Shown here in pieces: positions 1 to 64,000 of a stretch of DNA of 64,000 nucleotides. Each line of letters starts with the position of its first letter. Positions within the stretch are counted from its first letter, which is position 1. Both the position numbers and the translations under genes were made by a program. The DNA comes from Chrysomallon squamiferum (lineage: Eukaryota > Animalia > Mollusca): assembly GCA_012295275.1 (NCBI GenBank), contig CM022673.1, positions 19,406,001-19,470,000 of the forward strand, given 5' to 3'. The notes below the pieces were generated by a model. That model saw nothing but the letters and a program-made list of their open reading frames with translations. It was not told where the DNA came from and ran no database searches.

Positions 1-162
1 AATTTAATTATATATTTTTTTTTTTTTTTTTTCGTATAACCTAATTTTTCATGGTGTTAACCCTTTATGTTTGCTCACTGAAAGGACATCGTTTGTGTCT
101 GTTCGATTCACCAAGTATGGATGTAGGAAAACTGTATAGTGGAATTTCATTTTATTTTCAAG

Positions 163-1085
163 TATGCGGCAAGGACATGAGCCCTGTTTCACCGAATGAC
201 TACAATGTGAAACCATCTAAGACAGCAACGTTTCCAGATAAGGACACGGAAGTAACCGTAACTTTAGAGACCACCACTGACGAAACAGTCTGGTACAAAG
301 TCACCTTCGATGCTCCCGATATAATCACTGCTGTGGTTTTCACTGTTGGTGACAAAAACGTGAGTATTCAGTAAAATGTTATAAATCCTTGGTTTTAATG
401 TCCGAGTACCGTATGCATATCTTGCTACGTTTAATATATAATATCACTATTATTGAACGAGTGTCTTCTCAGTCTGTATTCATATTCGTCTGCAGTATTT
501 ATATTGTAACTGGAGTTAACTTAGTGACGAAACCTTTTCCCCTTCTCGTTAAAGGTCAATGGAAAACTGGAAAATGGGAAATTTGTGTTTGAAACTGACA
601 AAATGGATTGAAAGGAAAGACTCTTACAATAAAACTAACAAGCTCCGTGCCAGGACCTGCGTCTGTAACGCTCGACAATATGGAAGTGACGGCTTGCCAG
701 AAAGGTATGTTCTCCAACATGTATAAAAATGTTAGTTTTGTTTCAGGTGTTACAAAAGAGATTTCAGTATTCTTTTCAAAAATCAAGAATTAACGTGTGC
801 TTTTGGTGAAAGGTGGTGTTCACAATTAAGAAAAGAGAAAGTGAACTAACGTTTTGCTGTACACTACTCCATTCAAGATGTATCTGTACCAGTAAGAACG
901 GAATTAGCAGATACCTTTAGAATAGTCAAACCAGCTGCACTGAAAACTATTTTGTTGAAGATACAACATGCGTAAATGCGTGAACTTTCTTCTGGTGAAT
1001 CTGTTTGTCTATTTCCTTGGTATTTGTATATCTATAATTTGCGTAATCACCTGCAGTTAAATGATCAGCATTTATAATGCGAAAA

Positions 1086-1127
<42 letters not shown>

Positions 1128-1660
1128 CCAGAGAAAAATGCGTAACAATAAAAGAATCTTGTTATATTAGTAGACACGCCTATGTAAAACAAAAGTAAAC
1201 ATAACATACAAAAGCAATTGGTAATAAATCAGAAGATTTGTTAACAGCTTACCAACCATTCTAAGATTTTTCTATGAAATGGAAGAAATCTTATGCTTGC
1301 GTACACGGCGTTCAGAGTAACATTGGTCGGTGAAGTTAACGTAAGGTAATGTACTTTGAGCACGATTCCGATGACGCAAGCCTTGCAGAAAAAGTGTAGC
1401 AAAAACAAACACTGAAAGAGAGGAAACACGAACGAAACGAAAGGGGAAACAAACGAATGAATTAATATATCATGTATGAGACCTACTTTAATCAAGTATT
1501 TAATTTCTTGTTTCAGTGTCTTCAACGACAACACCCACTGTAGGAACAACTGTCAGTGCCACTCCTAGCGTCAGTGGAACAACACCTAGTGTCACAGGAC
1601 CAACACCAACACCTAGTGTCAGTGGAACAACACCTAGTGTCAGTGCGACAACTCCTATCG
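163..1660 (+). CDS. Unit 1 exons A 163-359, B 555-704 (1 nt short, frameshift), C 1517-1660 (PTS)
   Basis: TTTTCAAG/…AAC/GTGAGT; CTCGTTAAAG/…AAAG/GTATGT; TTTCAG/…ATCG/GTATGA; divergent subtype relative to units 2-6. Confidence 0.75.
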
Positions 1661-2870
1661 GTATGACTGGCTTCATGATTTAAGCAATTTTATGAAACCT
1701 TCGATCATTTTTCAGTTATAACAATGATAGACTTTAATGCTGTCTTTCTAAGTAAACGCTCTTTATGGATTTGCTGTTCTGAGTGGAAATTTAAATTATA
1801 CATTTTTTTTTTTTTCGTATAACCTAATTTTTCATGGTGTTAACCCTTTATGTTTGCTCACTGAAAGGACATCGTTTGTGTTCTGTTCGATTCACCAAGT
1901 ATGGATGTAGGAAAACTGTATAGTGGAATTTCATTTTATTTTCAAGGATGCGGCAAGGACATGAGCCCTGTTTCACCGAATGACTACAATGTGAAACCAT
2001 CTAAGACAGCAACGTTTCCAGATAAGGTCACGGAAGTAACCGTAACTTTGGAGACCACCACTGACGAAACAGTCTGGTACAAAGTCACCTTCGATGCTCC
2101 CGATAAAATCACTGCTGTGGATTTCACTGTTGGTGACAAAAACGTGAGTATTCAGTAAAATGTTATAAATCCTTGGTTTTAATGTCCGAGTACCGTATGC
2201 ATATCTTGCTACGTTTAATATATAATATCACTATTATTGAACGAGTGTCTTCTCAGTCTGTATTCATATTCGTCTGCAGTACTTATATTGTAACTGGAGT
2301 TAACTTAGTGACGAAACCTTTTCCCCTTCTCGTTAAAGGTCAATGGAAAACTGCAAAATAGGAAATTTGTGTTTGAAACTGACGAAAATGGATTGAAAGG
2401 AAAGACTCTTACAATAAAACTAACACGCTCCGTGCCAGGACCTGCGTCTGTAACGCTCGACAATATCGAAGTGATGGCTTGCCAGAAAGGTATGTTCTCC
2501 AACATGTATAAAAATGTTAGTTTTGTTTCAGGTGTTACAAAAGAGATTTCAGTAGTCTTTTCAAAAATCAAGAATTAACGTGTGCTTTTGGTGAAAGGTG
2601 GTGTTCACAATTAAGAAAAGAGAAAGTGAACTAACGTTTTGCTGTACACTACTCCATTCAAGATTTATCTGTACCAGTAAGAACGGAATTAGCAGATACC
2701 TTTAGAATAGTCAAACCTGCTGCACTGAAAACTATTTTGTTGAAGATACAACATGCGTAAATGCGTGAACTTTCTTCTGGTGAATCTGTTTGTCTATTTC
2801 CTTGGTATTTGTATATCTATAATTTGCGTAATCACCTGCAGTTAAATGATCAGCATTTATAATGCGAAAA

Positions 2871-2909
<39 letters not shown>

Positions 2910-4645
2910 CCAGAGAAAAATGCGTAACAGTAAAAGAATCTTGTTATATTAGTAGACACGCCTATGTAAAACAAAAGTAAACATAACATACAAAAGCAAT
3001 TGGTAATAAATCAGAAGATTTGTTAACAGCTTACCAACCATTCTAAGATTTTTCTATGAAATGGAAGAAATCTTATGCTTGCGTACACGGCGTTCAGAGT
3101 AACATTGGTCGGTGAAGTTAACGTAAGGTAATGTACTTTGAGCACGATTCCGATGACGCAAGCCTTGCAGAAAAAGTGTAGCAAAAACAAACACTGAAAG
3201 AGAGGAAACACGAACGAAACGAAAGGGGAAACAAACGAATGAATTAATATATCATGTATGAGACCTACTTTAATCAAGTATTTAATTTCTTGTTTCAGTG
3301 TCTTCAACGACAACACCCACTGTAGGAACAACTGTCAGTGCCACTCCTAGCGTCAGTGGAACAACACCTAGTGTCACAGGACCAACACCTAGTGTCAGTG
3401 GAACAACACCTAGTGTCAGTGCGACAACTCCTATCGGTATGACTGGCTTCATGATTTAAGCAATTTTATGAAACCTTCGATCATTTTTCAGTTATAACAA
3501 TGACAGACTTTAATGCTGTCTTTCTAAGTAAACGCTCTTTATGGATTTGCTGTTCTGAGTGGAAATTTAAATTATACATTGTTTTTGTTTTCGTATAACC
3601 TAATTTTTCATGGTGTTAACCCTTTATGTTTGCTCACTGAAAGGACATCGTTTGTGTCTGTTCGATTCACCAAGTATGGATGTAGGAAAACTGTATAGTG
3701 GAATTTCATTTTATTTTCAAGGATGCGGCAAGGACATGAGCCCTGTTTCACCGAATGACTACAATGTGAAACCATCTAAGACAGCAACGTTTCCAGATAA
3801 GGTCACGGAAGTAACCGTAACTTTGGAGACCACCACTGACGAAACAGTCTGGTACAAAGTCACCTTCGATGCTCCCGATAAAATCACTGCTGTGGATTTC
3901 ACTGTTGGTGACAAAAACGTGAGTATTCAGTAAAATGTTATAAATCCTTGGTTTTAATGTCCGAGTACCGTATGCATATCTTGCTACGTTTAATATATAA
4001 TATCACTATTATTGAACGAGTGTCTTCTCAGTCTGTATTCATATTCGTCTGCAGTACTTATATTGTAACTGGAGTTAACTTAGTGACGAAACCTTTTCCC
4101 CTTCTCGTTAAAGGTCAATGGAAAACTGCAAAATAGGAAATTTGTGTTTGAAACTGACGAAAATGGATTGAAAGGAAAGACTCTTACAATAAAACTAACA
4201 CGCTCCGTGCCAGGACCTGCGTCTGTAACGCTCGACAATATCGAAGTGATGGCTTGCCAGAAAGGTATGTTCTCCAACATGTATAAAAATGTTAGTTTTG
4301 TTTCAGGTGTTACAAAAGAGATTTCAGTAGTCTTTTCAAAAATCAAGAATTAACGTGTGCTTTTGGTGAAAGGTGGTGTTCACAATTAAGAAAAGAGAAA
4401 GTGAACTAACGTTTTGCTGTACACTACTCCATTCAAGATTTATCTGTACCAGTAAGAACGGAATTAGCAGATACCTTTAGAATAGTCAAACCTGCTGCAC
4501 TGAAAACTATTTTGTTGAAGATACAACATGCGTAAATGCGTGAACTTTCTTCTGGTGAATCTGTTTGTCTATTTCCTTGGTATTTGTATATCTATAATTT
4601 GCGTAATCACCTGCAGTTAAATGATCAGCATTTATAATGCGAAAA

Positions 4646-4684
<39 letters not shown>

Positions 4685-6420
4685 CCAGAGAAAAATGCGT
4701 AACAGTAAAAGAATCTTGTTATATTAGTAGACACGCCTATGTAAAACAAAAGTAAACATAACATACAAAAGCAATTGGTAATAAATCAGAAGATTTGTTA
4801 ACAGCTTACCAACCATTCTAAGATTTTTCTATGAAATGGAAGAAATCTTATGCTTGCGTACACGGCGTTCAGAGTAACATTGGTCGGTGAAGTTAACGTA
4901 AGGTAATGTACTTTGAGCACGATTCCGATGACGCAAGCCTTGCAGAAAAAGTGTAGCAAAAACAAACACTGAAAGAGAGGAAACACGAACGAAACGAAAG
5001 GGGAAACAAACGAATGAATTAATATATCATGTATGAGACCTACTTTAATCAAGTATTTAATTTCTTGTTTCAGTGTCTTCAACGACAACACCCACTGTAG
5101 GAACAACTGTCAGTGCCACTCCTAGCGTCAGTGGAACAACACCTAGTGTCACAGGACCAACACCTAGTGTCAGTGGAACAACACCTAGTGTCAGTGCGAC
5201 AACTCCTATCGGTATGACTGGCTTCATGATTTAAGCAATTTTATGAAACCTTCGATCATTTTTCAGTTATAACAATGACAGACTTTAATGCTGTCTTTCT
5301 AAGTAAACGCTCTTTATGGATTTGCTGTTCTGAGTGGAAATTTAAATTATACATTGTTTTTGTTTTCGTATAACCTAATTTTTCATGGTGTTAACCCTTT
5401 ATGTTTGCTCACTGAAAGGACATCGTTTGTGTCTGTTCGATTCACCAAGTATGGATGTAGGAAAACTGTATAGTGGAATTTCATTTTATTTTCAAGGATG
5501 CGGCAAGGACATGAGCCCTGTTTCACCGAATGACTACAATGTGAAACCATCTAAGACAGCAACGTTTCCAGATAAGGTCACGGAAGTAACCGTAACTTTG
5601 GAGACCACCACTGACGAAACAGTCTGGTACAAAGTCACCTTCGATGCTCCCGATAAAATCACTGCTGTGGATTTCACTGTTGGTGACAAAAACGTGAGTA
5701 TTCAGTAAAATGTTATAAATCCTTGGTTTTAATGTCCGAGTACCGTATGCATATCTTGCTACGTTTAATATATAATATCACTATTATTGAACGAGTGTCT
5801 TCTCAGTCTGTATTCATATTCGTCTGCAGTACTTATATTGTAACTGGAGTTAACTTAGTGACGAAACCTTTTCCCCTTCTCGTTAAAGGTCAATGGAAAA
5901 CTGCAAAATAGGAAATTTGTGTTTGAAACTGACGAAAATGGATTGAAAGGAAAGACTCTTACAATAAAACTAACACGCTCCGTGCCAGGACCTGCGTCTG
6001 TAACGCTCGACAATATCGAAGTGATGGCTTGCCAGAAAGGTATGTTCTCCAACATGTATAAAAATGTTAGTTTTGTTTCAGGTGTTACAAAAGAGATTTC
6101 AGTAGTCTTTTCAAAAATCAAGAATTAACGTGTGCTTTTGGTGAAAGGTGGTGTTCACAATTAAGAAAAGAGAAAGTGAACTAACGTTTTGCTGTACACT
6201 ACTCCATTCAAGATTTATCTGTACCAGTAAGAACGGAATTAGCAGATACCTTTAGAATAGTCAAACCTGCTGCACTGAAAACTATTTTGTTGAAGATACA
6301 ACATGCGTAAATGCGTGAACTTTCTTCTGGTGAATCTGTTTGTCTATTTCCTTGGTATTTGTATATCTATAATTTGCGTAATCACCTGCAGTTAAATGAT
6401 CAGCATTTATAATGCGAAAA

Positions 6421-6462
<42 letters not shown>

Positions 6463-8199
6463 CCAGAGAAAAATGCGTAACAGTAAAAGAATCTTGTTAT
6501 ATTAGTAGACACGCCTATGTAAAACAAAAGTAAACATAACATACAAAAGCAATTGGTAATAAATCAGAAGATTTGTTAACAGCTTACCAACCATTCTAAG
6601 ATTTTTCTATGAAATGGAAGAAATCTTATGCTTGCGTACACGGCGTTCAGAGTAACATTGGTCGGTGAAGTTAACGTAAGGTAATGTACTTTGAGCACGA
6701 TTCCGATGACGCAAGCCTTGCAGAAAAAAAGTGTAGCAAAACAAACACTGAAAGAGAGGAAACACGAACGAAACGAAAGGGGAAACAAACGAATGAATTA
6801 ATATATCATGTATGAGACCTACTTTAATCAAGTATTTAATTTCTTGTTTCAGTGTCTTCAACGACAACACCCACTGTAGGAACAACTGTCAGTGCCACTC
6901 CTAGCGTCAGTGGAACAACACCTAGTGTCACAGGACCAACACCTAGTGTCAGTGGAACAACACCTAGTGTCAGTGCGACAACTCCTATCGGTATGACTGG
7001 CTTCATGATTTAAGCAATTTTATGAAACCTTCGATCATTTTTCAGTTATAACAATGACAGACTTTAATGCTGTCTTTCTAAGTAAACGCTCTTTATGGAT
7101 TTGCTGTTCTGAGTGGAAATTTAAATTATACATTGTTTTTGTTTTCGTATAACCTAATTTTTCATGGTGTTAACCCTTTATGTTTGCTCACTGAAAGGAC
7201 ATCGTTTGTGTCTGTTCGATTCACCAAGTATGGATGTAGGAAAACTGTATAGTGGAATTTCATTTTATTTTCAAGGATGCGGCAAGGACATGAGCCCTGT
7301 TTCACCGAATGACTACAATGTGAAACCATCTAAGACAGCAACGTTTCCAGATAAGGTCACGGAAGTAACCGTAACTTTGGAGACCACCACTGACGAAACA
7401 GTCTGGTACAAAGTCACCTTCGATGCTCCCGATAAAATCACTGCTGTGGATTTCACTGTTGGTGACAAAAACGTGAGTATTCAGTAAAATGTTATAAATC
7501 CTTGGTTTTAATGTCCGAGTACCGTATGCATATCTTGCTACGTTTAATATATAATATCACTATTATTGAACGAGTGTCTTCTCAGTCTGTATTCATATTC
7601 GTCTGCAGTACTTATATTGTAACTGGAGTTAACTTAGTGACGAAACCTTTTCCCCTTCTCGTTAAAGGTCAATGGAAAACTGCAAAATAGGAAATTTGTG
7701 TTTGAAACTGACGAAAATGGATTGAAAGGAAAGACTCTTACAATAAAACTAACACGCTCCGTGCCAGGACCTGCGTCTGTAACGCTCGACAATATCGAAG
7801 TGATGGCTTGCCAGAAAGGTATGTTCTCCAACATGTATAAAAATGTTAGTTTTGTTTCAGGTGTTACAAAAGAGATTTCAGTAGTCTTTTCAAAAATCAA
7901 GAATTAACGTGTGCTTTTGGTGAAAGGTGGTGTTCACAATTAAGAAAAGAGAAAGTGAACTAACGTTTTGCTGTACACTACTCCATTCAAGATTTATCTG
8001 TACCAGTAAGAACGGAATTAGCAGATACCTTTAGAATAGTCAAACCTGCTGCACTGAAAACTATTTTGTTGAAGATACAACATGCGTAAATGCGTGAACT
8101 TTCTTCTGGTGAATCTGTTTGTCTATTTCCTTGGTATTTGTATATCTATAATTTGCGTAATCACCTGCAGTTAAATGATCAGCATTTATAATGCGAAAA

Positions 8200-8238
<39 letters not shown>

Positions 8239-11200
8239 CCAGAGAAAAATGCGTAACAGTAAAAGAATCTTGTTATATTAGTAGACACGCCTATGTAAAA
8301 CAAAAGTAAACATAACATACAAAAGCAATTGGTAATAAATCAGAAGATTTGTTAACAGCTTACCAACCATTCTAAGATTTTTCTATGAAATGGAAGAAAT
8401 CTTATGCTTGCGTACACGGCGTTCAGAGTAACATTGGTCGGTGAAGTTAACGTAAGGTAATGTACTTTGAGCACGATTCCGATGACGCAAGCCTTGCAGA
8501 AAAAGTGTAGCAAAAACAAACACTGAAAGAGAGGAAACACGAACGAAACGAAAGGGGAAACAAACGAATGAATTAATATATCATGTATGAGACCTACTTT
8601 AATCAAGTATTTATTTTTCTTGTTTCAGTGTCTTCAACGACAACACCCACTGTAGGAACAACTGTCAGTGCCACTCCTAGCGTCAGTGGAACAACACCTA
8701 GTGTCACAGGACCAACACCTAGTGTCAGTGGAACAACACCTAGTGTCAGTGCGACAACTCCTATCGGTATGACTGGCTTCATGATTTAAGCAATTTTATG
8801 AAACCTTCGATCATTTTTCAGTTATAACAATGACAGACTTTAATGCTGTCTTTCTAAGTAAACGCTCTTTATGGAGTTTGCTGTTCTGAGTGGAAATTTA
8901 AATTATACATTGTTTTTGTTTTCGTATAACCTAATTTTTCATGGTGTTAACCCTTTATGTTTGCTCACTGAAAGGACATCGTTTGTGTCTGTTCGATTCA
9001 CCAAGTATGGATGTAGGAAAACTGTATAGTGGAATTTCATTTTATTTTCAAGGATGCGGCAAGGACATGAGCCCTGTTTTCACCGAATGACTACAATGTG
9101 AAACCATCTAAGACAGCAACGTTTCCAGATAAGGTCACGGAAGTAACCGTAACTTTGGAGACCACCACTGACGAAACAGTCTGGTACAAAGTCACCTTCG
9201 ATGCTCCCGATAAAATCACTGCTGTGGATTTCACTGTTGGTGACAAAAACGTGAGTATTCAGTAAAATGTTATAAATCCTTGGTTTTAATGTCCGAGTAC
9301 CGTATGCATATCTTGCTACGTTTAATATATAATATCACTATTATTGAACGAGTGTCTTCTCAGTCTGTATTCATATTCGTCTGCAGTACTTATATTGTAA
9401 CTGGAGTTAACTTAGTGACGAAACCTTTTCCCCTTCTCGTTAAAGGTCAATGGAAAACTGCAAAATAGGAAATTTGTGTTTGAAACTGACGAAAATGGAT
9501 TGAAAGGAAAGACTCTTACAATAAAACTAACACGCTCCGTGCCAGGACCTGCGTCTGTAACGCTCGACAATATCGAAGTGATGGCTTGCCAGAAAGGTAT
9601 GTTCTCCAACATGTATAAAAATGTTAGTTTTGTTTCAGGTGTTACAAAAGAGATTTCAGTAGTCTTTTCAAAAATCAAGAATTAACGTGTGCTTTTGGTG
9701 AAAGGTGGTGTTCACAATTAAGAAAAGAGAAAGTGAACTAACGTTTTGCTGTACACTACTCCATTCAAGATTTATCTGTACCAGTAAGAACGGAATTAGC
9801 AGATACCTTTAGAATAGTCAAACCTGCTGCACTGAAAACTATTTTGTTGAAGATACAACATGCGTAAATGCGTGAACTTTCTTCTGGTGAATCTGTTTGT
9901 CTATTTCCTTGGTATTTGTATATCTATAATTTGCGTAATCACCTGCAGTTAAATGATCAGCATTTATAATGCGAAAATTGTTATTATTATTATTATTATT
10001 ATTATCGTTATTATTATATCAAGAGATAAATGCGTAAGAATAAAAGAATCTTGTTATATTAGAAGACACGCCTATGTAAAATAAAAATTATACATAACAT
10101 TCAAAAGCAATTGGTAATATATCAGAAGATCTCTGAACAGCTTACCAACCAATCTAAGATTTTTCTATGAAATGGAACAAATCTTATGCTTGCGTACACG
10201 GCGTTCAGAGTAACATTGGTCGGTGAAGTTAACGTAAGGTAATGTACTTTGAGCACGATTCCGATGACGCAAGCCTTGCAGAAAAAGTGTAGCAAAAACA
10301 AACACTGAAAGAGAGGAAACACGAACGAAACGAAAGGGGAAACAAACGAATGAATTAATGTATCATGTATGAGACCTACTTTAATCAAGTCTTTTTTTTC
10401 TAGTTTTAGTGTCTCCAACGACAACACCCAGTGTAGGAACAACTGTCAGTGCCACTCCTAGCGTCAGTGGAACAACACCTAGTGTCACAGGACCAACACC
10501 TAGTGTCAGTGGAGCAACTCCTAGTGTCAGTGTTACTCGTAGTGTCAGCGCCACTACTGTTGTGAGCGTCACTCCTGTCAGTGCGACACCGCATACAGGT
10601 ATGAAGTAATTCTGATTTTACCAGTTTTTGCGCAATATCTATTTCTTGTTCCCTTATTGTTTTGCCGTTCATACCTATTACAAGTCCACACCGATTGTTG
10701 TTATATCTTAAACTATACCTAGAAAAAATATTCTCAGTTCAGTCATAGAAAAACGATACTAATATAAATATAGAAAACGATACTTAACTATTTTGATGTA
10801 GTTACTAGTTCGAAACATACAATTATTACAATCCAACAGGCAGATGACCAACTGCAGCTACCACCGGCCCAAATGTCACCTACTTCAGAACTACTTAACA
10901 CAACCACCGTTCGATTTCTCACTAACATGCCATGTACGGTTATTTAAGTTATGATGTGAAATTGTTCTATCACCCACTTTATGGATCATGTCTAACCCAT
11001 GTACTTTAATTATCTAAATTCATGACATTGATAGCGACCAATAATTGCCAGAATTTTCTGTTCTTCTCGTCTTTATAAACCTATACTCACTTCTTTCCGC
11101 TTAGAAAGCCGAATTTAAGTCAATTTCGACTTAATTTCCAATTGAATTCAGATACGAAGCTTCATGACATTTTTTACGTTCATACAATTGTCGAATGGAA

Positions 11201-14200
11201 AATTAAGAAAATAATCTAGAGGACTATCTTTTTTAATGTAATTATTAGTTCCTCACCTACCCTTGTTGATAACCCTTTCAAATTAACACGAACTTACCAA
11301 TTTTGATATATTGGGAACAATATTCTCTAGAAAATAATGATAAATTATATTAAGTCATGTAGATTCATCACACATTCCTACGATCATCCTGTTATCCAAA
11401 ATAATCTACACGACTATTTTTCTTTATTGATGTAATTATTAGTTCTTCAGCTACCATTATACAATCCAACAGGCACACCACCAACTGCAGCTACCACTGG
11501 CCCAAGTGTAACACCTACTTCAGCAGTACTTAGCACCACGACCGTTCCATTTGTCACTAGCGTGTCAGGTACGGCTACTTAAGCTATGATGTGAAATTGT
11601 TCTATCACCCACTTTCTGGATCATGTCTCTCCCATATACTTTAATCATTTAAAGTCACGATATTGCTAGCCTCCCATGTTCGACTGAATTTTACTCTCTT
11701 TTTGAAAATAATACATGTTCTTTATATCTTCGAAAACCTATACTCTCCTGTCTCCGATTACAAAGCCGAATTTTACGCAGTTTCGATTTCATTTCCACCG
11801 TTTTCTTTTTAGTTCCAACGTCATCTCTAGTAAGTACAGTAGTACCTACTTCAACAGTTCCATCCATTAGCGTTAGCGGCACTGTAGTTTCAGGTAAATA
11901 ATCTAGACAACACTTAATTATTTAATGCAAATTTCTCTTCCGTGCATACTCATCAGCACTGTTCTCTTCATACGATTTCGTTTTTCACATTTTTACGGCG
12001 ATATTTTCCTCATCACCCTCGAAAAAAAATGTAACATAAATTATTGATGCTTGTCGATTACCCTTTCAAATTATCACGAACTTACCGATTTTGATATATT
12101 GGGAACAACATTCTCTAGAAAATAATGATAAATTATATTAAGACATGTAGCTTCATGACACTTTCCTACGGTCATCCTGTTATCCAAAATAATCTACACG
12201 ACTATTTTTCTTTATTGATGTAATTATTAGTTCTTCACCTACCATTATACAATCCAACAGGCACACCACCAACTGCAGCTACCACTGGCCCAAGTGTAAC
12301 ACCTACTTCAGCAGTACTTAGCACCACGACCGTTCCATTTGTCACTAGCGTGTCAGGTACGGCTACTTAAGCTATGATGTGAAATTGTTCTATCACCCAC
12401 TTTCTGGATCATGTCTCTCCCATATACTTTAATCATTTAAAGTCACGATATTGCTAGCCTCCCATGTTCGACTGAATTTTACTCTCTTTTTGAAAATAAT
12501 ACATGTTCTTTATATCTTCGAAAACCTATACTCTCCTGTTTCCGATTAGAAAGCCGAATTTTACGCAGTTTCGATTTCATTTCCACCGTTTTCTTTTTAG
12601 TTCCAGCGACATCTGTAGTAAGTACAGTAGTACCTACTTCAACAGTTCCATCCATTAGCGTTAGCGGCACTGTAGTTTCAGGTAAATAATCTAGACAACA
12701 CTTAATTATTTAATGCAAATTTCTCTTCCGTGCATACTCATCAGCACTGTTCTCTTCATACGATTTCGTTTTTCACATTTTTACGGCGATATTTTCCTCA
12801 TCACCCTCGAAAAAAAATGTAACATAAATTATTGATGCTTGTCGATTACCCTTTCAAATTATCACGAACTTACCGATTTTGATATATTGGGAACAACATT
12901 CTCTAGAAAATAATGATAAATTATATTAAGACATGTAGCTTCATGACACTTTCCTACGGTCATCCTGTTATCCAAAATAATCTACACGACTATTTTTCTT
13001 TATTGATGTAATTATTAGTTCTTCACCTACCATTATACAATCCAACAGGCACACCACCAACTGCAGCTACCACTGGCCCAAGTGTAACACCTACTTCAGC
13101 AGTACTTAGCACCACGACCGTTCCATTTGTCACTAGCGTGTCAGGTACGGCTACTTAAGCTATGATGTGAAATTGTTCTATCACCCACTTTCTGGATCAT
13201 GTCTCTCCCATATACTTTAATCATTTAAAGTCACGATATTGCTAGCCTCCCATGTTCGACTGAATTTTACTCTCTTTTTGAAAATAATACATGTTCTTTA
13301 TATCTTCGAAAACCTATACTCTCCTGTTTCCGATTAGAAAGCCGAATTTTACGCAGTTTCGATTTCATTTCCACCGTTTTCTTTTTAGTTCCAACGTCAT
13401 CTGTAGTAAGTACAGTAGTACCTACTTCAACAGTTCCATCCATTAGCGTTAGCGGCACTGTAGTTTCAGGTAAATAATCTAGACAACACTTAATTATTTA
13501 ATGCAAATTTCTCTTCCGTGCATACTCATCAGCACTGTTCTCTTCATACGATTTCGTTTTTCACATTTTTACGGCGATATTTTCCTCATCACCCTCGAAA
13601 AAAAATGTAACATAAATTATTGATGCTTGTCGATTACCCTTTCAAATTATCACGAACTTACCGATTTTGATATATTGGGAACAACATTCTCTAGAAAATA
13701 ATGATAAATTATATTAAGACATGTAGCTTCATGACACTTTCCTACGGTCATCCTGTTATCCAAAATAATCTACACGACTATTTTTCTTTATTGATGTAAT
13801 TATTAGTTCTTCACCTACCATTATACAATCCAACAGGCACACCACCAACTGCAGCTACCACTGGCCCAAGTGTAACACCTACTTCAGCAGTACTTAGCAC
13901 CACGACCGTTCCATTTGTCACTAGCGTGTCAGGTACGGCTACTTAAGCTATGATGTGAAATTGTTCTATCACCCACTTTCTGGATCATGTCTCTCCCATA
14001 TACTTTAATCATTTAAAGTCACGATATTGCTAGCCTCCCATGTTCGACTGAATTTTACTCTCTTTTTGAAAATAATACATGTTCTTTATATCTTCGAAAA
14101 CCTATACTCTCCTGTTTCCGATTAGAAAGCCGAATTTTACGCAGTTTCGATTTCATTTCCACCGTTTTCTTTTTAGTTCCAGCGACATCTGTAGTAAGTA

Positions 14201-17200
14201 CAGTAGTACCTACTTCAACAGTTCCATCCATTAGCGTTAGCGGCACTGTAGTTTCAGGTAAATAATCTAGACAACACTTAATTATTTAATGCAAATTTCT
14301 CTTCCGTGCATACTCATCAGCACTGTTCTCTTCATACGATTTCGTTTTTCACATTTTTACGGCGATATTTTCCTCATCACCCTCGAAAAAAAATGTAACA
14401 TAAATTATTGATGCTTGTCGATTACCCTTTCAAATTATCACGAACTTACCGATTTTGATATATTGGGAACAACATTCTCTAGAAAATAATGATAAATTAT
14501 ATTAAGACATGTAGCTTCATGACACTTTCCTACGGTCATCCTGTTATCCAAAATAATCTACACGACTATTTTTCTTTATTGATGTAATTATTAGTTCTTC
14601 ACCTACCATTATACAATCCAACAGGCACACCACCAACTGCAGCTACCACTGGCCCAAGTGTAACACCTACTTCAGCAGTACTTAGCACCACGACCGTTCC
14701 ATTTGTCACTAGCGTGTCAGGTACGGCTACTTAAGCTATGATGTGAAATTGTTCTATCACCCACTTTCTGGATCATGTCTCTCCCATATACTTTAATCAT
14801 TTAAAGTCACGATATTGCTAGCCTCCCATGTTCGACTGAATTTTACTCTCTTTTTTGAAAATAATACATGTTCTTTATATCTTCGAAAACCTATACTCTC
14901 CTGTTTCCGATTAGAAAGCCGAATTTTACGCAGTTTCGATTTCATTTCCACCGTTTTCTTTTTAGTTCCAGCGACATCTGTAGTAAGTACAGTAGTACCT
15001 ACTTCAACAGTTCCATCCATTAGCGTTAGCGGCACTGTAGTTTCAGGTAAATAATCTAGACAACACTTAATTATTTAATGCAAATTTCTCTTCCGTGCAT
15101 ACTCATCAGCACTGTTCTCTTCATACGATTTCGTTTTTCACATTTTTTTTACGGCGATATTTTCCTCATCACCCTCGAAAAAATGTAACATAAATTATTG
15201 ATGCTTGTCGATTACCCTTTCAAATTATCACGAACTTACCGATTTTGATATATTGGGAACAACATTCTCTAGAAAATAATGATAAATTATATTAAGACAT
15301 GTAGCTTCATGACACTTTCCTACGGTCATCCTGTTATCCAAAATAATCTACACGACTATTTTTCTTTATTGATGTAATTATTAGTTCTTCACCTACCATT
15401 ATACAATCCAACAGGCACACCACCAACTGCAGCTACCACTGGCCCAAGTGTAACACCTACTTCAGCAGTACTTAGCACCACGACCGTTCCATTTGTCACT
15501 AGCGTGTCAGGTACGGCTACTTAAGCTATGATGTGAAATTGTTCTATCACCCACTTTCTGGATCATGTCTCTCCCATATACTTTAATCATTTAAAGTCAC
15601 GATATTGCTAGCCTCCCATGTTCGACTGAATTTTACTCTCTTTTTGAAAATAATACATGTTCTTTATATCTTCGAAAACCTATACTCTCCTGTTTCCGAT
15701 TAGAAAGCCGAATTTTACGCAGTTTCGATTTCATTTCCACCGTTTTCTTTTTAGTTCCAGCGACATCTGTAGTAAGTACAGTAGTACCTACTTCAACAGT
15801 TCCATCCATTAGCGTTAGCGGCACTGTAGTTTCAGGTAAATAATCTAGACAACACTTAATTATTTAATGCAAATTTCTCTTCCGTGCATACTCATCAGCA
15901 CTGTTCTCTTCATACGATTTCGTTTTTCACATTTTTACGGCGATATTTTCCTCATCACCCTCGAAAAAAAATGTAACATAAATTATTGATGCTTGTCGAT
16001 TACCCTTTCAAATTATCACGAACTTACCGATTTTGATATATTGGGAACAACATTCTCTAGAAAATAATGATAAATTATATTAAGACATGTAGCTTCATGA
16101 CACTTTCCTACGGTCATCCTGTTATCCAAAATAATCTACACGACTATTTTTCTTTATTGATGTAATTATTAGTTCTTCACCTACCATTATACAATCCAAC
16201 AGGCACACCACCAACTGCAGCTACCACTGGCCCAAGTGTAACACCTACTTCAGCAGTACTTAGCACCACGACCGTTCCATTTGTCACTAGCGTGTCAGGT
16301 ACGGCTACTTAAGCTATGATGTGAAATTGTTCTATCACCCACTTTCTGGATCATGTCTCTCCCATATACTTTAATCATTTAAAGTCACGATATTGCTAGC
16401 CTCCCATGTTCGACTGAATTTTACTCTCTTTTTGAAAATAATACATGTTCTTTATATCTTCGAAAACCTATACTCTCCTGTTTCCGATTAGAAAGCCGAA
16501 TTTTACGCAGTTTCGATTTCATTTCCACCGTTTTCTTTTTAGTTCCAGCGACATCTGTAGTAAGTACAGTAGTACCTACTTCAACAGTTCCATCCATTAG
16601 CGTTAGCGGCACTGTAGTTTCAGGTAAATAATCTAGACAACACTTAATTATTTAATGCAAATTTCTCTTCCGTGCATACTCATCAGCACTGTTCTCTTCA
16701 TACGATTTCGTTTTTCACATTTTTACGGCGATATTTTCCTCATCCCCCGAAAAAAAATGTAACATAAATTATTGATGCTTGTCGATTACCCTTTCAAATT
16801 ATCACGAACTTACCGATTTTGATATATTGGGAACAACATTCTCTAGAAAATAATGATAAATTATATTAAGACATGTAGCTTCATGACACTTTCCTACGGT
16901 CATCCTGTTATCCAAAATAATCTACACTACTATTTTTCTTTATTGATGTAATTATTAGTTCTTCACCTACCATTATACAATCCAACAGGCACACCACCAA
17001 CTGCAGCTACCACTGGCCCAAGTGTAACACCTACTTCAGCAGTACTTAGCACCACGACCGTTCCATTTGTCACTAGCGTGTCAGGTACGGCTACTTAAGC
17101 TATGATGTGAAATTGTTCTATCACCCACTTTCTGGATCATGTCTCTCCCATATACTTTAATCATTTAAAGTCACGATATTGCTAGCCTCCCATGTTCGAC

Positions 17201-20200
17201 TGAATTTTACTCTCTTTTTGAAAATAATACATGTTCTTTATATCTTCGAAAACCTATACTCTCCTGTTTCCGATTAGAAAGCCGAATTTTACGCAGTTTC
17301 GATTTCATTTCCACCGTTTTCTTTTTAGTTCCAACGACATCTGTAGTAAGTACAGTAGTACCTACTTCAACAGTTCCATCCATTAGCGTTAGCGGCACTG
17401 TAGTTTCAGGTAAATAATCTAGACAACACTTAATTATTTAATGCAAATTTCTCTTCCGTGCATACTCATCAGCACTGTTCTCTTCATACGATTTCGTTTT
17501 TCACATTTTTACGGCGATATTTTCCTCATCACCCTCGAAAAAAAATGTAACATAAATTATTGATGCTTGTCGATTACCCTTTCAAATTATCACGAACTTA
17601 CCGATTTTGATATATTGGGAACAACATTCTCTAGAAAATAATGATAAATTATATTAAGACATGTAGCTTCATGACACTTTCCTACGGTCATCCTGTTATC
17701 CAAAATAATCTACACGACTATTTTTCTTTATTGATGTAATTATTAGTTCTTAACCTACCATTATACAATCCAACAGGCACACCACCAACTGCAAGTGTAA
17801 CACCTACTTCAGCAGTACTTAGCACCACGACCGTTCCATTTGTCACTAGCGTGTCAGGTACGGCTACTTAAGCTATGATGTGAAATTGTTCTATCACCCA
17901 CTTTCTGGATCATGTCTCTCCCATATACTTTAATCATTTAAAGTCACGATATTGCTAGCCTCCCATGTTCGACTGAATTTTACTCTCTTTTTGAAAATAA
18001 TACATGTTCTTTATATCTTCGAAAACCTATACTCTCCTGTTTCCGATTAGAAAGCCGAATTTTACGCAGTTTCGATTTCATTTCCACCGTTTTCTTTTTA
18101 GTTCCAACGTCATCTGTAGTAAGTACAGTAGTACCTACTTCAACAGTTCCATCCATTAGCGTTAGCGGCACTGTAGTTTCAGGTAAATAATCTAGACAAC
18201 ACTTAATTATTTAATGCAAATTTCTCTTCCGTGCATACTCATCAGCACTGTTCTCTTCATACGATTTCGTTTTTCACATTTTTTTTACGGCGATATTTTC
18301 CTCATCACCCTCGAAAAAAAATGTAACATAAATTATTGATGCTTGTCGATTACCCTTTCAAATTAACACGAACTTACCGATTTTGATATATTGGGAACAA
18401 CATTCTCTAGAAAATAATGATAAATTATATTAAGACATGTAGCTTCATGACACTTTCCTACGGTCATCCTGTTATCCAAAATAATCTACACTACTATTTT
18501 TCTTTATTGATGTAATTATTAGTTCTTCACCTACCATTATACAATCCAACAGGCACACCACCAACTGCAGCTACCACTGGCCCAAGTGTAACACCTACTT
18601 CAGCAGTACTTAGCACCACGACCGTTCCATTTGTCACTAGCGTGTCAGGTACGGCTACTTAAGCTATGATGTGAAATTGTTCTATCACCCACTTTCTGGA
18701 TCATGTCTCTCCCATATACTTTAATCATTTAAAGTCACGATATTGCTAGCCTCCCATGTTCGACTGAATTTTACTCTCTTTTTGAAAATAATACATGTTC
18801 TTTATATCTTCGAAAACCTATACTCTCCTGTTTCCGATTAGAAAGCCGAATTTTACGCAGTTTCGATTTCATTTCCACCGTTTTCTTTTTAGTTCCAGCG
18901 ACATCTGTAGTAAGTACAGTAGTACCTACTTCAACAGTTCCATCCATTAGCGTTAGCGGCACTGTAGTTTCAGGTAAATAATCTAGACAACACTTAATTA
19001 TTTAATGCAAATTTCTCTTCCGTGCATACTCATCAGCACTGTTCTCTTCATACGATTTCGTTTTTCACATTTTTACGGCGATATTTTCCTCATCACCCTC
19101 GAAAAAATGTAACATAAATTATTGATGCTTGTCGATTACCCTTTCAAATTATCACGAACTTACCGATTTTGATATATTGGGAACAACATTCTCTAGAAAA
19201 TAATGATAAATTATATTAAGACATGTAGCTTCATGACACTTTCCTACGGTCATCCTGTTATCCAAAATAATCTACACTACTATTTTTCTTTATTGATGTA
19301 ATTATTAGTTCTTCACCTACCATTATACAATCCAACAGGCACACCACCAACTGCAGCTACCACTGGCCCAAGTGTAACACCTACTTCAGCAGTACTTAGC
19401 ACCACGACCGTTCCATTTGTCACTAGCGTGTCAGGTACGGCTACTTAAGCTATGATGTGAAATTGTTCTATCACCCACTTTCTGGATCATGTCTCTCCCA
19501 TATACTTTAATCATTTAAAGTCACGATATTGCTAGCCTCCCATGTTCGACTGAATTTTACTCTCTTTTTGAAAATAATACATGTTCTTTATATCTTCGAA
19601 AACCTATACTCTCCTGTTTCCGATTAGAAAGCCGAATTTTACGCAGTTTCGATTTCATTTCCACCGTTTTCTTTTTAGTTCCAGCGACATCTGTAGTAAG
19701 TACAGTAGTACCTACTTCAACAGTTCCATCCATTAGCGTTAGCGGCACTGTAGTTTCAGGTAAATAATCTAGACAACACTTAATTATTTAATGCAAATTT
19801 CTCTTCCGTGCATACTCATCAGCACTGTTCTCTTCATACGATTTCGTTTTTCACATTTTTACGGCGATATTTTCCTCATCACCCTCGAAAAAAAATGTAA
19901 CATAAATTATTGATGCTTGTCGATTACCCTTTCAAATTAACACGAACTTACCGATTTTGATATATTGGGAACAACATTCTCTAGAAAATAATGATAAATT
20001 ATATTAAGACATGTAGCTTCATGACACTTTCCTACGGTCATCCTGTTATCCAAAATAATCTACACTACTATTTTTCTTTATTGATGTAATTATTAGTTCT
20101 TCACCTACCATTATACAATCCAACAGGCACACCACCAACTGCAGCTACCACTGGCCCAAGTGTAACACCTACTTCAGCAGTACTTAGCACCACGACCGTT

Positions 20201-23200
20201 CCATTTGTCACTAGCGTGTCAGGTACGGCTACTTAAGCTATGATGTGAAATTGTTCTATCACCCACTTTCTGGATCATGTCTCTCCCATATACTTTAATC
20301 ATTTAAAGTCACGATATTGCTAGCCTCCCATGTTCGACTGAATTTTACTCTCTTTTTGAAAATAATACATGTTCTTTATATCTTCGAAAACCTATACTCT
20401 CCTGTTTCCGATTAGAAAGCCGAATTTTACGCAGTTTCGATTTCATTTCCACCGTTTTCTTTTTAGTTCCAGCGACATCTGTAGTAAGTACAGTAGTACC
20501 TACTTCAACAGTTCCATCCATTAGCGTTAGCGGCACTGTAGTTTCAGGTAAATAATCTAGACAACACTTAATTATTTAATGCAAATTTCTCTTCCGTGCA
20601 TACTCATCAGCACTGTTCTCTTCATACGATTTCGTTTTTCACATTTTTACGGCGATATTTTCCTCATCACCCTCGAAAAAAAAATGTAACATAAATTATT
20701 GATGCTTGTCGATTACCCTTTCAAATTAACACGAACTTACCGATTTTGATATATTGGGAACAACATTCTCTAGAAAATAATGATAAATTATATTAAGACA
20801 TGTAGCTTCATGACACTTTCCTACGGTCATCCTGTTATCCAAAATAATCTACACGACTATTTTTCTTTATTGATGTAATTATTAGTTCTTCACCTACCAT
20901 TATACAATCCAACAGGCACACCACCAACTGCAGCTACCACTGGCCCAAGTGTAACACCTACTTCAGCAGTACTTAGCACCACGACCGTTCCATTTGTCAC
21001 TAGCGTGTCAGGTACGGCTACTTAAGCTATGATGTGAAATTGTTCTATCACCCACTTTCTGGATCATGTCTCTCCCATATACTTTAATCATTTAAAGTCA
21101 CGATATTGCTAGCCTCCCATGTTCGACTGAATTTTACTCTCTTTTTGAAAATAATACATGTTCTTTATATCTTCGCAAAACCTATACTCTCCTGTTTCCG
21201 ATTAGAAAGCCGAATTTTACGCAGTTTCGATTTCATTTCCACCGTTTTCTTTTTAGTTCCAACGTCATCTGTAGTAAGTACAGTAGTACCTACTTCAACA
21301 GTTCCATCCATTAGCGTTAGCGGCACTGTAGTTTCAGGTAAATAATCTAGACAACACTTAATTATTTAATGCAAATTTCTCTTCCGTGCATACTCATCAG
21401 CACTGTTCTCTTCATACGATTTCGTTTTTCACATTTTTACGGCGATATTTTCCTCATCACCCTCGAAAAAAAATGTAACATAAATTATTGATGCTTGTCG
21501 ATTACCCTTTCAAATTAACACGAACTTACCGATTTTGATATATTGGGAACAACATTCTCTAGAAAATAATGATAAATTATATTAAGACATGTAGCTTCAT
21601 GACACTTTCCTACGGTCATCCTGTTATCCAAAATAATCTACACGACTATTTTTCTTTATTGATGTAATTATTAGTTCTTCACCTACCATTATACAATCCA
21701 ACAGGCACACCACCAACTGCAGCTACCACTGGCCCAAGTGTAACACCTACTTCAGCAGTACTTAGCACCACGACCGTTCCATTTGTCACTAGCGTGTCAG
21801 GTACGGCTACTTAAGCTATGATGTGAAATTGTTCTATCACCCACTTTCTGGATCATGTCTCTCCCATATACTTTAATCATTTAAAGTCACGATATTGCTA
21901 GCCTCCCATGTTCGACTGAATTTTACTCTCTTTTTGAAAATAATACATGTTCTTTATATCTTCGAAAACCTATACTCTCCTGTTTCCGATTAGAAAGCCG
22001 AATTTTACGCAGTTTCGATTTCATTTCCACCGTTTTCTTTTTAGTTCCAACGTCATCTGTAGTAAGTACAGTAGTACCTACTTCAACAGTTCCATCCATT
22101 AGCGTTAGCGGCACTGTAGTTTCAGGTAAATAATCTAGACAACACTTAATTATTTAATGCAAATTTCTCTTCCGTGCATACTCATCAGCACTGTTCTCTT
22201 CATACGATTTCGTTTTTCACATTTTTACGGCGATATTTTCCTCATCACCCTCGAAAAAAAATGTAACATAAATTATTGATGCTTGTCGATTACCCTTTCA
22301 AATTAACACGAACTTACCGATTTTGATATATTGGGAACAACATTCTCTAGAAAATAATGATAAATTATATTAAGACATGTAGCTTCATGACACTTTCCTA
22401 CGGTCATCCTGTTATCCAAAATAATCTACACGACTATTTTTCTTTATTGATGTAATTATTAGTTCTTCACCTACCATTATACAATCCAACAGGCACACCA
22501 CCAACTGCAGCTACCACTGGCCCAAGTGTAACACCTACTTCAGCAGTACTTAGCACCACGACCGTTCCATTTGTCACTAGCGTGTCAGGTACGGCTACTT
22601 AAGCTATGATGTGAAATTGTTCTATCACCCACTTTCTGGATCATGTCTCTCCCATATACTTTAATCATTTAAAGTCACGATATTGCTAGCCTCCCATGTT
22701 CGACTGAATTTTACTCTCTTTTTGAAAATAATACATGTTCTTTATATCTTCGAAAACCTATACTCTCCTGTTTCCGATTAGAAAGCCGAATTTTACGCAG
22801 TTTCGATTTCATTTCCACCGTTTTCTTTTTAGTTCCAACGTCATCTGTAGTAAGTACAGTAGTACCTACTTCAACAGTTCCATCCATTAGCGTTAGCGGC
22901 ACTGTAGTTTCAGGTAAATAATCTAGACAACACTTAATTATTTAATGCAAATTTCTCTTCCGTGCATACTCATCAGCACTGTTCTCTTCATACGATTTCG
23001 TTTTTCACATTTTTACGGCGATATTTTCCTCATCATCGACTAAAAAAAAAATGTAACATAAATTATTGATGCTTGTCGATTACCCTTTCAAATTAACACG
23101 AACTTACCGATTTTGATATATTGGGAACAACATTCTCTAGAAAATAATGATAAATTATATTAAGACATGTAGCTTCATGACACTTTCCTACGGTCATCCT

Positions 23201-26200
23201 GTTATCCAAAATAATCTACACGACTATTTTTCTTTATTGATGTAATTATTAGTTCTTCACCTACCATTATACAATCCAACAGGCACACCACCAACTGCAG
23301 CTACCACTGGCCCAAGTGTAACACCTACTTCAGCAGTACTTAGCACCACGACCGTTCCATTTGTCACTAGCGTGTCAGGTACGGCTACTTAAGCTATGAT
23401 GTGAAATTGTTCTATCACCCACTTTCTGGATCATGTCTCTCCCATATACTTTAATCATTTAAAGTCACGATATTGCTAGCCTCCCATGTTCGACTGAATT
23501 TTACTCTCTTTTTGAAAATAATACATGTTCTTTATATCTTCGAAAACCTATACTCTCCTGTTTCCGATTAGAAAGCCGAATTTTACGCAGTTTCGATTTC
23601 ATTTCCACCGTTTTCTTTTTAGTTCCAACGTCATCTGTAGTAAGTACAGTAGTACCTACTTCAACAGTTCCATCCATTAGCGTTAGCGGCACTGTAGTTT
23701 CAGGTAAATAATCTAGACAACACTTAATTATTTAATGCAAATTTCTCTTCCGTGCATACTCATCAGCACTGTTCTCTTCATACGATTTCGTTTTTCTCAT
23801 TTTTACGGCGATATTTTCCTCATCACCCTCGAAAAAAAATGTAACATAAATTATTGATGCTTGTCGATTACCCTTTCAAATTAACACGAACTTACCGATT
23901 TTGATATATTGGGAACAACATTCTCTAGAAAATAATGATAAATTATATTAAGACATGTAGCTTCATGACACTTTCCTACGGTCATCCTGTTATCTCAAAA
24001 TAATCTACACGACTATTTTTCTTTATTGATGTAATTATTAGTTCTTCACCTACCATTATACAATCCAACAGGCACACCACCAACTGCAGCTACCACTGGC
24101 CCAAGTGTAACACCTACTTCAGCAGTACTTAGCACCACGACCGTTCCATTTGTCACTAGCGTGTCAGGTACGGCTACTTAAGCTATGATGTGAAATTGTT
24201 CTATCACCCACTTTCTGGATCATGTCTCTCCCATATACTTTAATCATTTAAAGTCACGATATTGCTAGCCTCCCATGTTCGACTGAATTTTACTCTCTTT
24301 TTGAAAATAATACATGTTCTTTATATCTTCGAAAACCTATACTCTCCTGTTTCCGATTAGAAAGCCGAATTTTACGCAGTTTCGATTTCATTTCCACCGT
24401 TTTCTTTTTAGTTCCAACGTCATCTGTAGTAAGTACAGTAGTACCTACTTCAACAGTTCCATCCATTAGCGTTAGCGGCACTGTAGTTTCAGGTAAATAA
24501 TCTAGACAACACTTAATTATTTAATGCAAATTTCTCTTCCGTGCATACTCATCAGCACTGTTCTCTTCATACGATTTCGTTTTTCACATTTTTACGGCGA
24601 TATTTTCCTCATCACCCTCGAAAAAAAATGTAACATAAATTATTGATGCTTGTCGATTACCCTTTCAAATTAACACGAACTTACCGATTTTGATATATTG
24701 GGAACAACATTCTCTAGAAAATAATGATAAATTATATTAAGACATGTAGCTTCATGACACTTTCCTACGGTCATCCTGTTATCCAAAATAATCTACACGA
24801 CTATTTTTCTTTATTGATGTAATTATTAGTTCTTCACCTACCATTATACAATCCAACAGGCACACCACCAACTGCAGCTACCACTGGCCCAAGTGTAACA
24901 CCTACTTCAGCAGTACTTAGCACCACGACCGTTCCATTTGTCACTAGCGTGTCAGGTACGGCTACTTAAGCTATGATGTGAAATTGTTCTATCACCCACT
25001 TTCTGGATCATGTCTCTCCCATATACTTTAATCATTTAAAGTCACGATATTGCTAGCCTCCCATGTTCGACTGAATTTTACTCTCTTTTTGAAAATAATA
25101 CATGTTCTTTATATCTTCGAAAACCTATACTCTCCTGTTTCCGATTAGAAAGCCGAATTTTACGCAGTTTCGATTTCATTTCCACCGTTTTCTTTTTAGT
25201 TCCAACGTCATCTGTAGTAAGTACAGTAGTACCTACTTCAACAGTTCCATCCATTAGCGTTAGCGGCACTGTAGTTTCAGGTAAATAATCTAGACAACAC
25301 TTAATTATTTAATGCAAATTTCTCTTCCGTGCATACTCATCAGCACTGTTCTCTTCATACGATTTCGTTTTTCACATTTTTTTACGGCGATATTTTCCTC
25401 ATCACCCTCGAAAAAAAAAATGTAACATAAATTATTGATGCTTGTCGATTACCCTTTCAAATTAACACGAACTTACCGATTTTGATATATTGGGAACAAC
25501 ATTCTCTAGAAAATAATGATAAATTATATTAAGACATGTAGCTTCATGACACTTTCCTACGGTCATCCTGTTATCCAAAATAATCTACACGACTATTTTT
25601 CTTTATTGATGTAATTATTAGTTCTTCACCTACCATTATACAATCCAACAGGCACACCACCAACTGCAGCTACCACTGGCCCAAGTGTAACACCTACTTC
25701 AGCAGTACTTAGCACCACGACCGTTCCATTTGTCACTAGCGTGTCAGGTACGGCTACTTAAGCTATGATGTGAAATTGTTCTATCACCCACTTTCTGGAT
25801 CATGTCTCTCCCATATACTTTAATCATTTAAAGTCACGATATTGCTAGCCTCCCATGTTCGACTGAATTTTACTCTCTTTTTGAAAATAATACATGTTCT
25901 TTATATCTTCGAAAACCTATACTCTCCTGTTTCCGATTAGAAAGCCGAATTTTACGCAGTTTCGATTTCATTTCCACCGTTTTCTTTTTAGTTCCAACGT
26001 CATCTGTAGTAAGTACAGTAGTACCTACTTCAACAGTTCCATCCATTAGCGTTAGCGGCACTGTAGTTTCAGGTAAATAATCTAGACAACACTTAATTAT
26101 TTAATGCAAATTTCTCTTCCGTGCATACTCATCAGCACTGTTCTCTTCATACGATTTCGTTTTTCACATTTTTACGGCGATATTTTCCTCACCACCCTCG

Positions 26201-27623
26201 AAAAAAATGTAACAGAAATTATTGATGCTTGTCGATTACCCTTTCAAATTAACAGGAACATACCGATTTTGATATATTGGGAACAACATTCTCTAGAAAA
26301 TAATGATGAAAGCCGAGTTTTACTCAGTTTCGATTTCATTTCCACCGTTTTCTTTTTAGTTCCAGCGTCATCTGTAGTAAGTACAGTAGTACCTATTTCA
26401 ACAGTTCCATCCGTTAGCGTTAGCGGCACTGTAGTTTCAGGTAACTTAATTTATGCCACCTCAAATTATTTAATAGAATCTTCACGTTTTATACCATATG
26501 TTTCAGCTCTCTTGTCTGCATATCGCTTCTTTTCTCTTCCTTCCTTTGTCTACAGATGTGTTGCAAATTAATTGATACCTGTTTATTCTCGTTCCACATC
26601 ATCACCAATTTATGTTATAGATTCATCTGCACCGGGAAGAAACATTTTCGAGAAAAGTATAGTACAATTTTGTTAGATCCTTGGCTTTCTTACACTTTTT
26701 GGAATAGAATGTAAGGGAGATAATGTAGAGGATTATTTTAATTTATTGATGTAATTATTAGTTCTTCACAGCCATTGTACAATCCAACAGGTATATCACC
26801 AACTTCAGCTACCACTGGCCCAAGTTTCATACCTACTTTAGCAGTACTTAAAACAGCAACCGTTCCGTTTGTCACTAATGTGTGACATATTCATGTGTTC
26901 CTGTATTCCTCTTTATATTTTGAAAAAAGTTACGTTTATACAGGCTCTACTCCATTTCGTCTCTTTTCTTTTTAATTGCAATGTCATCTGTCGTCATGAA
27001 ATTTTATTGTCAGTGATGAAATCTTTTATTAATCCAGATACAGGTGTATTTGTATTAACTAATATCTTCTTGTTGATGTCTTACATTACGAGGATATTAT
27101 GTTATTCTTAGTTCGAAAGTGAAAATATGAATATTATAGAAGACTTTATATTAATTTTGACTGAAATGTCTTTCTTCGAAACGAAGATGAATAGGAATCA
27201 GGCTAAATTTTTTACTGTGTATCGTTATGGAAATCTGCCGTTTTAGAGCTCTACATCTTCGCGCTTTTTGCCCTTAATGTTTCTTTATATTATCGCTGTT
27301 AACACAGATGCAAAACTAATATTTGAACACTTTGGTAAAGTATAGCTGTTTAGTAAAGCATAACATTATGAATTTTAATAACGACGGCCCTTTACCGATT
27401 AGCAACAAGAAATCACATATCCAATATATTTAACAAAAAAAGTTACGAGTAGCTTCTAGAACGATAACTGATCTTTGAAAAGGGATAATTCTAAAACATT
27501 TCAACATTTCTAATATTGAAAATGAAAAATACAAGCCGTCATAATTTAGTTAGTTATGAAAAATTTTGAGAATATCATTATTAAGTATTTTATAGATATC
27601 GTACAAATTTAACAGATGATAAA

Positions 27624-27679
<56 letters not shown>

Positions 27680-28001
27680 ATACCACAGTCCGTTTAATCA
27701 CAATATATCTAATCTGAGCACAAAAACAGTCTTTGGTAAATAATAAAGAAATGAAAAAGAAAAAGAATTATAATAAATAAAAACTTTAAAAAATACATAT
27801 TCCCAAAGCTCCAACCTCTTCTCATTCTGAGACTTAAATGAGCTTTAACAATTAGACAAATATACTTTTTATTATTCTTTAACTTCTAACAATCAGTTTT
27901 AATATGCCTTTCTTACGACAGATGGACCATTCTTACAGAAAAAAGCGGTTTCCTTACACGAGAAATTTCATAAATGATATCTCTAATTTTTTATTTTTTT
28001 A

Positions 28002-28034
<33 letters not shown>

Positions 28035-28139
28035 TTTTTTTATCTGTTTTAATTGCCATAATTACTTTTATGAGCCAGCTCATATTCATCTGGTCTTTAA
28101 TTTTATATATAGTATATAATCTCTTTTAATGCAATATTA

Positions 28140-28196
<57 letters not shown>

Positions 28197-29103
28197 TATT
28201 TATTTATTTTTATTAATTAATTACTTGTTTTGAATTTTCAGTGTCACCTGAAAGTGAAAATTAACTTTATTACATTAATATTTTAGTCGTACCAACTTGC
28301 TGGGAAGCATGGGGCAGTTGGCAAGGAACGTGTAAAGAGGTGACATGCGACAGAACAGTTCGAACGAGAACTAGAGCATGTAAAACTAATTGTACTTGTG
28401 ATTCAGCTGGTGAAGCACAACAGGAACCATGTCCGACGACTTGCATATCATCTGGTAAATTGATTTTTATTTTATTAATTTAATGTTAATAGGTTAGATT
28501 CTAGGCATGGTGTTTTCTACTGACTGACTTTTAAGAATTAAACTGTGATGAACTGTTTAAAAAATATTTTAATGATTAAAATTTGAATAATCAGTATTAG
28601 TGAATTTATAATTAAATGACAGTTTTATAAATTTTTATTATTATTATTATTATCATCATTTATTTAGTTATTTATTTATTTGTTTACTTATTTATAATAC
28701 AGGGACGATGTTATTATTCATTTTTCATTTTAAGATCTATGTTAGAAATGATATTTGATAAAATGATCAATTCAAAAAAAAAATATATATATATATTTAA
28801 AAAAAGGAAATATTTAGTAAAGCCAAATATTTACAGCACTAAATTTGTATTAAGTGGATATTAAAACCAACAATAAATTATTTACAGTTATGCAGACGTG
28901 AAATAATCTGTTATTAAAAAATATTCATTTATACGATATTTTTAATGAAACAAGATTTGATCATTAAAATTTAGAAAAAATAATTTTATTTATCTTTGTA
29001 TGTGTTGGTGTTTTAAGGTCTTATGCGTCATTCAAAATACCGGGTTTTTCTTTTTCTTTTATTTCTTTTTTTATTTCTTTCTTTCTTCTTCTTCTTCTTC
29101 TTC

Positions 29104-29139
<36 letters not shown>

Positions 29140-29279
29140 GGATTATTTAAATTTGTGTACAATAATATAAATTATCTGAAAATATAGTAAATTGTTAATT
29201 AACAATATAAGGAAATTTGTATTTGTATTTTGTTGATTTCTTTTCTTTTTTCTTTCTTTTTTTTAACTCTTATTATTTC

Positions 29280-29320
<41 letters not shown>

Positions 29321-29357
29321 TCATAAATTTACTTTATTTATTAATTTATTATTAATA

Positions 29358-29399
<42 letters not shown>

Positions 29400-29781
29400 C
29401 ACCTTTGCAGAAGTTTGTGTAATATACTGTATTTCTTTTTAGAACAATGTAAGGACACGGAAAGAAAGAGTAGCAATTGTACTGAAGCTTGTGATACATG
29501 CAAAGGTTATTTTATGCGAAGTGCTTGCGTAATAACAAGCTGCCATGATGGTGAAGATGAACGCTGCGTCTGTGCTAAGAATCTGCTGAGAGACGAATCA
29601 GGAGAATGCATTCCCAAAGAGAACTGCAGCTGTTACGATGACCACGGGAAGGTTGTATCAAAAGAAGACTTGGGAATGCGTAACGGAACATGTCTTGAAT
29701 GGTACCTTTTATTCTGTTTTATTTAAATAAATCACCAGAACAATATCATCATAACATCACTATTATTACCTCAAAAATAAA

Positions 29782-29853
<72 letters not shown>

Positions 29854-31915
29854 TAGATAATGATAAGAATAAGAATAATACCGTCCTGCGGTCGATTTTA
29901 TTATAATGATTGATCTATTAATCTAAACTACAAAACTCTGTGAGTTTTAAATATTGTTTAAAAATTAAATGGTTTTCGGGGTTTTTTTTTTTTTTTTTTT
30001 TTTTTTGTAGTTTCTTTCTTTCAAAAGACACTATTTTAATAAACTACATACTAATATGTTTTATATTTAATTTGTTTTTAAATGTGGCATTTTCTTTTTA
30101 TCAGCATAATCATCGTCATCATTGTCATTAAATTTTCATCATTATCATAATAATAATTATTAATTTTATTATTATTATTTCACAGCAAATGTATAAATCA
30201 CAGATTCGGGTGCGATATCAAAGATGGATGTAAGTATAAAATAATTCTATCATATATTTTTGTACTTGCAATCGATTATTACGTTCTTTCGTTATTAATA
30301 ATGACAACGGTTTAATATTATCGCTTTTAGCATGTAAAGTTATTTCTTTCGTTCTTTCATTATTTATTTCTTCTTTTTTTTCTTTCTTTCTTTCTTTCTT
30401 TCTTTTATTACTATTTCCTTTTTTTTTTTACTATTATAAATTCTTTTATTAGTAATATTAGTATTATAATGGCCTGCCCATATCCTATAACAAAAGAATT
30501 ATAGTTATAGAATTATAGGCCAATTTGGAAATAATACTGACTTTTAACAAATGCTTAATGAAAAAAATAATCAAACCGTAACAGACGACTGCCGTTCAGT
30601 ACTACCTTGGTGAAAAAGATATTTACAAATTACCCACAAATGAAGAAAATTAATTTTAAATAAAGCCAGATATAAACGTTTACAGTTGCGTCTTTTATTC
30701 TATTATTGTATAATTATATATAAAACTAGAGAATCGCACAAGCAGAAAGATTAATAAATATGTATTCGTCCATAGGTTGTGTGTATTCGGCTTGGTCTGC
30801 ATGGAGTACTTGTGATGCCAAATGTAAGAATGTTGGTACAAAATCCAGAACCAGGTATGTTATCTATCTTTCAGAAAACAAAAAAATATATATTATCTCT
30901 CCTTTCCAAACAAATTAAAATAATTCAATATTAAATCATTCTTTTGAAAAATATAATTTTGCTAATATATTCTAAATGTTATTCAACTTTTTTCTTTGAC
31001 ATTTTTAAAGCAAACCTCTTTTTATAATAAATTAAAATCTTATTTAAATATGATAATTAAATTATACACAGCTCTTTGGACTGTATTTTTATAAACGTTT
31101 TAAATGATTATATTAATTATTTCATTTTATATTAATAATTTCCATACCTTTGCGTGCTGCGGTGACTTTAAACTTTAATTATTTTCGTTTTCGAGTACAT
31201 TTCGGACGTTTTTCTAATTCAGTTTTGAATTTTTAAAACAGAATTGTCGTAGATGGAAAATCATGTAATGACACTACTGAAATTGGAATGTGCGAAGGAA
31301 ATTGTCAGTGTAAATACAAAGGTGTATTTTATGATAATGGTGCAACAATTAAAACAGAAAAGAAATGTAAAGAATGGTGCGTAGCTTCTAATGTTAATAA
31401 TAGTAATTTCATAAGGTGCCTGAAAAATATTTATTTGTCTGTTCATAATTCGAGATCTCGATAGATTAGTTGATTTTTAGAGATATCATATGTTCCTTTG
31501 TAGACATTTATTCTAAATGCCATAATGTATGATAAAATCAATTATAATTCAGTGTTATCTTTGAATGAAGAAGATAAATTGATATGTAACTAATACTTGA
31601 ATATGATAACAACGAAAGTTTTATCAGAAATTAATTCAAGGAATTTACGATATTCTCCAGCCTGTAATTACTGTAGTTACATTCAAGTTAAAAAAAATAT
31701 AAATTATTTATTAAATATATTGATAATGAATTATTTTTATCATAATGCTTACTTTTGCAGTGCCTGTATAAATGGAAGCGTATCTTGTAAAGAAACTCCA
31801 GGTAATACAAGAACATCCTTTTTTTCCAAAGTATTATTTATTTATTTATTTTATTTTATTTTATTTTATTTTATTTTATTTTATTTTTTATTGTTGTTGT
31901 TGTGAAACTGTTATA

Positions 31916-31969
<54 letters not shown>

Positions 31970-32462
31970 GTTGTTGTTGTTGTTGTAGTTGATGGCGGAT
32001 ATGGACCTTGGACACCATGGATTGAAGATGATTGTCAAAACAATCATAACTGCAAGGATTATACAAAGAAAAGAACAAGGCAGTGTAATAATCCTGAACC
32101 ACAGTGTAACGGAAAGACTTGTGGCAATGATACAGTGGAAGAACAACCTTGCAGTGACCAACCATGTGAGTCACAATCAAAAATATTATTTTTCCATAAA
32201 CATTCTATTACAAAAGCTATATACGTTTCAGTGCATTTATCGAGCTAAAAAATATATACGTTTCAGTGCATTCATCCAGTCTATGATAGATTTCAATTTT
32301 AATAATCTACCACATCCCCACTCTTCCAGAGCTGAGAACAAAAACTGACAATTTTTAATATGTTTTTGTTTTGACCATGATGTATGATATTATTATTGTA
32401 CTACGTGTCTAATGACTATTCACACTGTATGTATATATATATATGTGTGTGTGTGTATACAT

Positions 32463-32493
<31 letters not shown>

Positions 32494-32498
32494 TACAA

Positions 32499-32529
<31 letters not shown>

Positions 32530-35500
32530 CATACAAATGTTGGAATATGTGCAGGAAATAAGTATCATTTAAAATAAAATATAGTAATTTATATCATCAT
32601 GCTGTCAATCCCCATTCGTATATAATTCATTTGGTTAATAATAATAAATATCTCCAGACATTTGGAATGTTTCGAACTGCACTTGTTCTGTTCAGATACA
32701 AACCCATGACATTTTACACATAATAGATAAAGATTTCATTGTAGTACAGCTGAAAGCTTTACTTTATTGTACACATAATGAATTAGCATTTTGAATCTGA
32801 TATAAGGTTATTTTGGGGGATAAAAAAATGTGTTGATATTTTTATTTGTTTGGGATGTGATGCTGTTCTATTCTTTTTGTTTTGTTTCGTTAGAGGATTT
32901 TGGCAAATAGGGTTGTTATTTTTTTTTAAATTGTTATGTTGTATTCTTTTTTGTTCAAGGTTGCAACGAACCACTTTATACCAAATGGACTGAATGTCCC
33001 GTTCCATGTCATAATGAAAGTGCAAATGAACAGCCTGCCAAGAAAACTCGAGTAAAATATTATGCAGAAGGTGCTAGATGTGGCAAAAATACGACAGAAT
33101 GGGAATACTGCTCTGAACCATGCGACTGTAAGTCCTTTGTATTAAGGCCTTGAGTCATGGAAAAGAAACGTTTTTCAAAAATGTATTTATCACGATATAG
33201 ACTACCCATTCTGATGTGTTATGATTGATATAATTAAGTTTTGAATATGATTTAAAGACTTTTAAACTGAATTTTAAAATAATCTTTTCGGAATTATTGT
33301 TAATACGTGTGTCGATTATCTTATTTTACACACAAACACACACACACACACACACGTGTGTTTCTATATGGGCATGTTTAAATATATAGATTGTGACAAA
33401 AGAGAAAGAACTATATAAATATATATTATTTTGAACAAACTTCAGTTGACTAAATTAAAGTAATCCTTTTGTAGGTGTCAAAGAATACCAGTGGAGTGAC
33501 TGGAGTTCCTGTGATGGTGAATGTGGAATTGTTAATGTTACTCGATCAAGAGGAACCTGGAGCAATCCAAAATGCAAACATCTTAAATCGGTTGATCAAA
33601 AGCCTTGTTTCTCGCATGAATGCAGTACGTTTATGAATTTTATTTTGTAATTTTTGTTTTTATCGTTATTATTCAATTGTATATAACTTTATTTTATTTG
33701 GGTTGTTTTAGAAATTGTGTGGTTGTAATGGAATAGTGCATATGCAGCGAATTATTATTTATTTCAAATAAATGGGTGTTTTTTCAACGTCTCCAAACAT
33801 AAAATAAGTTTTACTTTGTGCATAGAGAGAAACCTTTGTCGGCAAGCATGAGACCATATTTCTGGATTGGTGGATTTCGGGATACAGGCTAAATCTTTAC
33901 TTAAAATATAAAGTAAACAATGAAAATCCAAGAAAGAGACTATTTAGCAGCTACAAATTAATACTTCTAAATAAGGATGTAACTCGCTAAAATTCCTGTA
34001 TAGAAGAGATTTTAACTAGCATGTTCTATTTCTGCTTGTCATTTGTTCATTAAAATAAATGAAAATGAACGTAAATTGAAAAAAAAAAATGGTAATACCA
34101 GTAAGCAGCAACACTTTCACTTGAATTGGCGTCACGGACGCTAAAGCAAAGCTCATTAATTAAAAAGTATCTATTTTTAAAAAGTTACGGTTTTCTTCAT
34201 TTATCCGGATTTCTGGCAGCCGGATAAATCATTCCGTGGCTGTATTTATTTATTAACGATATGATTTTGTTCTCATTTCAAAACAACTAGAAAATAAATT
34301 GAAATTTGATGTTCTAATTTATATTCTTTTAAGAAGTAATATTCTACTTAGGAATATTTAACGAGAAAACATCCTTTTAAAATTTATGTTAAGCTAACGT
34401 GTAAATGGTTTTAGAATAACATGTCGACAAGGATAGTCACTTTTTTGTTTCTTAAAATGTATCTATCATAAATTACAAATTATATATCTTATGCAGTTTT
34501 AGTTCAAGATATTAAAATTTGTGTTAATAATTAAATTAGAATGAATATAATTAATGTTATCAACATTTTAGATTGCACTGAACCAAACACTGTATATACA
34601 AACACAAGTGATTGCGAAAAGACATGTGATAAACGAATCCCATCTGCTTCATGTGGAGAATATTTGAAATCTGGCTGTATTTGTGCTGGAGACATGGTTC
34701 GGAAAAATGGAATCTGTGTTCACCCAAATGAATGTAACAAATGCAAAATCAATGACACAGTATATGAGGTATAGTATTAACATAAAACATATTTCTAAAA
34801 ATGGTACTTCGTATGTTCATGTACACAAATCCGCATACAACAACATGCTCAGATATATGACTAATGTTACGCTACTGATAAAATATAATTCAACATGTGT
34901 GTACAGACATGATGGGAAGCATTGTATATTTCCGCTTCTATGTGTAATCATGTAAAATTGTACATACTGGTAAATCACAACTATTAATATGGTGAACTAC
35001 TAATTATAAAATTTCTATTTCTTGTCTATGCTATTTCAGAATGGACAAGAAATTCCTACAAACAAAAAATGTGAATCATGCAAATGCGAAGGAGGTTATG
35101 AAGTATGTCAGAAAAATTGTCAAGATAAGATGAAATGTAGTTCTGTAAGTATTTTCTTTTTAGATGTAATAATAGTAATGTTATAAAATTATTCCTGATA
35201 TATATCAAAATAACCTTTTCTCAAATGAAGATAAACAGAACTTTATTTATTTATTTTTATTTTGTTTTAGGAAAAACATCTTTTTATATAATCAAATGAA
35301 CAAATGACAGTAAAATAATCAAATTTAATAAATAATCTATAATGCACATCATTTTGTTTTATGATTCCTTCTTTTTTGTTGTGAAAATCTTCAAAACATT
35401 ACATATTCACTGTTATCTTAATAGGGGCCTTTCATAGATTTTTATTTACTGTTATAATCTAGGGAGAAGAATCACACTTTGATGGCTGCTGCTGGACATG

Positions 35501-35789
35501 CCGACCAGTTGAATCTACCTGTCAGAAAATGGAAAAAAATTCTACTATTAAAATACCTAACTGCAAAGAAGAATACAAAGTTTTGGTAGATTATTGTGGA
35601 GGCGGCTGTGGATATGCAGAGACTAAGATGAATCCAATTACAGGAGAAATAACCTCAACTTGCAAGTGCTGTGCCCCACTGAAGTACAGGACAATATCAA
35701 AGCCAATCAAATGTGATAATGGAGAAACAAGAAATATTTCATTTATGGTTATCGAAGCATGCAAGTGTAATGCATGCCCTGTCAAATAG
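163..35789 (+). CDS. Multi-exon mucin / SCO-spondin-like secreted glycoprotein, 3' portion (5' end lies upstream of the window)
   Basis: Chain of GT-AG exons with compatible phases from 163 to TAG at 35787-35789 (apart from two 1-nt indels in repeat units); PTS-rich exons followed by TSP1, TIL, VWC-like and an 11-Cys C-terminal cystine knot. Confidence 0.88.
1947..3436 (+). CDS. Unit 2 exons A 1947-2143, B 2339-2489, C 3299-3436 (162-aa module)
   Basis: 197+151+138=486 nt, phases 1-0-1-1; GCGKDMSPVSP…DKN/VNGKLQ…EVMACQK/VSSTTTPTVG…TTPI. Confidence 0.85.
3722..5211 (+). CDS. Unit 3 exons A 3722-3918, B 4114-4264, C 5074-5211
   Basis: Same splice sites and frame as unit 2. Confidence 0.85.
5497..6990 (+). 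CDS. Unit 4 exons A 5497-5693, B 5889-6039, C 6853-6990
   Basis: Same splice sites and frame as unit 2. Confidence 0.85.
7276..8766 (+). CDS. Unit 5 exons A 7276-7472, B 7668-7818, C 8629-8766
   Basis: Same splice sites and frame as unit 2. Confidence 0.85.
9053..10598 (+). CDS. Unit 6 exons A 9053-9250 (extra T, frameshift), B 9446-9596, extended PTS exon 10410-10598
   Basis: Exon A is 198 nt (CCTGTTTTCACC vs CCTGTTTCACC); last exon is 189 nt, phase 1-1, ends ACAG/GTATGA. Confidence 0.75.
10840..10933 (+). pseudogene. Degenerate pseudo-exon copy of PTS exon D (left flank of the 788-bp array)
   Basis: AATCCAACAG/GC AGA TGA gives an immediate in-frame stop; the rest aligns to exon D with many substitutions. 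Confidence 0.65.
11473..11568 (+). CDS. PTS exon D (first copy; repeated in 19 units): GTPPTAATTGPSVTPTSAVLSTTTVPFVTSVS
   Basis: CCAACAG/GC…GTGTCAG/GTACGG; 96 nt, phase 1-1, no stops. Confidence 0.8.
11813..11893 (+). CDS. PTS exon E (first copy; repeated 20 times): VPTSS(L/V)VSTVVPTSTVPSISVSGTVVS
   Basis: TTTTCTTTTTAG/TT…TTTCAG/GTAAAT; 81 nt, phase 1-1. Confidence 0.85.
26360..26440 (+). CDS. Last PTS exon E copy (VPASSVVSTVVPISTVPSVSVSGTVVS)
   Basis: Intact acceptor and CAG/GTAACT donor; the preceding exon D was removed by a deletion joining AAAATAATGAT to GAAAGCCG at ~26305. Confidence 0.75.
26791..26885 (+). pseudogene. Degenerate exon D copy ending in in-frame TGA with donor lost (right flank)
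   Basis: AATCCAACAG/GT ATA TCA CCA ACT…ACT AAT GTG TGA. Confidence 0.65.
27628..27680. repeat. (CA)n microsatellite
   Basis: Uninterrupted AC run. Confidence 0.95.
28287..28454 (+). CDS. TSP1-type exon (CWEAWGSWQGTC…RTRTRAC)
   Basis: WxxWxxW and RxRxR motifs; TTTTAG/…TCTG/GTAAAT; 168 nt, phase 1-1. Confidence 0.88.
29443..29701 (+). CDS. TIL-like domain plus start of VWC-like repeat
   Basis: C…C…CDTC…C…C…CVC…GECIPKENCSC; phase 1-2. Confidence 0.85.
30186..30229 (+). CDS. VWC-like small exon (CKCINHRFGCDIKDG)
   Basis: CACAG/…GAT/GTAAGT; phase 2-1 matches neighbouring exons. Confidence 0.8.
30776..30854 (+). CDS. TSP1 exon (CCVYSAWSAWSTCDAKC…SRTR)
   Basis: WSxWSxC motif; CATAG/…CCAG/GTATGT. 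Confidence 0.88.
31242..31376 (+). CDS. End of TSP1 plus VWC-like start (CQCKYKGVFYDNGATIKTEKKCKEC)
   Basis: Phase 2-2; CxYxGxxYxxG pattern. Confidence 0.82.
31761..31801 (+). CDS. VWC-like small exon (CACINGSVSCKETP)
   Basis: TTTTGCAG/…CCAG/GTAATA; phase 2-1. Confidence 0.8.
31989..32165 (+). CDS. TSP1 exon (VDGGYGPWTPW…RTRQCNNPEPQCNGKTC)
   Basis: Canonical TSP1 motif; donor CAT/GTGAGT. Confidence 0.9.
32960..33127 (+). CDS. TSP1-like exon (CCNEPLYTKWTECPVPC…)
   Basis: Phase 1-1, 168 nt, donor GACT/GTAAGT. Confidence 0.82.
33475..33624 (+). CDS. TSP1 exon (WSDWSSCDGECG…TRSR)
   Basis: WSxWSxCxxxCG motif; phase 1-1. Confidence 0.9.
34572..34768 (+). CDS. TIL domain exon (CEKTC…SGCICAGDMVRKNGICVHPNEC)
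   Basis: TIL cysteine spacing; phase 1-0. Confidence 0.88.
35040..35144 (+). CDS. VWC-like exon (KCESCKCEGGYEVC)
   Basis: TTTCAG/…TCT/GTAAGT; phase 0-0. Confidence 0.85.
35463..35789 (+). CDS. Last coding exon: end of VWC (GCCWTC) and C-terminal cystine knot (CTCK)
   Basis: CxGxC, CxCC and CxCxxC motifs; 11 Cys as in vWF/gel-forming mucin CTCK; TAG stop. Confidence 0.92.
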   Translation, partial: GEESHFDGCCWTCRPVESTCQKMEKNSTIKIPNCKEEYKVLVDYCGGGCGYAETKMNPITGEITSTCKCCAPLKYRTISKPIKCDNGETRNISFMVIEACKCNACPVK

Positions 35790-36688
35790 GTATGTTAAAA
35801 TGTTTAAACATTTCTCACAAGAGCAGAGGCTTGTAGCTTTCAGTTAAATTATTTTTTTTATACAGATCATATTGACAGATAAAAGTTTGTAATTCCTTAA
35901 AACTATACGTCATAAACTAATGAGCTGCAACTGAAAGCATTATCATTAAGTTTTCAGATAATATTTTGGTGGAATTCTACAATATTTGCACACCTTAGAA
36001 AATGTTCATGCCTGTTATTTTTATATCTCGTCAAAAAAAGGTGCCCCAGATATGACTTCAGTCGGACTGTTACTACAAAGAATAGTGAAGTTTAGAGTTG
36101 CAGTGTACTACTATACCTGAGTGTCCTGGTGATATCTCAGATAGTAACAGTATCGGATTGGATGAGAGTAGGGTTTTCTGTTAATTTTGATTTTCCTACC
36201 AAATTAATGTATATATCAAACAGTTTAATATGTTATTCTTAAGTCGAGACGTTGTAGTTAAATTTATTTTCAAAAATATATTTTTTAAATTGTTGTTACA
36301 TATTAAGGAACAATTTTGCTGAAGAAAGTATCAGAGATTACCCTGCTTGTGAAAAGCCCTAATAAAAGTTCAACTTCAGGACACAAAAATGTTGTTCCGC
36401 CACTGCTTGAATATATTAAAAGATAATTTGCTGCATATAATGGTGTGTGAGTTGAAAACAAACATTTCAGCAATAAAATGATGGTAAAGATGAAAAAACC
36501 TTAGGGTATGGTTCACATGACGTAGAGAAACGACAATTTCAGCATTAATCATTTCCCGAAGGGTCCGGTAATTACGATATCTCTGTTTAATATTTGGTGT
36601 CTCATTCCAGTGATGTTATCATCTTCTGTAATATTTATCTCGCCACTTTCAAGTCATTATATAATAGGATAATAATCAGGTATAATTA

Positions 36689-37315
36689 GGGGAAGCGTAC
36701 GTATATCGAACCTGTACGTATATTGAACGTCAGGCATTTCTCAGCCTCTGATTGTTCGATAGGTTTTTTGCCACAAACTGTGTACTACCTCGGTCGACAT
36801 CGTGCATTTTGTGACATTAAAGATAGCGGCGGGTCAACCGACTCGAAAAAAGTGAAGACAAATCGTATTTCGTTCATTTAAATGTAACTTTTTTGCTGTT
36901 GTTGTAGGTGTGAAGTGCTGGTAAGTGCATATGTAGGATATTATATATTTGTAGGTTAGGGTATAGTCAGTCTTTGCATAAGAGGATCGAAAATGAATTT
37001 CACGCCGCGTCCGGAAAATTACATGCGGATATTTTTATATTTAGTGCGCTATATTGAACCGCCAGTCGAAATATTGCGGCATTTGGCCCTGCAACCAACA
37101 TATGTGGTTTGATGCTGATTATGCAGCTGCAGCCTGATTTGAATGGAAAGTTCAGATACAGGCTCCGAACAAGATAACTTATTTTTTCTTACTTTTTGAG
37201 TATGTAAGGGCATCTAACATCTATCAACTATGACTAGACTGATCTTCATTGATTCCATCTGGACTGGGCAAATGAAGGTCAGAGGTCAGGGGGTTCAATA
37301 TACGAACACTTTCCA
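36689..37315. mobile_element. MITE (Tc1/mariner-pogo-like), ~627 bp
   Basis: Imperfect ~23-bp TIRs GGGAAGCGTACGTATATCGAACC / GGTTCAATATACGAACACTTTCC with TA on both sides; no ORF. Confidence 0.6.
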
Positions 37316-37710
37316 TAACAGGCTAGACTAGAAAATAGACAAACATATATATCTGATTTTTGTTCACGTAAAAAGAAACTGCTCGAGCTAACAGAACTCT
37401 TTAGATGAAATCTTTCATTTATATATTGTTGCATTTGTTGATGATAAATGTTGTATTTTGCAAAATGTATTATATATTAAATCTGTTATGGTGATTGAAT
37501 TAGACGTGTTAAAGCTAGCCGACTTCCGAATAAAAATAAACAACTTCCACAAATGTACCTTTATAACGTATATTGTTATAACGTATCAATGAAGTTTATC
37601 ATACATACATATATACATATTACTATTACTACTACTACTACCAGTAATAATAATAAAAATAATAAAAATAAAGACAATAATAATAATAATAATAATAATT
37701 TATTTTTCAG

Positions 37711-37885
37711 ATTCACCGTACTATGATCTGGATTTGTCTTGCCTTAAGAAGAATTTGACGCTTTCCCATTAGTGTATTTTATGGATATTTAATCAATTGT
37801 CCATTTGTGTATAGCATGACATTATTTCAAATATATATTGTTGATATGGTTACTATTGTAATAAATTAATCTTCAACTGCATATA
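37711..37885 (+). other. Candidate non-coding 3' UTR exon of the mucin-like gene
   Basis: Donor GTATGT directly after the stop at 35790; acceptor TATTTTTCAG at 37710; AATAAA at ~37860. Confidence 0.4.
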
Positions 37886-39518
37886 TTTACATTGTTTTTA
37901 AATGTGAGTGTGGATGTGTGTGTGTAAGAAATGGTCAAATAAAGAACATATTAAGTCAGCTTTGAAATATATGATGCGTGTGTTTGTCTGTCTGTATGTA
38001 TGTAATTTTAGATGCATCTGATACAATTTAGAGATTTTCAAGGAATTCCCAATTAAATTATATTTCTGGAAAATAAGATGAAAATAATGAAACCGTGACT
38101 AAATCGTTTCTGTCTGTTAACATGTTATTTTTCAATATAAGTATTTTATTTCATTTTTATTTAATTGTATTTATAGATACATATATAATAACGACAGTTT
38201 TCTTTTCTTTTCTCGTTCACTAATTATTTCCTAATCAGTGATTAGCACATAAAATAAATTGGGTACATTTTCAAACAGCATAAATATTTTGAAATTGATA
38301 TAGAACCATATTTATACATTTATTGGCAATTCAAATGCTTATTAGGTGCCCGTTCAATCGCCGGTCATCCCGTATGTTAGAATGTTTGATTCAGCAGATC
38401 TTTCACTACACTTATAAAAGAACTAACCTAAGCTTTAATCAAGAAAAGATTGAAACGAAAACTCTGCATAACAATTCCATGTCAAGAGTAATACAAAACA
38501 GAACATTTAATACTAGGAAGGGGATGTGCACAATACGACCTGAATGAACTATACATTTTTACTTTTTGCACGAAACTTAGCAATTATTGTTAAAAATAAC
38601 GAAACCGTAAATGTAATGACACATACAGAGAGGAAACACTCGACGGATGCTGGCGAATAATAAAATATTTTTGCTCCCAGATCTCTGAATCATAATTATT
38701 CCAGACTTGTATAATCATGGATAGTGTGTAGGTATGCAGTTGTGACTGCTGTGAAGCGGCAGCGCAACGTGTGAAATTTCGATTGTGTACATCAGCTACA
38801 TACAATACAATGACTGGATATGTTTTAAGAAGTTAGATTGGTTGTCCAAAGTAATGCAAATGCCCATAATAACTGGAAGGCGGGAAGGTGGCTAGTTAAT
38901 TATATCAAGACCATATTATTTGTATATTTATAATCTAACTAATCGGTGCTCAAAGTTGTATGAATAGCGGCTATGATAGGGATTGCAAATTCAATTTTTT
39001 TTTTTTTTTTTTTTCAAGTAAACAGAAGATCATCTAAACAATGAGAAACATGTCTTTCTCGCAACTTAAGACAGCCAACCCACTATAGTGCCATACTTAA
39101 TTCCTCAAAGATCATACAGCTTTCTGCTAAACCTACTGGAAGGCATTTATCATACTAAATTTATTGTTCCATTTAAAGCCTTACATCCATATAGTGGATG
39201 AAATGGAATGATCCAGAAAGCAGAATTAATTTCGATCAATATCGTTTTATTTGCTGCCCGCGACTGACAGAAGTACAGATCACTGGACTGCCAATCAGCT
39301 TGTCTGACAATCAAGCTCTTGATAAGGGTCACATACATCAGAAAGTGCCACAAGGATTGTACTTTTTAATTTTTTAATTTTTACAATGAACTGCCAATAA
39401 AACATTAAAATTAGAGGACCAAGTATCCAACAACGTGGAAATCAATAAAAATGGATCAGTTTTTACAGTCGGCAAACGAGCCATTTACCCACAGCTGTTT
39501 GCATAGGAGAACCTCCTT

Positions 39519-39562
<44 letters not shown>

Positions 39563-39599
39563 TATTTTATTAATGTTTTTTTTTTTTTTCTCTTTTTTA

Positions 39600-39612
39600 A
39601 ATTATTATTATC

Positions 39613-39690
<78 letters not shown>
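39600..39690. repeat. (ATT)n microsatellite (similar tracts at ~28140, 29105, 29360, 29800, 31915)
   Basis: Direct trinucleotide runs. Confidence 0.95.
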
Positions 39691-39692
<2 letters not shown>

Positions 39693-41860
39693 AAAATAAG
39701 TGAATCTAACAAAAGAAATTCTGCTTGGAACTCTTAAAAACTTTATTACAGCATGTATGAATCCAGCGTTAATGAGCATTAAGAATACTGACTACACACT
39801 GAAATTAAGAAAAGCGTGAACCACTGCAAAAACAGGTCATTGCCTCTAAATCAGTATATGGCAGCAGAAAACAGTGTAATTATACCAAATTGTAACCTAA
39901 ATATGTGGAGTGTAAAAATTCTCGCGCCGATGAAAGGAAAATAAAATTAAACCCTATCCTCTGAAAAACTTAAATCAAAACAGGTCTGTAGACGCATCCG
40001 AAAAACGGCAACTCTCCGAGTAGACTGACCTGGATATTTGTCCACCATTAATACTGAAACAAAAATTAAATTTCGAAATACTGGTGCTTATAAAATAAAA
40101 TATAATTTAAGAAAATAATAATAATAAAAAGGCAGATTTCAGAGGAAAAGCTAAATACCAGTTTAAATTACATTAAAAATCTCTACTTACTAAACAGAGA
40201 TGACTGTTGCTTACAGATTTGTTAAGTGGCCAATTCACCCTCGATTTTGTAGAAATTTGGTATATAGTTTGGACTTCACATAACTAGCCCAAACCTCAAA
40301 CATCATACCTCTGATTTTTTCATATTTTACAAGTGACTTGAGATCATTTTAAGATCATGTAAGCCCCAAGGCCAAATACAAGGTCAAACAAAAGATCAAG
40401 TCGTTGGTTACCAAGATATAAGTGTCTAGTAAGTGGCCGTCACATCTATTTTTTGTCAAAAGGCAATAATTCCAAGGCCCATGTCTCCAAACTACTGTTC
40501 CGATTTAACTAAAATTTGCTGAGGTGAAACCCACTAGGTGATTGTACGTGGGATGATCCTTTTCTTTTCGGACCGCACGATTTCTTGACTCACCGGAACC
40601 TGGCGAATAATATATTTTTTCTACTTGATCGGTAGTTATTTCTTTTGTAGGTAGATACATTTTATCTACCTAAATTATGAGGCAAAAATCTTGGAAATTC
40701 AAAATCTAATTGTCTGTAATTAAAAAATTAACTGTTTCGGCCTGAATAACAGATTAAAAAACGTTAATGTTAGGGAAAGAAAATGCATTCAGTCTAGACA
40801 CAGAGAAACGTAACAAAAAAGCTGTAATTCATTCGGCAGAATAAGCCTTAAATTAAAACATCATTTAATAATATACAGAACTAAGAAAAAGGATGTATTA
40901 AAATGATAAGTATAGATACAAAATGTGTTTCAATCAGCTTAAAATGGGATTGTCTTTTGGAGTCAACTATAGCTAGGCCTATTTAAAAATAGATTACCTT
41001 TTCGTTTCGGTTACAGTCCGGTATGACGGTAAAATACGTATACAGGGTAAATCAATGTTAAATAAAGACGTCAGAAATTATGAGATTGTTTTAAATAAAA
41101 CTATTGATTGATGAAGAGTTTTTATACAACGAACAATTTATAGAAAATTATCGTGCAACTACGAATTTCAAGTCGTTTAAATCATCTTAGTTTCAAAAGA
41201 TAAATAACAAATTTTTCCGTTCTAAGCTAAAATACATAACAAAATCAAAAAAGAGATTCAGTAACATATATTCCGTTCTAAACTGTAGGAAAGCGAAGAT
41301 AAAATAAGCGTAAACAACCCAATTTAATACTGATTAATAATGAAGCCCTTCATCGGGTTTTAGAAGCAAGTACGTCACTGTGGACAGGTCACTATGTTGC
41401 ATCCATGCAATATGAACATTCTGCAATATCCATCCAGTAACCACAGAACATCTACATAATGCACAACATTTATGAACGTAGTACTTACAACATTATACAC
41501 ACGAATTAATTTGCGAATTAATCCTAGTTAGGATATTTTGCTAATTACACACAAAACAATACCATTAACTTAGTGCAGAATAGATAAACAAAATTATTAA
41601 TAACTCTGGCATCTTTATCGATAGTTAATTTTTAATATCAATCCTGAAAAGTTACATGTACGTTTTATCTCCATACTTTCTATAAAGTTTGTAATACAAA
41701 TTTCTGCCGCCATGTTATCAGTTTAAATCATCATAATTTGTTAATCTGACATTACTATTAGTGTCAAATAGTTCCTATTTTTGACGCAAAATCTATATGT
41801 GAATGAAAAAACAATGCATAAATGGTTTCATGTTTTTATTATTTTATTTTTTATTTCTTT

Positions 41861-41893
<33 letters not shown>

Positions 41894-42219
41894 TATTATT
41901 ATTATTTTTTTTTTTTTATTATTATTATTATTTTTTTTTTTTTTAAATACGTAAGTCAAACAGGAACATATTAAAACAAAAATAATAAAATAAATAAAAC
42001 ATGGCTTCGGATGTACCCACATTTAAACATGAGATTATCCATCGTTCTTTCCAAAATTATGTAGATGTAGGATTAATGTACAAATTTAGTTCAACAACAG
42101 GTAAATGGCTAAATCTATACGAAATTATGTGTTGTTCATTTAAGGATGGTAGCATGGAGCATGGTACCCACAGTCCAGGGGTAGATCCAGCTAAAAAAAA
42201 AAAAAAAAAATTTGTCGTA

Positions 42220-43690
42220 GCACCCCAAGTATTCAGAAGGTTTAATGGAAGATTTAACTTGGACATTATTCCGGTAATGTTTAAGGACCGGTAGTACTCT
42301 CATATTGTGGTATCACTAATTTGATAAGCCGCGTTAAAGCGAGAGGTGGTAAAAAACACAAAAAAACACCTAATTTTCAATATACATATAGCAATTATTA
42401 ATGTCCAGAGCAAGAGACCGTGAATAGTCAGATTCGTCCAAGACTGAAATAATTTTGTGCAGGGGTCTCCCAGGAATACATTTGCGATGTTATCTATTTA
42501 AAAAAAGTGAAAATGATTACATAAGGCGGCCATTTTTCAAATGGCCGCTACAAACTTAATTTTGGACAAAATTTACCCTTCCGAATGAATGTATTCATAT
42601 CGCACTAGTATTCGAAGGTTTGATGGTACATTTTATTAGGGTATCATCCTAGGAATATTTTAGTGTAGTATCATTAAATAGCTACAGCGTTTTGAAGGAA
42701 TGGGGGGGGCAAATACCCGAATATTCATTTCACCCAAAGAAATAGTTAGTTCATGAAATAAGGAAATATGTATCAAAAATGTATTAAAATAATTTTAGCA
42801 TTTCCCAGGATTGATAGTAATGACATTTTTCTGTCATCATGGGAGGCTTTTTAAAATGGTGTAAATCAAAATATGCATCTCATTTTAATGTCTAATCATG
42901 TTTTTTGTTGGTTGTAGATTATAATATATAATAAAAATGTAGATTAATTGGAATTACAGAAAAACGTGGCAGGTTAGAGCAAACACTCTCAAGGAGTATA
43001 CCACAAGGAATATGTTTGATATACATGTTGGTGAATTAATGGTAAAACGAGAAACTTAGAAACACACTTCTGCAATAAATCCTCTCTGTCATTATTTCAG
43101 AATTTATGACAAATCCATCTGTGATTTCAGTATCTATGTTTGTTAAAACTCCTACCGATATTATTGTACCAACTGATGTACACCTATTTTTGTTTGTGTA
43201 AACAAAGCTAAAACTGAAAACATTGCAACCTTGTCACAGAAATAAAAATAACAATGAAAAACGCAGCTAATACAAAAGCTGAATCAGTTTATATCATCAA
43301 ATCAAACAGATAACTTTTAGAATAGCTTGCCACTAAAGGAAGGACCAAATATATTAGTGAAAAATAACAGAAAATAGAAGAAAAAAAACAGAAGCATAGG
43401 ATAGAAAGTGAAATGAGAGGCATACACTGAATTACACCTAAAATTCAATGGCGTTTTTTTTAAAAATGGCCTTTCATGAAGATTAATCTGGAAATGTTAA
43501 TGCTAAAATCCGAGATGAAAATGTCTTATGAACTAATAGTGTGTGTGTGTGTGTGTGTGTGCGTGTGTGCGTGTGTGTGTGTGTGAAATGAACAGTTCGG
43601 TTATCTGAACCCTCCTCAGTGATATATTCTGGTGGTACTACTAGTCCTAGGATGTTACCCTACAAAATGTACCTACTAAATTTACAAACT
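42220..43690. mobile_element. Degenerate foldback / non-autonomous DNA element remnant
   Basis: Inverted matches 42625-42654 vs 43645-43673 and ~42716-42733 vs ~43583-43600; GCGGCCATTT…AAATGGCCGC hairpin at 42526-42548. Confidence 0.4.
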
Positions 43691-44019
43691 TGTATGTGAT
43701 CGAGTTGATTTATCTTCATTCATTAGTTCATTTCCAGGGAGTATTCCTCCCTAACATCTGAAGAATATGTTACATAGATTAGCTAGATTAGCATCTTATT
43801 TGTTACAATCATTATTTGCTGTTTAAATATTGTTTCAAGTGTATATGAATATAACTGATGTTTGATTGTTCTTCCTTGGAAGCAAACATCACCATGTCTC
43901 ATGGATGGAGGAGGGCTGATACTGACGTTCCTGAAACATTACATGATGGTAAACAGCACATTTTTAAAGAATTCCCACTTTGTCTGATTTCTACATGCAA
44001 AACATGATCATGATGATGC

Positions 44020-44280
44020 CAGGTTTTGGTTAGATGAGTTTGCCAGGGATATCACCAAATTCTGTCTACAAAATAGTAGTACCAACTGTTGAATGTGGAG
44101 GCAGGGTTTCCTACCAAATCTTTCAAGAGAAAGAGAAAAATGCCTGAGTTAACAGATATGCTACTGCAGAAGAATAGGAATATCATGAAGAGATTTTCTC
44201 TTCAGTATTCAAAACAAATCAAGACTATAAAATGTAATCAACACCTTTATAGACTCTTGCTTACAACATGGTTATAACTC
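44020..44280 (+). mobile_element. Possible decayed hAT transposase fragment
   Basis: …FPTKSFKRKRKMPE… resembles the basic RKRKxMPGE segment of hAT transposases; broken frame. Confidence 0.25.
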
Positions 44281-46934
44281 GTTAAAACTTTTTTAAAGTT
44301 TAATAAAGTTTGAATACAGATTTTTCAACCAAATTTTAATTTTCTAATACTTCCAACATATCATCCAAGAAAAGACCAACAAGAATACTAGTAGCAACAT
44401 TAACATAATCGATGATTAAATATTGTCCACACACATCATCATTGCAGAATCATATTCTCTTGTCTGCAGAATAGAATAATGTAATGGAATAACCTTCAAA
44501 TATGTGTTTCCTAATTTCTTACCTTCTTAAATAACTGTAAACTACACTGACATTTACCATAATATTTTACCTATCTGACAAAGGAGATTCTGTTTCATCT
44601 TTTTAATTGTTAAATAAATATAAATTGTATGCTTCTGATGTGTTCAGTTAAGGGCTGCTGCACTAGCTAATTGTATAACATGGAATATATTCAGAAACAA
44701 ATTTAAAAATTTTATCATATTTTATATAATGGAAATATGTAACTGAAGCCTGACCATCAAACAATTCAGTAAGCCATGCTTTTTTTTTAACTGAAATAAC
44801 ATATTTTTAAACCCTTTGACACATAGGGTGCATAATCACTAAATTTTTGATTTATTGAAGAAATAAGAACACATATAGTTTTAAATGACTGATTGACAAA
44901 ATGTATGCTTCAGGGAAAAAAGAAACAGTCTATTTAAATACCACATATTGTAACAGTTTTTGTTTGTTATATTCAGCTAATGCAAAATTGTTTCATTTCA
45001 ATTGCAGATTAAATGTAGCCGACATGGAAAGGTAAGGAAAGAAAATTTGTAGATATTCTAAGTAATGACTAATGGAAGTTGAAACAAGAGGAAATATGAC
45101 TTTAACAACATAGATAAAAAAAAAAAAAAAAAAAAATACCACTCATTATGGTTTCAGGAAGGACTGAGGCCTGTGATACTGATGTTAACTGTATGCACAC
45201 TTCTGTGAAAATCTGGATTCATGACAATTGTAATGTGCTGGTTGTAATGTTGTACTTGTTAAGTAAGTAATCAGTAAATATGTTGATTTTTAGACATTAT
45301 ATTCTGATATCAGAATTATATTACTTGTTAACTGAAATTAATTATTTTTCACAATGCAATGGGGTTAATTCATGTGTGATGTTGAGCCAATCCCACACAT
45401 ATCAAAATGCTGTACAGATGAGGTATTACGTCCAAAGAAAATTCCTCACTTATCACAGAAGCCTCTTGTGGAAATGAGACTATATTAAATGGGTAGTGAA
45501 TGTGTGAGGCACTCTCACATAAGAACAGCTGGAAAGAATGTGATACATATGGCATTTGGTTTATGTGCAAAGAATGGGGGCATTAGTGTGCTTAATTTGT
45601 ACACTACAATATTATTAATTTGTTTCGGAAATTTTGACTGCCGTTTTAAAAAAATGTATTGTTGCTAAATTTTGTATATACTATAATATTGTCTTTATTA
45701 ACTGTTACTCAGCATTTCACAAATGTTTAGTAGTCACTGAACCCATATAGATTAGGTGAAAAAAACTGCAGTAACTTAAGACCTAAGTTTTAAAAAAAAA
45801 AATAAAAAGCAAATAAACATTAAAATTATGTATTAATTGTTAAAAATATTCAGTTTCCATTATTAAAACTGAACATCAACAAGAAGAAGGAACAAAGTAA
45901 ACTTTTAAAATCAAATTTATGTTTTTATTTTGTTTTTTACATTTACTTTATCAAATTTATTAGATGTTCTCAGAAAGACAGTAACAAAATACAGTGGGAA
46001 TGGAATTTGGATTTTTTTAAATCTTGATCAATAAATTCTAAATATAAACACATAACCAATGATAGCTTGTGCAGAACCTCTTTGAGAAACCCTGGATCTA
46101 ACTTAAGTGAAACTAATTTGTTTTTGGTATAGGGTTGATCTCAATACCTATTTACCTTTTCATACACAATTCATATAGAAAGTTTAATGAAATTAGCAAT
46201 AAAAATGAAGCTTTTAATTATAACCAAAAATTTATTAATAAAAAAAGTATTATTTAAAATCTTTCTCAGTATATTGTGCTTTGAGATATGGACCCTACTC
46301 TAGATCAAGTATGAATATATATTATATTGGAAAACAGACCATACCACTGAAATATCTTATTTGGTTGTTGCACAGAGATAATACACAAAGATCATGTTTA
46401 ATATTTTAGTAGATACTATACTGAGTTATCTTATTCAGAGTGTTGTACATAGATAATACACAAAGATTATGTATTAAAACATTTAATAGTGTAATATATA
46501 CTGTATCATTGAGGTATCATTCTTGTACAGAGGCAATATGCAACAGATCATGTATAAATGTATAAACTTTTCTATTACATACCTCATCAAGTTGCATGTA
46601 CTTTCCACATATGTGATTCTTAAACCTAAATAGTATTACAAGAGATACTAATGACCGTATTAAGAATCTGAATGTGTTGGAATTTTTTATGAACTCGTCA
46701 CTAACTTTATAATAACATTTGACATCAGCTATATTCCATTTGTGTTATTAACTGTATACATAGCATTAATAAAAATAAAATAAAAGCTTTACATAACTGA
46801 ATGAACCGTCTTGTGAACCTCACTTAGTTTTTTCCTACATAGCAATTTACAGTGATATATGGTATGAACTTCAGATTCACCTAAGACAAATTCCATAGAA
46901 CTGGTAAATGTGTGTGTGTGTGTGTGTGTTGTTA

Positions 46935-47013
46935 TTATTATCTGAAGTTTTTTCTAAGGATCATAACTATATTCCCACAAGGAATTATCCTTAGAAAAAA
47001 CTTCAGATAATAA
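46935..47013. repeat. Perfect inverted repeat, 27-bp arms, 25-nt loop
   Basis: TTATTATCTGAAGTTTTTTCTAAGGAT … ATCCTTAGAAAAAACTTCAGATAATAA. Confidence 0.9.
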
Positions 47014-47399
47014 GTAAGATAATAATAATAAGTAACACTCAGTAAGATGATAATAAGATAAATTATAATAATATAATTAGCACAATTCAAATCAAGTAAA
47101 TGCCATTATAAACTTTGTTAGATAGATTCTAATACAATATGTTGGATATATGCATCAACCGGTATTAACAAAAATCTGCAATAAACAATTATTTTTATTC
47201 ATTTAACACCATCATCATGATCATGTACTATAAAAAATAATAATAATAATAATTACTGGTGTAGGTGTATGTAACTATTTGATTTTATATATATAGTCCC
47301 CAACATATCTATATATATATAACGTCTTTCATTCTGTTAGTCTGAGAATACCGCTGATACATCATCTCATACTTAATTAAAATATATTCATAATACTGC

Positions 47400-47646
47400 A
47401 ATAAATAGTCCCCAACATGGCGCACTGGATTCTAGAGAGCGCCACCTCCTGGAGGTGAGATCTTCAAAATATGAAGGTCAAAATGGTATTATACTTACAG
47501 TAATAAATAAAAAATATAGTGTAAATTGCAGGAGTGGAGTAAAATTGTCGAGAATCAGATGGTTAATTGTTAATGAATGGTATGGGATCAAAATGTAAAA
47601 AAGAACTGAAATGAAATTTCCATGACAGTCACTGAGTCAGGTAAGG
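47400..47646 (+). promoter_or_regulatory. Candidate promoter / first non-coding exon of the NLR-like gene
   Basis: Strong donor CAG/GTAAGG at 47640/41; GAAATGAAA (IRF-type), TGAAATTTCC (kB-like) and TGAGTCA (AP-1) within 35 bp; locally more CpG by eye. Confidence 0.35.
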
Positions 47647-48329
47647 CTCCGATATTTATTATTTTAAATGCCCAAAGCAGTAAAAACTCTAGACTAGGGA
47701 CTGTTGACTGTTGTACGGTAAAATAAGACCAACAAGTTAGTTATTTTTATCGGTGATCAAAATTAATAAGAATAGCCTAATCTCAGCTATATTTATTCGT
47801 CGGGAAACCAACAAATAAAAATAAGTGTCGCCAAATACATAGTTCAAAATGTTTTCGATACGAATTGTGGAGAAATCTGAAACAGTGATAGTGAAGAATT
47901 CCACTTTAAGTGCACTGTTGCGAGATTATCATTTATTGTTGGTAATTTTGCAGTACATTTACTATTTTGCTACTATCTATTGTTCTGCAGATATGAAAAG
48001 AGGTCATTATATGATAGAAAAAATAAATTTAATTTAAAAGTTCTGGTATGAAAGTACTTTTAAACCAACGTATGCGCTAAACCGATCTAGCTTTCTGAAA
48101 CTGGGGTATTTTATTTAAAAATTTGTGACGGAAAATATATTTTGTTTGTGTAAGTACTGGTTCGTAAATTTAGATCAGAAGTAGTAGAATTTGTTCAGAA
48201 TTTTTGGGGGTTGTTTCTTAATCAGGGTGTGGTAGAATTAGTAATCCTGGCGTGGTTTTTTAAATCAAGGGAGGTAAGTAGGAAGATTCGGATATTCCTC
48301 TAGGTATTCCAATTTTTTTTTTTTTTTTT

Positions 48330-48932
48330 AAATTTCTAAACAAAATGCACCAAAATAAATAAATGAAAAACTTGAAAACAAAGAAATTGATGGTAAAATC
48401 CATATGTTGATAAAAATTTCACTTTTATTTTATAATTTTGTGAACATTTTGGAGCCTAATAAAATAATATATATTAATATTTTACTGGATTCAGATAATC
48501 TTTCTCATAAAGAAACATCCATAGGTGCATATTACAAAACATTCAACAGTTTGTACTAAAATAATCATGAAGTAACAGATCTCCAGAATATAAATCATAT
48601 AAGTTTCAAATGATAAAAAACAAATTTTAGATGTCTTATAGTCAAAAACTGTCACAGGTATGTAGAAAACAAATGTATAACATAGCAAATTTCAGCTCAA
48701 GATTTTTATAATAAATAAAGTTATCAGCTTTCAAAAGTAGCCCCAAACATCTTGACATAGTTGCAAGTGCCAAAAATGGGACCACAGACCATAATTTCAA
48801 AACTAATAAGAATTTTGTCCAAAAATTTCATATGTGTCTATCATTTATATGGATGCACAAATGAGTGAAATTTTATCAAAATCAGAGATGGTCACCGAGG
48901 CATCTCTGGTTGAACTAACATGGAATGACACA
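48330..48932. mobile_element. Old fragment related to the Sola-like elements downstream
   Basis: Ends …AAAATCAGAGATGGTC…CATGGAATGACAC, resembling the right terminus …AAAATCTGAGACGGTC…ACGGAATGACCC; left boundary uncertain. Confidence 0.35.
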
Positions 48933-49632
48933 TTTCCATGATTTGATATAAGTAACTGTTAGGTGCTACAATGGTAAAAAAGACAAAACTGGTTAATTTG
49001 ACAAGTACAAAATAATCTATTATATTTTATTTGACCACTTTTATATATATTTTTGTATCAGAGAAAGAAATATTCTGAGAAAAAAAATTGTATTTGAATT
49101 TATGAATCAGCATCATACAACTTTGAATGTTTATGAATCACAAAAAAATAAAAAATCAGTTGATGTAAAATAATCGATGATAATCAATAAAGGTACTGTG
49201 ACAGATGTGACATATTGTCACTTAACTAAGTTAAAATGTTATAAATTGTCTTCCAGGTTTTAAAATTAACAAGTGCAAAAGAAATAATATTATGTTTCTT
49301 CATTTGATCGTTTCTTTCTTTGGTTAGGTTTTCACTGCCTTTGCACATCTGGTTGTGACATGATTAATGTATGAATCAATTCAGCTGCAGGACATCTGCT
49401 TCCAAGGCTATTGCTTTAAAACAAAAATGGTTATCCTGCTACATTAATTAATTTGTAATTTGTTTGAAAAGTTTATCTAAACAGCCTCAGTCACATTATC
49501 AGGAGCACCTGTCTCAGAATTATCCATTATATTTAGTTTACTTATTTTATCCAGATCAGATAGAAAGATACAGTTGTGCATTTTACAACATCAGTATAAC
49601 AATAATTAGACCATTGAACATAATATACTATT

Positions 49633-52480
49633 GGGTCATTCCGTGTCAAATCACCCAATGGTTTAAACCCGACCGTCTCAGATTTTTATAAAACTTGGTA
49701 TACTTGTTGACTGGGATCCCACAGCACCAAATCTGACATTTTAGCTCAGTCAGACCAGTGGTGTGGGAGATACGGCCCACGGAATTTTGAGATTTTTGCC
49801 AAAAATGGGTGTGACCACCAACCTTAGAACCCTCATATCTCAGGAACTACTGGGCCAATCTTCACAAAATAGGTATTGTTAGAAAGGCAAAATGACAAGG
49901 ATACCAAATCTGCCAATTTTGTTTAGTTTGGAAAATATTGGAGTACCTTGACCTTTTGACCTTTGCTATGACCTTGAAATTGACCGTGTGGATCACGTGA
50001 TCTTGAGATGACCTTTATTGAAATTTAATCTCCCACATGTTAACTAAAACATATAAAAGTTTCCTGGGTGTAATATTTTTTGTTTAGCCACAATATAGAT
50101 TTAAAAATGCACATACCTGAAAATAACACCTTTTCAGCCATTAACATCTGATTGACTAAAACCTGAATGATCAATTCTGGATGCTAGGAATCACCATCTC
50201 TTGATCATCGAGTAAGACATTGTAGGCCTACATGTATGCATAAAGTTCACATATAAAAGTTTCCTGGGTATAATATTTTTGTTTAGCCTTAATAGAGATT
50301 TAAAAAAAAATGCATACCTGCATGGATGATTGATACAATGCATTACAATGTACATTTTCTCTGAGACTAAAAACTCATCTTTGGAGTTAAAACCCACCTG
50401 ACATGTCTGAAGGAATGCCTGAAGGATATGAAAAAGATGCCAAATGGCATGACATGTTCTACACAATCAGGCTCAAAGGGTTAACAGGAAGTAATGCTTC
50501 AGGCAGGTCAGGAACTCCTTTAGATTCCCTGGTGCAATCCCCATTGAGCACATAGCAATTTGAAGTTTAAGACAAAGAAGTTTCTTCATCTGCATTTCTT
50601 TGACAATCTGAAGCTTTTTTAAGTTGGACACAATGTCAGATGTTGATATATAAACAATATTTTTATTTCATAAAACCTATTAAGTAATTTTATCATGTCA
50701 TGTGGGCCTTGCCATTGGTTTTGAACAAGGCTTCAGTCAACAACAGTACAACCCAGTCTGAAATCAGGCGTCATCAAAAAAGTGATGTACTGCATAATGT
50801 ATTTGTACACCCAGTCTTGGCACAGAGTATGAACAAGGTCTACTTCACCTTAATAAACTGTGATCTATACTTGAGAAGATTGACATAAATGCCCAAGACT
50901 TGTGGGCCTTTGGCAATAACACATGTACTCTGCTGCCATTTTATGACCTGCTTAACTTTACTGAAAGGGTTTCAGGATTTGATTTAATATTTAGGAAAGC
51001 ACTGACTTTGAATTGAAGGTGCAGGCCAATACTGAAAATCCTTATTTCTTCCAGGGCTAACTGCAGCTTTAACTCTCCTGAAAATGTGTGTTATCAACAC
51101 CATCATATCAAAAAGGAGTTGTTGCAAAGTGTATGGAAAACTGAGGAAATCGAACTCCTCACTCTTTGAAGTGGGATCAAAACATGGGACATCAAGAGTA
51201 TCATGAACAAGAACGTTTCATCAAATTTTCAACATCGCAGAAAAACTGTTGTGATCCCCTTAATCGCCACCCTGAGCAAGCACGCACTAGATCTTTAAGA
51301 ATTGTTAGCATGGGCACTTACAAATGCTTAGTAAATCCTCCAAAGACACTAGTGCCAGGAGACAAGTTGTGCTGTGACTGTCTGATTACCCTTCAGAAAT
51401 CAAAGGTCCTGCAGAGGATGGCTTTAGTATGGGTGGTACTACAATGGGAGAATTTGGTGATAACTTGCCAGACAAACCGCTGGTTGTTGTTTCCCCAGAA
51501 AAGGACTTTCATTTGAATTCTATTCTGTTGAGTTTAGGCGAAACGCCTGTCAAACTCCATTCACTAGCACATTCCAGTAAATGAATGAAAGGACAGAAAA
51601 AAACTAGCATCAGCTACAGTAACATTAAAATGACATCTTAATGTCTGAATCCTACCCAGAGCGTGTGCAAATCTTGATTTTGTCACCCTTTACCATTGAA
51701 AGGACAATGAATTGAAGGAAGAAATAATCCAATTTTATGAAAGTGATGAGAACAGTAGAATGTGTCTGGGAATGAAGGATACAGTGAGCATTTGAAACAA
51801 ACATAGTGAGAAGGTTAAGCATCAGAAACACCTAGTTCTCTCAAATTTATGTGAACTTTATGCATACATGTAGGCCTACAATGTCTTACTGGATGATCAA
51901 GAAAGATGGTGATCCCTAGCATCCAGAAATGATCATTCAGGTTTTAGTTAATCAGATGTTAATGGCTGTAAACGTGTTATTTTCAGGTATGTGCATTTTT
52001 TAAATCTATATTGTGGCTAAACAAAAAATATTACACCCAGGAAACTTTTATATGTTTTAGTTAACATGTGGGAGATTAAATTTCAATAAAGGTCATCTCA
52101 AGATCACGTGATCCACACGGTCAATTTCAAGGTCATAGCAAAGGTCAAAAGGTCAAGGTACTCCAATATTGTCCAAACTAAACAAAAATGGCAGATTTGA
52201 TGTCCTTGTCATTTTGCCTTTCTGACAATACCAATTTTATGAAGATTGGCCCAGTAGTTCCTGAGATATGAGGGTTCTAAGGTTGGTGGTCACACCCATT
52301 TTTGGCAAAAATCTCAAAATTCCATGGGCCGTATCTCCCACACCACTGGTCTGATTGGGCTAACATTTCAGATTTGGTGCTGTGGGATCCCAGTCAACAA
52401 GTATACCAAGTTTTATAAAAATCTGAGACGGTCGGGTTTAAATTTCTTTTTTTTTTGGGTGATTTGACACGGAATGACCC
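49633..52480 (+). mobile_element. Sola2-like DNA transposon, internally deleted, ~620-bp TIRs, TATT TSD
   Basis: Termini GGGTCATTCCGTGTCAAATCACCC…GGGTGATTTGACACGGAATGACCC; TATT on both flanks; TIRs 49633-50253 / 51848-52480. Confidence 0.8.
51166..51870 (+). pseudogene. Broken transposase (Sola2-type N-terminal region)
   Basis: CCDPLNRH…LVPGDKLCCDC Cys/His cluster and downstream FYESDENSRMCLGMKDTVSI*…KHQKHLVLSNLCELY, with stops and frameshifts, inside the TIRs. Confidence 0.7.
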
Positions 52481-52809
52481 TATTATATCTTCTACTACCT
52501 ATTGCCACTACTACTACTGCTACATCTATGAGACTACTTCCACAATTACTACTACTACTACTTGTAGCATTAATATTGCTTTAATTATCGTTATGATTAT
52601 TATTATCATTGTTATTGTTATCATCATAATCATCATCATCATTATTAGTATAGATTACTAAGATAAAGATTTTAAGTATTTGTATTTAAAACATTAAGAG
52701 AAGCAAGTATTTATTTGCTTTCACACTGCTGAAATTGACAATACACAGTATTTTTTATATTTTTATACAAAAAAATAAATATATAAATAAAATTGGTATT
52801 TTACATAAT

Positions 52810-54232
52810 GAGTTATTCCATGTCAAATCACCCAATGGGTTAAACCAGACCATCTCAGATTTTTATGAAATTTGGTATACTTGTTGATTGAGATTCCACA
52901 GCTGAAATTTTAAGCCAATCAGACCAGTGATGCAGGAGATATGCCCCCCCCCCATGAATTTTGAGACTCACCCGAAATGGGCATGACCATCAACCTTTGA
53001 ACTGTTATATCTCAGGAACTACTGGGCCAATCTTCATAAATTGCCAGTAATAGTAATAATGATGATGATGATTATGATGATAACAATAACAATGATAATA
53101 ATAATCATAACGATAATTAAAGCAATAGTAGTAGTAGTAATACAAGTAGTAGTAGTAGTAATTGTGGACGTAGTCTCATAGATGTAGCAGTAGTAGTAGT
53201 GGCAATAGGTAGTAGAAGATATAATAGTAATGTAGAAGGAGCATTAGTATAATTAGTAGTACTAGAAGTAGTAAGATTACTAGTAATAGAAGTAGCTAAA
53301 TAAGAAATAGCTCTTGTAGTAGTTGTTGATATAATGGTGATGCTAGTAATAGTAGAGGTAGTAACAGTATTTGTGATAATAAAATTAGCAGTAGTGGTGA
53401 TAATGGTGACAGGTAATAACAGGAGCCTAGTGGGAGTTAAAATAGTAATAGCAGTACCAGAAGTAACTACTAGTACCAAATGTAGCATCACTGATAATAG
53501 TGTCAGGAGATGAAAATGTAGTATTAGTAGAAATAGTTAGGAACAAAAGGTAGTGGGAATAGACAGAGTAGTAGAAACTTCTAATTGTCATGTGATCAAT
53601 GGGGATTTCACCATGGTATTTCAAGGAGTTCCTGACATGCCTGAAGCCACACTTCCTGATTGTGTAGAACATCTCATGCCATTTGGCATCTTTTCATATC
53701 TTTCAGACCTGTCAGGTGGTTTTTGACTGCAAAGATGAGTATTTGGTCTCAGAGAAGTCTATACATGTAGAAAACGTACATTGTAATCCATGCAGATATG
53801 CATTTTTAAATCTATATTGTGGCTAAACAAAAAAGATTACACCTTTGAAACTTTTATATGTTTTAGTTAACATGAGGGAGATTAAATTTCAAGAAAGGTC
53901 ATCTCAAGGTCACATGATCCACAAGGTCAGTTTGAAGATCATAACAAAGGTAAACAGATCAGTGTACTCCAAACTGACCAATAATTTGGTATCCTTGTTA
54001 TATTGCCTTTTCAACAGTACCATTTTTATGAAATTGACCCAGTAGTTCCTGAGATATGAGGGTTCAAAGGTTGGTGGCCAAAAATCTCAAAATTTGGTGG
54101 ATATATCTCCCACACCACTGGTCCGATTTGGTGCTGTGGGATCCCAATCAATGAGTATGCCAAGTTTCATAAAAATCTGAGACAGTCAGGTTTAAAATAT
54201 TATTTTGGGGGGTGATTTACACTGAATAACCC
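52810..54232 (-). mobile_element. Second, more diverged Sola2-like copy with TAAT TSD and captured low-complexity DNA
   Basis: TAAT/GAGTTATTCCATGTCAAATCACCC…GGTGATTTACACTGAATAACCC/TAAT; 53590-53800 is the reverse complement of ~50310-50550 of the first element. Confidence 0.75.
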
Positions 54233-54608
54233 TAATGTATCATTCAATACATATACTTTATGGCATTTGTTTACATTGTCTGTATATTGTTATTACATTA
54301 TTACATTTACATTCACAATTTCCAGATAAGTGCTTCTACCTATTAGTCCTTGATATTGAAGGTTCTCTAGAATACATTGTGATATTCATCACAATTTCAT
54401 TTTTACTAGCAAAATGCTTACACAAGTCTTCATGATATAGTGCACATCTAAAAACTGCATTTTCAGGAGGGTTTTTTATGTTTATTATCATATGCTATAA
54501 AGTTTACCTGTAAATTTAATGATTATTTTTATTTTCATAGTGGACCAAATTCCAACCACTGCTGCTGCAATCAGTGTATAAGGCAAAAAATAGAAATATA
54601 ACAATTCT

Positions 54609-54773
54609 ATGATACAGTTTGGAACAAGAGGTGAAGAAAACAACATGGCATCAGACAAATTAAAACATATGTCACCAAATGAACGTTTTTATCAAAGGAT
54701 AAAGAAACCTTTTGTAGAAACAGTGAATCCAAGACATCTTTTACCATATCTATCCCTTAGCATACCTGATGAG
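54609..54773 (+). CDS. NLR-like coding exon 1: CARD N-half (…FVETVNPRHLLPYLSLSIPDE)
   Basis: Acceptor TTTCATAG at 54540; donor GAG/GTGGGT; LLPYL motif of MAVS/RIG-I-type CARDs. Confidence 0.8.
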
Positions 54774-57576
54774 GTGGGTGGTTTTACAGCTAATTTTTAT
54801 TTTTTATTATTATTTTTATTTGTTTGGGTTGTTTTGGTGGGGTTTTTTTTATGATTATTTAAAGAATTTAATACACACAGATAGAAGGTATATGGAAGAA
54901 AATGTGATATTCTGCAGGTGGTAACACCCATAGATAAGACATTACATAAAACAAAAAAGCTTAATATCTTGTTCAAAAATCTGTTTCGAAAAACCTGTTT
55001 TTAGCAGATTATGTTTTAAAGGATTTTCTAATGTCATAGAATGGAACGGTATATAATCTGTTGCTAATAATGAAATAAAGTTTTGTGCAGTACATACAAA
55101 GCATCCTGTAAAGGTTACTAAATGACATCATTTAGACATACAAAAAATATATAATAATAATAATAAATAAAGAAAATAAAGAAAGAAACATAGTTTGGTA
55201 AATCCTAGGAAGCAAAAGTGAGTTTTCTTATAGGATGACATTAATCAGTGTTAGCATATTTGGCCTCTGTTAAAACAGTTAGTTTTCAAAATGGTTTAGA
55301 CCAAGGACAAGATTATTTAATAAGCAATAACAATAACATACAATTATTTAAAAATTTAGTAAATATATAAGCCACTATTCTCTTGACTTCTGAAAAGTGA
55401 CTGAAATGGTTCTATATCTGTAACAGGGTTAATTAGTAATTTGTTTTGTTAGGTACTGTATGAAGTTAGTTTTTGTTTTTGGTTTATCATAAGTTAGATT
55501 ATATGGGAAGTTTATATCAGATTTGACAGAAATTAAATTTGAAAATTTTTAATTCTGAAAAGGAAATAATAAGTCTCACAAATGTGAAATGGCAATTTAT
55601 GGCACAGCTTATATGACAGTTTTTATTATAAAATCAGGAAGAGGTTGAAGCCTGTCAGGATACAAAAGGACAAACAAATGCAGCAGCTATCCTCCTGCGA
55701 AAACTTTATTATTATCCTGGTTGGATTGATGGATTAATTAAAGTCTTGAAATACAAAGAAGTTGGGCTGACTCACCTAGCTGATGAATGTGAAAAGTGTA
55801 AATGTATGTATTATAACTTCGGTTGAATTATTTGAAACATTCCAGAACTATTTGCTAAGTCACTTTTAATGATATAATATTAAAACAGCTGATACTTTTA
55901 TTAAAATATATTTATAAATATGATAATATTTTTAATAATAATAATTTTTTTATTATTATTATTCATTTCTCCTATTTCGCCAATAAATTAATTCTGAATT
56001 AAATGTTGGATTTTACGTTAGGATTGATCTGTTAAAATGAAGCCACATTTTAAGTGCATTAATTCATTTCTATTCATTTACCATTTCCATCCTCTTCTCA
56101 CATTGTGATAAAGTTAATCTCTTGCAGGTACTCTTGTGCTTACAGCCTACATGATAATGGATTGTAGAACCATGTTTTAGAGTTTTTGTATCAAAATTAA
56201 AACAATGAATCTGTACAAAAATGTAAACTTTGTTAATCATCATAAAATTCAAAGTTTCACCAAGTTCACACTCATTGCTGTCTGTCACTTACTTGTAATG
56301 GCTGCTGATCATTTAGATTATTTAAAAGGAAATGAATTTATTTTTTTCATTAGTTTCTGTTGATTTCATAGAAGACATTTATACTAACAACTACTATATA
56401 TTTTGACCAGTTATAACTTGGCCCATTATCTGAATAAGATTAAAGAACCAAATCTGTGAAAGGCTTATATGATCAATTACATAAACATATTTATTTATTA
56501 TCTTCAATTCAGTAATAATTACTGTTTTGATGAACAGTCAGAAATTAAAATTAATTTTGGTTATAGATTTGAAGATGTTTTTTCCATTATTATTTGTAAT
56601 GAGGAAGGGGGTTTCTTGTGAATTCTGTCAGTGATAGTAATCTTACAATGAAGACGAGCCTAAAACAAAATAGAATTTACGAATAGTATGTTGATAACAT
56701 AAAAGTAAGTGATGAGTAATATGATGTCCATTAATGACATATAAATTTTCTGACTTAACTGATTAGCTCAAAACCAGTTTTAGAATAATGTTTTGTAAAT
56801 TTTGGAAAAAAATTATTTTATATCTGAGCTAGTTTGTAGAAGAATCAAAAATGTTATTATAAAATGATTTTAATCCATCTCTAAATTTATTTAAATGTTC
56901 AACTAGATGTAATAAATAATAAGTTCATTCATCTGGGCCTGTCAATCTCATACTAACAGTTCCAAGCAGATTTACATTAAAATAGTTACTCTTACAAGAT
57001 ATGGCTGATCGGCCAATATTCATATATACACACACAAACACATAATGAAATATATTGAAATCAAAATGTAATAACATCATATAAATATATAATGGTTTAT
57101 TATGAATAAAATCAATAAATGTAGATCATAAACATATTCTATTCAACTTGTGCTCCACTCAGGCGGGCACATGCACAGAGAAGTTGCAGAGCAAAATAGC
57201 CACCACTCTAGTAGTCTCCACAGAACCTTGTGGTTTCCATCTTAAATTTTCGCAGTTTCCTAAGTAACACCATTCAAAGAAAACTAACATGAAAGGGATC
57301 AATTCATGTAACATTATATTTTTGTATTTTAATAATAATAATACAAAGAGACTAACCCATTAATTACCAAGGTTGATCGACATGAGTCATAAAATTTTAC
57401 CATTACAACTTTTATATTAATAATGAGCAAACAAAAATATTATTTCAATTTATTATAAAATAAAGTAGTCCTACCAGTCAATTTTGTATATATATAATTT
57501 TAAAAAAAAAGTAATAATAAAGGTATATGTCACAATTATGTGTATTTTGTCTTTCTAATTTCAAAATATTTTAATT

Positions 57577-57607
<31 letters not shown>

Positions 57608-58772
57608 AGAAAAAAGTATTATTAAGATGAGTTTATTTTTAAAGTTTAACATGAAAATTAAAAAAATTATTAGCTTTCCAAAATCATTTATAAAAAAATG
57701 TAAAATATTGACAACAATTCAATTATGGATAAGGAATGATCTGTTTATTCAAACTGTCAGTAATTTTCAGTTAAACAAGCATCCTTAATAAAGTTTTATA
57801 AAAACTGAATGTGGTATCTGAAAAGATTTCTGGATTTTGATTGTGATGGCATCAAATCACATCTTAATTACTGTGTTACATCAGCAATGTTATTGTATTT
57901 GTTATATTTTGTTTTTATGTATGTATGTATGTATGTATTTTTTAAAATCTTTTTGCTCTCTGAATTATTTCAACTGAAATGCCATTAGGTATTAAACAGC
58001 CAGTTATAAGGAATTTGGAAGAGAAATATTTGTATTACACTAAAATAATTAGCTTACTCATTTCAGCTGAGATTTTGGCAGTGATAGAGGTAACTGGTGA
58101 TGTTGATATGAGACCTGGTGTTGAGAGTATGGAAATAGACACAGAAGACCCCCAAGTTGAAACTCAAATCAAATTGGCTGAATTCTTTCAGACAGTTTTA
58201 AATAATCTCACACAGGAAGAACAGTTTTCACAGATTCTGTATCATTTAAATCAGGTAGGAAAATTGATTTTCTTTTTTCTTTTTTTGGGATAGGTAAATG
58301 AAGGACTTCATATCAAAATAAAAGCATATCTACAACAACATGACAGTCACAGCATGTGATTATTCGTTAATTTCATCTTTATGTTGTTACACACTCCCGT
58401 ACTTTGGACTTTTAATAAACTGACTCTAGTCTAACAGGTAACACAATCATAACATAACAAACAAATATTGTTAATTTATATTGTCACCAAAAGATTAAAC
58501 AGTTCATGCTCTCTTTCATAACTGTGTAAATATTTGGGTTGGAGTCACTTGAGGCCTTGTATCATTATCCTTATATAACAAAATTTATTACTAACCAGCA
58601 GAGCTTTATTCACAAAATTATTTTGTGAATCAAGAATGGCCCTTTCTGTATTTACTGCTTTCAAAGATTTTTTTTATTTGATCAGTTTTTGTTCTTCATA
58701 ATAATTTGGAATTTGGGGTTTTATTTATTTATACTTTTTTATTATTTTTATTTTTGTTATTTTTGTTATTTT

Positions 58773-58807
<35 letters not shown>

Positions 58808-61800
58808 TTTTTTATTAAATCCCCAAAACACTAAATAATTTTTGTTATTATTATTATTATTTCTTTGTAATGTGAATGATGTTTGTAGATTTTCATTTTT
58901 CTGGATTTTTTTGGTAGGAAAAATGTTTCAGTGACTTTTCAGAATTTTGTACATGTACTCAATAAATTGGAAAATATATACTGGAGGAATGTTTTTAACA
59001 AAATTTAAATTTCTTTTCAGATATCAAAAATGATATGTGTTGAAGCACAACCAGGATGTATCGAACTTCTTCTAAGACTTGATAATCTCAACGATCTGTA
59101 TGTCTTTCAAGAATACTATAAAGGAGGTGCTCTCCAAGATGCTTTAGAAAAAGATATTTTAACACCAGAACAGACTTATAAAATTAAGACAGCTGCAGAA
59201 AACTTTGGATTAAAGATAAAATCCTTGAACATTTGTCTTTCAATAAAAGAAGAGGAAATTGAAAACTGTTTCAGATATCTGAAAGATAAAGGTAAATTTT
59301 CAAAAAAAAATTGAGTTTAAAAACATGTTGTGAAAGCCTTCTGCCTTGTTAGATCAATACTGCATATTGTTTTGTTCCAGGACACATTTCCTTTATTTAT
59401 GAAGAGAAAAATTCCATCTTAATGTCTTAATCTTGCTAATTATTATACATCGACTAACTATATCACATAAGAAGGTCAGAATAGTAGCTGGAGGAGTCAT
59501 GGTGAGAATTAAGACCTGGGCGACACTTAAAAGGCAGCACTTTTGGGTTGTTGTTACAAGCCTTTATATGGTGCTTGTCTTTCTGACTGAGCAACCTAAA
59601 AATTAATATTTCCGGTTTTCTAATTTATGCCTCCTAAATATATTCTATCATCTAGATCTTTTCATTGAAAGTAAACTGACTATATTCAAAATACAAAATA
59701 GAGAACAAAAATGTTTTCTTTTGTGACTTGTACAGTCATCATATTGTTTTCAGAAAAAACAGTTTTCTTACCTCTTTTAAGCAGAACATTATCAGATACC
59801 TGTCAACTATAAATCCTTTTATAATACCAACAATATATAAATATATAAATCATCTGTCTCATAATGAAATTGCCTATCTATTTTGCAGATATCTTTAGCT
59901 ATTTTATATTTTTAGAGAAGAAATAAAAAATCAGTTTTAACCCTTAAATTCATAAAAAATCATGTTTTAAACATAAATGAATTGTTTATTTTCTTTCAGT
60001 CATATTAACTTATCATCTCCCAGTTGCTTGTTTATGTTACTGTATACCCATTAATAAGTGATGTTTACATAAATCTTGTGACAATACCAATGTAAACTAG
60101 TAATCTATAAGTTGGCCATGAAGGGATAAGATTCAGTTGTTTTGTAATGATACTATTTATTATCAACTTTGTTAATCAACTTTGCTGATTGGTTTTCAAG
60201 AACAAAATAATAATTTAGAAGTATAAGAAATTTAGTTCTTTATCAAATATTTTTGGCAGAGTAACTCTACAAAATATTTACAAAATAATCAGTGGCTTAA
60301 TGTCTTTTATAGACATGCTGAAAGTTAAAAATTCTTATACAGTTTTGGTAAGGGATAAAGAATGAGTACATTTTAGATAATTTGTTCAAGGATTAATATA
60401 ATTTAAAACTGTATTTAATCCATTTTAGAACTAAATGATAATGTAGCTACTGAATTAGTACACTTTTTTTTCAAGCGTATATATGTGTATGCATGTGTGC
60501 TAGCTACATATATTACAAATTGTATATTTTATTTGGTCTAGGTCTAAATGAAAACGGTAAGTGTGTGAATGGTACCATTAATAGCAAAAATAATTTGATT
60601 CTAACTAAAATATATATGATCAACATTAGTCTTAGATCAGCCTCTGAGCCTTCGGCTTACTTCATAAAAAGTTGTGTTAGAGGTGTTTTTACTGAGGTTT
60701 CACAAAATAGTCTTACATAAAAATAAAGTTTGAATGACATAAATTTTTCTTAGGACAGTTTAACTCAAAACATTAATTAAGTAATTTATTTTTTTGTTTG
60801 TTTTGTATACAATGAATACACTATCCTTTTGAGAAAAAGACTAAGAACTAACTAGGACTTCATGCAAAAAACAAAAAAAAAGTTATAAAAAAACAAAATA
60901 ATACAAGCAGCACATACTCTGGCAAAATTCAAACTCTTACTATTGACACACATCATACAACTAATACTCAAAACTATAAAATTATATTCAAGTATAGCTT
61001 ATTTCTTCTTTAAATTCTGAAATATAGTAAAATTTACTACTGTGGCAATAAAATAATTTTTGTTATTATTTGCAGTATTTTAAAATCTTTATTGCCCAGA
61101 ATTACTGAAGTGTTATGATACAATTTTTCATTTATTTCATCATTATTTTGCAGAATCAACTCCAAGAAAAACATTTTTGGAAGCATTGCTGTATCCTCTG
61201 CAGGATGATACAAAGAGGCATAGAGAAATACTTGAGAGTCAGCACCTTTGGCCACCAGTCTATCAAGAACTTTGGAAAAAAACTATTGACCCACAAAAAA
61301 TTGAACAAAGAATGGTAAACTGTTCAGAAATTGCTGATCTGATTCAGTTTGTTCTTGATTTCATGGAAAACAAATTTGTTCTGAATGATACATTGTTAGA
61401 AGATATGAAAAATATTTGGCTTGCATTAGTTTGTAGTATTGAAAATGAAAAACAAATTGTTATAATATCAGATTATTACGGTTTGTCTAAAATATTTTTT
61501 GAGGAAAACGTAGCTATGGAATTTTATACAAAGTATGGTTTAACTCTTGAGAGCAGACTTCAAAACAGTGTCCAAGATTTGGTCAAAAATGGAATTCTTA
61601 GACAGGTGTCAGAGACTGAAGATGGTTATGAATTTTCCAGCATACTTCTCAGGGATTTTGTTGCCTATAAAGTATGTTCTTCCCTTGGAAAACTAATTGG
61701 TTCATATTATGATGGATTTAGATACATACTGCATACATACACTTTTCTTAGTGTAACAAGTCAAAAGGATGATATGATTGCTCCTTTCCTTTCAAAACTT

Positions 61801-63492
61801 GATTCCTTACAGCAACTAAACTTGGTTGGCTTGGCCATATCATGGGATAAATTACATTCTGATAATCGTGGAATGGAGTTTGTGGAAAATGTACTGAAAT
61901 TTGAGATTCTGGATCTCTGTGATAATAGTGTGGTAAAAAATATGAAATATTTCAGAAAACCTCTGAAAATGCTACACTCCTTTCAAGTTAAAGTCTGTCT
62001 TCCAGATCTGTCAGGTTCATTGGCTCATGTTGTTAATGAACTGATAAATAAGACATCAAGAGAGTCTATTACTATACCAGCTGAAGTTTCTTCTCTCTGT
62101 GTGGAAAAGTTTGAAGTCATTTTGAAAGTTCTAACAGTACTTGATTTTCACCCAAGTATACGTGAAGACAAAGAGAATAAAAATAACTTTCTTACTGATC
62201 AGGGTTTATTTCTCGAACAAATTTCAAATACTGTAGATATGAATCAGTCATTTGAACTTATTTTTTCAAAGATCTCACTGTGTTATGACAAAATTGAAAA
62301 ATTGTGCCTGTTTGTGCCATGTATGCAACATATCTCCAGATTTATTTTGAAGGAAACTAACCTGAAGAGATCAGAAGCCGAACATTTATTGTCACTGATG
62401 GATCCATCTGTGGTAAAGGGAATCTCTCTTTCTGGTTGCTCTTTAGAAATGTCATCTGGACCAATTGGTTTGTCCCAGTTTTCAAAACTGGAATTTCTTG
62501 ATCTTGATCATACAAACATGCAAGATGCTGGTATACTTTCTTTAGAAAAAGATCTCAAAGGTATTCACCAACTGAAGGAACTAAACATTAGTTATAATAA
62601 CATCAGTACTGTAGGACTTTTACAACTGTCATCATTTATAGTGGACAGCAAGCATCTGTTAACACTTCGCCTTCATGGCAATAGTTTTGGTGAAACTGGA
62701 GGGTTTATACTTGGAGTTATCCTTTCCAGAATGAGCCAGCTGGAAATACTAAGTGTGAGGGATTGTAATCTTCAAGATATTGGTATGGTTCATCTGTCTT
62801 CATCCTTTTCTAATCAGACCTGTTTAAAGAGATTGTCTGTAAGGAACAACAACATCAAAGGAAGTATGTCTGTTGAAATATTTGAAAATTTGGCAAAATG
62901 TCAGTTCCTCTTGTTTATGGACTACAGTCAAAACATTATTATTCCCGATAGAGAAGAAGGAAAATCTGATTCTGACATGATCTCTAAAGCTGTACTCAAA
63001 CTTCTAGCAGGCACCCATTTCTGGCATCATCTTAGTTTTTGGAATTGCAACATCAGCAAGTCAAATATTTTTGATAATCCTGCTCAGCTGAAACATCTTT
63101 ATCAAATCACCTTTTTATGTCTCCAAACAAATCATATAGATGATGCTATGGCTAAAAAAATATCTAGCTGCATTCATGAGTTTAGATTTCTTCAGGATCT
63201 TAATTTGCGGGATAATTCTATTGGTGATATTGGTGCTGTCTCTCTAGCTTCTGCCTTAATAAACCACAAATATCTGCACAGTCTGTGGCTTGACTGGAAT
63301 GTCTTTGGTTATCAAGGTGCAGAAAAGTTAATAGAGCTGGCCTTAAATCTTCCAAATATTGTGGACTGCAAATTGGCCAACCACCATCTTGCACCTCCAG
63401 AGAAAAAAAGTCTTTTGGAAAAGGTTGGTACTGCAGTTGTTCGTGAAACTGTTCATGAAGTCAAAAGAGGGAAATTAACTATTTTACTCTAA
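54609..63492 (+). CDS. NLR-like protein, ~1042 aa: CARD - TRADD-N-like - helical/WHD remnant - RI-like LRR (exons 54609-54773, 55638-55803, 58067-58254, 59021-59291, 61154-63492)
   Basis: Intron phases 0,1,0,1 all compatible; total 3129 nt; in-frame stop upstream of ATG 54609 within the exon that starts at 54541. Confidence 0.8.
55638..55803 (+). CDS. NLR-like exon 2: CARD C-half (EEVEACQDTKGQTNAAAILLRKLYYYPGWIDGLIKVL…THLADE)
   Basis: Not in the ORF track; AAATCAG acceptor; GxxxAAxxLLxxL…GW…L pattern; alternative same-phase donor at 55797. Confidence 0.8.
56082..56210 (-). CDS. Candidate minus-strand exon inside NLR-like intron 2 (IHCFNFDTKTLKHG…QCEKRMEM)
   Basis: TTTTTGTACAG acceptor; ATG/GTAAAT donor; 129 nt open in phase 0-0. 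Confidence 0.35.
58067..58254 (+). CDS. NLR-like exon 3: acidic linker and start of TRADD-N-like domain
   Basis: TTTCAG/CT…CAG/GTAGGA; phase 1-0. Confidence 0.75.
59021..59291 (+). CDS. NLR-like exon 4: TRADD-N-like domain (GCIELLLRLDNLNDL…YYKGGALQDALEKDILT…LSIKEEEIENC)
   Basis: TTTTCAG/ATA…AAAG/GTAAAT; motif pattern seen in invertebrate death-fold/NLR proteins. Confidence 0.75.
61154..63492 (+). CDS. NLR-like exon 5: helical/winged-helix remnant plus ribonuclease-inhibitor-like LRRs
   Basis: 779-codon open frame; LVKNGIL…YEFSSILLRDFVA WHD-like motif; repeated ~28-aa LxxLxLxxNxIxDxG. Confidence 0.92.
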
Positions 63493-63783
63493 CTCCAATT
63501 TCTAATCCTCTGTTGCTGTTTTTGTTAAGATGTTCTTTTGGACCAAAGAAATAATGGTTTAAATACATTATTAATATGTCCATTTTTACTGCTGCACTGT
63601 AAACGATACAAAAAGTGGTGAATACACTATAATTTAAACAAAATCACACACACACACACACAGGTTAGAGGAAATATACATTTCCAGGAAATTTAGGAAA
63701 ATGTGTATGTCTGAGTCACTCATTCTGGTAAGAAAACCAATAGTAATGAAAGAGTAGTTTACATCACATCAAGCATACATTAC

Positions 63784-64000
63784 CTGAGCATTTCCAGTAA
63801 CTTCATTGGATATAGTTGTAGAGTTGAACTTGCTGAATCAGTTGCATCTTCATCAGGAACTGGCAATAAACTAGCTACAAGTAGATAGTCCTCTGACAGC
63901 AACTGGTGGACAATTTCAAGAGGGAGGCTAGATGATGAGAGACCAGTGTAGGCACCAGAACCCAACAATGCCACAAATGGGGAACACTTAATTATACTCA
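63784..64000 (-). CDS. Internal coding exon of an unidentified minus-strand gene (SIIKCSPFVALLGSG…MKLLEML)
   Basis: Frame open to the window edge; higher GC than flanks; ends CTCAG/GTAATG donor (phase 2). Confidence 0.55.

What the first reader, a model, noticed from the sequence alone, without database searches (positions are those of the whole stretch)
54609..63492. NLR-like receptor with no nucleotide-binding domain: CARD + TRADD-N-like + winged helix + LRR
Seen: five exons splice in frame to ~1042 aa. The TRADD-N-like exon (ends 59291, phase 1) joins directly to the 61154 exon, and I find no Walker A (GxxxxGK[ST]) or Walker B motif in the protein or in any plausible exon of the intervening 1.86-kb intron. 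About 150 aa into the last exon is LVKNGILRQ…YEFSSILLRDFVAY. Established: STAND/NACHT winged-helix domains carry FxHxxxQE[FY]xAA, whose His contacts bound ADP. Here the His is replaced by Ser, as expected if the nucleotide pocket is gone. Inference: an ATPase-less NLR derivative kept intact (779 open codons) that could act as a decoy, an adaptor, or a sensor coupling LRR ligand binding to CARD signalling without nucleotide-driven oligomerisation.
Basis: partly seen in the sequence, partly recalled or inferred. Interest (0 to 1): 0.8.

Follow-up and report, generated by a model that had tools for sequence, protein, structure and literature searches.

The report
Snail immune receptor lacking ATP switch
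This gene, likely from a snail, is spliced into a message encoding a CARD signalling domain, a predicted TRADD-N adaptor domain and leucine-rich repeats but no ATP-binding domain, a layout already catalogued in oysters and amphioxus; it likely works as an intracellular immune sensor switched by the adaptor domain instead of ATP, and a short winged-helix-like motif hints that it may descend from an NLR receptor that lost its ATPase.

Summary
The gene is real. All four introns, including the 59291-61154 join, appear in RNA contigs of 4 of 4 runs (one study). A DNA-like contig spans that intron unbroken, and no Walker A exists anywhere in the 64-kb window. A Gigantopelta aegis protein (XP_041367303.1) is colinear end to end with no NTPase insert, so the ATPase-less layout is conserved. 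CARD (RIG-I/MAVS type), TRADD-N-like domain and ribonuclease-inhibitor-type LRRs are supported. The winged helix is only weakly supported. A 34-residue motif matches STAND winged-helix ends above shuffled controls, but NACHT profiles that detect true NLRs miss it, and the structure models were too poor to decide. The His-to-Ser argument is not diagnostic: 7 of 7 Walker-A-bearing nSTAND4 proteins also lack that His. CARD(+CARD)+TRADD-N+LRR proteins without an NTPase are already listed for oysters and amphioxus in the supplement of Kaur et al. 2021; my ten paper searches found no functional study of them. Best reading: a cytosolic LRR sensor with a TRADD-N switch and CARD output, possibly an NLR that lost its nucleotide-binding domain. 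New member of a known, uncharacterised kind; interest 0.42.

The parts
53446..53949 (+). upstream non-coding exon region (5' UTR), boundaries approximate
   Evidence: joins 53947-54539 in 3 of 4 runs and 53360-53446 in 2 of 4 runs, both GT..AG
54609..54773 (+). coding exon 1: first half of the CARD; ATG at 54609 or at 54645
   Evidence: G. aegis residues 1-43 match 54645-54773
55638..55803 (+). coding exon 2: second half of the RIG-I/MAVS-type CARD
   Evidence: Pfam CARD_2 E 2.6e-6, 27.8 bits against cut-off 28.2 for this exon alone; orthologue 40.2 bits; joins
58067..58254 (+). coding exon 3: acidic variable linker and start of the TRADD-N-like domain (from about 58171)
   Evidence: linker 21% identical to the orthologue
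59021..59291 (+). coding exon 4: TRADD-N-like domain with Gly-Cys at the conserved turn (59054-59059)
   Evidence: ESM Atlas on orthologue residues 168-293: TRADD-like_N PF20694, score 0.92, 205-209 shared features; 53% identity; no Pfam HMM hit
59292..61153 (+). intron 4 (1862 bp); holds no NTPase exon
   Evidence: skipped in 4 of 4 RNA runs; covered unbroken by a 7231-nt contig of run X5; no Walker A in six frames
61154..61383 (+). exon 5, conserved helical segment (aa 264-340); possibly a relic of helical domain 1 (inferred)
   Evidence: 47-50% identity to both relatives; helical in low-confidence models
61384..61671 (+). exon 5, candidate winged helix (aa 341-436); wing and last-helix motif at 61567-61671
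   Evidence: weak profile match to the nSTAND4 winged helix, P 0.0028, 34 columns; Atlas neighbours are STAND C-terminal clusters; 29-34% identity to relatives
61672..61929 (+). exon 5, predicted helical bundle (aa 437-522), in the position of helical domain 2; its second half may instead be the first degenerate LRRs
   Evidence: best-confidence part of the 260-aa model, pLDDT 53-69; only generic helical-repeat matches
61891..62343 (+). exon 5, degenerate LRR-like stretch
   Evidence: conserved LxxLxL-type strands in all three proteins; 45-46% identity
62332..63492 (+). exon 5, ribonuclease-inhibitor-type LRR array and stop codon
   Evidence: Pfam LRR_6 E 4.6e-13; best PDB sequence matches include ribonuclease inhibitor, NOD2 and NLRP3 LRRs; 55-58% identity

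Best explanation
The gene encodes a spliced CARD + predicted TRADD-N + helical spacer + LRR protein with no nucleotide-binding domain, conserved in at least one other snail, which likely acts as a cytosolic immune sensor switched by its TRADD-N domain instead of ATP. Shown: gene structure, splicing, absence of a P-loop, conservation of the layout. Inferred: the LRR solenoid binds a microbial or damage ligand; binding relieves an intramolecular hold in which TRADD-N packs against its neighbouring domains (the general model proposed by Kaur et al. 2021); the freed RIG-I/MAVS-type CARD recruits a CARD partner (MAVS-like adaptor, short CARD+TRADD-N protein or CARD-caspase), and the TRADD-N Gly-Cys turn may recruit a TRAF, leading to NF-kB/IRF signalling or cell death. 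The middle region is more likely than not (about 55-60%) the winged-helix and helical remnant of an ancestral TRADD-N NLR, now a structural spacer capping the LRRs.
For: Splicing and no NTPase. Colinear orthologue without insert. Conservation is highest in CARD (58%), LRR (58%) and TRADD-N (53%) and lowest in the candidate winged helix (29%) and the segment after it (19%), as expected if the three named modules do the work. CARD's best PDB sequence matches are RIG-I (E 0.016) and, weakly, MAVS (E 1.5). TRADD-N. Kaur et al. 2021 describe Death-like + TRADD-N + variable sensor-repeat proteins and a Ser (sometimes Cys) turn that in TRADD contacts TRAF2, and list the same layout in oysters and amphioxus. 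NTPase-bearing counterparts (Death/DED + TRADD-N + STAND + wHTH + helical region + LRRs) and NTPase-less coral forms keeping the helical region are listed too. Only about 160 aa separate TRADD-N from the motif, against about 270-300 aa from Walker A to that motif in real STANDs, so there is no room for an eroded NTPase.
Against: No ligand, partner or immune induction was tested; the function rests on domain analogy. TRADD-N is called by a language-model search on the orthologue, not by Pfam. Kaur et al. note that MATH is not a universal TRADD-N partner. The winged-helix call fails with NACHT profiles that do detect true NLRs and has no structural confirmation. Only two relatives were found in 1.84 billion representatives, and the oyster proteins were not among them, so orthology to them is not shown. 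All RNA runs come from one study.
Confidence: 0.5

Rival explanations
1. Decoy or brake: the protein binds a ligand, an NLR or a RIG-I-like/MAVS CARD but cannot oligomerise, so it dampens signalling, which could suit hosts that tolerate bacterial symbionts.
For: No ATPase; single RIG-I/MAVS-type CARD; the named relative is from a snail with endosymbionts (abstract of PMC7895826); truncated plant NLRs can antagonise full-length ones (title and abstract start of 10.1101/2021.01.27.428547).
Against: No full-length paralogue sharing this middle or N-terminal region was found for it to mimic. All three modules are conserved to a similar degree.
Confidence: 0.22
2. Origin rival (compatible with either function): never an NLR. 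A CARD + TRADD-N cassette was shuffled onto a ribonuclease-inhibitor-type LRR exon with an unrelated helical cap, and the winged-helix-like motif is a chance or generic resemblance.
For: No NOD2_WH or HD2 Pfam hit although 3 of 3 true NLR-like controls hit NOD2_WH; NACHT winged-helix HMM scores the three family members -3.0 to -4.6 bits against 9.4-15.3 for controls; hhalign probability at most 2.3% against 30-95% for controls on four NACHT profiles. CARD + TRADD-N is fused to many different C-termini in invertebrates.
Against: In 4 of 7 non-overlapping STAND sequence sets the best local alignment falls on the winged-helix end motif; against nSTAND4 it beats 100 of 100 block shuffles; the Atlas neighbours of the region are STAND C-terminal clusters; predicted secondary-structure order fits a winged helix, though at pLDDT under 50.
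Confidence: 0.4
3. Non-immune scaffold or protein inhibitor: the LRR horseshoe grips a host protein, as ribonuclease inhibitor does, and the CARD/TRADD-N head links it to apoptotic or transcriptional control, like DEDD2.
For: Best LRR matches include ribonuclease inhibitor and ciliary LRR proteins; no paralogue was found in the window or among search hits and the relatives are well conserved; DEDD2 and NCOA6 are 'institutionalised' TRADD-N proteins.
Against: CARD is of the RIG-I/MAVS type; the narrow range and the parallel layouts in oysters, amphioxus and sponges fit lineage-variable immune genes.
Confidence: 0.12
4. Artefact: a NACHT exon is missing from the assembly or is spliced in in another isoform.
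For: Assembled contigs drop rare variants, and the RNA runs are from one study.
Against: Direct 59291-61154 join in 4 of 4 runs; intron covered unbroken by a contig of another study; orthologue model has no insert; no P-loop in the window.
Confidence: 0.02

Closest known systems
Gigantopelta aegis uncharacterized protein LOC121381942 (XP_041367303.1, 1063 aa) and unnamed ENA protein P0001
   Same: Colinear over the whole length, matching blocks at the same exon edges, no NTPase insert, 47-48% identity over the last exon
   Different: Longer linker after the CARD; uncharacterised, not found in the paper library by locus id
NTPase-less CARD(+CARD)+TRADD-N(DEDD2 clade)+LRR proteins of Kaur et al. 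2021 (PMC8195603, Figure 4-source data 1): Crassostrea gigas XP_011437929.1, C. virginica XP_022308687.1, Branchiostoma XP_019637612.1 and XP_002614043.1
   Same: Same domain order, no NTPase annotated, similar length (858-1170 aa)
   Different: Oyster forms have two CARDs; no winged helix is annotated in them (0 rows of TRADD-N directly followed by wHTH in the stored, cut file); their sequences could not be fetched and did not appear among my hits, so kinship is untested
TRADD-N-containing NLRs of amphioxus and corals (Death/DED/GT4 + TRADD-N + STAND + wHTH + helical region + LRRs, e.g. XP_002614092.1, XP_015773770.1)
   Same: Would give this layout if the STAND NTPase were deleted; coral GT4 + TRADD-N + helical region + LRRs forms lack the NTPase
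   Different: They keep the P-loop NTPase; no sequence link to the present family was tested
Animal NLRs of the NOD2/NLRC type (CARD-NACHT-LRR)
   Same: N-terminal CARD, ribonuclease-inhibitor-type LRRs
   Different: No NACHT, no Walker A, no FxHxxxQE motif, TRADD-N in place of the NTPase; CARD is of the RIG-I/MAVS type

Membership tests
NLR (NACHT/NB-ARC + LRR) | P-loop nucleotide-binding domain with Walker A and B | tested here: not met
   No Walker A in protein, introns or window; STAND HMMs find nothing better than E 0.11 in 1506 six-frame segments; no Pfam NACHT
NLR (NACHT/NB-ARC + LRR) | Winged-helix domain after the NTPase | tested here: inconclusive
   Weak motif match (Atlas); missed by NACHT profiles that detect controls; model pLDDT under 50 there
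NLR (NACHT/NB-ARC + LRR) | Helical domain 2 before the LRRs | tested here: inconclusive
NLR (NACHT/NB-ARC + LRR) | C-terminal LRRs and N-terminal death-fold domain | tested here: met
   LRR_6 E 4.6e-13; CARD_2 E 2.6e-6, over the cut-off in the orthologue
NLR (NACHT/NB-ARC + LRR) | Nucleotide-driven oligomerisation | not testable with these tools
   needs biochemistry
Invertebrate Death-like + TRADD-N + sensor-repeat proteins (Kaur et al. 2021) | N-terminal Death-like domain followed by one TRADD-N domain lying between other domains | tested here: met
   CARD; TRADD-like_N by Atlas on the orthologue, 10 of 10 best family-bearing hits in the same family or clan; no Pfam HMM hit
Invertebrate Death-like + TRADD-N + sensor-repeat proteins (Kaur et al. 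2021) | Tiny residue + Ser (sometimes Cys) at the beta2-beta3 turn | tested here: met
   Gly-Cys at 59054-59059, conserved in the orthologue; motif as described in the paper; placement in that turn is by sequence pattern, not by a structure
Invertebrate Death-like + TRADD-N + sensor-repeat proteins (Kaur et al. 2021) | C-terminal repeat sensor (LRR, ankyrin, WD40) | tested here: met
Invertebrate Death-like + TRADD-N + sensor-repeat proteins (Kaur et al. 2021) | Orthology to the oyster CARD+CARD+TRADD-N+LRR proteins and placement in the DEDD2 clade | not testable with these tools
   accessions seen in the supplement but no tool fetches them
Inactive STAND modules (iSTAND type) | Whole P-loop domain kept with eroded motifs | tested here: not met
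   about 160 aa between TRADD-N and the motif against about 270-300 aa from Walker A to that motif in STANDs

The most novel reading that the evidence does not exclude
An animal NLR that deleted its entire nucleotide-binding domain, kept the winged-helix/helical/LRR back half, and uses a TRADD-N domain in its place as a nucleotide-free activation switch feeding a RIG-I/MAVS-type CARD pathway; the oyster and coral NTPase-less TRADD-N-LRR proteins would be the same solution, reached once or repeatedly.
Probability: 0.35. Interest if true: 0.72.

Novelty: new member of a known kind. Interest (0 to 1): 0.42.

Why it matters
NLR switching is taught as nucleotide-driven. A conserved, expressed receptor with an NLR-like outline and no ATPase gives a concrete, clonable test of the proposal that TRADD-N domains act as conformational switches in invertebrate immunity, a proposal for which my searches found no experimental test. 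It also shows that NLR inventories in molluscs, which require a NACHT hit, skip this class. If the winged-helix relic is real it records how an NLR can shed its ATPase. The layout itself is already in a published catalogue, which limits the surprise.

Full report
Observation. RNA contigs pick exactly that model: all four joins are present in 4 of 4 runs laid (one study), and single contigs of 4694 and 4761 nt carry all five exons. The decisive join skips 1862 bases with GT..AG ends. A contig of 7231 nt from run X5 (another study, library not on record, unspliced, possibly the source of the window) covers 58872-63630 with 9 differing letters and no gap, so the intron is not collapsed. No Walker A pattern occurs in the protein or the 24 intron frames, or in 1506 six-frame segments of 25 aa or more from the whole window; four STAND HMMs found nothing better than E 0.11 there. 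Contigs show presence only, so a rare extra isoform is not excluded.

Relatives. Exon-5 residues 1-330 found 1 relative among 2072 word-sharing candidates and 2 among 1.84 billion representatives. P0002 is Gigantopelta aegis XP_041367303.1, 1063 aa; P0001 is an unnamed ENA protein whose match begins at the first residue of exon 5. P0002 aligns end to end with the spliced protein and has no insert at the exon 4-5 junction. Identity by region to P0002: CARD 58%, linker 21%, TRADD-N 53%, aa 264-340 47%, aa 341-436 29%, aa 437-480 19%, degenerate LRRs 46%, LRRs 58%. The first 300 residues of P0002 found only itself among 3644 candidates. The LRR half found 8 proteins at E 1e-12 among 7993 scored; besides the two relatives these were LRR-only matches at 21-29%: three rotifer RING-B-box-LRR proteins and three NLR-like proteins that I used as controls. 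The host is therefore likely a gastropod (inference).

Domains. CARD: Pfam CARD_2 at 27.8 bits for exon 2 alone (cut-off 28.2) and 40.2 bits in the orthologue; the best PDB sequence match is RIG-I (E 0.016), with MAVS at E 1.5. TRADD-N: no Pfam HMM hit, but the Atlas returns TRADD-like_N clusters at 0.92 with 205-209 shared features for the orthologue's residues 168-293, and the Gly-Cys pair matches the tiny+Ser/Cys turn motif described by Kaur et al.. LRRs: ribonuclease-inhibitor class, with degenerate strands conserved in all three proteins from about aa 482-510 onward.

The winged-helix question. For: the Atlas neighbours of exon-5 residues 1-260 are clusters carrying nSTAND_NTPase4 (0.93 and 0.92), NCH2 and SNaCT families, though with only 140-145 shared features, a low count. 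PF24406 proved to cover the winged-helix end of nSTAND4, about 270 aa after Walker A. I ran 12 profile-profile comparisons of the three-sequence middle against STAND alignments built from fetched loci and control proteins; 8 landed on the winged-helix end motif, which is 4 of 7 non-overlapping sets (nSTAND4, cyanobacterial NACHT, Bacteroidota NACHT, nSTAND3 yes; proteobacterial NACHT, AAA_35, animal NLRs no). The best, against 9 sequences (7 over the family cut-off, 2 under; 2 loci without Walker A dropped), had probability 11%, P 0.0028 before correction for 12 tries, 34 columns and score 27.8, against a maximum of 22.4 in 100 block shuffles, 10.7 reversed and 10.2-11.6 for LRR slices. The low-confidence model has the helix-strand-helix-helix-strand-strand-helix order expected of a winged helix. 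Against: no NOD2_WH or HD2 Pfam hit, while 3 of 3 control NLR-like proteins hit NOD2_WH (one over the cut-off); a winged-helix HMM of 54 bacterial sequences scores the controls 9.4-15.3 bits and the family below zero; hhalign gives the controls 30-95% on four NACHT profiles and the family at most 2.3%; only 34-54 columns align where it lands on the motif with any length. Structure searches could not decide. I put a STAND-derived winged helix at 55-60%. The stronger argument for outright loss is spacing: about 160 aa from TRADD-N to the motif, against about 270-300 aa from Walker A to the motif in real STANDs.

What is known. Kaur et al. 2021 (PMC8195603; I read passages, sections 10-12 in full, and rows of supplementary file 4, which is cut when stored) describe marine-invertebrate proteins with a constant Death-like + TRADD-N head and variable C-terminal repeats, and propose that TRADD-N holds its neighbours inactive until a signal arrives. 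Their table lists CARD+TRADD-N+LRRs in two Branchiostoma species, CARD+CARD+TRADD-N+LRRs in two oysters (1170 and 1124 aa), and CARD+TRADD-N alone in Lottia, Pomacea and Octopus and with a coiled coil in Aplysia and Biomphalaria; NTPase-bearing versions with wHTH, helical region and LRRs; and coral versions with helical region and LRRs but no NTPase. No row has TRADD-N directly followed by wHTH, and Gigantopelta is not named; the cut part of that file could hold more. Locus ids of these proteins gave 0 papers, and searches for NACHT-less CARD-LRR receptors gave nothing relevant (listings only). Oyster RIG-I CARDs bind oyster MAVS, which binds TRAF6 (PMC5557890, passages), so a CARD-based output pathway exists in molluscs. 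Mollusc NLR surveys count NACHT-bearing genes (passages of PMC9334734, PMC9646362, PMC11508797); passages of PMC4346834 added nothing.

Mechanism. Most likely a cytosolic sensor: LRRs bind a ligand, TRADD-N acts as the hinge that releases the CARD and may dock a TRAF, and the CARD recruits a MAVS-like adaptor or caspase, with no nucleotide step. Gene structure, splicing, missing ATPase and conservation are shown; every functional step is inferred (0.5). A decoy role (0.22) and a non-immune scaffold (0.12) remain. Separately, an origin by exon shuffling rather than NLR truncation has about 0.4.

Verdict. It resembles an NLR in outline but is not an NLR by definition. It is a new, RNA-validated member of a catalogued but uncharacterised class, with a possible winged-helix relic as the unrecorded feature. 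Interest 0.42.

Noticed in passing
window 20-10532 and 11262-26311: Two tandem arrays about 99% identical between copies (periods about 1780 bp x6 and about 788 bp x19), each unit holding what looks like a short Thr/Ser/Pro-rich exon between splice sites: likely a mucin-type gene with homogenised exon-intron repeats.
   Followed up: partly
window 49633-52480: Inverted repeat arms 49633-50253 and 51848-52480 (95% identical) around a region with very high, polymorphic contig depth in the RNA runs: likely a multi-copy transposon-like element just upstream of the gene.
   Followed up: no
window 63493-64000: The transcript contigs continue unspliced past the stop codon to the window's end and about 1 kb beyond, a long 3' UTR; one minus-strand frame checked there is closed.
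   Followed up: partly
window 54609 and 54645: Two in-frame ATGs; the second aligns with the G. aegis start and has a purine at -3 and G at +4.
   Followed up: partly
loci L120-L124, L249, L251: Bacterial nSTAND4 proteins keep a Walker A but have Tyr, Ser, Leu or Phe in place of the winged-helix His, and Pfam PF24406 covers the end of their winged helix.
   Followed up: partly
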